64,000 bases of DNA from Phoronis australis (Eukaryota > Animalia > Phoronida): positions 1 to 64,000 of the forward strand of contig NMRA01000778.1 of assembly GCA_002633005.1 (NCBI GenBank), written 5' to 3'. The notes below the pieces were generated by a model. That model had not been told where the DNA came from. It did not search any database and worked only from the letters and a program-made list of their open reading frames with translations. Of this stretch, positions 1 through 64,000 are shown in pieces (within the stretch, counting starts at the first letter, position 1; each line of letters opens with the position of its first letter). Both the position numbers and the translations under genes were made by a program.

Positions 1-871
1 AACTCCTCAGTATCGCACTGGTAAAACAACAACGGCTGAGGCGGTCTTCCACCCATTGCGTACAAACTCGATAAAAGAAAAATATATTTTTAAAATTTTT
101 AGATTGTTTCGTAGCAACAGGTGTACTAAAGGCTATTAAATCTGTTACGATGTAATAATATAATTCCTTTTTGAGACACAGGGTCATGGTGGGAACTCTT
201 TAATTTCCTGAAAAGACCTTAGCTCTCGGTGTATGCATCCATATCGGAACGTTTTTGTTGGATTAGAGTTAAATTTTTGGCCAATTGCTGGCCGGGGACT
301 TAGTAATGAGACTCAAACAGCATAACAAAGGACAAGCACTGCTTTTTGACAAGCCCAAAATACGTTGTAGACTTAAGTAACTTAGTCGATTCCCTATCTG
401 GGACTGTTTCATGCAACCGGGTACTCAGTGAACTCCTCATTTGCGTAGGCCTACAATCGGTTTAACCGCTGTCAGAGCACGTCAATTAAAACCCAGTGAA
501 AAAAATGTCGTTCTTGTTACCTGAATCAGAAAACATTCAATTCCAGTAAAATAATTGAAATTTTGGTACGACTGGACATTTATATTCTTATTAGGTTCAA
601 TAAGCGTCACACTATTTGCAGACACTGTGCCTTGTGCGTCACCACTAAACATCTGACTAATCTTGTGTCGCACTCACGAGTCTTTTACTTGAGCGTTTAA
701 TCACTTACGACATTTTCTTATCAATTACATTTAGATGAACTAGTCTAATCCTGTGGATGAAGGTTTCAAAATAAGATGTTATGAGTAAATTAAATTGTTA
801 AGATGGGATGGTCTCGTGTTTGTATCTCATGGTTCCGAACATAACAGAGGAGTTGTCTTTGCTCAAAGGTC

Positions 872-2196
872 ATGCATGTATATTTTCTCTCACTTCTTTA
901 CACTTTTGACTCTTTAAGTCATTCAATTTTGCTTGACAAACTTTTATATTATGGTTGTAACCCCTTGTCATTAAGTTTCTTGAGAAACCATTTCTCTAAT
1001 CGGGCTCAGTATGTTCAAATTAACAACACAAAATCTAACACAGTTCCAGTTCTACGAGGTGTCCCACAGGGTTCTACATGTATATTGGGTCCGTTATTAT
1101 TCTTCATTTATATGAATGATTTTGTGAAGTGCACAAGTTTCTTTGACTGCATACTCTATGCTGATGATACTACTATTATTAATCGTATTCATAGCACGTT
1201 GTCTGTTAATGAGTCACGCATGTTTTGTGCGGAGCTGGAGAAAATTCAGTCTTGGTTAAACGTAAATGAACTGGTTTTAAATGCAACTAAAACAAAATTC
1301 ATGGTTTTTCATAAACCCCCAAAGCGTATTGATGATTTTCATTTAAAGTTTAATAATTTGGAAATTGAAAGAGTTCGTTCTTTCAGTTTACTTGTTGTTA
1401 CCATCAACGAAAACTTGTCATGGAGTCCACACATAAACAATTTGTTGAGAAAGATAAGCAGATGAAACTTTGAAAACTAAATATAATGGCCTTGTCCGTC
1501 CTCATTTTGGTTATGGCATTATGCTATGGGGGTGTGAACATCATAGAATATTTAAATTACAGAAAAAGGTTATTCGCAATATTACCTATAGTCATTTTAA
1601 TGCCCATACAGATCCTTTATTTAAGACTACACAGTTACTTAAAATAAAGGACTTGTATGTTGTTGCTATTATTAAATTTTTCTACAAATATGTTCATAAT
1701 TACTTAGTTACCTTCATTTTTAACACGTTCAATTTAATAACTCGTGGGTCTGTTCATGAACATTACACTAGGCAACGACATCTTTTACATACTCCCCGTT
1801 GTACTAAATCATTTGTTGAAGATTCAGTTCGAAATGCCCTACCTCATATCATTAATAACCTTCCTGAAAGTGTCTCCCAAAAACTTTTTACCCATTTGTT
1901 ATCCTCTGTTATAAGTTATTTTAAGAATGTTTGTTTTGAAAATTATGAACTTGAGTGCACTATTCCCAACTGCTTTGTATGTAACTATTTTCGATTATCT
2001 CTCCCAGTCTTTACACAAGTAGTTTTAAACTACATCATCACCTAATTTTTATAGTTCTGCTTATCTGTAACGCTGTATTTTTTCTTTCTTATTCTCTGGT
2101 GGCTCCGTGGTCAGCGGACCTCTCGGGTCCTTCACCGGAGTCTCCATAAGCGTAAATCTGTATCAACTGTATTTTGACTTAAAGTGAATAAAGTGT

Positions 2197-2200
<4 letters not shown>
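872..2200 (+). mobile_element. 5'-truncated, degenerate CR1/L2-clade (Crack/Daphne-like) LINE: RT domain, C-terminus and 3' UTR
   Basis: ORF 872-1465 has RT motifs FDSLSHSILLDKL, GVPQGS..LGPLLF.IYMND and YADDTT. ORF 1470-2045 continues with RPHFGYGIMLWG, LQKKVIR and HTDPLFK and ends CxxxxCxxC. The 3' UTR has a GGACC/GGTCC hairpin (~2116-2130), AATAAA at ~2187 and then a (CTA)n tail. Confidence 0.9.
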
Positions 2201-2811
<611 letters not shown>

Positions 2812-3005
2812 TCACACCCAAAGTCGAATATTCCGAAGTGGTTCATGTTATATTCCATTACATACATTCATTCAATCACAAGTAAAACCGAGCTCAGACG
2901 AGTTCTACAATGCACGATCATTGTCTGCCAGTAAAGCCAGGATTAGAGCCCGGGTCTCCAAACCGGGAGTTCGGAGCTCAAACCACTGACTAGCCTCACT
3001 GTCTC
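2812..3005 (-). mobile_element. tRNA-derived SINE with (TAG)n tail
   Basis: The minus strand reads TAGTCAGTGG (A-box-like, 2992-2983), then GGGCTCTAATCC (B-box-like, ~2951-2940) at tRNA-like spacing, and runs into the microsatellite. Confidence 0.55.
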
Positions 3006-6000
3006 CTCGGTGCAAACCATATTAATCAGGATCCCAACCATTTACGTTTGTATAAGACTGCAGACGACACCACATTTGATTTTTTAAGACAATTACATTG
3101 TTGAATATTGACTCCTAACTTTTCACTGAAGTATGCACATTTTGGTTGTTTAAGGATAATTTAATGGTTGTAAAGTAAGAATAATAGAATGTCGTCACCA
3201 TACAATAACTGTTTTATCGTCCACTTGTGAGTTGAAAGACAGAAGCTAGTGTCAATTTTGCTGAACTTTTTTCACCCGTAGAAAAGTTTAAGGACGAAAA
3301 AACTGACAAATCATTTGACCTAAAAGCTTTCGACTACCTTGAGGACCCCGATAAGCTCAGGAAAACATCCTGTGCTCAAAGAGGGGCAATGAACAACGAA
3401 ATGACGCTTGTTCTTCGAGAAAAATAAAACCCCAGGCTGATACCATGGTCATGGTATCTAAAATCATCACATAAATAATTTACACAAAATGTATAAATAT
3501 AAAAATCGATGCAAAAGTGTTTCAGTAACATCAACACCTTTAAAATTCACTGAATGGGATCAAGTCCCTGGTTCTAAAGACACTGGGACTAAAAACCTGC
3601 GGAAACCTCGACCACGACGCTAAGTTTCGGAACAATAAAGCCCGAGGAATGAAAACTGAAGGAGTTCGTCTTTACCTGGATAGGTTAGCGTTTTTGTAAC
3701 TTGCTTATTGCCTCACTAGTCCCGGTTTTAGGAACTGTACCTGCTATTCTCGTAAATTCATTTTAATAAAAACAACAGAAAAGGTTCGCAGTTTCTTTAA
3801 TCATAACATGCGATAGTGTGACAAAGAGCCTTCAGAACAAATAACATTCCCGAAAGGTCAAATGAGTCTGCTTAAAGTTTCTCTTCCAGGCTGAGCACAA
3901 AAGTTGTCATTCCCATTATTCGATACTGCCACGTCCTTCTTGCTTGAAAGACTGACTTTACTAGAAACGAGTGCTTGCTGTTAGGGTATAATTTATCAAA
4001 TTATCTAGTATAAATTGTACTGATATATTATGAAATACACTTAGAAATATTAGCCAATCCTCCTCCTGAGCACTTGAAAAAGAAAATGGGACAAAGTGGT
4101 CGTGTGACGATTCGTCCATGTAAAATTATTGATTTTACGCTTCAAGGCGACCTCGTTTTTTAGTGTTTTGCTGATAACAACTGATTCTGTTTCCTCCTGT
4201 AGACGGACTTCACTTCTCAATGCCGCATGCCACCAATTCTCAGGCCGATTGACGATAATTCTGCGGATCATAAGGATTTTAGCAACCAATTCTTTTTCCC
4301 CGTCCGCTACCCCGACCTTGCCATAGTGGGGCATGGTTTACGCTAGCTTAAAAATACAAATACACAATCACGGTGAATCTCACGCTTAACGGATATGAAA
4401 AATGGCAGTTTCATGTTAACAGTCGCAAAAAAGCCTTCCTTTACCTTCGGAGAGGTGTCCTGGTATTTTCAAACGAACAATTACATGCATACAAACTGAA
4501 AATTTTGACTATGAAAGAGTAATAGAAAGCGATACTGTTCAGCTCCACTTCAAAAATTTGTCATGGTCACGAAATAAGCGCGTGGGCCTTGCACACGTGC
4601 GCGTGTGTGCGTGGCAAATTATGTATCCACATGTCTGTTTGTATGTGCATGTTTAACTAGAATCATACATATCTTAGACACTAGAGTGTATGAACATACG
4701 TGAAAAGTTGTTTGATAAAAAATATTTAAGCGTGTGACTTAAGACGACGCTTTATCAAAAATGTCTAGATGGTGTGTCGGAGACTTGTTAGCAGGAAAAA
4801 AGTATCAGAACTGAAAGCATGACACAAACACCAAGGTCGTGATGCCAAAGAGTCATGTGAAGTGCAGAGTAGTACTTGAAGCTTATTGGCTCAATACCGA
4901 TCAAGCTCTTCTGGTTGACTTTATAAAAATGAGCCTGTTCGGCCATTGCAATAGGAAGTTCTTTGAACACCGAGGTAAGTTAGGCTAATACGATTATTGT
5001 GTTGACGTGTTTTCAGGACTTGTACATGTACATGTATCTTCACTGCCGAATCGTTGAACATTGGGCACAGGGTGAAGGCTGGAGGGCACAGTTACCATAT
5101 TTCTAATCGCGCTGTCAATATTCTTACTTCTTAATTTTAGTGCAACACGTGACTAAAACGACGATCGAAATGAACGATATCAAACTTTTACTATTTTAAA
5201 TCGCAGCCTCTAGCCCTGGACTGCCAACTCCGATCTCGCGGTCGCTGAGGTTGAGCCGCGCATACATGAGAGTTGTTTACATTCGTTTGTTCCAGTATAT
5301 GTACATGCACTTGCTATAGAATTTACTGTCATTAAAACTTTTCGGAACTCCGTCGTTTGTCAACCGAATTGGATAAAATTCACGTCGTTAGAAACGACTG
5401 TGTGAGTTCTTGATGATTGTACCGGAAGCAAAGATAAATAATTCAAATCATAGGTAATTACCATACCTGACAGGTTTAAAGTATTTTTAATTAAAAAACC
5501 AAGAGTGTTATCGACCAAAATGCGAAAGAAAACAGCGTATAGTAGTAAAGTAAAAAGAAAGTGAACCAGAGATGTTATACACTGTATAAACGACTAGTTA
5601 AGCCATTAACAGAGTAATTTTAAAGAATCAAAAAATTTCTACCCTTTAAAGACAAAGTTTTTGGTATATGAATCCCTCACATTTGCTTTGGATATTTTTT
5701 CAGGAATCCATCAAACATTGTAGTAATTTTTATGCATTATAATTATTTGAAAATGGTGCCGTTTTTTACAATCACAATCTTCAGTAAAAATTCAGAATGC
5801 CGCGACACTTTCGAAAAATGCGATAAACAACTCCAAGTATACATCCGAAATTTGCAGATATATGTTTTCTAATTGATAACAAATAGGAAACCTTCTATCA
5901 CTTACACTGTTGCTTTGAAATGTGCTGTATGTGGCTCATCATATTGGTTGGAAGTAAGAATTTCCAAAAAGTAAAATTTAGTGATCCTGATTTATCCTGT

Positions 6001-6780
6001 ACATGTTACCATAAACAAGTGACATTGGAACATATGTTTACGATTTTTGCGCAATACTAAAGAAAATGGATATGGAAAATATCAGCATTCATAGAAAGGG
6101 ACAACGTTATTTCAACAACAATTGAATAGTTGTCACAGTCAACATCAAAGAACGAAAAAACGGAGCAATTTGATTGAAAAGCGGGACTTCAGGATAAAAT
6201 GCGGGACATCTGGATTCAAGGCAAGACGTAAGGGTGAAATATTTGCTGCAACACAAAAAACATACTGTCAGCGTTTTTTTGTTGAGCGGGAGATGTAAAA
6301 CAAGAAAATGCCCGACAGCGTTCTTGTTGTTTTAATAGTTGTATGGGATATTGAGGGTGCTGCAAAATGGGAAATTGAAGGCGCCGCAAAAACCCACAAA
6401 ACGTACCGTTTTCTTCTGTTTAGTTGAGCAAGAAAATATGGCCAAGTCGCGTGGGAAATTACAATTATACAATGTACATTACAATTGTCATTTTGGCCGT
6501 GTGTCAAAAAGCGGTAAATTTAGATGGTGTGGCGGAACGGCGGAAAAAATAAAGAATGTGGGTCGGTCCGACAAGAGCGGGGCAACTTGCAAATTCACTT
6601 TACGCCGTCAGCAACATGAAGTACTAGATTAGTTTCTTTTAAAAAGTAAACTTATCATTTTTTTAAATTTTATTTCGCTATATAGATGAATACCACCGTT
6701 AAGAGTAGGTCTGTTTCTCAGATACCGAATTACATGGCACAAACAGATTGTCATAGAAACAATTGAAAACGGTAATATTA

Positions 6781-6848
6781 CACACAAACACACGCACCGC
6801 GCGTGTGCCCACGCACACACACACACACACACACGCATACACACACAC
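6781..6848. repeat. (CA)n microsatellite
   Basis: Directly visible imperfect CA repeat. Confidence 0.9.
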
Positions 6849-9800
6849 TAAACAGATATGAGTAATATTGTGACAACTACGTTACCACACCAGTCTTACG
6901 GCCAAATGTAACTTATTCTCGTAAAATACTGTAACATGATTTTAACTCCAAAAAATCTCTTCTTGAAAAACTCCTGGCATGTAGTATGGCCGGTTGTTGA
7001 AAGTGGTTCTACAACTGGAGTTGAAAAGAAATCAGAGGTCAAACTACTCCCGGCATCCACCATTGGCCCACAGGTCGATGCTTACAAAGAATGACCAGTA
7101 CCAATTGTCGGGTTTATTGACTAATTTTAACAAGAAATCGCTGATTGTATAGAACCGTACCTCTAGAGCCTCGCTTGATGAACAATAATAACAAAATGAA
7201 TGTGAAGTAATGAAATTAGTTTTGATTTGATAACTACAACTCTCGATCAAAACTCTGTCCATCTGGCAGCTGGAAATTCTAAATACAAACTCACTCAGCT
7301 AGTCTCGGGGTCGCAATAATAGAATACATGTACATACATGTAGGCCTCGTGTGTCAGTTGGCATTCCAGTTTTAGATTAGAATTCTAAATTCAGACCAAG
7401 AAAATTTGATAGAAAAACGAAATTTTATGAGTTATAAATCATCATTTCGGTTCGGTAAAACTGTTTTGTGTTTATTACTGGAGAAACCTACGAAATGTTG
7501 TCATAATGACAACTGCCATTTATTTATTCTCTTGAGGATGGTAAACATTTAATATGAAAAGTTGATACATGTCGGGATATTCGAGAACAAGCTAAATGTT
7601 AACAGAGGTATTCAGAATAACAAAGTCCTTTCTTCACTTTATACTTAAGTGCGTCTACAGCCAACAGATCTTTTCAGGCAATCCAGTCATTTCAATGCCA
7701 GGACCCGCGTGAAATCTCTTTACTCCAAATTCGACTGAAACTTTGATAAACTGTGTGTCAATTGTTCGAGCCAGCTTGCAAATTTGTGCTCGAATCACGA
7801 GCGTGATTGTTTAAATATCGAGGCTATGTACGAGTTAAGTCTGAGTTTGGATGCTGGTTTGACCCAATGCTGGTCAACTTCCCAATGACGCGCTGTACAT
7901 GTACTAGATATAAATATACTATTAAGCCATCTTTGTGGAGTTAATTGAACTGTTTGCGCGGAAAATCCCCCTGCACAAGCTTATATTTACACAATAGCGA
8001 GACACAGGGTCAAGGGAAGTTGCGGGTGGGATTGATGAAACAATTCCAGTAGAGGCTCAACTATGTTCCCAAACTTGTTAGCGCATTTTCGAACATTGAA
8101 TATCCTTGATATTCTATAGTCATTGCTACAGTGTACGTCACGTTTAAACTAATTAATTCATAACAACAGTAAAATATACGTTGAATTTTAGTGAGTAAGC
8201 AAAGTCTACTATTGCACTCCAAATTAAGGGAACATAGTTGGATTCCCTACCGCTACTGTTTCATGCAACTGACCGCAGGTGTCAGGGTTGTATACCAGAG
8301 GACAGAGAGACCTGATGGAACCGCACATTGCAGCTACAAGTAGTGAAACGTTTCTACCTGAAGGGTTTCAACACGCTGCAGTGGGTCCGAACCCACATGT
8401 CCAATTGTTTTTTGTATGTTCTATATTTATTTACTTTAGATCTATTATTACATAACCCATTTCCTCTTTATCATGTGGTATCAGGTAAACAATAATGGGG
8501 AAGATCGTCGCCATTTTCTGCTTGCTCGTCGTTTTCTGCACTCTCGCCATGGAATGCGAAGCATCGTGGATTAAGACGAAACGTCCTATAAGAGCAAAGC
8601 TGATGTTGAACATCATAAGGCGCAGAGTCTTCACCTTGCTGTAAGTTCAAATAAGAGCCTTAAAGCCTGTTTAACGGGCGAACAGTGTTCCAGACATTAA
8701 TTCTTCCAAAACGTGCAGAGCAAATTGAAAGAAATTTTAAGTTCAAGTTGGAATTTCTGGTTCTGCAACACAAATTTCTTTCAAAGTTGAACGACGGATT
8801 TAACTGTCTAAAAATGATAGCAACACGATACTTAAACTCAAGCAAAAAACGAGCAAAAAGCTCATATTGATAAATCTATTCTTGAATTGGTAAAAACAAA
8901 TGGTTTATGACTGTGTGTTTTAAGTCACGGCACCATCGACTGATTTTCTGGTATGCTCAGTGATGACTTTAGTCTTCCACTTTTAAAGAGACATGAACTA
9001 CATATTTCAGCATTTTGACATGAGTTTTGAAAGCATGAAGGTTGGTTACTGGAATTCACATCTTATTAAATAGAGCACAGTACTTCACTTTTACTTTGAC
9101 AAATAAAAGTCTATTACTAACGTAAAGTCCCACCACGAGCTCTGTTTTTCGTGACGTCACTGAGGCTGTACACAAAGAGATATACGTCATTGGCCGTGCG
9201 AGTACTCATTTCATTAGATGGATCAACCTGTGCTTACTCACAACTTTTTTTTTCTTCGCGGGGCCTAGCCAACCACTGAGCTAGCTGTATGAAGAGTATC
9301 GTCTTTATTGTACTGAATATTTAATTATAAACATTGAAAACGAGGGCCTTGAAGGTACATTATGCTTGCTCTGTCCAGTTAATTGAAATTAAGCTGAAAT
9401 TAAGGTATACATCAGGATGGCTTATTTCTTCAGGTTATGCTTTGAACGAACGAACTAGCCTGGGTGTTTTAGTTTTAAAATTCGTCTTGTCTAGATCAGT
9501 ATTTGAAACCTAGCACATCAAATAATTGGGAGAATAATAAAATTAAGAAAACAGAATTGATGGTCAAATAGTTTTTAGCTTCAACTACCAGCCTCTTTTT
9601 ATATTTTAATAAAAAAATTGTTAACAAGTCCAATCATTCTTGCAGATCAATGATAGCTCAACTGTTAGTCCTCAGGTTGTCCCTAACTCACTACTAGGGG
9701 CTAGGCTATGCATGATTTTAATATTCTTCAACAAGCAATTAAACAAGATGTGAATTGCATACGACAGCAAAATGCGACGAGCCGCCACTGTGAAATATAT

Positions 9801-11484
9801 CTTCATCTCGCCAAAAATACGAGCTGATGACCTGGTTCGTGTAGAAACCATTTTTATCAACAATTTACAAGATCAATGTAACATCGCACTCAGCATATAT
9901 CTAATCCGTAACACTGACGATCGCCACAATTTGATCATTTTGTACTTTTCATGTTTCGTACGCAGTTTGCCGAAAAGACTTCTACCTTTCGTCAAACCAC
10001 TGGTTGGTGCATTGATGTATTTTTCTCTATTTCTTTGGTTCGACTCGACAGACCATCCATTTAACTCACGCAATGTGAACTTCCGCTTTGTTCTTCGCAG
10101 TGAGCCTCGCTTTGGATTTTAATGTCCGCTACGTGCATAACCTGTATAAGGCAACAGGTGACGGCGCCGAAAGTCGCGCACCCCAATTTCAGCAGCAGAG
10201 TTAACGGTAGAACGCCAATTTAGCAATTTTGAGATTTTTCTCGAACCCAAACATTTGTTCCGAAAATTTATTGAAAAAAATAATCATGAAAACACTGGAT
10301 TTTTCCCTATTAAAGGTGTGTCTTATAGACCATTGATCAATTATTGATCTTTGCAGTCTCATGGCCTGTAAATCAATGTGTGATGACGGGCACGAAGGGT
10401 GCGAAAACTGCAAAACAGCATTGAAAAAAGATGACAGACCAGTAAGTAGCACCGGCAGCTTTGAACTCCCATTCCGTTATCTCAGCTGTCCTTTTGCCAT
10501 CGATGAATTATAGTGAACCTTACCTGCAATCAGTCTGTCTCAAAAAGAACGAACATCAGCAAATATACGTGCTTACAGTGTACGCGGTGTAGAATGCTAC
10601 TCAAAACTGCAAATAGAATCAACAATTTTCTCAAATGTTGCCTTAACGTGATTCCACACTATCATATTTCTCGTTCGATGCTAAGCTGGGGAAGTGCCAG
10701 ACATGAACTCTTTGACAGGCTCACAAAGTAAAGGTAAATTTGAGTTTCCATAAGGGCTGACAATTACATTTTAAGTGTTTTGTTTTAAAATCATTCTAGA
10801 TTGCGTTTCCTCTCCTTGCGGAGTTCATAAAGAGTGTTCTAGAAGATGACACAGACACAGATACGTCACAGGAGACGAAATCTCTTGGTGGGTGGAAATT
10901 TACGATATTGTGTCCCCGTTCTATTGCTTTTGATAAATTAATGATGCAAAAAGCCTAAACTGGTTTTCAAATGACGTTTTCCATCATGACACTTTTTGGT
11001 AACCCAAACAGTCAGTTTCACGAAAATTTAGTCTAACTCACAGCAGAACATAAATTACGATTAGAGCTCTGTTTTCGGAGATATATTTAAGCTTCGCACA
11101 GCAATAGCAAAAACTTTACTCTGTGATGAAAAATTGTCGTCTAAGACAAAAGGGCCGCTTCGCTCTGGTTTGAACAAAGCGACTCAACACATTTTTGTAG
11201 CAAGGTTGATAGACTCCTGTCGTTATTTTATTAATTGTTGTTGTCCAGGACCGATGGTGTTACTGTAACGAACGTTGTAAAATTAGGATATACATTTTGA
11301 TGAAACTAGTATTTGCAAATTTTTAACCGCAGAAATCATCGATTTTTGAGAGATCGTTGTCTGTAGGATTTGTTGGCATAGTACATGAAAATCGCTTTGA
11401 ATTGTTGAATGCACTGAGGGAAGACTTGTGACTTGATGTTTCTGAGTTAAACTTTGGTACTCTTTGCCATAAACACTGAACTTT

Positions 11485-11710
11485 TATCATCTCCATCACA
11501 ATCACCATCACCATCATAGTCACCACTTCCACCATCACCACCCGCAATCATTAAAAGCGTCGTAGTCATCAATATCACCGTCGTGCCCATCACTACAACT
11601 GCGACCATTATCGACATCATCGACACCATCACTATTATCGACATCATCACCATTATTGTCATCTTGACCGTCACAATCGTCATTTGATCATCAAACAACG
11701 TCATCATGTC
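11485..11710. repeat. Degenerate (CAT/CAC)n low-complexity tract
   Basis: Imperfect trinucleotide repeat that produces spurious Met/Val/Ile-rich ORFs. Similar tracts lie at ~21420-21620 and ~34190-34320. Confidence 0.8.
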
Positions 11711-14700
11711 GTCTATTATTTCAATTTGTACCTCTGTGCACATTGTCAAATTTTGAACCCTTTTCCTTCTACATTTCTCCTGTCAAAATGTATAGAAAAC
11801 TGGATTGTTACCTGGAATGCTGTGGTTGAGGTGGACGCCATTTAATTCCGGTGTCTATATATTGCATTGTCGTTTCATAAATTCCATGCATTTGAATAAA
11901 GTTTCCACGAAAAGAAACGCCAAAGCTTGGTTCCTGGAGAAGTTGCAAAGAAATCATGGCTTGTGACTTAAAATCTAAAACGCCGTTGGATAATGAATTG
12001 TTAAAATGTTTCAGTCATTTGAAAATTAATATCCTAAATAACTATATCATGTTTAAGTTGAATTCAATGTTTAGAGTCCTTTTGAATCACTTATGTTATT
12101 GCAGGAATCCAACAAGATTACGTCAATTAACTAAATGAACGTGGCTTTGGAGAGAAAGAGACGAATAGATAAGGCATGTATCGTAGTATGTTAGACGTCC
12201 ATTGCTCCAGCGATAGTACGTATCCGTGTCCATGAGGAATCGGTTTAAGGCACGGCTACGTGGGTTGCATATCTAGTCTCATTTGATCATCCGAGAACCT
12301 CACGGTTCTTGCCATTTGCAGGCTGCAGACGTGATTTAGCTGCACAGTTTAGAAGTCTCTTGCCAAAGCACACCTGTCTTCATATATGATTAAGACTCAA
12401 AGACTGGTTCTTTTTATAGTATGCACTTCAAGGGATTTTAAAATATTTTACCAGTTTCTACATTTGTTTAATTTGATATGAGCTGTTCTTTCAACTCTTT
12501 ATAGTATGAAGTAAACCTAACTGATAAAAACATGGCATTTGTTCATTTGATTTTGTGATGAATACATTTGTTCAATTATATTTTAACTCCGCACATTTCA
12601 TTTTCATTTTCAGAAAATCGAAGATGAAATCGTTACTGGAACTTTTTAATTTTTCATAAATGTTACAGAAGTGTCAACTTGTGATAGCCACTCTTGACAT
12701 ACTTATCCCGATATCAGTTTGGGTATAACGCTAAAAGTGTAGTATCTGAAGGTTTCTTTTAATGTGATCGGCCATTTCTGAGGTGTTTACCAAATTTGAA
12801 AGATTTTCGAGACTTAAACTTAATTTCAACATATTCCCTTAATTTTCAGAGCCAGTTCAAGATTGCGCCACGCACCGTATGACGAGTTCAGACATTCCAC
12901 ACTTCGCTTTTGTTCGAGTTGTTCTTGCCGCTGTTCATATCATGAAATAAACGTAACTAAACAAAAATGACGATTGTTCATTTATTCTGTGATGAAAAAC
13001 GATACAGTTGATTTCATTTTGAGATCGTTGAAGTTCAGTATCAGATCTATTCACTTTAGAGGGTTTCATAAGGCTGGATGTCCCCATTTAATTAATATAA
13101 TGTTCTTATTGACAAAAGTGAAAACGCTTTTCCAGATTACCTGTTTGCTCAGCCTGATAGAATATCCCCCATCAGCTTGATGGAGTAACCCCCCTTCAGC
13201 CTGATGGAGTAACCGCCTTCCCCTCCCGCAAAAAATATCGAGTTGATCGGCTGCTGACTGTTATACTTTCATAGTCCGGTATAATGACCGTGAGGACAAG
13301 CAACCAACTTCTAACAGGCGCCATTATATAAGCACATGCCACGCACTTTCTGTGAAAAAGCGGTATCCATATTTTCGTGTCAAAGAACCAAGGTCCATGA
13401 TGAGAGCTATTTTCTGAGCCTCGAAGGAAAGTCTTGGTGTCACCGTATACTCGTTTGAAACAGCGCACATGAGGAAACTCAGGACAGAGAAAGGTCTTGG
13501 TTTTGAGTTCGGGTTGTCAGAGAGGCTGTTTGGGTAAACTCCAACCTAACCCTTTATAGAACAGACACGATGGAGTCAGGTCTTAATAGCCCAACGCCTT
13601 GAAGTTGCTGACTACAAAAATCGTCTAGGAAAACAACATTTTTGGAGGAAACAATCAGCCACCAGCCCTCAGAAGAAGGAGCCAGGCGGCTCCGTAAAAT
13701 CGGAAAATGTGTTTTCAGACTGATTTATTCTTTACTTTTTGCATCGTGCAGTAAATCGTTCAGTTAAATCAATCACTCAACTCCATTGGGTCCATGGTGA
13801 AATTGAATGTAATTAGGAAAGCTAACTTCAAAAGATTTTGTCCTTATAGAACAGTCAAAACAGATGGCTCTGCGAATAAAGAAAATATAAATGCCAACCG
13901 ACTAGAGCGACGTCTTTCATGAAAATGGCTTTGTTACTAAACCGAATGCAGCAGCAAAGAGGGGTGCACGTATTTGACCTCTCTCTATTCGCTCAACCCA
14001 TGACGATAAAAATAAGAAAAGGTTTGCACAGTGAATGTTTTGTAATTGAATCTCAATTGAAAAGAAAGTTATCGCATAATCTAAAGTCATGCAGGGCATC
14101 TCGAAAAGATGTAACTGCTGACATCGTGACGCACAAAGAACGAATTTGTGCTTAGTCGGTTTTTGGGGTTGTTGACTTGAAATGTGAATCCTACAATAAA
14201 TTTGGCTTTTCTTAGGACAGTTGTTAAGTGGTATAACTGATAAAACCTATAGAATCAAAAAATCTACATGGCCCGTAACAGAATTGACTGAAATTTTAAT
14301 ACACTCATTAACTGCACTGAAATTAATTTTTACTTGAAACGTGCAAAAGTTTCAGTTTAAAATGACCTCTTTTGGTAACAGACCTAATCCGTGTAGATTA
14401 CGGATTGATATTCGATATCGTGTAGTGTATAATATTCATTCCCCACTCCAAAAAATGTATTTTTCAAGACATGCAATTACCCCCCCCCCCTTCCTGGGGG
14501 CACTCGTTTTATTTAAGGGCCCAAACTCAAACTACGTTATTGGTAAGGATATGCGAAGTTGCAACAAAATGACTCTTGAAATTGGTGGACGATGAATAAA
14601 AGTTACAACAATACAGACCAAAAGTCTGGTGTTTTTTATTTTATGCATAGAAATTCATTTCTGGTTGCCAAGTACTTGGTTCTCAGTAATATAAAATGTA

Positions 14701-16899
14701 AACAGAGACTAAAGTTTTTTAATTGGCAGTAAAAAACATTGTTTAGCTGCCAAACTTACCTTCTTTACAATTTATTTGCTCTCAGACTAGATGGTTGTAT
14801 TAGAGTTATCATCAGACTCTAATTGCAGTGTAATTTCAACAAGTGCCACCTTGTGGCGCTACAATAGTAGAACGCTCCGTTCATGGAAATGGGTCTGCTT
14901 TGGACGTGAAGTTATAATAGTTATCCTCCATAAAAACGTTTACATGAAGAGGTCTTTATCAACGTTGGAAGGTGCACAAGAAGTGAGAATGACTGGCTAA
15001 GAGAGACATAGATCAGTAGCTTCTTTTTCGCATGGCTACCTCGTCTAAAACTCGCTGCGGGATGGAGACGCGCAAACGGTGGAGGGAAATCTTAAGATCC
15101 GAATTATTACACAAAGTTCTGAAAGACCTGGGTTAATACCCATTCCGTTCTACTTGGAATTTCTGCCAAAATCTTGATGTTGGATGGTTGATTGTCGAGG
15201 TTTAAAGATCCAAAAGCATTTCTTTGTTGTGTACTTTATACCATCCCATGAGATTATTCTGCTGTGAAAAGAAGGAAAAATAGACAAAATATTTGTACTT
15301 TTAATGGTTGTTACAGTAAGGATTGAAACTTTTCGCTCAAGTCCAAGCATTGAAAACTTCAAATACCGACAAATTACTCATCAGATAATTATTTGACAGA
15401 CATTGCGATGTACACTTTCTAAAAATTCAATTATATATCTTTGAAAAACACCAAGGTCATTGAATTTAATAATTACATCCTCAGCATTTTTACATATAAG
15501 AAGCTCTCACAATAATATCTGCACACTAATCCAGAAATTACATATCATAAATGGCTAAAAATTGGTTTATACAGTCAGGATTCTTTCAAGCAGACATTGC
15601 CAACAGTTCAATAGGCTAAAACGTATTGTCGCTGAATTAATTATACAACCTTTAGAAAAAATCACAAATAAGAGACGATTTCATAACGCATACACAAGCC
15701 TGTTGAAATGTAAAAGTTACATGTTTTCTTTTTGCATGGTACACTCTGATATAGTATATTTTAAGGACTGACCTGAGTAACGCAGTGTTGTACACGCAGA
15801 CCTCACTGTATGATATAATCGCGCTTTGTACTTTGTCGAGGAACCAAAGTCACCCCCCTTGAGAACCTCCACAATCGTCACCATTAAAAATACCGTCAAT
15901 AACCCTTAACATACATGTATTTGTGTGCTAATCGTGATGCTTGTAATGCGTCTTACTTACAAACCTCCTGTGCCACCACTGAAACCGAGTAGCCAAATAC
16001 TGCAAGATATACTCACTAAAAGTGCATGTTAACCACTAAGCTGGCAAAAGACCAAACTTTTCAATTAATGAATGCACTAAACTATTCCAATACTACAAAC
16101 TCACACCGGTTTCATATTCATGCATGCTCGCTTTCTCATTGAAAATGGCCAAAATCAGCCCCTTTAAAATTCGCAAAAACTTTCAATCAAGTACTTACGT
16201 GTAAAAACTAAAACATCTATCTTCAATATCAAACAATTTAATTATGGATCTTAAGAAAAAATTAAAAATTATTCATCACTTTTAAGATATCTCAATAGTC
16301 TTGCAAAGTAGCAGTGTTTTACTGAAATAAGTGTCGAAAATGACAATTTTGCAAAAACAGCAGAAAAATCAAGAACGATTTAGTGTATATCTAGGATTAG
16401 CCCAACCATCATAAAAGAAAATCTTTGACGGTCAATGTAGAACCCACCTATAGGTGCTCTCAGAAATTGCAAAGTTTTGCTGGCGACGTTTGAAATGATT
16501 TGTTTCCAATAGTGTAGTGACGTGAATATTTCTCTTTCTTTGTCCAAGGCATTTTTACTCATTATTTGTCGCAATATCATCCCTTAGAATAAAAATAATA
16601 GAGCACATTTATTACCGAGCAGCTGGTGTTTTTGAGACACCCTGTTTGAACATTAAACTTGTGTCACGTATTACGTAATAATGAAAATAAAATGCTTGGG
16701 TCTTCAGGCAGTTTTTATTCTCCGTTTCTTAGCATGCACTACCATTTCATGATCAACTAGTTTGTGTGTCAGTTCAAGCAAAGGTGAGGTCCAGTACAGA
16801 CGTAGAATGAAACTTTTGAACCCTTAGCAATAAAAAATTGGGTAGGGAAAATATTTTGCTTTCTTTTTCGATTCTTGTAGAAAATTCTCCAGTTTTCTG

Positions 16900-18480
16900 C
16901 GAACCTTTCTCCAAGGCACAGTTTAGACGAACACCGTGCAATTAGCAGAGACAATGAGTCCGACACTTAGTGAAAAGAACTTTCTGTTGGAAAAGAATAA
17001 TTCCATTGGTTACAAAATATCTATGCAGAAAAAGGGGAATGTAACATATTATTTATTGACTTTGACAAGGCTTTCGTCTCCGTTCAACATAATATTATGT
17101 TTGAAACTCAGATATCAAATGCTATGCATGGAATTTTTTTGAAGGTGATGAAATCGCTATAGGAAATTTTGAAATCTTGTTAATTCATGGTCGTAACGCA
17201 GGTGTTAGACCAGGGGTGTATCCTTAGTCCCTTTTTGTTTTAAATGAACTGATTATGGTGTGGAAAGATTCTTCATCTTCTGGTATTTTTATAAATCCCC
17301 ACTCACATATTTTATGCTTATTTACGCTGACTTCGGCTACTCCCAACGACCTTCAAAAACAAATTTGAGTTCTTGATAATTTCTGTGACAGAGTTGGAAC
17401 GGATATGAATACGTCTTAAACTAATATCGTGGTAGTTCAAAATAGCGGGTCACTTAAGAGTGTTTTTTTTTAATTATTGAAAAATAAAAAGTTCCTTCAT
17501 ATACGTTTCTTGGCAGTATTTTTGTCACGCCCTCTGTGGACAAAAAATCTGATGAAGTACCCATGAAGGCACTGACAAAGCAAAGCTGACAGCATTGCTC
17601 AGTTTGGTTGATATATTAATGGTTTAAATGTTTTGACTACCCTAACAATATTTGATAAAGTGGTGACACCAATATTAATGTATAGTGCCGGGGTTTGGGG
17701 CTTTCAGCTCCATGGAAAAACCTACAGATTATATTTTGTACACTAAATACATAAGTCGAGTCGGCTCAAAAACTACCAATGTCGCTGTATTTGGTGAACT
17801 GGGTCGGTATCCTTGTATGTTAAGTACTTAACAAGATTCGTAAAATACTGGTTACGTTTGCAAGAAACTCCAGTGTACAGATCTCCCAGAAAATGCTATG
17901 ACACGTTGAAGTCATTAGATGACAGCGGTAAGAAAACCTGGGACACTTGTATCAAACATCTACTACACGGTTATGCTTTTGACTTTGTTTTGGTACAACG
18001 AAATGTTAGCGATATTGATTCCCTTTTTGGAAATATTTACTCAGAGGGTTAAAGACTGCGCCTTCCAAGAATGGGATTGAAAAGTAAGAAATAGTAGTTA
18101 AATTGTACTTTTTGCTGAATTGCAAATGACCTTGAATGTTGCCCCTTATCTGAAAGTTTTACAATGCAGTGAGATTCGCAGGTATAAAACACGTTGTTCC
18201 TCTCGTACTCTGGAAATCGAAGTTGCGCGAGGAAGAATACCGGTAGATACAGAATTAAGGGTGTGCATATATTGTAAGAAATTTAATTGAAGACGAATTT
18301 CGCTTCTTAACAAGATGCTTTCTGTATAGATCGCTTGAGGGTCCAATAAATTGCACAGTTGTCACAATTCGGTATTGGCATCCTTTTTACATGAATAACA
18401 TTTCAAGTACCTTCTTGATTATTCTGTCAAAATTTATCAAGAAACCTTTTCTCAAAAGAGTTAGTGTTTATTAAGTGTTT
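16900..18480 (+). mobile_element. Highly decayed CR1/L2-clade LINE (RT and C-terminal region)
   Basis: Frame-shifted remnants: IDFDKAF (~17056), GVRPG..SPLLF (~17200), YAD (~17323), IFDKVVTPILMYSAGVWG (~17650), TNVAVFGELGRYP (~17776), KYWLRL, LEIEV.RG and RVCIYC..IEDEF (~18260). Confidence 0.8.
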
Positions 18481-19983
18481 CAGTATATTCTTTTTTCATA
18501 CATCAGTGAGTTTCTGTTTATGTAGAGGAGCCCATGATCTTTTCTGTGCAAAGAATAAAGGTAAGATTTGAATAAACCGTGAGAAGCAAGTAAAGTTTGA
18601 GCTGGCAGCGGAATATTCACGCACCGTATCTCTCCAAACTTTTTGTCCATCGAATAACAAAGGAATTCACCGGTAAACAATGAATTTTGCACTGTAAAAT
18701 AGGCATATCGCGGTATCCTCTGTTTACCGACGTCTCAAATTTTAACAAACACGTTTTGTTTATATAGGCTGGTTAAAATCGTGGACATTCTATGGTGTTG
18801 GCAAACAGACGTGTTGATTGGCAAACAGAAACCACCTGCTCTGAACAATTATCAAAAATCGTCATCCGTCTCCTCGACAAAGTGCCTTCCTAATGTTTGC
18901 AATCCCTCCGATTGAAGCACTTTGTCCAGCTGTCGGGCGCGCCTGATGTCACGGCGATTTGCTCCTTCACAAAAGGGAATATCAATGTAACAATCTGCAA
19001 ATGTAACTGCAATTGCGACAAAAGAAGACTGGAGTGGATCATCGAACAGCGTCCCAGCTGCCCAGGTTATTACGAGATAGTATTTCCCCGACCAAATGAT
19101 TAAATAATGTTCTGCAAATGCCAACTTGTAAATTTCAGTCTTGAGCAGTATCGGGTGCTTTTCATGTGATTGCTAATATTATTACTATTTTCTCAAACCC
19201 AAAATCCATTTCTAGTGTCTGTACCCAAGGGACAGAATAGACCAGCGATGTCATTTTCATGGCGGTAATTATGTAGTTTCAGAAACCAACGCGTTTTGTT
19301 TCTCGATATAATATCACCGCGTAATACTACTGAGAATATTGGACAAAGGGGAATGTTTGTGTGTTGGCCTAATGATGTCATAGAGACATGCGCACTTAAC
19401 GAGATAATGGAGACAACCTGAATAAATATATTATGAAAAACGATCGCACATGTATGTACAACGTTAGTTTTATTATAGTACTTGGGAGAAATTCAGGTGA
19501 GCAGAAAACTTGGGTTATTTTCGTGGGTTGGAAGCGCTAATATTGCTTTTTTCATTACTCTGATTTCTTGATACAATTTATGCTGTAAAAGGCAGAATAT
19601 TTAACGGTTCTATAAGTTCGATTAAGAAATAATTTTAACAACATTCTCTAAATGTTTTATTCATGGGATGTAGCAGCGTGTTTATAGAGTACCGTGTTAT
19701 CGAGTTTGTGAAATTTCACCTTTTTCTAACTGCATCCACGTAGATATGAAGCCTTTATTAAACACATTTACTAGGCTGAGTTGCATTTAAGATGAGTACT
19801 TGTGACAGGTCGGCACTCCCCGAGAGGAAGCAGACGATAAATGACGAGGGCTGACAGGAAAAAATCATTACTTATCTTATGCTACCTCAAATGATGTATT
19901 TGCGTCCAGGTAGTTTAGTAGTGTGCATTTGATATGAAAACATAACTTAATAGAGGAACCCGTTTCTTTTCAGATTATGCATC

Positions 19984-20062
19984 ATGGGTGGTCATTTAAA
20001 AATGGCGGTTACGTTGCAACTTATGGTATGCGTTTGTTTGTGGAAGATAGTTGACAGCGAAG
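19984..20062 (+). CDS. RTK exon 1: signal peptide ([26 protein letters not shown])
   Basis: Acceptor TTTCTTTTCAG at 19973 implies an upstream UTR exon. Hydrophobic N-terminus; donor G|GTAAGA. Met at 20002 (AAAATGG) is an alternative start. Confidence 0.75.
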
Positions 20063-23000
20063 GTAAGAACAATACGATTTCACCTTCTGCCAAACTGAAT
20101 AACTTTGTTTTTAAAATTCACTTAACACTAAAAACTTGGGGGTCGTTTTTTTTCAAAGGCAATGTGCCCGATAGTAGCCAACACGCTCGTAATCCCATTA
20201 TTGGGAACGCCGGGCGAGGTCGAGTTTGTTAATAAGCGAGAAATATTGCAACTGACCTTCATTTGAAACTTTTCATTTTCTGAACATTCATTGCTTGAAC
20301 TCGGCTAGTTCATCCAATTTTTTCACCTTGACTGGAGTTATTCACTCAGTTCAGCTCAGCTCGGAGCTCCCCGGTTGCTCTAATTTCGAGTGCTGAGAGT
20401 TCTCACAGTCCGATTGGTCAAGTACCACAGTCCTGCTACGCGACCAACAAGAGTGTGGAGAAAGGATATCATGCTTTGTATTGTTATGAGAACCATGCAT
20501 GCTGTATGTGTACCAGCACGTGAATATAAACGAAATATCAAAACCTAGGTCCTGTTCTAAAAAACTGACTTAGTTACTGTAAGACAAACTTTAAATTTCC
20601 GTCTCAGGTCCGTGTCAAGAAAGATCATGAGTTTGACCTAAGATATAAGTTTGGTTTTAATTTTGACTATCTTACTGGATGTGTAAGTTTCAAAGTTTGG
20701 ATGTTGAGACGAATCGTAGACTTAAGTAAAAAATTAACTCAAGTCAGTTTCTTGGAACGGTCCCCTAGATTGCTCAATTGAAATGCATTACACTCGGACT
20801 GTTGTGAACGTGCAGCATGACAGTTCGCACCGAGATACTTATGTCGCCTGCCACTGACTCTAGGTAACCTCAGTCACTAAATACACTTCGTGTACTTTTT
20901 CGGCAGATCATGTCGACAACTTCCCAACGGGTGCGTTCATGCTCATTAATGACGCTGAAGGAGAGTGCCCTAGTAACGAAGGTAAGCGTTGAGAAATGTT
21001 TTCATCATCACTCGTTACCTTGCATTTCCCAACAGTTACTAACTACATGTATGAATGTTTGTTCGCGGTTGAGATTATGATAGACACTTATCAAAGCACC
21101 TGGCCTTTTATAGAGGACTTCTTTTGTTTAGGGATTAGAAAGCAGAGATGCTTTTCCCGGCCATTTTATACCCTGCGGACTATCAAATAAAGATCAGGCA
21201 TTGTTGGAACGGCAAAAATCTGTTAAATACAACAGAAGAATAGAGAAATAACGGGCACGGTAACTGCTTTTTCTCTGGATACGTTGTGTCCTAACCTTTA
21301 TTAAACGGGCAACATAATGCCCGACTTATCCCAATGCCGACAAAGAATGTAGTGAAATTTGAGTGATGGAGGACTGCGTCATGATCGCCTCTATCTTTAT
21401 TATCTTACAGTCTCCTTCATTTTTGTTATCGTCATCATTATTGTCATCGTCATCTAATCGTTGTCGTCGTTGTTTATGTCACCTCCATAGTCAATCGCCA
21501 TCGTCTTCATCGTCGTCATCCCAGTCGCCATCTTTGTCCTTCATCATTGTCCTCATCATCTTCATACCCAGTGTCATTTTTGTCTTAATCATGATCATCA
21601 TAACCAACAACATCATCATAGACATAGCACCATTATGTCAAATTTTATTATTTCTTACTTGTGATACCAATATTGCTTTAAAATGACATTAGAAATTGAT
21701 CTGGGTTTATTGAGGTTTATGACAATCGTTTGTTAACATGGAAAATTAATACACTGCCTCTATTTCCAGAAAATTGGAAGAAAGTGCAATTAAGTACAGA
21801 GTCGAAGATTGTTGAAACGCAGGAGAGTTCTGCAAAGCTCATAAAAAATGACGGGCGGAACACTGTGATTCGGTTTTGTACGAGGTCGACCAAACCTAAC
21901 TTTCTGAAGCGGGCAAAGCATCAATGGCCTCCGGGCCAATACTGCGTCTTTGGAGATGGTTCTCAATGTCCTAAGCATTTCTGGAAAGGTAATGATGTAA
22001 GGCATCGTATCTAAGTTGTGTGCACGTTCGAGTCCAAACATTGTAATAGTGTAATGGTGGCGACAATTAACATCAGACAAAAGGTTAGTCGCGGCTACAA
22101 TGGCGGTCAGATTTGCTGTGGCGTGTTGGCCAATAAGGTGATGGCGATACTGAAGATGGCTGTCAGTGTGAATCATGCTGTTTACGGAGGAATTGTGTTT
22201 ACACCAATGTTTTATTTCACAATCACGTACCTGCAGCCAAGTACATGTACCTTTGTTCAAGTAGACGACTTTTGGCAAAACGGGACTATTCTGACCAATC
22301 ATAGATCCCCTTTACACTACAAAAGTTGAAACGGATCAGACGGAAGTGACGTATGTGTGTAAACAGAACTGACACAAAGCAAACTGACACCACGATGACA
22401 ACTTTTGGCTCCCGTTTTGAGACAAGGCAAGTTGCAGCCATCCGTGTCAAATTGAGTATACGTCTAAACGCGAAGCTGCCGGGGGCAACGCGAAAGTGAT
22501 CATCTTTGTTGCGTTTGGGGAAAAACGCGCCCTTAGTTTCAATCGTTTCTGAGTTGCGTGTGTGTAAACGGTCGCTTGACATCAATCATTTGGCGTCGTA
22601 TCAGTTGTGTCGTGTCAAAAATAATGTCTAAACGGAACTGTAGACAAAGCGGCTTTTCCTTTAAATCGCAAGAATTTATACAGGGCTCTGAGATCCGATG
22701 TGTGCACACACATGGTCTTAACTAATACAACCAGTATGTTTTGATTCAGATCTTGTTTTCTTTTTCAGTCAACATGACCATACCACTGCGACTCACTCCC
22801 GATAACTCCAGCGGTCCCGTTAACTTCACAAACGGCACAACAACCTTTCAGTACTGTTGCAGAGACGACGCCTCAAAAAGAGCACCCCTTCGTGTATCAT
22901 CTTTGTCTCCGTTCTACTTGATTCCATTAACGGGAGATAACTGCCCAATTGTAAGACACGACAAATTTTCTGAGTCGACAAATTTTCCAAGAAGACAGAA

Positions 23001-26000
23001 TTGACTTAAAAATAGGTTCTCTCACGAATTGTGCTTAACACCACAGATACATTTCTGTAGATCAACTTCGACATGACGTTGTTCCCTTTCTAGCGTATGA
23101 CTTTCCGGCATTTCATTAAATTGAGATTTCACTATGAAAATAAATACAAAAATAATGAACTGGACTGTAGGATTTGAGGTTTGTGAACCCTTCTTTTCTA
23201 CCATGTTTGATAGGTTTTGTATGTTTGGAATTGAAACTAAACAAAGATTTCGTGGGTTTTCATCATATGTTTAGATTTCTCGATAAATACATGTACGTTG
23301 AGCTGACTGGCAATGGTCGTTGCTAATGTCTTAGTCTTTTGTGAGGGCACCATCTAAAATTTCCGCGACTATTATTTCTGAGATAATAAAAGGACACGTT
23401 AGGTTCGAGGATTGTTTATATCCAGATCAAAGATTCGTTTCGATACTTAACACGCAAAATCAGTTTTTTTTAATTGTCTTCTTCTGTAAAACCGGATCTG
23501 GAAGCTCTGAAGGTTAGTGGGTGTCGGAGAGTTTCGATGTTAAAAACTGCACCCGTGCAATGCGGCTACCTAGGTTGTCAAACCCAATCAAGATCACCTG
23601 CGCACCGATTGAGACTGATGTTTACTAGTCCTGGTGGTATGTTCAGTAGCGCTAGAATTTCGCTTAAAGACAAGACTTTGCCAGATTACGTGAGATATTA
23701 GGAACACGTGAGTTTGGCTTGATTTTAGCTGCAAAGTCCTAGAGTAGATCTTAACGTTATTGAACGGTACCCCGGGTCTCTTCTTTAGGTAGTTGGATAC
23801 ACGTCACAGCCGCAGACATTGAAGTGGTCGTTTCCGGTGAAGGCTGACGAGCAGTTTCCGCGACCACCAAGACGAGGTCCTCCGCCAAGACTACCATCTG
23901 TGGACGAAGACAGAGCGAATGGGAATGCTTTCATGAAGTTCTGTCGGTACAGTGAAGGTAAGATCAGTTTGTAAATTGGTTGTATTTTCAAGAAGCTTTC
24001 ATTTCTGTTACTTGACCAGCAGCTTTTGTCACATACATGTAGTATCGCTTGTTTTTTAATTTCTAAAACCACTTTGAGGTGGTAATGTGGTAACATCATT
24101 TGTAAAATCTATCGGTTTATTTAAACTTAACTGTAACCTGAGACACTACGATTCGGTCGGTCATATCCCCGGTCATCTTCAGGTGATGTTACAGTATTCT
24201 TAAAAGAACCAACATGGGTATCTGGTACACGTATGGTGGACAGTTGATTTGTATGATTTCCCTGGTGCATGACGGAATTTAAACCTGGGACCTTTGGTGG
24301 TCACCGCTAGATCACTGATCTAATCATCCGTGACTCATTTGCCAAGTTGTTTGAACTTCCGTGTCAATATAAACAGGTTAGCTCTTAGTGAAAATAAACC
24401 AATAGATTTTAGAAATGTTCTTTTTTGTTTTCCGAATATTGATTAGCAAGATTAAACTTGGTTTGTACGTGTATGTCTGGTTAGTATGTGGCAAAACGGT
24501 GACTTAGCGCACCATTCAATCATGGGAGACGGTGTTGGCTTTGAGCATCCCTAATAGCCAAGAGCAATTAATTTTCTAATACTGTATATACTTTCGAAGA
24601 ACCCCTTTTAGATTGGCCACTCAGTATTATGGCTCCTTCACAGGTCCATTACTTATTCTTTGTTAATTTTGATGAATATATCTTTTTCTTGATGTCGGCT
24701 TCGTTTAAGTTAAAAAGAATTCACGTGCAGCTGAATCCTAAAATGACATGTATTTTTCTCATTGAACACAGTACATAGTTGATTTAGCGAACTTGAAGGT
24801 TCCATTTTTTAAATTTTGGTGGTACAGCAGCTTGTCCGAACTCCGCTTTTATGAAAATCCATAATTAATTGATAATCGATCTATAATTAACCATAATTAG
24901 TCGATAATTAAAAAAACTTTTAATACAAAAAGTGTATAATTCAAGAAATGAGAACATTTAATATCAGTTCCGTCGATCTATGAATCTCATTGTGTTTAAA
25001 TTAATGAAAATGTCACGGGTTTGCTATTCAAAAGTAAACAATACAACCAGTTACTGCAGTTTAATCATACATTGTACGTATACCAGTGGTACAGCCACAC
25101 TTCACAAAGTCCGATACAAAACTGACTCAAACCAAAAGGTCTACAGAGAATCCGCATAGGCATTTGCCTGTCCACGAGTTGTCAATAAATACCTTAAAGT
25201 TGACGTCACAATGTACATGTACATTGGAATACGAATAGTGACTCGCGCCAACGGGCGACAGTTCGTTACGTCACAGATACAAGACCATCTTCAAGTGAAT
25301 TTCGCTAACTCATTTCCCAGAAAAATATAAGGAAAAGTAAAGTGTTTTTTGCTGTTTTGTTTTTTGCGAAAGGCCTGCTCATGTTACGAGAAGCGTGAAA
25401 GAGACTCATCGGCTGCGAACGCCTAAGCATACCATTTGTAGGCAGTAATGTCACGTTTTGTATTTATGTCTACTGTTGTAACAAAATTTGAAACAAGACT
25501 CACTCCGTGTCTGTTTTCACTCTCCGATGCAGCTAACGACGTCACGAAAGGACCGGATCCTCAGGTAGCTGAAGTGGAACCGAACAAGATTCACCCAGGT
25601 AATGTGGCGCTTGCATGCATTTCCTATGAGTATCAGAGGCAGACTAAGGGATATAACCAAAATAAAGCACATGTGAGGCTCAACCGTCATCCAAGAAAAT
25701 GTAGGAACGTATTAGTTTTTTGAATTAGTTTTAACTGAAATCCTTTCTAATTTTCTCAGTCTTCTTCTAATTGCATTGTGTCCATTTCACCTTATCGACT
25801 ACATCTCGAAGCGTTGTGGAATAGGTACTAACTAGAAAACCAACTGCTCGCCAACTTTTGAATAAAATTTCTTGTGTTACCCCAACAGCATTGCCAATCA
25901 TCTTACCTGTCGCCGCTGTGTTACTCCTGTTGCTGGGAGTGCCTGCCACGTGCCTGATTCGGTGGTTCCGCAAGCGTCCGGTGAACAGTGATCAGGTGAA

Positions 26001-29000
26001 ACTACGGGAAAGGAGTTACTCTGCTGGAAACAGCGACGATCTGAGAAACGCGAATGAGGATACGCAAAATGGTTGGTGTTCTTAGAATATTTCGTTGAGG
26101 CTTGCATGTGCGTCTATGTATTACATACGAGCTTTTTTCCAAAAATTCCCCACCTTAACTTTACGCCTGATTGGATTTTTTCCAAGTGCACACCAACGGG
26201 TCTACTTTCGGAGCCTCAATTATAACTTCACAACGTTTGTAGCTTTTTCCCAAGTCATCAATGTCAGCGTTTTTTACAGTTACTTCAGAAGCCAGAATTC
26301 AACCAATACGTCGGATCAAGAATATACTTGAAAGCAAACCCCTACCATGACTTAGTTTATAAGGTCATATTTATGTTCTACTATCCGTTGGTCCTACTCA
26401 ACAGAGCAGATTGACAGCTTTCCGAAGGAGTCGTGCACAAACGCTGCAACACCATTCAAGACTCTATTGAATGCAAACTGTTACATGCTTGCAGCTCACT
26501 GTAATATACATTTTCCGAATACACACCCATGGGCTTATCGAAGGAAAATAATGGTAACAGGAATTTCTAGCCCATGGTCCATGGTGGCGATGCAGTCGGC
26601 AGTCCGAGTTTCCGAAAGACCTCCGCTCTGGGGTCGCTTTCCGAACTCTTCAGTATACATGTACCCCAAATGACATCTTACATGTACATGTATTTTTCTG
26701 TTTACAAGGAATTGGCTCTGTATTGAGGTCCATTCTTGATGAAGACGCCCAGTACAAACTGCAACAGCTGGTCGTACCATGGAATGCCATCAAGATTTTA
26801 AACAAAATCGGGCACGGTATGGTAAATCGCAACATATTTCATGCAAAAATAAAATTACCATTTTCCCATTTTGCAAATGCAGATTACTTTGGTAGAATTA
26901 ACGGAACCTTTACTAAATGTTGTTTTGTTACATCTACACAGTAAAAACCATGATAGTTAAAAGGTTATTTAAGCTTTATTGTTGTGGAGAAATTAGACAA
27001 CATAGAATTTTATTTGTGTCCTGAATACATATTTGTGAATAAATATCGAACAAATTTGTTGAAACCTTATTTGTGGCGTACAGTCTCCAAACTGTTTTGG
27101 TCAATTAATACACTCTTAAATAGTTTTTCACTTTGCTTGGTTGTCAAATGTTCTTTTTGAAAGGTTTGACCACCACTTAATTTGGGTATGTAAACGCGAG
27201 AATGGGCCATCTAATTTAATGTAGCTTCTAAAGCAAGATAGAGACGGTTATATTAAAGCCAATTTAGATTTACAATGACCTTTGGCATCATGTTTTAAGA
27301 CTCTTTGGTCTACCTTTTCATGAAATACATACTTCTCTCACACAAAACCGACATGTTTAAAAAAAAATTGTTAAGGTCAGTCAGTAATGTTACAATGCTT
27401 TGTAGAAGAAAGAGGAGACGTCAAGTGCCAGTTAAGGAATATAAACTTAAACTAAGTTACAAGACAGTCACGAATTTTTAATGTTTTAGGTGCCTTTGGT
27501 AACGTTTTTCGTGGGAAATACAGTCGATTGACAGTGGAACACTCCCAAACTGTTGCAGTTAAAGTAATGAAAGGTACATATGCTCAGCACTAGCTGTGTT
27601 TAGAGGTGTTACTGTATAACTCTGCTGTACAAGCGTATGAGGAACAGAGCAGTTTTTCAGCCAGATTTTTTCACTCAAATGTCCGCATAAAAAACGCATG
27701 TGCTTAAGTTAAAAAATTAGAAGCAAATGGTGCTCTGATTGTAAACGCCCCTCCATTTTTCGTAAAATACATTACCGAACGATTTCATTCCACACAACTT
27801 GCGGTGTCAGTGTGTCTCTGCGTGAAATAAAAAGGTTAAATATCGAAAAGATATAGTTTTTAAACTTATAGTTTTAATTTTAAGAAAGGCCTTGTTCCTC
27901 GATAAAATAACACTTTGTTCCTACTAAAATGTCTCTCACTTTCCTAAGTTCTGCAGTAAGACGTATATGTAGCTCCACAATTCAATTGTCGGGTTATACG
28001 GTGGAAAGAACCCCACGACACTGTGCTTACACAAAAAATCCATGAACAGTCATTGTTTGTCTGAGCTTGATTTTTGAGCGCGTAAGACTTAATTTCTGTC
28101 TTTAAAAGTCTTATGTCACTTTTTATGACAAAGTCAGATAAGTCTTCAATAAAACGCCTTAACAAGATTCATAACTTTCATCTCGGCTTTAGCTGATCGA
28201 CAAGTACTTTATTTTCTCGATTTTCGTCCCAGATTTTTAACAAAAGTTTGTAAACAATCACAAATATATTGTTAAATGCGAAGGCAACCTTTTTCCATGT
28301 CATTTTGAGCTAAAATAAGGATGGTTGGTCATCCTAGACATATTTTCCACTTAATTACAGCTTTTCGTAATTTTATTAATAACGCGTCCGCTACTCCGGA
28401 AGTGACGTTTTAGGAGGCAAGCGTTTCCCGCCATTTGGTTTTGCGTTGACTTTACCGTGCGAATCTGTTCTGTTCTACTTTTGTTTTGTGCTGTTTTTCA
28501 ACAATTGTCGCCACCGCTTTCCATCGGCGAGTATTCTGCGGCAAGATAGGTTAGTAGAGAACTCAACTACGTTGGATTTAGGGATTGTTTAGTGTGTTGG
28601 AAGCTGAAAATGGCTGGAGTCGGTGACCCGTATCACGGTTACAGTAGAGTGAGTAACGGAGACCTTGTTCACAGCAGTGGTGACGAGGAATTTTTTCACG
28701 GACATTCAGTGGGTGGGTACATGTTTGAGCCCGAGTATAACGAGGCAGAGTACGCACAGGCACAGGCAGCTGTTGAGAGAAACGACGCGGCTACTGAGGA
28801 CAGACGTAGTGACACAACTTGGTGCAAATGCACTGTGTGCGTTGTTATGCCTACCTCAATGGAATGCTGGTGCAGTTCAGAGTTCAAAGAGGCCAAGCCA
28901 CTACTGGACATGGTTAAGTGGACCTCCGGCATACCACGGACAGAGGAACAACTGTCCCACTTGCCAGAGTGTCCCGCGACACACTCCCAGTNGGCTGCTT

Positions 29001-32000
29001 AGAGGCTCTTTGCTGGAGAAAACAACACAGGGCGAATCACTACTGGTTCCAGGAATTGCGCGCTCTGGGGTACGTTCGGAGGCACGGGTGACAGTACAGT
29101 AGATGAAGTGCCTCCACTGGCTCCAGTCACTGTACTGGCCACAGCTCGCGAGGGTTCTCGCTTCAAAAACGCACTTCTCGGGGGTGGCGACGGGGCACTG
29201 CCGGGAATCAACACAGACGGAATGGCATCCTTCTTCAGGCGTTGTTTCGCGGGGACCTTCATCAGTTCAGCGTACAAATCCCTTTCGTAATCGGACGGCA
29301 GAAAGTGCTTGCCACACACGTACGGTAATTCTCCACTGCTTTGCACGTTGCGTGGACGGGTAACGCTGCGTTCTTCACACGAACGAGCCAAGTACGGCGA
29401 AGTGTATCATCCATCGGAAAGCAATGCAAAGGTACTCCCAAAGCGCGCTTGAGCCGATAATTAGTACATCCTGGTACGCAGCAACAGTGTGGCATGTTGA
29501 CTGACTAGTAAATGAAAGCAAATGACGACGGAACTTAACACAACCGAGGTAGAACAATGACTGACTCGGCAGCTCTTACAGTCAGACTATATGAAAAGAA
29601 ATTGGCGCGAAATGCTTGCCTCCTAAAACGTCTCTTCCGGAGTAGCGGACGAGTAATTAATGAAATTACGAAAAGCTGTACTTAAGTGGAAAATATGTCT
29701 AGGATAACCAACCAACCTTATTTTAGCTCAAAATGACATGGAAAAAGGTTGCCTTCGCCTTTAATATCTACAAAGAGAAATACATGGTTTTGCTTTGTTG
29801 AGAACTTTGGGCAAAATGCTCCTCGTTCCTGTTCACAAATATATTTAGTCTTCAGGACGTCTGAGAGTCTTTACACAATTGCTCTAGATGTGATCAACCA
29901 ATAATCAATTGGTGACATCATCAACGGTTAGCAATACTTGTTCCAGAAACGTGCTCTTTCGCTGACATGGATAAATTTGTGGGGGAGGCGGTGATAATGT
30001 CTGAGTTTAAACACCGCAATGTCCTGGGCATTATCGGCGTGTGCCTAGACCCTGCAACTACCGTACCCATGTTGATAATGCCGTTCATGAAACATGGAGA
30101 TCTGCACACCTATTTAAGAAGCTTCCGCTATGAAAAGCATCTGCAAGACCAGGTAATTAAACCAACGTTAAACCTCACTGTCTCACTAAAAGTACTGTAG
30201 CCTAACACTCAAGTCCATTTCACACTATAAAGATTTCAATAACCTTGCATTTGGGGTGTTTTAAAACTGTTTATGTATGCTACGCAATTTTTATGGTGCC
30301 TTTTCTTTCCAAAATCGTTCAGGTCAAAAACGCTGATAGTGCGGCCGCGCTGTCGTTTAATTAGGAACGACGGGGATTCTATTACCGTTTTGACTCGTAG
30401 TTGTACAAGTAGGCCAAGGTTTCTCATTAGGCAACTATATAAAATATTTACTGCCTTTTCAACAAATCTGTGATACCTTATACTTCTAGAAACCCAATGT
30501 TGTCGATCTGGTGGTATTTGGCTTACAAGTAGCCAGAGGAATGGAATATCTCGGTAGGATGAAGTTTGTTCACCGTGATTTGGCCGCGAGGAACTGTATG
30601 TAAGTTGAAGGAGTATCGATCGGGGATGGCACTTGGGGGTCCAGTGGTGGCGCCATTGTGTGTGACATTTAAAATGTAGGCAGCGAAACGGTTCTAGCTC
30701 TATGTCAAGCGCAGTCAGGTACTTTACATCTGTTACAGTTCAACACATGCATTCTGTCATCCCAAGGCACCCTTAATCCACTTGAAGCGAGAAATCTTCA
30801 CTTATGGAACGGAAACGGTGTATTCTGTTCCCTAGTTGAACATTCCAACCTTACCTAATTTTCAGGGACGTCCATTTTGATAAGATACACGAGTAAGATC
30901 TCTGGCAAGGCTTCGCGAAACACTTGCCTTTCCCTCGCGTGACTGTATGATCTCACATAATTTTGCTTTTTCTCTAGTCAGTCTCACGTCTCCGCGACCC
31001 TGATTTGCTTCAGCCATGCTGTAGTATTCAATGAACCTCAGTTTCCAGCATTTTTTTCATCATCTCAGGTTGGCCTGGCACTTTCCGTGCGGATTATTGT
31101 ACCTGGCATCCGCGACACACAATAATTGAGGACTACCTCATTTGAACAAGTCGTCGCACGGTATTTCTGTCCTCTCTCTGGCGTTATCGTTGCCCTCCCG
31201 AGAAAGATTTCGCTGGTCGCATATCAAGTTCTTGTCATGAAAATTTCAAGCTATCAGCAAATCGTGAACAGGATGCGTGAGAAAATTACAATCAATTTGA
31301 CGTGCAAGCTCCACTCCTAAGCACTCAATGGCCACTCCTTTGTGTTTACTATACCATGACTGGCGCCTCATAAGCGACATGCTGCCGCATTAACGACTCA
31401 ATACGTGTTTGAGAGCCAGGAACTGCGCCCGCTTTTCAAACAGTTGATCTCACACACAGATACAAACATACGTAAGATGGCATTTCACTTGGTTACAGGG
31501 TGGGTGAAGATTTGACAGTCAAGGTTGCCGACTTTGGGCTGACACGGGATGTCTACTGCCAGAATTACTACCGTCAAGACCGCAGAGCGCTACTTCCGGT
31601 GAAGTGGATGGCACTGGAGAGTCTCATAGATAGAGTGTACACAACAAAATCAGACGTGGTATGTTGCTCTTTTGTGTTTTGAGATTAAATCTGAACTGCA
31701 TTCCGTAGAGAGAATAGCTTGTGAGACTGAACGCAAGATCACGCAAACTTAAGAACGTGAAAAGCTTGTGTTAGTTCAGCGAGTAAACTCGGGATCTTCG
31801 TCGTACTAGGTGCGCATGAGTGGCAAAAATGCTGCTAGGCTGAGTTTCATTGTCTAAAATGCTACCAAAAATGCGTGTACTGTATCCAGACAGAGGAATT
31901 GACTGCAAAGGAGTAAGTTTTCGCCAGCAGTTATTTGGTTTCTTTACCAACGAGTCGCTTTTAAGCAGATACAGTATATGTCAACACAGTACTTCACCCT

Positions 32001-34702
32001 CTGCCATAGATGGATAAATGCTGTGACAATAAAACAAATGCCTTTTACAGCTGTGCATGTGTGTCCTTTGAATTACGAGTTCTGGTTACGAAAGTGCTAG
32101 CGAAAACGCCTGTAGATGACGTAATTCAAACATCCAACAAACGCCAGCAGAAGGTGACCCTTGTAACCGTTCACATTATTGGGGTTTTTCCTGCTACGGA
32201 AAACGTTAGCGTTTTAGCCATCACGTGAATCCATTTTAAGGTTTAATGGACTTTGTTCATACTACAACGGCATGTCAGTTGTTTTCAAGCCTAGGAACAT
32301 TTTCTGAAGCGGGTGAGACCGATTTTTAGAAAACTAGGCAACCAATAATTATGGCAAATTTGTTTTAGTAATACGCGAGTGGCTATCATCCTACTTTTCG
32401 TAAGCCCACCTTATGCGACTGACAGGTCAGTTGACTTGTGTAGAGTGCATCTAATTAGCATCAGAGTATTTTAGCCAAGAATACTCCCGATACCAGTTCA
32501 GTAACGTTAGGACCTCGCTAAAAAGCAAGACTTCGCGAGATTACGTGACATGTTGCCGTGTATTTAAAAAGAGAACACGTGACTTTGGCTAGATTTTAGC
32601 TAGGTCCTGACGTAGGTCCTAGTGCTACTGAACGCACGCCAGCCGCATTTCTCTTTTTCCAGTCATTCAGAGAGTTGTTGAATAAACCTCTTAAGGTTTT
32701 GTAACCCTTAGAAAAATGCTTAACATAGGTTAACGTATAGCGGAAATGGCTCATGGGATTCAAACGAAATTCTCAGACACTATACTGTTTCACTGTTCTC
32801 CAAAACGCTATTAGGGATTGATCTTGAAATGTCCCACTTTTGCATGAGGGACTATTATTTTCATGAAAAAAAAAAAAAAACCGCACACAACACTAACGAA
32901 ATGATAATTTAGAAAACTGTGACATGATTTTTGGGATTCCGTCTTGAATATTTTACATCAAATGCAATTTGGAAATTAAATTAATTTTAGTCCCAATGTA
33001 CCTTTCTTTTTTGCTATATTTTACTAAAAAGACAGGGTCACGTGACCCAATCCCTGAGATTTTGGTAACACTGAAGTGAAAATCAAATTCTACAAACTCT
33101 CTATTTTCAGAAAATATGTAGTTTTACTTTTGTAGACTGTCATTGTCTCTAAGGTCCTACACGCATAGCTTAATCGTTGCAAAGGGAATATTTCAACATG
33201 CAATACCCTCCATAGCCCATCTTTTTAAATTCAAAATAATTGAAAACACCTGCATTTCTTTTCGTTTTCCGCTGATACGGTTCGTGAAATGAGCTTCTTT
33301 GTTCCTAGTGGTCATACGGTGTGACACTGTGGGAGATCATCACGCTAGCCATGACACCTTACCCCCTCTTAGGCAATTCGGATGTCCTTGCGCAAGTTAA
33401 AAGTGGTGCAAGACCAGAGAAACCGGAAGACTGCCCTGATCAAATGTAAGTACTTCTGCTGCCTGAGAGTCGTGGAAGCTATCAGAAAGCACGTCGACTT
33501 TCCGCTCTTTTTGTTAAAGCGAGACAGTACGCTCTTTCGGAGGCACAACATCAGCATATTCAAACTAAAATAAAACTAGGTTTTAGACGATTCAGCACAT
33601 CAAAATACTTAGGCGGCGCACCATAGGGGGCTGCGGGGCTATAGCCTCCCACTTTTTTCAGTGCTATGAAGAACATAGTCTATAGGCGATGCACCACAGG
33701 GGGTTGAGGGGCTTTAGCCCGCACTTTTTTTCAGTGCTACGCCGCCAATGAAATATCACAAATGAGCTCCATTCGGAGCATAACAATATTGCAGAAATTC
33801 ATTTTGAGTTTGAAGTATTTCTTCCAACGCTAAACACAAAATTAAAACGAAGCAAGAATTGTGACCAACATGATAGACGGCTCGCTAGTTGTGAGCCAGG
33901 AATGTACAGGCACGTTATCCTATAGTTTTAAACAACTACGCTTTTGAAAACCATTGTTTTAGTTTCTGCTTTAGGTGGAGCCCTTTGCTTTTTTGTGGAA
34001 TATGACGAAAACAGTCAATCAGAAAGATGCCGTCAGCGTGCCCTGACTCTTACGTGGACATTTTCCTGTGAAAATTGTAGATGGTTCTTCCTCTTACGAC
34101 ATCCTAGATCAGCTCAGTGTTAGTATTCATTACTATCAACACTTCTATTGCCGGTGTCCTCCCTCACCTACTGCTTGCGTTCATCATTAAAATCACCACC
34201 ATCACCACCACCACCATTATTACTATTATAAAAATCACCAACCTGGACATCATTTTCACCCTCCCCGCAATTACCAGCACCATCAACGCCGCCTTTATTA
34301 CATCACCAATATCAACCCCCACTTTCGCTGCACCTAAAGTCGTATCTTCCGACATCTGTGACATAAGTTTCAGCTCATCACCAAGCTCGTCTGTATCTAA
34401 AAATCTTGTTATTTCACAGATACGATACCATGGAATCGTGTTGGTGTGAGACTGCCGAGCACCGACCGGACTTCGTCGACATCGTGGATCAACTCGAAAA
34501 ATTTTTGGCTGAAGAGTGTAATTATTTGGATTTCAACCAAAATGTTGAGAGCAACATCTTCAGTGAGGAACGAAGCTCATATTGCCAAGAGCCGACGGCA
34601 GAGACCTCTGGAGTATCGAACACAATTAAGCATATTTTCGTTTCGTCACAGCCAGTACCAGGACGATCTTTCTCGCCACTCATAGTCACAGCGCAGATAT
34701 GA
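19984..34702 (+). CDS. Spliced gene, 14 coding exons, 686 aa: receptor tyrosine kinase with ApeC (apextrin C-terminal)-like ectodomain and MET/RON/TAM-like kinase domain
   Basis: join(19984-20062,20907-20981,21770-21988,22769-22950,23789-23957,25533-25598,25889-26071,26709-26816,27490-27573,29947-30152,30490-30599,31499-31658,33309-33445,34420-34702) = 2061 nt. All introns are GT..AG with compatible phases (1,1,1,0,1,1,1,1,1,0,2,0,2), and there is no internal stop. Confidence 0.88.
20546..20768. mobile_element. MITE in RTK intron 1
   Basis: Imperfect TIRs CTAGGTCCTGTTCTAAAAAACTGACTT and AAGTCAGTTTCTTGGAACGGTCCCCTAG. Confidence 0.6.
20907..20981 (+). CDS. RTK exon 2: start of ApeC ([25 protein letters not shown])
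   Basis: TTTTTCGGCAG acceptor and G|GTAAGC donor. FPxGxFxL...CP matches the ApeC start WPxGxYxL...GCP. Not in the ORF track. Confidence 0.85.
21770..21988 (+). CDS. RTK exon 3: ApeC (..[24 protein letters not shown]..)
   Basis: TTTCCAG acceptor and G|GTAATG donor. Contains the ApeC hallmark FC...WPxGxYC....CPxxF. Confidence 0.9.
22304..22639. mobile_element. PIF/Harbinger-like MITE, copy A (RTK intron 3)
   Basis: Ends CCCTTTACACTAC and ATGTCTAAACGGAAC, with internal GTGTGTAAAC sub-repeats. Clearly homologous to 55928-56358. Confidence 0.65.
22769..22950 (+). CDS. RTK exon 4: ApeC (..[22 protein letters not shown])
   Basis: Long polypyrimidine acceptor and GTAAGA donor. Contains the ApeC hallmark YCCRxD...PFYL...C. 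Confidence 0.92.
23789..23957 (+). CDS. RTK exon 5: end of ApeC ([22 protein letters not shown])
   Basis: TCTTTAG acceptor and G|GTAAGA donor. VxG start and terminal [FY]CxY of ApeC. Not in the + strand ORF track. Confidence 0.88.
25533..25598 (+). CDS. RTK exon 6: extracellular stalk ([22 protein letters not shown])
   Basis: TGCAG acceptor and CCAG|GTAATG donor. Symmetric phase 1-1, so it could be skipped in frame. Confidence 0.65.
25889..26071 (+). CDS. RTK exon 7: transmembrane helix and basic stop-transfer ([29 protein letters not shown])
   Basis: ACAG acceptor and G|GTTGGT donor. About 23 hydrophobic residues followed by RWFRKR. Confidence 0.9.
26709..26816 (+). CDS. RTK exon 8: juxtamembrane to kinase start (..IKILNKIGH)
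   Basis: AAG acceptor after a T-rich tract and G|GTATGG donor. Supplies IGH-G of the Gly loop. Confidence 0.85.
27490..27573 (+). CDS. RTK exon 9: kinase subdomains I-II ([16 protein letters not shown])
   Basis: TTTTAG acceptor and AAAG|GTACAT donor. GxGxFG and the VAVK catalytic Lys. Confidence 0.95.
28610..28915 (+). pseudogene. Truncated KolX / P2X7 cytoplasmic-ballast-like Cys-rich ORF of the Kolobok element
   Basis: GYMFEPEY...[24 protein letters not shown] matches the YxFEP...WCxCxxCxxM...ExxCCxE pattern. Truncated after the Cys cluster. Confidence 0.75.
28999..29495 (-). pseudogene. THAP zinc-finger N-terminus of the Kolobok transposase, frame-shifted and truncated
   Basis: [19 protein letters not shown] (ORF 29262-29495) joins [15 protein letters not shown] (ORF 28999-29391) across a 2-nt frameshift near 29320. 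No DDE domain remains. Confidence 0.9.
29947..30152 (+). CDS. RTK exon 10: kinase subdomains III-V ([29 protein letters not shown])
   Basis: TTCCAG acceptor and CAG|GTAATT donor. Contains the alphaC Glu and the hinge. Confidence 0.96.
30490..30599 (+). CDS. RTK exon 11: catalytic loop ([20 protein letters not shown])
   Basis: TTCTAG acceptor and GTAAGT donor. Tyr-kinase signature HRDLAARN. Confidence 0.97.
31499..31658 (+). CDS. RTK exon 12: activation segment ([34 protein letters not shown])
   Basis: ACAG acceptor and GTATGT donor. DFG, YxxxYY and [10 protein letters not shown] motifs. Confidence 0.97.
33309..33445 (+). CDS. RTK exon 13: kinase IX-X ([23 protein letters not shown])
   Basis: CCTAG acceptor and GTAAGT donor. 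This frame is not in the ORF track. Confidence 0.96.
33611..33750. repeat. ~72-bp tandem duplication of a GC-rich MITE end in RTK intron 13
   Basis: AGGCG..GCACCA.AGGGGG.TG.GGGGCT.TAGCC..CACTTTTTTCAGTGCTA occurs twice. Confidence 0.65.
34420..34702 (+). CDS. RTK exon 14: kinase XI and C-tail ([17 protein letters not shown]..)
   Basis: TTTCACAG acceptor, CW....RPxF motif, TGA at 34700-34702. Candidate AATAAA signals at ~35374 and ~35434. Confidence 0.93.
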
Positions 34703-35170
34703 AGAGGCAGTTGCAAAAGAAACGTCCACCGATAGCAAAATCATCTTGATGGAGACGATATAGACTCGAAAGACTGACATATGGACATAAGGACAGTGTA
34801 CCGGTATAAAGAATACTCAGGTTTTGGTGTTTTACGTCATAATATTCTGTAATAGGACGAGGTCTGGCTTCAGAATAACCGGTATTTTAAGAGAGTCCGG
34901 ATTGATTTCTTAATAACTCATCAGACAGCTAAGACTGGTATTGAGACAGGGCAATTATACTGTTACCCCTTCTGCGATTGACCCTCTAATTATAAATTCG
35001 CTACACGTTCTGATGTTAAAAACATTAGTTTCCATCACAGGCACATTTACTCCTCCAAGGGAACGTCACCGTGTTTTCAATCCTCTTGTTTCGATAGAAA
35101 TGGATTATAATGAGTGGCATGGGATTCCATGGACGACCATACGGCAATGGCAACTTAAACCTTTCCCCTG

Positions 35171-35280
35171 CGACGATGACCTTAATGGGCGTGGTCTGTA
35201 CCTACCGGCCACGACGAGGACATTACTAGGCGTGGTCTGAACCTACCCGCCGCGACGAGGGCCTTAAGAGACGTGGTCTG
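35171..35280. repeat. 41-bp minisatellite, ~2.7 copies, in the probable RTK 3' UTR
   Basis: Unit CGACGA.G.C.TTA...GGCGTGGTCTG.ACCTACC.GCC. Confidence 0.75.
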
Positions 35281-36230
35281 AGAAATAACGAAATGTCAGC
35301 CAGTTCTTTTCATGACTAGAAAACCTTCCTTATCTTTGTCCAGAACAAAATGAGAACAATGTTAAGCGATTGTAATAAAAAAATTCTTGGCACAAGTCGT
35401 GGGTTAGTGCGACTACGAACATCATGTCGAAAAAATAAAACGTTACGATATATTTAAAGTTAATCTTCTTCATCACCCTGAATTTGATGTAAATAAATCT
35501 GTTGATACTCGTTTCAATACATCATCATTTACATGGAAACCCAAAATATGTATTTAAGTGGGGTTAAATAGTTAACCATCGGAAGACTGGTGGCGTACTC
35601 TGTAGATGAAATATCTTGACAGTTGAAGGAGAACGCCACCCCAAAAGCAACTTAGTTTGTATCAATTTAGATCAAGTAGTTCCACTCGATAGCAGCAAGT
35701 ACAGCTCTTTTACCTGACGGCAGATGGAGGTGCTGAAATTAACCAATGACGTCAGTGGTTGGAATGCAATCTGTTCAGCAGTTCACAACACACTTACCTT
35801 TGTCAGCTTATCGCTTGAATTCATCATTGTACACTCTTACAAATACATCAAGTTATTGAACAGACGTGTTATTTTATTTCACTGTTACGGACTTTTAGGT
35901 ATTTGAACGTACCGTATTCTACAAAGTTCGGTAGGCCAAGGTCGGTCGCGGGAGTTTGGGTTTAAACTTAGTTTATTGCATGTAAAGCCTACCGTGTTTT
36001 TTTCATTGTTGGCTTCTCAAAACATTTCCAATCATGAACACTCCAAGGCATTGCAAATTGTATCTAATGAGACAGACTTTGTTTGTGTTTCATGTAAGCA
36101 TTGGTTAGGGTGAGAACAAGTCATTTTGAGAAATCGGCAAGTTTTGCTCTTCAGTAGTGAAAATTTAGAAATTCTCCAAAAAATCGATATCATTCACATT
36201 TCAGTTCTACAAATACACAGATCCACCCCN

Positions 36231-36928
36231 CAGGGTGACCACAATCATTGTTGCAACGGACGGCTCACTAAGAGATGACACTACGGCTTGGGCAGCAGTT
36301 GCTTGGACTCGCGATGGTCAACGCCTCTTCGAATGGTCAACAGCACGGGTTGGAAAATCCTCGTCTTTTAGAGATGAATGTGAAGCACTTGAGGACGCCC
36401 TTGTCTGGCTCTCACAGAACACAACACCTGCAAACAGATCATTTCTATTTAAAGACTCCCTCAGCCTCCTTAGCAGGCTAAAAACTGGTCATGTGAAAGA
36501 TTCTTGGATCCCTATGTTCAGCTCTATTAATGGTCTCTTCACCAGTGTTTACATACCGGGACACTGTGGCATCTCATTCAACGTCAAGGCGGATGAGCTT
36601 GCAGGCATCGCAGAACCAATTGCCGACCTGCTCCTCACACCAGCAGATGTAATCTCCAGAGTGCGTGAATCGCTTACAGATGCCGAGATTGTACAACAGC
36701 AGGAGAGATGGGCAACAAAGCGCCTCATAGCGCGAAGATGGCAATACGGAGATGCAGCAAAAACTCGTATCAGGGGAAAAGATGGAAGAGTGTGTAACCA
36801 CCACAAACTTGGTTGCATCTCCAAATTTGCATTGCGTGCGATACTGGAAGGAGGAGGGCCAGAGACCATCCCGGTGCCTACCCTCTGACGTCACCACAGA
36901 AACAGAAACAGAAACAGAAACAGAAAGC
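36231..36928 (+). mobile_element. 3' end of a non-LTR retrotransposon with C-terminal RNase H and (ACAGAA)n tail
   Basis: ORF 36235-36888 has TDGS, ECEAL, KDSLS and IPGHCGISFNVKADELA (RNase HI D-E-D-D). The stop is followed ~10 nt later by five ACAGAA units. Begins at an assembly N (36230). Confidence 0.8.
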
Positions 36929-36930
36929 AC

Positions 36931-37340
36931 GATGATAAACGTCCATGCGGCAACTCGCAATCCCGACTTATACGAGTGCTCATCCGACGAAGACTTCACA
37001 GGTCGATCGTTAGGTTTCACAGGCTATCAATTCGAACCGGAATACACTGATCAAGAAACAGAGAAGCTCCGTGAATGTGCATAGACAGAATCGTTTGAAT
37101 GAGTTGCCATGGTGTCAGTGAGATAACTGCACGATAATGGAAATGACTGACGCTTGCGTTTGCTGCTACAAAATTCCGCAATGAAACGCCTTCTTGGAGA
37201 AGCGCAGCTGTGCCTCACGGACCATCCTGATTTTGCACCGCATGTAAACCGAGATGCTTTCGACATTTATTAGGGCTGAGAAAAAGAACTGGCTAAAACA
37301 TCCGGCTACACCATGAGGAGCAAACAGAAGCCTCACGAAC
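36931..37340 (+). pseudogene. Decayed KolX / P2X7-ballast-like ORF, copy 1
   Basis: SSDEDF..GYQFEPEY, then frame-shifted WCQ*DNCTIM..ACVCCYKIP and CLTDHPDF. Confidence 0.72.
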
Positions 37341-37569
37341 ATGTCAATGCCGGCTTTCCAAACAGCTCATGCCAGGGCAGAAAAAGAGACTGAGTAAGAA
37401 GTCAGATGTTGTGCCTAGTGTGTTTGGTTCGCTAGGCAGGAGACAAAACAACGCGGATCGGTTGTTGCTCAGTTTTAATTATGCAGAATTGTACCTGGCC
37501 ATGGAAACATAAACAATTACAATTAATTCAAGGCATTAGAACATAACGTTTTATATAACCTTTTTGATG

Positions 37570-37925
37570 ACTTACTCGTTCGTCGGGCTACTGTTTGGAC
37601 CTCTGGGTGTAGGATGTTTTCGCCAATTGTTTTTCCCAGTCCCAAAAACGTCGTAAGCAGACTTCTTAGATACGGCGCAAAATCAGGATTGTCCGTGAGA
37701 CACATCTACGCTTCTCCAAGATGGCGTTTCACTTGCGGAATTTCGTAGCAGCAAACGCAAGCGCCAGTTGTTTCCATTATCGTGCATTTAGCACACTGAC
37801 ACCATGACAAATCATTCAAACGGTTTTCGGAACAATCCAGATGTTCCTTACTGTTGTCTGTGCACGGTCACGGCGCCTCTTTTGTGTTTCTTGATTAGTG
37901 AATTCGGATTCGAACTGATAGCTTG
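37570..37925 (-). pseudogene. Decayed KolX / P2X7-ballast-like ORF, copy 2 (inverted)
   Basis: The minus strand reads YQFESEF..RLNDLSWCQCAKCTIMETTGACVCCYEIPQ..CLTDNPDF and ends at a GTAAGT donor. It is a nucleotide-level inverted paralogue of ~37025-37340. Confidence 0.75.
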
Positions 37926-40378
37926 TGGCGTTCAAAATCTAGCACTGTTTTGGTACTTCAAGTTTAAAACTTAGATAAAAAGTTATCACTCCGTTCCCGG
38001 TAAGAAAAAAAACAAGCGGGCAAAAGCATTAAAGTAAAGAAAACCAATATGAAACTTATCGGTCCTTTGGGAAGTGGCCCTTTATAAAGATAAACACAAG
38101 TTAACCTTTTTAGTCATTTTGTAATATTTATAATGTACCAAATTAAAACTACTCTCCAGAGTTGCAGGCTATATTTCTGCAAATGTCAGAGAAAACCAAA
38201 TTGGAGGTACTAACAACAACCATTGTTGAGACAGTAATGCTAGCAATTACCTTTCCATTTCATTACCTCAGATCTACACCAATACAAAGGGCGTGCTGAA
38301 TAGGCATCGTAAAAGTTGTCTGGGATCAGCCGGAGAGGTCACCAGTGTGAGCGAGAAATTCTACAAATGTTGGCCGTGTGAGCGCATGCTAATTCAGTGT
38401 TTGCTGACAGAAAGCTGTTGTGAAACAATATCTTGATTGTATATCCTATCAGATGTTAGGAGAATCTTCATTTAGATATTCATATACATTATTCGAATCA
38501 TTGTTACTGTGCAACTTCTGCCCAGAAAGTTTTGCTGTGGAAGGGTAAACTTACTTCGCGGCCCCCGACGAGCTGGTAAGTACATGTAGATTTGCAGATT
38601 TGCGACTAATTTACCTAAATAATCACGTGCACATTATTTCTTTGGCTCACTAGTATAGTCTTTTCGTGACTGGAAGTTTAGTTTCTAACTTTGGCTGGTT
38701 TATGTTCGTGATGTCTTCAGGCCGGCCTGGTCGAGTTCCGAGCCACTGGACGAGATAACAAGGGTTTTTGTGTGTTTAGAACTGAAAAAAATCGCAAGAC
38801 TAAAATTACAACACACAGCTATGTTCTTCTGCCTGTATTTTACCAACGAATAATTCGAATTTATCACCGAACAGGGCCCAAAACTCCTGCGACCGACCTT
38901 GGTAAGTTGGCTTATCGAACTTTGTAGGCTACGGTACGATCCAGTACCTATAAATCCGTAACAGCGAATTAAAACAACACATTTGTTCAATAACTCGATG
39001 CAGTTGTTAGGGTTTTACATGGAATTTTATTGCTTTTGTGGTGTAAAACGATGAATTCAAGCGATAAGCTGACACCAGTAAGCTTGTCGTGAACTGCTGA
39101 ACAGACTGCGTTCCAACCTCTGACGCCATCGGTTAATTTCAACACCTCCGCCTGCCGTCTTGTGTCAGGTAAAAGAACCGGCGTACTGTTATCGAGTGGG
39201 ACTACTCGATCTAAATTGATTCAAAATAGGTTATTTTTTGGGTGGCATTCTCCTTTAAGGAGGATTTCAGGTAATTTGTTGAGTCGAAACTGTATTTTTA
39301 CTCAAGAATTCAAGTTGCCCTATCGACGATCGCGAGGCAGCGACGCATCAGTCGGCAAGTTTTCGCCATGGGATTTCAGCACATTTAAAAAAGATCGTAA
39401 TTTAACAACAAAACTTGATAGCAAGGCACCACAGTTTTGTAGAAAGTCTGTCATAGGTTACAGATACGTCACAGCTCGCAAATTTGATTTCACCCGTTGT
39501 CGGAGACTGGGTTTCAACCGCCTTAGGCTACAACAAGTGAATTTTTCTAAGCGACCTTGGCAAATACGGTAGCCCTAATAGATGGTAACATCAACACACG
39601 AAACGATAACCCTGGCAGCAAGTTTGTGGTGACAGACGCAAACGGCCGGGCAACTGAATTTCGGGCTGGGCGAGTAGATTTTCTGGCTCACTCGCCCAGC
39701 TGGCGAGCAGGGTTTTGAAACCTGGGTATATCCCTGTAAATACCTGTCCTTTCTCACTCAGTGGCATTATCTTTTGCTTTCAGAAGAAAGGCTTTATACT
39801 AATGGTAAAAATTTTCAACTTGGTACACATAATGCGAAAATGGCATTCAGGGACTACATCGATTGTCTTATTGTCAGTAAAAAGCCCGTTAATGTTACAC
39901 TTTGATGATCGAATAAATTTTTCATCAACAGGCAAGTTTGTCACTACATGTAACTACTTAAACCACAATATTTCTTCAGTTTTAAAGCTCGTACAATACA
40001 GTTGTGCTGCCTCTTTATAAAGCTGAAGTAATTACCGATTACGCTTGCGAATTGTCATTTTTCTGTTGACCTATAGAAATGTCCGGCGATCAAAACGAAA
40101 TATTCCCTGGGTAACTATAATCTGGAATTCCTGGGAGTGGGGTCGGCTATAAAATAAGGAAACTCGCTCATCTAGAGAATTTTATTGTACATAGCACAGT
40201 TTTGTAAAGTTACCGCTGTGAAAAAGTTACCCTTGACTTTTGAGCGGCACGTCCCATACACCTCTTATATTGGGAGCACTCCCACCCAGGACAGTATGTG
40301 GATATGTGCTGCTAGCCTACCATCCGGGTCGCGGGTGAGTTTCTGAAAACAAACACTTAGTTCCACTGAATAAACCCG

Positions 40379-40640
40379 TTATTCAGAGGGGTAACTGAAG
40401 GGGATAACATCACTGAGCGATGCCCATAGAAACTTAATTGCAAAAAACTTGCCAAGTAACTTGATTACGTAGTCTCTCAATGAAAATGCATAGAGCTTCG
40501 GCTTCCACACATTTTTTGTCACTTGGTTGACCTTTTTGACTGCAATTCTTGACGCCTGTAGTGACCTTGGGTCTTTTGGGAATTTGTGACCACCTGTCGA
40601 AGAGTTGCACCCGAGAAATAGCAATATAAGGCTCAGCGCG
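40379..40640 (-). pseudogene. Degenerate THAP-domain remnant (DNA transposon relic)
   Basis: GCNS..GHKFPKDP....IAVKK...WKP....DVIP resembles THAP; the conserved Trp and the CxxHF motif are lost. Confidence 0.55.
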
Positions 40641-42314
40641 ACGACGTATTTTGATAACAATTCTGTCTTTTTACCAGCAAGTTTACATGCAGACAGCCAT
40701 GCATGCGCAATTAAATTACTATTAATACAGCACCGACACCGCGTCGAATAACCCCATTGGAATTTGGCATTGTTGAACTCAACATCATATTTATTTGATG
40801 ATACCAGTTAAGGTAAGGTAATGATTGGGAACTTGGCATTTGTTTCCAACAATGTATCTCCCGTTTAGAATTCCATGAGGGCTTGCAGCAAACCTACTTT
40901 CAGAAAAGGCATTGTGAGCCCAGCTTGTGAAATACTAGTGAATGACTTGCTGAGGCAGTAGATTGCGTTCACTTCGTTCAGACTCTCATATACTTCGTAA
41001 AATAATTGCATCTAAAATTAGGATGGAAGCCATAAACTTCATGGCATTGGTGGTTACTGTCACAGGGACTTTATGTGTGTTATCCTGATTTTCCTGGAGT
41101 CCTTCCACCGAACCACTTTACTGAACAATAGTGGCTGCAGGAACCGTTTAATTTTTTCACCTGACTATTTGACTTTGTCATAAAACATTTTACAAAATGA
41201 TGTAAAATAAGTAGACCAATCGCATTGCTTGCCAAATAATAAACTGGCCAACAGGGAGTCGCTTGATTTGAAATATTTAGCAACATGACTTCTGAGTTAG
41301 ACAGTAGAGGTACCTAGTGCCAAAATGGGGATTAAGCTTCACTGGTAGGTACTCTAAACACAAAGGAATGCACTAAGACTGGCATCTATAGAAGACACGG
41401 AAACAAAACTTCAACAAATCAATGAAGAGATGTATACGTCAGAGTGCCAAATAGTTACATTCATCAAGGAAAATGCTTGCTTTTTTAGTGAAATCTTCTT
41501 GATATGGGTATCACCAGGAGTCAGCACAGTAAAGTTGTTTTGCTAATGAAGTCAGTGACGAAAACTCTAGGGCAGAAAGTAAACAAATCAAAATAGCATG
41601 ACGAATGATGGAGTAGCTACACTTGAAATAATGAAAACCTAAGGTAGAATAATAAACAAACAACAGCTTCATGTCTCATCACATACATGTATTTAATAAA
41701 ACACAGACCTTATACAGTGATGCAACGTTGAAATGATCACTCATTATACTGAACTGCTATTCTGTTTTTGTTTCTGACATTGGTCTAATGGCTAATATAG
41801 GAAGTTACAGGATCTCTGTCTATTTTTAGCACAGTAAAACTTGCATAACTCCGATCTAAATGAACCAAACTGTTCAGCCCAAATAAGGAAAATTTTCCTG
41901 ATGTGACTGAGGTGCTGTGTACATGATTTCGAATTTTTATCAGGCTGTGGAATATTAGAATGTTGCAGACGTTTGCGATATTCAGACTTAAATTTTGGTT
42001 TTGTTAAAATCTGATTTTTCAGTGTCATGATGAAAGTGATAGCTAATCCGGGTGCAGCTTGACGGATGTTCGAGTTGACTTGAATATGGACTGACTAGAA
42101 TGATCTCCCCATCAGGAGGGGGTGTTCCTTTTTCCTCAAGACACTTGCTTAGAACCTCAATCTAATATCTTTGCAAATGTCAGCCAGTAAAATGATTGGT
42201 AGGAGTACAGGAGACAGTAATTTTTATTTTTACTGTACAGTAAATGATAATTTTATTTTTACTGTAATCTATTATATGACGTAAGACACCTCCTGAAGAC
42301 CATGCCGGTATCTT

Positions 42315-42469
42315 CGGTAGTGGATTTAGAGGGGTGCAAGGGGGCCATGTCCCCCTCTAAAATTCTTCCAGATTCCATTTGGCAGTAGGGGTGCGAATGT
42401 CTGACTAGTGAAATCATGGCTAATAGTCTGCCCTAGCCTCCTTAACTCAAAATCCTGGATCCGCCCCTG
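42315..42469. mobile_element. Short hAT-like MITE, copy A, 5-bp TSD ATCTT
   Basis: Ends CGGTAGTGGATTTAG and AAAATCCTGGATCCGCCCCTG, with ATCTT immediately on both sides. Homologous to 48584-48751. Confidence 0.7.
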
Positions 42470-44159
42470 ATCTTTACATGGATAACATTCCCTGTTAATG
42501 GGTTATGTCTGGACTCTTAAGAATCTGTAACATGGTGCTGTTTTCAGGGTTTGAATTTGAAACAATATGAAAAATCTCCTTGGTTTAACCAATCCGCTAA
42601 TAAGCTTTAACAAGCTCACAGATTTTTGTAGCCATTTGTTCAAGCCAACGTAAAGCTACTTGGTTTTGCTATAAGTTTCAAAAGGTATACGCTAAAGTAT
42701 GCGTGTGAGATTGAACTGTCATTTCTAACCCTGGTTGTGCCTGTTGAATGTCCATGTAACATTAGTAAGGAGACATTTCAGGGTCAATGATCAAGACTGC
42801 TAGTTAGAATGCGACTAGCGCTGCTCATTATGTAGAGTTGTGCATTGCTTCAGGCTAATCACGTAAACTAAGTTCATAACAATAATGGGAATTGTTAGTT
42901 TATTGCAGTTGCCCACAATTTCATCATCTGATCATTATATTCCTTAGAATCTCACAGAAGTTGAAATAGAAAGTTACAAAGTACGTTACCTGGTTAGCCT
43001 GATGTCCAACTTTTATTAACACATTAAGTTTTGTTATATGCATGGTTTGCTCTAGATTGTGATTGCATGCTAGGTTACCATGTGCATGTTTTGTGCTCTA
43101 GTTGTGTAGAATAAATTTGTTTTGAATGTTTTAGTAGTGAATCCAGGATTAAAACTATTTAAGACTCTATTGCAAACAATTAAAAACTGACCCACTGCAG
43201 GGTATGCTTGTAGTAAACTTACACACTTGTACTTGAATCCTGGAGAGTGATTGGTTGAGCTTCAGTTGGAAGACTATTTTGTAGGCTCTGTATATAACTC
43301 AGTAAGTGAATGCAAGTTTTACAAATCAATGTTGTATAAACAGCACAAAAATATCCAGCAAGATAAGTTGTCTGTTATTAAATTTTAGTGTCTTAATTGC
43401 AGAAATTGGCTTTAACAATCGTTGGATAAGGACGGCTACCCAGTACGTGACCCAGACAACACAACGTACGCACTTATGAACTGTAGCTCAAGAACTTGTA
43501 AAACGGTGAAAACCATGACAGGTAATTCTAGGCACTATTTCTAGCCTAAGGATTGTACTTCCCAAAACCACATCTCTGACCATTGCAGATAAACTATTAG
43601 TTACCTGTTACGTTTTGTGTTATGCTCTTGTCTCTTGGATTTTGCATGTTACGTGATTTGTCATTCCTGTAATTCTATTTTAGTTTAAAAAGTCTGCCAG
43701 TGTGCCGATGAAATGCAGACGTTTGTTGTAGTCCTTCCTGACTATGTAATCACTTTTTCTTTGGTCGTGTTTCATGATTTGGTAGTGATTTCTGTAGTTG
43801 CACATTCTGTTTTGATCCCTCAATTCTCACATATTGCCATAGACTGAGAACGATTCATGTAACAATATATTATTAGCCTGATTTAGTCTTCACCGCCTTG
43901 TATTTATGACTCTTGATGAACTGATTTTTGAAATGTTTCTGGTTACTGAAGGTCTTGCATTGTTCTCAAGTGCTCACTTATTATAAGGAACTAGTATTTT
44001 TTGAGGAAGTGCATTTTATTTTATGCTATTAATCACTGCTAATAAAATGTTAGTTGAACTCTATATTTTTGTTAAATGTTGTATGAAATTGTACTTCACT
44101 CTTGTTTTAGTGAAAATTGAATTTTCTGAATGACTGTCTTATTGAAACTTATTGCTCTT

Positions 44160-44370
44160 GGAAAACTTCAGTTTTCAGAACTTATGTTTTTAAAACTTAA
44201 GTTTTTAGAACTTACATGTAAGTTTTTAGAACTTGAGTTTTTGAAAACTTAAGTTATGAAAACTGTTACAAAAACTTGTTCCAAAATACTTAAGTTTTTG
44301 CCAAAAGTTTTTGTGAATGAAAACTTAAGATTTTCAGACCAAAAACTTAAGTTTTTCGATGAAAACTTTG
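44160..44370. repeat. Array of palindromic AAAACTTAAGTTTT-like units
   Basis: About 10 degenerate units at roughly 15-bp spacing. Confidence 0.75.
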
Positions 44371-44959
44371 TATATGTATATGTTCACTTAAATGACCAAG
44401 AGTACTAAATTAAATGGACTACTATGAATGATTATGTTTAAAATGATACTCAAGTAATTAAGTAATGTTACATGTAGTGCAGTTTCCGTGTTGTAATTAA
44501 CGGAAGCCACTCACGGTAATATTCCGAGACCGGTTGGAGAACGATTATCGTTTTTGTCAGATAAACACTGCGAAATGCAGGATTAATATGGCATATTTTC
44601 AAGCAACTACAGTATGACAGCTAGAACGCTGTTTAGCTGTCTTTGATTGGCCTTGTAATTATGTGCAATATTTAATACAGGAACGAAAACGTATACCGGC
44701 TAGAGAGGGCTACGACCATGAAAATCCGAAGGCGATTTTGCCAAGAAGTTAGAATTTATTTTGTATTTATTTTTTATTCATCTTACTATAGTGGGTGTAG
44801 AAATTGAGGTACCACACAAAAAACAGGACGTTGTCATAAGTCGTTGCTATGCTTTCAATTTTGTTTTTAGTACAAAAATAAAACAGGCAAAACCACTTCC
44901 AAGCTTAGGATTTAGAGCTTTACTTTACGACCGATAGAATGCGACACCTATTCAGAGCA

Positions 44960-44992
44960 TCGACCAATCAAATCTTGGACATGACGTCACTT
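44960..44992 (+). promoter_or_regulatory. Probable proximal promoter: CCAAT box (44964) and CRE TGACGTCA (44982)
   Basis: GACCAATCA and a perfect CRE palindrome ~100 nt upstream of AAAATGGCG. Also a reverse CCAAT at ~44646 and CGGAAG at ~44501. Confidence 0.55.
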
Positions 44993-45081
44993 GAGAGCTT
45001 GTGTTAGAAACTGTCTGAAAGGTAACAGGTTGGCGGTACTCATTTAGATTTCAGGCAATTTTAGTTGTAATCTTTCAAAAA

Positions 45082-45145
45082 ATGGCGAATGATGATAACA
45101 AAGTTGGGGATGCGGATAATCAAGAGAAGGACAAGAGCAAATACG
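45082..45145 (+). CDS. Probable first coding exon of an unidentified second gene (MANDDNKVGDADNQEKDKSKY)
   Basis: Strong AAAATGGCG start context, 21 hydrophilic codons and a consensus G|GTAAGT donor (phase 1), next to promoter motifs. Confidence 0.6.
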
Positions 45146-47127
45146 GTAAGTCCCGTTAAAACTTCGTACCGAGGGGGAGTTATTAAGGTTGAGTGAAGAG
45201 ACGATCTCTACTTGACTCCAGTGTCACCGACTGTGTCTGTGTGTGATTCTACTAGCGTCTGCTCAGACTCTGTAATTCAAGGCTTCGTATCTCACTGAGG
45301 TACTCAAGGCTCCGCAACCCTGTGTGTGTCTATGTCTGTGTACGTTTCGATGAGATGATAGGAATCACGTGAACTCTGTGTTTGTGTCCTGCGATTCTAA
45401 AACCGAAACCTGGGAATGTGCCATGTAGCGTAACTTGGGTCAAGATCGGGACACTGTCTGTGACTGAGTTGAACTATGGGTCCATGGGATAGCATGTTGT
45501 GCATAACATGTCAGGGTCATGCAGCTATGTTTTTTCAGTGCTTGCTGCTAGCGTCCTGGTATATTTGGGGCAGGGATTCCCACTTCAGCCAAGGGAAAGG
45601 AAGGTTGGACAGGGAGCATTTTTAATATGCGCATAAATTTGTCAGTCAATAAACTTCACATAAATGTCGCAAATTTTACTCGTGAATATTCAATTATTTA
45701 TGAAGATTGGTTATCTGAAGTCCAAGTTCACTAATGATGCCTTTATCAAAGCTATAAAATAAGGGTTTGATCTCAAATTCTAAGGTTTGGACTCAAATAT
45801 GTTGCTTAAAGGATATGTTGACACGTCATTCTACTTTGATGTCTAAATTAACTGAAGGTGATGACAACCAGTGGTTACTCATGACTTATTCTGTAATTAT
45901 GTGGGATTTGCTAGTACTTAAGGTAATGTACACATAGTGTACCTAATTATTAGATGGACCCTAAATACCCTACTCAAAATCATACTTGAAACATAATCTG
46001 AGAAATAAATGACACTGCAATTCATTCAATGTCCGGTATTGTCTCGTTTTTTATAGTGTTGCCTCGTTTTGATTTCACCGAGAGAGGGACGATTGTATAA
46101 ATCGGTTATAAAAGTTGAAAACAAAATCTTTTTCCACAATGAAGTAACCTAAACTAACTGACAATATGTTAATCTTTCATTTGTTTTTGAACTCAAGTCC
46201 AACTCCGGTTGCGCACGCGCGTATGTCATGTCAAGAAGGCAAAGAGATACTAAAAACTGCAGTGAGGTCGCACGTGCAGTAATTGTCTGCACTGATTCAT
46301 CGAGACAACTTGGTGCTGTCATCAGATGACATTTGATGAATAATTTTGTTGCGAACGGAGCTGTGAACATATCAAAATACTCAAGCTGCAATTTGACGAC
46401 AAGGCGGCCGTGGCCATTATACTTGGTTAGTCAGTTTTCCGTGGTGTGGCGTATGCTGGAACATGGTTCTCCAAGGCAAGGGCTTGCTAGTTGTATTTTT
46501 AAAGATCAGTCACAACATAAACGTGGCCTTCGGTGACAAGATATAGTAACAAAACAATTCCTTAGTGGGTAAGTTTTTATTTCAGTAAAGACTTTACAAC
46601 AATTCGTAGTATTTCCAATTAAATATAATGCAAAATGTGCCAAAACATCGATATTTAGTTCCCTTGACTATAGGACGTTATTGACAGATCTCTGCATTTA
46701 ACAAACTACCTTGAAAACTAGACTTTAGCTTAGTAAAAGCATATATTTTTTGAAATTCAAAAGTTTGTAGAATTTGATTTATTGAGTTTTTACTAATCTC
46801 TTATTTATTGGGTCACGCGAAGGTGTCTTTTTAGTCAAATTTACCTTAAAAAGAAAGGTAAATTAGTAGCGAAACAACGATGTCAACAATTTGATCAAAT
46901 TTTAATTGATATAAGTTCAGGTGAAATATTAAAAATCCTGATTACACTTTTATGAAATATCATTTCACTTTCGTTTTATGCAACTTTAAAGATTTTTCAT
47001 GAAAACAATTAGAGTACTTTTCAGATAGCCTCTCAAGCAAACGGGATTGTTTGGAGAAACAATTGCATAGCATTTTTGAGATCAGGGTACAAGGCATGCT
47101 GTTGCATAGTTTCATGTGACTTCTATG

Positions 47128-47215
47128 GGCCTTCTCTGAGATATGACATTGTGAACTCGGCCAAATTTGGCCTTCTCTGAGATATGACGTCGTGAACTCG
47201 GCCAAATTTGGCCAA
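47128..47215. repeat. 41-bp tandem duplication
   Basis: GGCCTTCTCTGAGATATGAC.T.GTGAACTCGGCCAAATTT x2. Confidence 0.85.
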
Positions 47216-48433
47216 TTTTACAAGGTCCAGTGTAACCTTAGCACAGGATTACCTTGTCGTCATCTGGTGCTCACCTGGTGGAATTCATGCTCTATGACAT
47301 TTGACTTATGCTCAAATTTGAAAAAAAATTAAGCTCACTCTCACTCCACTAGTCCCATATGTCTTATCTCAGGTGTTGATTGGGTTTGTTCAAATAGTCC
47401 TTGTTTACTGTTGGCTTTTAGTATGTCTCCTTATCATGACAGGGTCTAGCTACAGTATAAAAGGTTATCCAGTTTAGAGTACAGGGGCAATTTTGATTTG
47501 GTATTAAAGAACTGATAAGATGTTTTACACTACCCAGTTAACTATTTCTATGAACTCTTATTGGTAGGATGTTAATGGGTGGCATTGTCAAGTATTATCA
47601 TCTTTTCATGCAAGTTTTATCATACGTCATAAAGAAAGAAAGGTAGGTTAAGAAGAAAGGAACAAAAAAACCCACAAAATTGGCACTTCACCCCAAAACC
47701 ACCACTTCCCTGCCAATATGTGAAATAAGCCAACATCAGATTCTGAAAGCAAATTTCCTAGTTCGTACTACAAAACTGTTGTCCAAACAGCGATATTCCT
47801 GACCAGGTTTGAACCTGTGCCCTTTGAGGACATCTGGTGGTAAAATGTGTGCCCAACATCTAAAATGGCAATATATGAAACAGAAACCCCAAGAGCAATC
47901 AAAATACGAGCGAAGTCATGTTTTACCCGACTGGTTGTAAGATGACTAGAATCTCGCATTTTTGGAAGAGTGTTGCATTTTAAAAGATTTACCCAGGGTC
48001 GCATTGCTACAGTGTACTTGTGCTTTTTTACTTTTTGGTGCGCTAATGGTGCAAGGCGCAGTCCAGGAATATCCCTGCCCCAAAGTACCAACTAGCGTTT
48101 TTTTGCAATTCTGGCTTCTTTAAATGCTACTTGAAATCGCAGCCGATTTCTCAGTCGCTACCCTGCAAGGCTCTGATGCAACAGGGAGCTGCCATCTTGA
48201 AGAAGAGTGCAGCTACAGCCAAAGAAAGTGATCTTTTCTCATTCCCAACATGTTCACAAGTACAAACAAGCCACATTCAATGATCCTACGAGAAGGCTAC
48301 CTTAAAACTGCCCCCAAGCCTGGCCTACCTACCCCTAGATTTTAAATTTTTTATCTGCAAATTAGCTGCATCCCCAGCCTTCAGTGGCACCGTATCATCG
48401 GTCGTGAAGTTTGATGTCTTAACATTGAGCATT

Positions 48434-48435
<2 letters not shown>

Positions 48436-48492
<57 letters not shown>
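48436..48492. repeat. (TA)n microsatellite
   Basis: Directly visible. Confidence 0.97.
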
Positions 48493-48495
<3 letters not shown>

Positions 48496-48583
48496 CACAA
48501 GAGGTTCCCCATGAAGAATGTTACATGAATGATGGTCAAGGTAAATTCACTCAACAAAATCAGGTGATCTTCACCTATGTTTT

Positions 48584-48751
48584 CAGTAGCAGATTTGGAG
48601 GAGGGTGGGAGGTAAGGGGGCCATGGCCCCCCCCCCTAAAATTCTCCCAGATCCCATTTGGCTGTTCTGGGTGCGAATGTTTGAGGGGCATTATCGTGGG
48701 TAATACTCTACCCTACCCTCCCTCCAACTCAAAATCCTGGATCTGCCCCTG
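48584..48751. mobile_element. Short hAT-like MITE, copy B
   Basis: CAGTAGCAGATTTGG...AAAATCCTGGATCTGCCCCTG, flanked by GTTTT and GTTGT. Same family as 42315-42469. Confidence 0.7.
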
Positions 48752-51700
48752 GTTGTCTGCTGTCATTGAACAGTCTCTGGACTTGTCTCTTAGTTTGCAG
48801 ATTACAAAATTTTACTTTAAGAGTGGAGAGGAATATTGGTCCTAAATATTGTAAACAAAGTCAATCTTGGGTTTAATCAGATTAAAATCTTACTCAGTCA
48901 CAGATTCATATAAAGTTTGTTTTCTTTGTATTATCGAAATAACTTCCATTGTGATAAAGCCCAGCAAATGGATATCATGTTTCCAGTCACCTGAGCTAAA
49001 TGAGTGCAAACTAAAAGTATTCCGACACTACTTAAATATTTTTTATGCCTAACTATTGAAGTTGTCGAGTTGTTTCCAGTTATATTGTATGGGGTCTACC
49101 CAAGTGCTTCTGAGCTTATTAGAGTTGTGACAATCATAGCTTCAGAGAACCAAATCTAATTTAGTAAAAATTCAAGCATGGCGTAAACTGTGCATCATGT
49201 TTTTGGTGTGTTCCAAAATAACACAGAAATGTTCTGAAATAAGGGTATTGGGAAATGGTTCCACTGAGATTCAATAGGCATGTGTGCTTTTCTTTAATTT
49301 TTGAATCATGTAACCTGCAAAAGTGAAACTTACTGCTCATGTTAACGATTGATTTTTGGTTTGCATCCATGGCCTTTGTTGCATTGATATATGGTTGGTG
49401 TGTCGTGGTGACTGGACATTGGTATACAGGCATCTTTAATGCGCTTACATCAGAGATTGCCATTTATATGTAATCTGGCTCATGTGCTGTGTTTTTCAAT
49501 AACGGGTATGCACCATTTTCATGATGCCTTGTACTATGATGATTTTTGTTTCCATAGAAACAAAATCATCATGCCAGCGTCGACATAAATTTCCTTTGGA
49601 GGCCATACAGATTTTTGTACCAAAGCAAACAGCACTCGAGCCAACTGTGGTAATGACTTTGAAGGAAACAAATTCTAAATATGGTATTTTCTGCCACAAG
49701 ACTATTGACTTCGTGTAGATAATGATGCATCATGGTCTTAATGGTCACAAATCAGAGTGAGTCAGTCAAGTGTCAAATATGACATTTTCGAGTCTGTAGT
49801 TTCCTGAATCATATTTTAACGACATAGATTGTAAACTAATGTGTGTGGCTCTCAAATCTACTTGCTCATGTTTCCAAGTGGTAAGCTGTATTTTATTAAT
49901 TTTGTTTTCCTGTCGCGTTACCAACATTTAAGTGTCATTAACGTTTTTACCTGCGAGACATGGAGGTTATTCTTGGAAATTCTTAGCTTTAACCAGAGAT
50001 ATAGGTCAGTAATTTTGGTTTTGTGATTTTATTACGAATAACCAGTTCCCGAGGAAGCCAATGACTGCCACACCTTCGTTGAAATCAAGTCCAGATAGTA
50101 CAAACTCGTAAATATGCTTTGAGTACTATGCTACTTATCCACTGTGTGATAGGCTCATCAGTAGAGTGTTGATGGAGATGGACGCAAAGGTTCCTGGTTT
50201 GAATCTGTGTTTAGGCGGCTGATGTCAGACAATCACTTTTCTTGTCGATGGTTTCATTTTGAGATGTATCCAACTCAAAAAGTTGCTTTTCAGCAATAGA
50301 CGGAGGTTTGTTTGTAATAAATGTGAATGCTGCAGGCAGTGAATTAGAATTTAGATAAGTTGCTTTACTCAGTGTCTTAAAATAATCATATCACAGCAGG
50401 CAGGTATAGTGAGGTCAAGAACATATGGTAAAAGGCAGCCTTATTAGTTCAAGTGACCCTTAATCTGATGTTTAAATTTGTCTACTAAGCTTTTTACAAT
50501 GAACTTATTATTGAAAAGTTAAGAATTGCATCTTATTCCTACTCTTAAATATGAACAGTCGAACCATTTGCACAAAAATCCAATGGATACTATAAGACTT
50601 CTGAATCGTAGAAGAAACTATTTTTTTAATGGTGCATTTGGTATCAATAGCAATGCTAGATTGGTCTGGCATAAATGTTCTCTATGTCTCTGTTATTGTT
50701 TATTGAGTTCTGTCCTCCTTATTCCTTTGTGTAACAATGGACCATTGTGGTTCAGTGTTCAAATCAATTCTTTACACAATTCTGCACTATATTAACCATT
50801 AGAAATGTTATATGAAGCACTACCAGTCTTCTCTTGTGTGACTGGTTACATGGTTGTATCTTCCTAGATATTTTAAGCCCATGTGAAATTTACCTAAAGG
50901 TTATTGACCATTATGAAAACATACCAGTATGTTGATGTTAAAAAGTCTAGTATATCTTCCACTGCAAACTCTGCTTTTAGTGGTCTTGTCTCAAACAATA
51001 ATTCAGTACTTACCGTAATATAGGGGCATGGACCTTGGTAAACCCCAAACTGGTATTTCAGAGCTGCAATTTCATGTTTTACATCTTTTAAAAACAACAA
51101 AAGCGAAATAAATGTCATTATTTTAATAGCATATTATGCCACAAGACAATAACTTGTTTAAAATTATTTTTGAGTTTGCGCCCGTTTCATGCTTTTCAAT
51201 GTACGTTTTAATGTTTTAATATGGAGAAACAGGGACACCTGTTGCCAAAATATAAACCACACATCATCTGTGCATTTTTCTTGCGTTGGTAACTTCAGCT
51301 CTGATGACTTATTGTACAGAATATAAAAGCTAGCTAAAATGATATGATAAACTTTATAACAGCAATTTGACTTGAGATCGCCAAAGACATAGTGCACTCA
51401 TTGTTCAACCAATATCTGAAATATTTGTTTGGTAAGCTACTTGGCTGTTTTCGTAAATTTAAGATAATGTAGAAGTTTTGGTGCACACACTGTTTTTAGT
51501 AAAAAAAGCTCACAATATGAGAGCTGTTTTTGTTAACTTAGATGTAAAAGCCTTGGTTTACGCAATCATTTTTTTGAAAAAACCAAACTGTATGTGCGGG
51601 AGGATTACTGGTGAAATGTGGGGGTAAAACGTGACATTGGAATCATGAACGCTCTGGAATATTGGGAACTCCATTTTGGACACCCTATTTTCGAAATCCT

Positions 51701-54700
51701 GGATAGAGCCCTGGTTCGAAGGATATGAAGTTCATGGTATCATGGGTCCAGATTTTCCTTCGGAACTATAGGTTCTCCGGTCTGTTGACCCAATACTTAG
51801 TGATATTGAACTTTAGTGACCAAAGGGCCTTTGCTCTTGGTTTAGATGGACTGAAGATTGTGGTTCGAATGTCGTCTGGTCTGAAGATGAAGCACTGGGA
51901 TTTAGTTATGACCCACGTGACTGTACATAATACCGCAGACCTTTGCTCTGTAGACCGCCATCCCGCATAATATTATTGCGGAGATTGACTCCTATTTTTC
52001 CACGTAACACCATCAGTGTTGATAAGTCAAAGCCCAAGCTCCAATGCCAAATAATTGCTGGGTGTAAATAGTTGAGTTTTTGTCAGGAAAATGGCACCTG
52101 GCCACTGTATGAGCTTTTTTATGTAGTTTGATGTATGCCTAACTGAATGTTTCTTAGTGATTCCGGGAAATGTCAAGACTGTATGTTCAGTGTGTCTGGC
52201 CTTGTAAGAATTCCTGGAAAACTGCAAAACAATATTGTCAGTTAGCTGGAAGTCGTCAGGCTGCTGGTGGGAGACGAGAATGGATTAGGAGATTTGCAAA
52301 CTGATCGAGAAAAGTTTGAAATCTTTATTCTTGCTGTGAACGGATATTTGTCGGTTTTTCAAACTCCAGCCCTCGTCCGGTTACACACTGACTGTGGATC
52401 AGGAGTTTAATACTGAACAGTTGTAGTTCATGATGGGGATTCCGAATGGAGTCTGTGATGATTTCACAGGACTGGGAAATATTTTCTCGAAAAACGTGAC
52501 ATTTACGGTAAAGATCAAGGGTTAAACGGTCGTGATTCATGTCTGAATATTTATCAAACAAATCAAATTATTTAATCGCGAGTATTAGAATTCTTTGTTT
52601 AGCCATCATTTTCATCATGGTTCTCTTGGTCGTGTCGTCCAAGCTGTCATTTCTTAAACGTGACATCCACTAAGTGAGTCCCCTGATCCCAATTTCATAT
52701 TGATGCTCTCCAACATTTTACTCCTCATCAGCGTTGTCCAGCAAGTGATGACATTAAAAACGTGTGACTTATTAATTCTGCTTTTGGTGGTTGGCCGTCA
52801 ACATTATGCGGTGAAAAAAAACACATTTTGAAGGTACACACAGTTGACACTTCCTCAGACTGTGCAGATACTGTATACCTGTGCAGTGTGCGCTCATTCT
52901 TTTAGTCCCAGTCCTTGAAATATAAAACTGCACATATCACAACAGATAACATTGGGTATCGAACAAGGCCTGTAAGTTTATCACTTTAAGGAAATGCTCA
53001 AGAGCGTTTTCAAGTGATAAAGTTTGAAAATTACATGTTTACTTGCCGAGGAAGCTTTGCACTACTTACAAAGCATTGGACTGCAATGACCATGTTTGTG
53101 AATTCAAGTTTGTCTCGGGGGCTGATCCCAAGAAACATTTTTCGTGCCAATTCTGTCTTTACAGAAGTTTCAGTGCAGTTGCTAGTATGATCAATACCGA
53201 TAACCCTGGTTGGTATTCATGGTACTTTATAACTAGCATATACAGCAACATATGTTGGGTAACCCTGTGGCACAAGTCACCACCATGTTACCTTAATGTT
53301 TTGGTTCCCTCATTTCCTATTGACGTTCATGACAAACAGTAGCCCAGGGCATGTGCAATTGTATACAAGTGTTTTTTATAAGAAAAATGGTTGGCCTTGT
53401 GTGGTTATTTCCTGGTAAGGATAGAATGTTAGAAGAATAGGTCAGGAATTTTTGGCGTGCCAGGGGACATATTAAACATTAAGTCTTCTATTCTAAAGTT
53501 ATTTTAATAATTATTCACTGAAGCTGTGATTTTTTGAGTGATAGACATCCCTGTAATATGGTCTTAGTACATAAAGATGTTGTGATATTTTAAGATCCTT
53601 TAGTATTACTACGGTAATTAAAGGGGGAAGTTACTAGTAAAAAATTTGGATGGTTCGTTAAGGGTATTTTTCTCATAGAACCTTTTTGCCTGTCGCAGGC
53701 ATGTTGACCAGTGTCCACCAACTCAACATGCACAAGCTGGTGTCAAACCAACTGTGTACTATAGACCATGAAGCCACAAACCTAATAGGGCTGTCCAGGA
53801 TTACCTACACTGCCACAGAGCTCTCCTTTGTCCCAGAGATTAGAAAGTGTTTGAAGTGGGGCACATTTTTGTTTATCTCTTTGATTTCGGGAGGACAAAG
53901 AATTTCATGTCATGCATTGTTGGTTATTTGTTCCATTGAACAAACTTTCTCTGGTCAGAGCTGTAGCCCACAACACAGCAGTAATACTTCTTTGGCATTG
54001 TACCTTTTGGGTGTAAGTTATTGATGAGTTCATGTGTTTCTAATTTAGTAAATGAATTCATGCCTCTCATTAGTACACACAATAGGTTGACATAGAAGCT
54101 CTGCTTATTTTATTTTCACCATTAATCAAGACGAGCTTTTAATTATGTCACAAATATCATGACAGCCTGAATAGTCTCTAAGTGCCTATCTTTACAATGG
54201 CTTATCGTGATTGGCCGACTCAGAGAAAATTTGTCCCCTTATTAACAAAATTTTCACCTTATGGAAATATTTAAAGCATTAAAATGGTCAATTTTATTCA
54301 AGAACATCCCCTTGTGAAGTTCAGATAGTATCACCATCTTTTATGTGTATATTTCTTTAGTAAACCCAGTTTTTTACTAAAAAATGTTAGCAAGGAGACA
54401 CTTGTGTTTTCCCTAAGCTCTTAATTAGATTATTATGAAAAGTTTAATTGGTATGAACACCATATTTTCTTCAGACCTATCGTGTATCTAAACAAAGTTA
54501 TTTATCAATAAAGCCTTTTTGTTGAAGAATAGATAAAAAAGACTTGAGGACACTTGCCACCACATCCGGCATTTTCAGTACAAACTTGCGAAAACGAAAA
54601 AATCGTGCCAGTGTCCTAAGTAGTGTACTGTACCTAGACAATAAAACCAACACATGATATCTAAAACACGTTTCCATGTGAACATAAATGTTATGCTGTT

Positions 54701-55927
54701 AATTCTACTCTTACACAATGTTTCCTAGCCACTACCTTGTGTGTGTACATGTTTATTGATATTGGAAATTGTCTTTAGCAATGCTTGTCTCTTTATTTAC
54801 CTGGTCGCTAGGAGACCAGAGAGTTCAGCTCAGTAGCATAGCTGTAGCTACCTGGCTTACCTCCTATTATGATTCATAAATGGGTGTACTTCAGGGAAAT
54901 AACAATGGGGTGACCTCAAACTAAGCCCTAATATTGGGGAATCTGTTTTCCTTCAGTACCCATTATGGAGGAGGGTTTTTATGTAGTGACTGTTACCCCC
55001 ATTTGAAATGTAGTAAGGGGAATGACCACAAGATGTGTGTGTGTGTGCCTGGGTGTGCCTGTGCCTGTGCCTGTGCATGTGTGTGTGTTGTGAATGACCT
55101 GATTGAAAACTGGTTTGTTATTGTGCTAGGAACAAATAAAGGGAAATAATTACCCCTCTATGGGACCACAAAATAAGGTATAAATTTGCCTGACTTCCAG
55201 GTATCCCAATTATAAGACATGGTCATACTGCCAAGTTGGTGACAGATTGAAAGAGCCAAAATCAAATTCTGCTGGCTGGCTGTTTTCAGAAACTGTATGG
55301 CTTCACTGAGTTAAAAGCTACAGATGTGTGAATGTTTCCCAAAAGGAGCAGTCTTGTCAGTAAACTGCTACATAACCTTAGCTGAGGAACAGTGTCATGT
55401 GTTTGTTTTAGATTAGGGAATACAAATAGAGTTTTTTACCAAAATGTTGGGAAGATAAACATTATTGGTTAGACATTTTGTTTTGTTTCACATGACATTC
55501 CTTTTGACAAGGAAAATTTAATTGAATAACGTTTAGAATACAAACTGAATGTGCATTGCAATTTTTAGTTTCAATAGGGTTTTGATATTGTTAGGCTTTG
55601 GGCAGTGGTTATAGAATGTAAGAACAACGACAGCCGATTTAAATTATGCTTCATGTAAAACCCTCCAATTTCCCGTCTCTGTTGCCATGAAGAAATAAAT
55701 TAAGTTTTGTGTGTTTCAAAAAGTATGGTGACCTCAGTCGATGTATAAGTTTTATAATGTTGCATGTTGTCTCCAGTGTTTCATGTGAAACATCAATGGT
55801 AAGCTGGCACCCAATTACAGTTGCTGAGGAAATAAATAATCATGTATTGTTCAAAACTCATCACGTTTTACCTGCTTTATTAAATATGCAGTGAAGTAAT
55901 TCAATTCATGTTCAGTTCCATGCCAAA

Positions 55928-56358
55928 AGTGCCGTTTACACTACAAAAGTTGACACGGATCAGCTGACACAGAACAAGTTGTTCCAGTGCAAGTATGTGT
56001 GTAAACGGGACTGAACTGGAGCAAATTGACACCGCGGTAACAACTTTTGCCACCCGTTTGTGAGGTAGAGCAATTTGCGCTAGAAAATCTTGCTCCGCGT
56101 CAATTATGTGTCTAAACGCGAAACTGGAGTAAGGCGGAAAGGATCATCTGTATTGCGCTTGTGTAATGACCTAAATACTGGTTCTCTGTCTCTGCAACTC
56201 TCATCATTTGTAAACCTGCGCATGTGTGATCCACTCTCCAGCCTACAATTTCCATCTTGCCATGGTTAGTGAGTTGTGTGTGTAAACGGCTGCTTGACAC
56301 CGATCAATTTGCTCCGTGTCAGTTGCGCTGGGACAAAAGTTGATGTCTAAACGGGACT
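55928..56358. mobile_element. PIF/Harbinger-like MITE, copy B
   Basis: TIRs AGTGCCGTTTACAC and GTCTAAACGGGACT. Collinear with 22304-22639. Confidence 0.68.
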
Positions 56359-57534
56359 TAGAGCAGGCAGTCTGTGTCAACACAAAACGTTTCTATCTCC
56401 ATACCAACAGGGAACGACTGGGTTGGTTGCATATTCCGTTGACCAATGTTCGAAAAGCTAAATTACTATGGACGATTTAAAATTGATCACCAAAATGGCA
56501 TCGCAAAGCAGACCTACCATATTTAAATACTTTGCTGAATTCCGATTCTTATTTTTCATTGTGTACAACATATTTACTTAATTGTAAATATCTCAAGGAG
56601 GAAAACACCTGAATTAGTTTTTCAAACATTTATTTCATCAGACAGCTTGCGTGCCTGCAGTTCTACATGTTAAGTATGGTATAGTTGAGCTGCAATCCAA
56701 ATGAAACGCTGCATAGTCACTGATCGTCTGCACACTACACTTGAATCAGCTGTAACAAGGGTGTCTCATCACAGGATGGTGCTGTGCTCTCACGCTGTAA
56801 CTTTGTACATTTTCCATCAAAGACTAATCTGAAGGCAACAAAATGTTGTTGGCAGAATCTGTTGTATTTAATAGACATTGGTCGTCATTATCGAATTTCT
56901 GTGGCCATTGGCTGCAGAAATTGTGACTTTTCTAACACTGCCCTGTATTCTCCATTACACTTCTAGAGGCATTAGGGTGGAGAAAGGTTCTGAGATCAGC
57001 CTGGAACTCCTGCGCAAGTGTATCCTCTGCTGGAGGAGTTTAAACTTCATTGCATAAATGGCAGAGTATTTGAAGCCTATTTAGTTTGTAACGTCAGATG
57101 CTTTGATTTCATTGAATGTCTGGCAGAAAACTGCGAAAATTGGTGGTGTACATGAATATCATGAAGAAGAACAGATTTTATTGTTTTATAGCTTTAGACA
57201 AAGCTATGATAAATTCAAGATCTAAAGTTCCCAAAATGCGTTTTTTATTGTTAATATGTTAAGAGCAGCATGTTGCAGTTTGAAACATTATGATACTTCC
57301 TGAAATTTTAACTGGAGATGACATATAATCTCATTACTATTAAGTGTGAAAATGAAAGTAAATTAAAACCTGGAATATTTATTATCCTCGTGTTCCATGT
57401 TGTTGGACTGACAAAACAGCAGGAAATTTTAAAAGGGCATTAGGTTAGAGATTTCAAGTAATGTCTCACCACAGAACGTAAAGCTTGGATAAGATGCCTC
57501 CTCGTTTTCAAGACGTCTACAGTAAGTAGCTTAA

Positions 57535-58569
57535 NNNNNNNNNNNNNNNNNNNNNNNNNNNNNNNNNNNNNNNNNNNNNNNNNNNNNNNNNNNNNNNNNN
57601 NNNNNNNNNNNNNNNNNNNNNNNNNNNNNNNNNNNNNNNNNNNNNNNNNNNNNNNNNNNNNNNNNNNNNNNNNNNNNNNNNNNNNNNNNNNNNNNGTGTC
57701 AAAATACAAGTACCCTATCACCTCACGCCGCTGGTACTTGTACATATTCTGGCATACAGTGCAGATTTCTGTGGTCAATGCCTGGTTGATGTATCAAAGG
57801 GATTTCAAATCCCTTGGTCTACCAAAGAAAGATTTGTCCAAGTTGCGAAAGTTTCAAGCCGAAATAGCAACCTCTCTTATTATGGTGAAAGCCAAGCGTG
57901 GTCGCCAATCCTCTGATGGGAATGGGAATCAAGGCAAGCAGCCAAAAAGAGTCAGGAAAGCGGTTCCTGATGATGTTCGAAAGGACAACACAGGGCATTG
58001 GCCTATGAAACTGCCTAAGCGAGGGCGTTGCGCGTACTGCAAAGGAGGGTATACAGACACAGTGTGTGAGAAGTGTGACATCCGACTTTGTTTTAATGAG
58101 TCAAGGAACTGTTTTCGTCTTGGTCACCTGTAGGACACACATTATTATCAGTAACATTATTGTCATTAGATAAATCGGTTGTTCACTTTGTGGTTAACAT
58201 TGATCATCTACTTCGAAAATAGCGGAACTTCAAGCTATAAATTAGTCTCCACGAAAAAATTTTGAAATGATTATTCACTCCCGTTTTGTATTTGATAATC
58301 CTATAGTCTCATAATTGTCTTGTCTAAGTGATAAGTATGCACATTAGTTGTTTAGACTAATAAAAGTTTATATTTCATTCATTGGTGTTTATACCTTACT
58401 GCACCCATTTAAGCCCAATGTTGCAAATGTGCAACAATGCTAATTAATATGATAATTAGGCAATTAGACTTTTTTTTTGTTTGCACATGATCAAGTAACC
58501 CCCAATAACTTGTAAACCACTAACAAAGTATTTTTATTGTGATTTTTTATATGCCTGGGTCTTGAGGGG
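57535..58569 (+). mobile_element. piggyBac transposon: 3' part, remainder hidden in the gap
   Basis: TTAA (57531-57534) immediately before the gap and GGGG|TTAA right end (58569/58570). Contains the transposase C-terminus. Confidence 0.88.
57696..58133 (+). CDS. piggyBac (PGBD-like) transposase C-terminus, 5' part in the gap
   Basis: RRWYLYIFWH...VVNAWLMY and the Cys-rich domain HWP..RGRCAYC..TVCEKCDIRLC..RNCF..H; uninterrupted ORF. Confidence 0.9.
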   Translation: MSKYKYPITSRRWYLYIFWHTVQISVVNAWLMYQRDFKSLGLPKKDLSKLRKFQAEIATSLIMVKAKRGRQSSDGNGNQGKQPKRVRKAVPDDVRKDNTGHWPMKLPKRGRCAYCKGGYTDTVCEKCDIRLCFNESRNCFRLGHL

Positions 58570-61500
58570 TTAAAAATGCAATTGTGACATTGAAGCAGTG
58601 TCCTCACCATGATTTTAACGTGATGACTCATCGCACTCAAACTTTGAGCAACCACACTCAAAATTTAACTAAAATTCACTTTTGAGCCAACTATTCTATT
58701 ATTGATTGGCTGACAAAGACATGTTAGTCAAAATCGGGCACATTACTGTCAGAATCTTGCATTTTGTATAGTTCAGTTCTTTCCTGACCATGACCGAAAT
58801 ATTGAAACAACACTGAGAACACACAACAGGGTGGTCTCAGCCATCCTTGTACTGCTGTCTTTGCGCTAGTGAAAATATTGAAAAATAGAAAAGACTTCTG
58901 AAAAAGACTTGGAATTGTGTTTAAACTCAGCAACAACGCTTTCTGGTATTCAATACTTAGTTTTAGGTAAATATTCTAAATCAAAGAACGTAGATACAAC
59001 CAAATGTTGTAGGTACTTCCGTTGTACTTTCATGTTATGTTAATTAGTCAACTATTTAGGACACGATAAAGTGGACAAAAGTCATGTAAATAAACAATGC
59101 ATCATCAAATTAAACGGACATTTATCGATTTTAAAGCCATAAATTTTTTTTCTGGATATTTTTCAAAATCTAACATTGTTTTTGTGAATTTATTCTCATT
59201 GTCACCTGTGACACATTCTCTCAAATCAAGAACAGTATCTTTACCATTTCAATTTGGTGCAGCAGCAGAGCACTCGGTTGCTACAGTGGATCTAGCGAGT
59301 TTGATTGCTTGTTATTGATAATTAATATAAAATTTCTTTTCTCAGAGGATGTTCCTTTAATGCTTCACCATTGTGAGTTCTTGTCCTTCCTTGCCGTCTG
59401 ACAATTCTATTTTTTTTGCTCTAACTACAGTGTTAGAAGCTCTAGAAAAATGAGAAAAGTGCTATTTTGACAAATATTTTGCGTTCAAAATTATGGGGAT
59501 TTTATCGTACCAAGTTAAAGTTATTATTAATAAATGCAAACTGACTATTTACAGCTGTTGTATCCACTTTGTGCAGATGGTGATCGGAGTTATTGATATT
59601 TTAACATTTATGATTGAAATGCAGTCAGTAAGTTTCCCAGGGCTTGTAAGACGTCACCAGTTTGTATTACAGAGGCTAGGAAAGGATTATAGCATTAGTT
59701 TGTTTTGTCTGTTAATAACTGGTTATGGTGAAAAAGGTGGACAAGTGCGACAAATCTGTGGGAGAGAAGGCTGAACTATTGAGTCATGGACCAGGTTGTT
59801 CTTCTTTTATCCACAGTTACTCAGTTAAACAGTCTGTGATGGTTGATAATTCTACCAGTATTATCTTTTCAAGGCTTGAATGCAGCAGTAACCTAAAGGC
59901 AGTACCCTTGGTATTTGCCGAATTTACAAGAAACAAGAAGCCCAATTTATGCTTGTAGTCGTTTGTTTCAAATTTGTTTTATATCCCTAATTAGTGTTTC
60001 ACTTACGTGACATTGTGTCATTGTTCACATATTATTAAAAATATGTTTGTGAGTTTAAAGTTGTGCCTGAAGCTTCCTATCACCCAGGCCTTGGGCTAAA
60101 AGTTTAACCCCAGGTCTTGTCAGAGACAAGTTCGTGATAAAGTGGTTGTATCAGCCAACAGGTGACAGCAGACAGGATTACTTGCTTAGGAATCTGCACA
60201 AAATTCACCCATTGTGTCATATCAATTGATCATAGTGTGATTTGGGACCAAAGCACAATGTGCATGCATCTGATTGTATAGAACATTGATTCAGCCAGAA
60301 ATGTTCAGGTCTTGACTGGGTGAGTTTTTATCAGGTTGGACTGTAAGTTTGTCTATCTCTGTATTGATGACATTTTGATATGGGTGATCATCCATTAATA
60401 GTTCTAAAGCTTGTCTGTTTACATATTTGTCGAATTTACAGTATAAACGTTATCGATATTGGACACTCCCATTTGTAATGTCATAACATCATCTTAAAAT
60501 ATCGCAGTGTATCCTGTTTTGATTTTGCAATCTGTATTTTTTCACTCAGGGTCCAAATCTAGATTTTTTTTTATGCTATGCAATCATATTGGCAGATTTC
60601 CTTTACCTCTGGCAGATATTTGTATGGTGATCTTGGTACTTATATTTATTTATCTGCAATACTGTGCCCCAGGGGGCAGCCCTCCCGCTACAGTTGCTTG
60701 CACTACCACCATTGACTCTATTTCACAGCAAAGTTATTATAAAAAAGAATTCATCATTCTTATGCTACCATCGTCAAGTTCTCAATACTTGTCACACAGT
60801 GAGCTGTAACACAAAGCATTGACTCTGTAAAATTTTACCAATTTAGGATAACATGGCAGACCAATGAAAGTTATTTTTTCCATTTTTATAGAATATACAT
60901 TACACCAATTAAATGCTTATTTCATTTTTAAGATCTGTTCTTATTCACATTAAAATTAAAAGCTTTTGAAAATTGAAAAAGAACGTTTTTAACAAACGCG
61001 TTTGTCGGAGATTTTGCAGTAAGCTAGATGGGTCACAGCGTATCATACATTAACCTCCACATATCTACTTACTTTAGAAATGATTTACAAACCAATCTTC
61101 CGAAATTAGGTTCTGTCTTACTGAGCATTTTTCTTTGTCTGCTATAAAGGAGAGTTGACTTCAAAGGACAGGTATGCATGGGGGAAAAAAGAGACCTTCA
61201 TTCATCATGATGTTAATCAATTTATGGGAGAGAGTGGATAAGTTTTGACGTTGAATTTCACTGCTGGCAAAAAATTTTGTCCCCTTTGCGGACAGCTCAT
61301 CTATGTGGATATGTGCTAATGTTTTACCTCAGCTGTTTCTCCGCGCAGTTTGTTGAAATTGTGATAAATTATCTTCCAAGTCCTAATTAGCGGCTAGGGG
61401 CAACAGTGTGTCATTAACGTATGAGTTTCTTGCATCAGAAATGCTGCTTTAATCTGGTAAAACATTGGATACCAGTTCGTCTAATTTATTTTGAAAACTA

Positions 61501-62154
61501 CGGCTGCACTTCTATCTCTGGGGTGCTTGCGTGACCAGGGCTTGATTTGGCAACATGTAGGTTGCCAATGCAACCTCATATTTTGCTTGGAGACTGGGTA
61601 CAAAAAATGTCAAGTCACCACACTAACATCCAAGCATGTACTCAAAATACTACAGGAAGTAAGTTAATGGGTCATCAGAACCACTTAACAAAATTCTGAA
61701 TGGCCTGTTTATGAGTCTGCTTCTGCCTCAGAGTGACCCTGCAGGAGTTATTGGGCTCAGCAAGAAATTGATTGTTGCTAAGCACATGACTGTCTCCTAA
61801 CATTCCATTTCACTAAAACAGTTCCGTCTCTGGTTGACTAGTAGACCTTTGCCGAGTTCGCTGGTCCTTCCATTCAGCGATAGCGTTCATTTGATTTTTG
61901 ACTCTTGCCAAGTATTTGTCATTTGTATAGGCCCGGACTTTGGCAACCCCATGCGGGATTTCCTTGAATTGGCGACCTCAGTTCCGGAAATTTTGCCTGG
62001 TTCCATTTGGTAAGCTGACATTATGCTAAGCATAGTGTACCGACTGTTTGACACTTAGGTTCTCACCCTCCACCACTGTCTTGTCAGATTGGTATTTGAA
62101 TGAAAGCCACATACTATATCCCCAGTTACCATCAGGTACATAGTCAACTTATAG

Positions 62155-62732
62155 TGTTCAACCCTTCTCTTCGCTAGGGTATTCGTTGTCATGTAGTCTG
62201 GTATTTGATCGACGGAAATAAACCTGGACTCCACTTACGCAGTGGATTTCCTTGATTCTTGAGCTGGACATATTCAAGTCTTGACACACCGAACGACAAA
62301 AATAATTGCCAAAATTGTGTCTTTTCATTTTCAAAAGCTTCTAATGTCTGTTTGAATGTTCACAATATCTCAGAAACATTGACTGAAGGTTATGGCATGG
62401 ACATTTAAAATGGTATTGCGTCTATTTTGTGGTACTTTCTTTTATTAAAAAAAGAAAACAAATTTCACTTGTGGGACATATTGTGTCCTAAATTGGTGAC
62501 AGTTTTCTTGCCGTTTCTGCTTTAGCAGTAATCTTTGTTACAATAAAATCTCACCAATGTGGCCCACAGCAGAAGTTATACTTTCTTATTTTTACACACA
62601 AAACATAGAGCACCAAATTAAAATTGCTTTACCTTTTTCATGTTTTTTATGATCTTTGCCATCATACAACTTCTTGTATTTCATAACATTGTAAGAAGAC
62701 CTTGAAAATGAGACAAATACATGTTTAAGTTT
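62155..62732 (+). repeat. ~580-bp direct repeat, copy 1 (copy 2 at 63424-64000)
   Basis: Near-identical with scattered substitutions and small indels. Copy 2 starts right after a single N (63423). Confidence 0.93.
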
Positions 62733-62793
62733 CTAAAGGTATTTTTGTTGGACATTGGTGAGATTTTATTACACACACATTGCTTTCAAATGT

Positions 62794-63229
62794 CAAGGTA
62801 CCTAAACTACACGGTCAACGGACTCAGGAACACGGGCACGGACACGGACACATGAACACGATTCACAGACCTGCAAACACCGTCCACTGACTCACAAACA
62901 TGGGAACGGACTCACAAAACACAATCCACGCACCCAAATACACGCGACACGGACTCATATTCACGAGGAAACACGGTTAACGGACCGCCAAACATGGGTC
63001 ACGGACAAAAGGAAGATGTCAGCTGACCCAGGAAGCCAATGAGTCCGTGACCCGTGTTTGGCGGTCTGTTAACCATGTTTCCTTGTGAATATGAGTCCGT
63101 GTCCCGTGTATTTGGGTGCGTGGATCGTGTTTTGTGAGTCTGTTCCCATGTTTGTGAGTCAGTGGACGGTGTTTGCAGGTCCGTGAGTCGTGTTTATGAG
63201 TCCGTTGACCGTGTAGTTTAGGTACCTTG
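62794..63229. mobile_element. Fold-back MITE (436 bp) with 5-bp TSD AATGT
   Basis: CAAGGTACCTAAACTACACGGTCAACGGACTCA...TGAGTCCGTTGACCGTGTAGTTTAGGTACCTTG. Arms of ~200 bp around a ~35-bp spacer, with AATGT on both sides. Confidence 0.9.
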
Positions 63230-63423
63230 AATGTGGTGTTCGTACAAATAAGTCTCAGAAGTCTTATCTGCTTATTCTCCTAGGGTTTATTATCCATCAA
63301 TCTGGTCATGGTAATATCATGTAGAATGTCTCATTATTTGTCTATAACAGATCTCATTAATTCTCCAATCTCTTACACCATCTTGATCTTATGTACTGGG
63401 TTGGATAGATAGGGACAGATTTN

Positions 63424-64000
63424 TGTTCAACCCTTCCCTTTGCTAGGGTATTCGTTGTCATGTAGTCTGGTATTTGATCGACGGAAATAAACCTGGTCTC
63501 CACTTACGCAGTGGATTTCCTTGATTCTTGAGCTGGACACATTCAAGTCTTGACACACCAAACGACAAAAATAATTGCCAAAATTGTGTCTTTTCATTTT
63601 CAAAAGCTTCTAGTGTTCGTTTGAATGTCTACAATTTCTCAGAAACATTGACTGAAGGTTATGGCATGGACATTTAAAATGGTATAGCGTCTATTTGGTG
63701 GTACTTTCTTTTATTAAAAAATGAAAACAAATTTCACTTGTGGGACATATTGTGTTCTAAATTGGTGAGAGTTTTCTTGCCGTTTTTGCTTTAGCAGTAA
63801 TCTTTGTTACGATAAAATCTCACCAATGTGGCCCTCAGCTGAATTTATAATTTCTTATTTTTACACAAAACATAGAACACCAGATTAACATTGCTTTACC
63901 TTTTTCATGTTTTTTATGATCTTTGCTATCATACAACTTCTGGTGTTTCATAACCAGTGTAAGAAGACCTTGAAAATGAGACAAATACATGTTTAAGTTT
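63424..64000 (+). repeat. ~580-bp direct repeat, copy 2 (runs off the window end)
   Basis: Matches 62155-62732. Confidence 0.93.

Follow-up and report, generated by a model that had tools for sequence, protein, structure and literature searches.

Closest described systems

ApeC proteins whose function has been tested act either as secreted agglutinins or as TRAF6 modulators in the cytosol, and swapping of ectodomains is common among invertebrate receptor tyrosine kinases (RTKs). The TAM family is defined by an Ig-Ig-FN3-FN3 ectodomain and the KW(I/L)A(I/L)ES motif, and the tail of MET forms a tandem docking site. D'Aniello and colleagues are said to have described, in 2008, amphioxus RTK expansions including MARTK, related to MET/AXL. 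To our knowledge, no ApeC ectodomain occurs in the MET/AXL-related or EXTK expansions of amphioxus.

In the passages of the literature covered here, ApeC is described as a promiscuous domain occurring in more than twenty architectures (PMC8361754). Other passages give Hydra Sweet Tooth as an RTK with a lectin-like head (PMC2680970) and amphioxus EXTK as a lineage-specific expansion of invertebrate RTKs (PMC3342872).

Gene structure of the locus

The gene model comprises 14 exons at 19984–34702 on the + strand of the window, i.e. the whole stretch of 64,000 nucleotides analyzed. All 13 introns are bounded by GT-AG, and the exons join into a single open frame of 2061 nt (686 aa), the sole stop codon of which is terminal. 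The predicted protein consists, in this order, of a signal-like start, an ApeC domain, a 22-aa stalk, one transmembrane (TM) helix, and a tyrosine kinase. An in-frame join of 14 exons had been proposed in an earlier sequence-only reading, and the open join over the reported span bears it out. No second ApeC or kinase gene was found in the window. The features are as follows.

19984..20062, + strand: exon 1 (coding part); initiation codon and a stretch resembling a signal peptide, aa 1–26; phase-1 donor, top 1.2% of 960 GT sites
20907..20981, + strand: exon 2; ApeC start with FPxGxFxL and Cys47, aa 27–51; no Pfam match alone
21770..21988, + strand: exon 3; ApeC with Cys88, Cys110, and Cys118, aa 52–124; PF16977, 31.2 bits
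22769..22950, + strand: exon 4; ApeC with Cys154, Cys155, and Cys183, aa 125–185; PF16977, 25.8 bits; all four N-glycosylation sequons of the protein
23789..23957, + strand: exon 5; ApeC end with Cys237 and Pro/Arg-rich loop, aa 186–241; phase-1 donor; no Pfam match alone
25533..25598, + strand: exon 6; stalk of 22 codons, aa 242–263; symmetric phase 1, so the frame survives skipping
25889..26071, + strand: exon 7; predicted single TM helix (about aa 264–286), basic stop-transfer cluster, and juxtamembrane region; donor GTTGGT
26709..26816, + strand: exon 8; end of the juxtamembrane region and first part of the Gly-rich loop of the kinase, aa 325–360; RON alignment from about aa 334
27490..27573, + strand: exon 9; Gly-rich loop to VAVK (Lys385), aa 361–388
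28272..29764, no strand assigned: DNA transposon remnant in intron 9; 171-nt inverted ends, TTAA at both ends, THAP ORF, P2RX7_C-like ORF, and assembly N at 28992
29947..30152, + strand: exon 10; αC Glu402 and hinge, aa 389–457; PK_Tyr_Ser-Thr, 41.7 bits
30490..30599, + strand: exon 11; catalytic loop HRDLAARN (Asp487, Asn492), aa 458–493
31499..31658, + strand: exon 12; DFG (505), activation loop Tyr513 and twin Tyr517/518, KWMALES, aa 494–547
33309..33445, + strand: exon 13; kinase C-lobe, aa 548–592
34420..34702, + strand: exon 14 (coding part); kinase end, tail Tyr628 (YLDF) and Tyr647, stop codon
34703..35500, + strand: likely 3′ UTR; AATAAA at 35374, 35434, and 35492; RNA on one strand with a maximum depth of 3.5 over 34452–35500

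A donor matrix was trained on introns 8–13 and then applied to 960 GT sites. The donors of introns 1–7 rank in the top 1.2, 1.2, 1.5, 6.1, 1.2, 2.6, and 13.3% of these sites, respectively, the exon 7 donor being the weakest of the seven. Introns 5–9 are all in phase 1, and the frame is kept across them. The borders of exon 12 are identical in 14 of the 21 related kinase loci tested.

An acceptor at 19974, upstream of exon 1, suggests a further noncoding 5′ exon.

ApeC ectodomain

The motifs FPxGxFxL (aa 32), WPPGQYC (aa 104), YCCRDD (aa 153), PFYL (aa 172), and FCRY (aa 236) follow one another in this order in the ectodomain. Exon 3 alone matches the Pfam ApeC model (PF16977) at positions 39–93 with 31.2 bits (E 2.4e-7, cut-off 26.5). 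Exon 4 alone matches positions 123–160, colinear with exon 3, with a score just below the cut-off (25.8 bits, E 1.1e-5). A profile made from four database ApeC domains gives 62.4 bits for the spliced ectodomain (E 2.5e-21, calculated for a one-sequence target). In pairwise BLASTP, an oyster ApeC domain covers almost the whole ectodomain (exons 2–5) with 23% identity (E 4.5e-12). The colinear Pfam matches, the four-domain profile, the oyster alignment, and the motif order uphold the ApeC assignment made in the sequence-only reading. The domain occupies about aa 32–239 (~200 aa) and is preceded by 31 aa. Cys47, 88, 110, 118, 154, 155, 183, and 237 align with the eight oyster ApeC cysteines, all of which are kept. 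In the ESM Atlas, the top three clusters for exon 3 are ApeC (0.90–0.91), which is weak by the Atlas recognition score, and exon 5 gave no usable match.

None of the three DxED motifs is present in the ectodomain, and likewise none is present in either ApeC domain of one oyster protein compared. DxED refers to three "relatively conserved" motifs; ACP5 and BgACP1 lack all three and are still counted as ApeC members in the passages covered (PMC8361754, PMC9585378). Since the defining authors include such members, the loss of DxED does not disqualify the domain as ApeC. The identity to database ApeC domains is 23–27% for the ectodomain, and that of exon 3 to its best database match is 34–37%. An ApeC relative was not found in the PDB by sequence, and AlphaFold2 prediction of the oyster ApeC domain from a shallow, partly misaligned five-row alignment gave a mean pLDDT of only 36.2. 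Judged from sequence, the ectodomain is one divergent ApeC domain without any DxED.

Predicted topology

The N-terminal hydrophobic stretch (aa 5–23) has a Kyte-Doolittle value of 1.8, from which a signal peptide is predicted by hydropathy. Hydropathy windows of up to 2.55 (aa 263–283) lie around aa 264–286 and are followed by a basic cluster. Past the signal stretch, just one further window exceeds 1.6; it is at aa 414–415 (1.8), within the kinase fold. All four N-glycosylation sequons and all eight ApeC cysteines are N-terminal to the TM segment. The signal-like start, the single TM segment by hydropathy, and the positions of the sequons and cysteines support the type I receptor layout claimed earlier, with one predicted TM helix between the ectodomain and the kinase.

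Kinase domain

Pfam PK_Tyr_Ser-Thr pieces are found on exons 9–14 in model order. The catalytic set is intact, comprising Lys385, Glu402, HRDLAARN (Asp487, Asn492), DFG (505), and the twin activation-loop Tyr517/518. The earlier identification of a tyrosine kinase agrees with the Pfam matches and with the retention of every catalytic motif, and the two domains expected from hmmscan, ApeC and PK_Tyr_Ser-Thr, were both found, exon by exon. The kinase is 42–48% identical to nine RON proteins, the kinases available for comparison being almost all mammalian RON; its activation-loop tyrosine pair aligns with that of RON, and KWMALES is common to RON. The best PDB matches are MERTK/AXL/MET for exon 10, RON/MET for exon 11, and MERTK/AXL for exon 12. 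For exon 13, ROS/IGF1R/ALK are slightly better matches than TAM/MET, so the kinase is called MET/RON/TAM-like on sequence grounds and is not a clear ortholog.

Membership in three described families was considered and rejected. Pfam Sema, PSI, and TIG are present in a RON protein and none of them is found on exons 1–7, which sets the protein apart from MET/RON. No Ig or FN3 match was obtained and the motif is KWMALES, which sets it apart from TAM. As for apextrins, no exon matches MACPF, and only 31 aa precede ApeC.

RNA evidence and assembly integrity

The RNA data consisted of three raw-read runs, about 18–19% of each of which was read, and one contig set. Expression is low in the three runs sampled, and most of the reads over 19500–35500 stem from copies elsewhere of the repeats in the introns. 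The summed depths, calculated from bin depths, are ~0.9 for exon 3, 3.4 for exon 4, 1.4 for part of exon 5, 0.9 for exon 6, 4.7 for exon 7, and 2.4 for exon 9. In the three runs, bins of the ApeC, TM, and kinase exons are covered in one mate direction at a depth of the same order, and several intron bins are at zero. Sense-strand RNA of exon 7 is found in all three runs; that of exon 6 amounts to about one read.

The junctions 23957/25533, 25598/25889, and 26071/26709, which link the ectodomain to the kinase, had been singled out for checking against RNA. All three were recovered in the gene model as GT-AG junctions in phase 1, with exon RNA on the same strand, but no RNA joint spanning them is listed. 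Over 21700–27700, no splice joint was frequent enough to be listed, and none of the 15 joints listed, of 39 over 19500–35500, is exonic. Since no splice joint was listed, we infer the join of ApeC and kinase; the exons are very probably spliced into one mRNA.

The sole assembly N (28992) is in intron 9, downstream of the link from ApeC through TM to the kinase start, and this link is therefore on gap-free sequence. A scaffold-join artefact at the N was considered and rejected, as the N is enclosed by the inverted ends of a single transposon, which match each other, and is downstream of the link.

Search for relatives and prior descriptions

Protein and metagenome searches for a second ApeC-kinase protein, either ortholog or paralog, found none; these blanks are weak because the queries were single exons of 53–72 aa. 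In the word-index protein search for longer proteins, none of four candidates passed for exon 3 and none of six for exon 10. For exon 12, 14 of 19 passed: nine RON proteins, one coral Cad96Ca-like kinase, one SH2/PTB kinase, and three short pieces, none of the 14 carrying PF16977. HMMER with exon 3 against 1.84 billion representatives gave four matches, none with a kinase. Two of these bear ApeC, namely an oyster astacin-ApeC-CUB-kringle-lectin protein and a liver-fluke multi-ApeC protein, and the other two look like chance. In the metagenome scan, none of 369 pattern matches for exon 3 was confirmed. The scan for exon 12 (10 of 64 parts) gave at least 59 loci in 284 kb, mostly short, and none of the 59 showed an ApeC match or ectodomain alignment among the matches listed.

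A description of an ApeC-kinase fusion was not found in the literature searched, a scope outside which the main ApeC survey (Li 2021) lies. Within the searchable literature, the statement that no ApeC-RTK has been described stands. A new RTK class, as also proposed in the sequence-only reading, is not supported yet, since only one gene, with no ortholog or paralog, was found. The suggestion that an animal RTK with a lectin-like head would be without precedent was overstated, as Hydra Sweet Tooth is such a receptor. We conclude that the architecture of the ApeC-kinase is genuine and new, and that it belongs to a known sort, the invertebrate RTKs with a swapped ectodomain.

Proposed function and origin

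We lean toward the reading that one gene encodes a single-pass RTK, with a divergent ApeC outside and a MET/RON/TAM-like kinase inside, which would be activated by a repetitive glycan surface, likeliest a microbial cell wall, that brings several receptors into a cluster. The protein would be exported so that ApeC faces outward, with disulfide bonds and N-glycans. ApeC would bind a multivalent polymer such as peptidoglycan, as the secreted amphioxus and mollusc ApeC proteins do; by this analogy, we give such binding even chances. Transfer of the ligand from the studied ApeC proteins is weak because the domain is distant (34–37% at best, in exon 3) and has none of the three DxED motifs. Receptor clustering would be followed by trans-phosphorylation of Tyr517/518, then of tail tyrosines such as Tyr628, and by recruitment of SH2 proteins, a sequence of events that is standard RTK logic. 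We hypothesize, by analogy with distant homologs, that the receptor senses microbes. The fusion likely originated by exon shuffling, in which an ApeC module flanked by phase-1 introns would have been placed ahead of the exons for the TM segment and kinase in a MET/TAM-like gene.

The same receptor may instead recognize a self ligand, be it a glycan of the matrix, a glycoprotein, or a secreted protein of the ApeC/apextrin type. It would then signal the state of adhesion or of the matrix during development or tissue maintenance, much as kinases of the MET/TAM type signal for motility and survival. This is possible, though we consider it rather unlikely. According to the passages covered, sea-urchin apextrin is an apical-matrix protein with a proposed adhesion role, mussel ACPs peak in embryos (PMC9585378, PMC8361754), and ApeC proteins self-associate (PMC8361754). 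A self ligand also fits the divergence of this ApeC, which has lost every DxED, and its presence as a single copy in the window with no tandem immune-type cluster. However, the ApeC domains with a tested ligand in these passages all bind peptidoglycan or microbes, including one without any DxED (PMC9585378), and ApeC binding to a self ligand was not found in them.

Two neighboring genes or a dominant short isoform, i.e. a secreted (stop past exon 5) or membrane-anchored (stop past exon 7) ApeC protein together with a separate kinase gene with a missed first exon, would be an improbable explanation. Intron read-through meets a stop 5 codons past exon 5, which would give a secreted ApeC, and 4 codons past exon 7, which would give a product without the kinase. 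These stops, the poly(A)-like hexamers (AATAAA/ATTAAA) in intron 5, the weak exon 7 donor, and the lack of a listed junction read are in line with such products. However, the exon 5 donor is identical to that of exon 1, the phase-1 introns 5–9 preserve the frame, and exon 8 requires an upstream phase-1 donor, with the TM exon only 637 nt away. The same-strand RNA of similar depth over the ApeC, TM, and kinase exons and the position of the N downstream of the link also argue for one gene. Scanning 23958–25888 for ATG...GT gave 18 candidate first exons for a kinase gene, one of which has a hydrophobic core (24415–24487), but its donor is poor (GTGGCA) and its bin has no sense-strand RNA. That the locus is a young nonfunctional chimera or a decaying copy from a recent rearrangement is highly improbable. 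The failure to find an ortholog (with weak single-exon queries), the low expression, and the transposon in intron 9 could be read in that way, but the 686 codons in 14 exons have no stop or frameshift; the catalytic residues and the eight cysteines are all retained, as is each of the 26 splice dinucleotides; and sense-strand RNA is present, as is a 3′ UTR with poly(A) signals.

If the favored reading of a receptor clustered by a glycan surface holds and the ligand is microbial, the gene would provide a direct cell-wall-to-phosphotyrosine route in an animal. An extension, which we regard as unlikely, is that it represents the first of a conserved family of invertebrate RTKs that sense intact peptidoglycan or another microbial wall polymer via ApeC and signal directly through MET-like phosphotyrosine without a Toll/TIR or ITAM adaptor, an animal counterpart of plant lectin/LysM receptor kinases. 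If the ligand is not microbial, the gene would be a clean case in which phase-1 exon shuffling has given a MET/TAM-like kinase a new head. The fusion bears on how ApeC binding becomes a cell-surface signal. Its read-out would be built in, as phosphorylation reports ligand binding, and the ApeC ligand and the role of DxED are thus directly testable.

Comparison with known systems

The short-form ApeC proteins (amphioxus ACP1/2/3/5, oyster CgACP1, and snail BgACP1) likewise have one ApeC of ~200 aa with eight cysteines, preceded in them by a signal peptide and here by a putative one, and all DxED motifs are lost here as in ACP5 and BgACP1. These proteins are secreted with ApeC at the C terminus, whereas ApeC here is N-terminal and followed by the TM segment and tyrosine kinase. 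Apextrins (MACPF and ApeC) share ApeC, but they are secreted, and no MACPF is present here. The RTKs compared were MET/RON, TAM (TYRO3/AXL/MERTK), and the Met-LP RTKs of lophotrochozoans and echinoderms (PMC6374515); MET/RON/TAM kinases rank closest for three of the four exons tested. Unlike MET (Sema/PSI/IPT) or TAM (Ig/FN3), the ectodomain here is only ~240 aa and has none of these domains, and the tail has one YLDF site in contrast to the tandem docking site of MET. Sweet Tooth and VKR, in the passages covered, are likewise invertebrate RTKs with a borrowed ligand-binding module on a tyrosine kinase. Their ectodomain fold is a C-type lectin or Venus flytrap, whereas that of the present receptor is ApeC, and the VKR kinase is insulin-receptor-like.

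Gene structure

Exon borders were read between 19000 and 36000 and then tested by script, giving the 14 exons below.

Exons of the ApeC-kinase gene
19984-20062, plus strand, exon 1 (coding)
20907-20981, plus strand, exon 2
21770-21988, plus strand, exon 3 (ApeC)
22769-22950, plus strand, exon 4 (ApeC)
23789-23957, plus strand, exon 5 (last ApeC exon)
25533-25598, plus strand, exon 6 (stalk)
25889-26071, plus strand, exon 7 (TM)
26709-26816, plus strand, exon 8
27490-27573, plus strand, exon 9 (kinase)
29947-30152, plus strand, exon 10
30490-30599, plus strand, exon 11
31499-31658, plus strand, exon 12
33309-33445, plus strand, exon 13
34420-34702, plus strand, exon 14 (coding)

All 13 introns (290-2373 nt) are bounded by GT and AG, and the spliced exons form a frame of 2061 nt (686 aa) whose sole stop lies at its end, bearing out the 14-exon in-frame gene proposed in the sequence-only reading. 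Introns 8-13, anchored by kinase homology, served to train a donor matrix, in which the donors of introns 1-7 rank in the top 1.2, 1.2, 1.5, 6.1, 1.2, 2.6, and 13.3% of the gene's 960 GT sites, respectively. The exon 7 donor is the weakest of these, and the exon 5 donor has the same sequence as that of exon 1. Introns 1-3 and 5-9 are in phase 1 and intron 4 is in phase 0, so that the ApeC exons are flanked on both sides by phase-1 introns. The frame survives skipping of stalk exon 6.

ApeC ectodomain

Exon 3 matches the Pfam ApeC model (PF16977) at 31.2 bits, over the cut-off, and exon 4 at 25.8 bits, slightly under it; the two matches are colinear in model positions. Exons 2 and 5, queried singly against Pfam, give no ApeC match. 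In the ESM Atlas, three ApeC clusters are on top for exon 3 (0.90-0.91, 187-195 shared features) at a recognition score under the trust level, and exon 5 gives no match. A local profile of only four database ApeC domains, two from an oyster protein (P0002) and two from a liver-fluke protein (P0003), scores 62.4 bits with the spliced model. The first P0002 domain aligns with ectodomain positions 6-217 at 23% identity (BLASTP). With all eight ApeC cysteines aligned, the Pfam and profile matches support the ApeC ectodomain predicted earlier. No DxED motif is left in the ectodomain, and the four N-glycosylation sequons of the whole protein lie in exon 4, on the predicted outer side.

P0002 itself combines astacin, two ApeC, CUB, kringle, Sushi, and C-type lectin domains. 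P0003 carries multiple ApeC and EGF-like domains and a C-terminal hydrophobic segment resembling a TM anchor.

Membrane segment and kinase

A strongly hydrophobic segment (up to 2.55) at about aa 264-286, with a basic cluster after it, is the predicted TM helix. Because this pattern occurs five times in the plus frames of the 64-kb window, the weight of the call lies in position and frame, not in rarity. Just past the helix, the juxtamembrane part of exon 7 (25985-26030) contains RERSYS, an RxRxxS motif that we take to be a possible Akt-type phosphorylation site, and the Cys on the cytoplasmic end of this helix could presumably be palmitoylated.

The Gly-rich loop of the kinase is split over exons 8 and 9. 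Lys385, Glu402, [11 protein letters not shown], and KWMALES are present, and Tyr513 and Tyr517/518 are the activation-loop tyrosines. Against solved structures, MERTK, AXL, and MET rank top for exon 10, RON and MET for exon 11, and MERTK, AXL, and IGF1R for exon 12, while ROS, IGF1R, and ALK stand above AXL/MERTK for exon 13. Identity between the spliced intracellular sequence and nine RON proteins is 42-48%. From these rankings and identities, the kinase is termed MET/RON/TAM-like by sequence likeness and is not assigned as an ortholog of any. The exon 12 borders are the same in 14 of the 21 related kinase loci matching end to end among the matches listed. The kinase introns probably sit at the same positions as in vertebrate MET.

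Transcription and the link between ectodomain and kinase

Three raw-read RNA runs bearing the same species label were mapped (about 18-19% of each). In the bins with exons 3, 4, 6, 7, and 9, all coverage comes from minus-strand first mates, which in most stranded libraries represent plus-strand RNA. Summed depths are about 0.9, 3.4, 1.4, 0.9, 4.7, and 2.4 for exons 3, 4, 5 (part), 6, 7, and 9, respectively; several intron bins have zero coverage, and intron 4 also has some sense-strand reads. Over the last exon and the likely 3' UTR, depth reaches 3.5 and ends near AATAAA sites at 35374-35492. The gene region is transcribed. No splice joint is found in 21700-27700 at a three-read threshold in the mapped part of these runs, and in the wider mapping all 15 joints listed, of 39, sit in repeats. 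We infer the ectodomain-kinase join.

A single gene linking ApeC and kinase is highly probable. Division into an ApeC gene and a separate kinase gene is improbable, since the latter requires a first exon so far unseen; an ATG...GT scan of 23958-25888 gives 18 candidates, only one of which is hydrophobic, and its donor is poor. Read-through of exon 5 is predicted to give a secreted ApeC protein and that of exon 7 an anchored one without the kinase; both may exist as isoforms. The lone assembly N (28992) does not affect the link, because it lies downstream of kinase exon 9, inside a transposon in intron 9.

Neighboring elements

This DNA transposon remnant (28272-29764) has 171-nt inverted ends (92% complementary) with TTAA at both, a minus-strand THAP ORF (Pfam, 29.5 bits), and a weak plus-strand P2RX7_C-like ORF (15 bits, under the cut-off); its middle is collapsed into the N. 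We take the layout to fit a Kolobok-type element. The RNA runs are rich in its other copies. At 36731-37927, facing inverted-repeat arms hold two remnants of a cysteine-rich ORF, similar by eye to the cysteine-rich one in this transposon and both without a Pfam match. A reverse-transcriptase remnant lies at 845-2042 (Pfam RVT_1, 52.8 bits, over 845-1462), and a 239-codon ORF at 36169-36888 resembles by eye the RNase H-encoding end of a LINE, with no Pfam match. A short plus-strand ORF at 8495-8641 begins with 23 signal-peptide-like residues; the 26 residues after them, up to the stop, form a hydrophobic peptide rich in Lys and Arg. A GTAAGT donor-like site lies at the end of the ORF. It has no Pfam match and resembles the precursor of a secreted cationic peptide that may be antimicrobial.

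Relatives

The searches for relatives are weak, because each query was a single exon. Among 1.84 billion representatives, exon 3 has no close homolog; two of its four matches carry ApeC and none a kinase. In word-index searches, none of four candidates passed with exon 3, none of six with exon 10, and 14 of 19 with exon 12; none of them combines ApeC and kinase. Metagenome scans found no relative with the exon 3 ApeC query and at least 59 kinase loci, with no ApeC nearby among the matches listed. The 64-kb window holds no second copy.

Proposed mechanism and ligand

The receptor most likely works by the ordinary RTK mechanism with an unusual head. Among secreted ApeC proteins, binding to Lys-type peptidoglycan requires the polymer rather than its small fragments (PMC9585378), and the proteins form dimers or tetramers (PMC8361754). 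By analogy, a repetitive surface would cluster the receptor, leading to trans-phosphorylation of the activation loop and then to phosphorylation of tail tyrosines such as Tyr628. Activation-loop followed by tail-tyrosine phosphorylation is standard RTK behavior.

Since the ectodomain is just 23-27% identical to database ApeC domains, more than one ligand reading stands. We lean toward a single receptor clustered by a repetitive, most likely microbial, surface. The leading alternative is a self ligand, either a matrix glycan or a secreted ApeC/apextrin protein, because apextrins function in the embryonic apical matrix; we consider it possible, if doubtful. That the receptor senses microbial walls directly and is conserved in this role seems unlikely, and that the gene is a dead chimera, very improbable.

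Comparison with known receptors

The gene comes from an intron-rich animal, which is probably an aquatic invertebrate, judging by the range reported for ApeC. In the accessible portions of the ApeC, apextrin, and RTK literature, architecture figures aside, no ApeC-kinase fusion is described (PMC12373286, PMC9585378, PMC8361754, PMC8662651, PMC3342872, PMC11087794, PMC2680970, PMC8878817, PMC6374515, and PMC9897584); Li et al. 2021 (PMID 33186688) may list one. The word "kinase" is absent from one supplement of PMC9585378. The gene belongs to neither the MET nor the TAM family, nor is it an apextrin. The ApeC-headed RTK of the sequence-only reading is real and was rightly read, and it would take orthologs to make it a class. 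The gene is an ectodomain-swapped invertebrate RTK with ApeC on a MET/TAM-like kinase, a combination for which the searchable literature gave no description, and swapped-ectodomain RTKs of invertebrates are already known.
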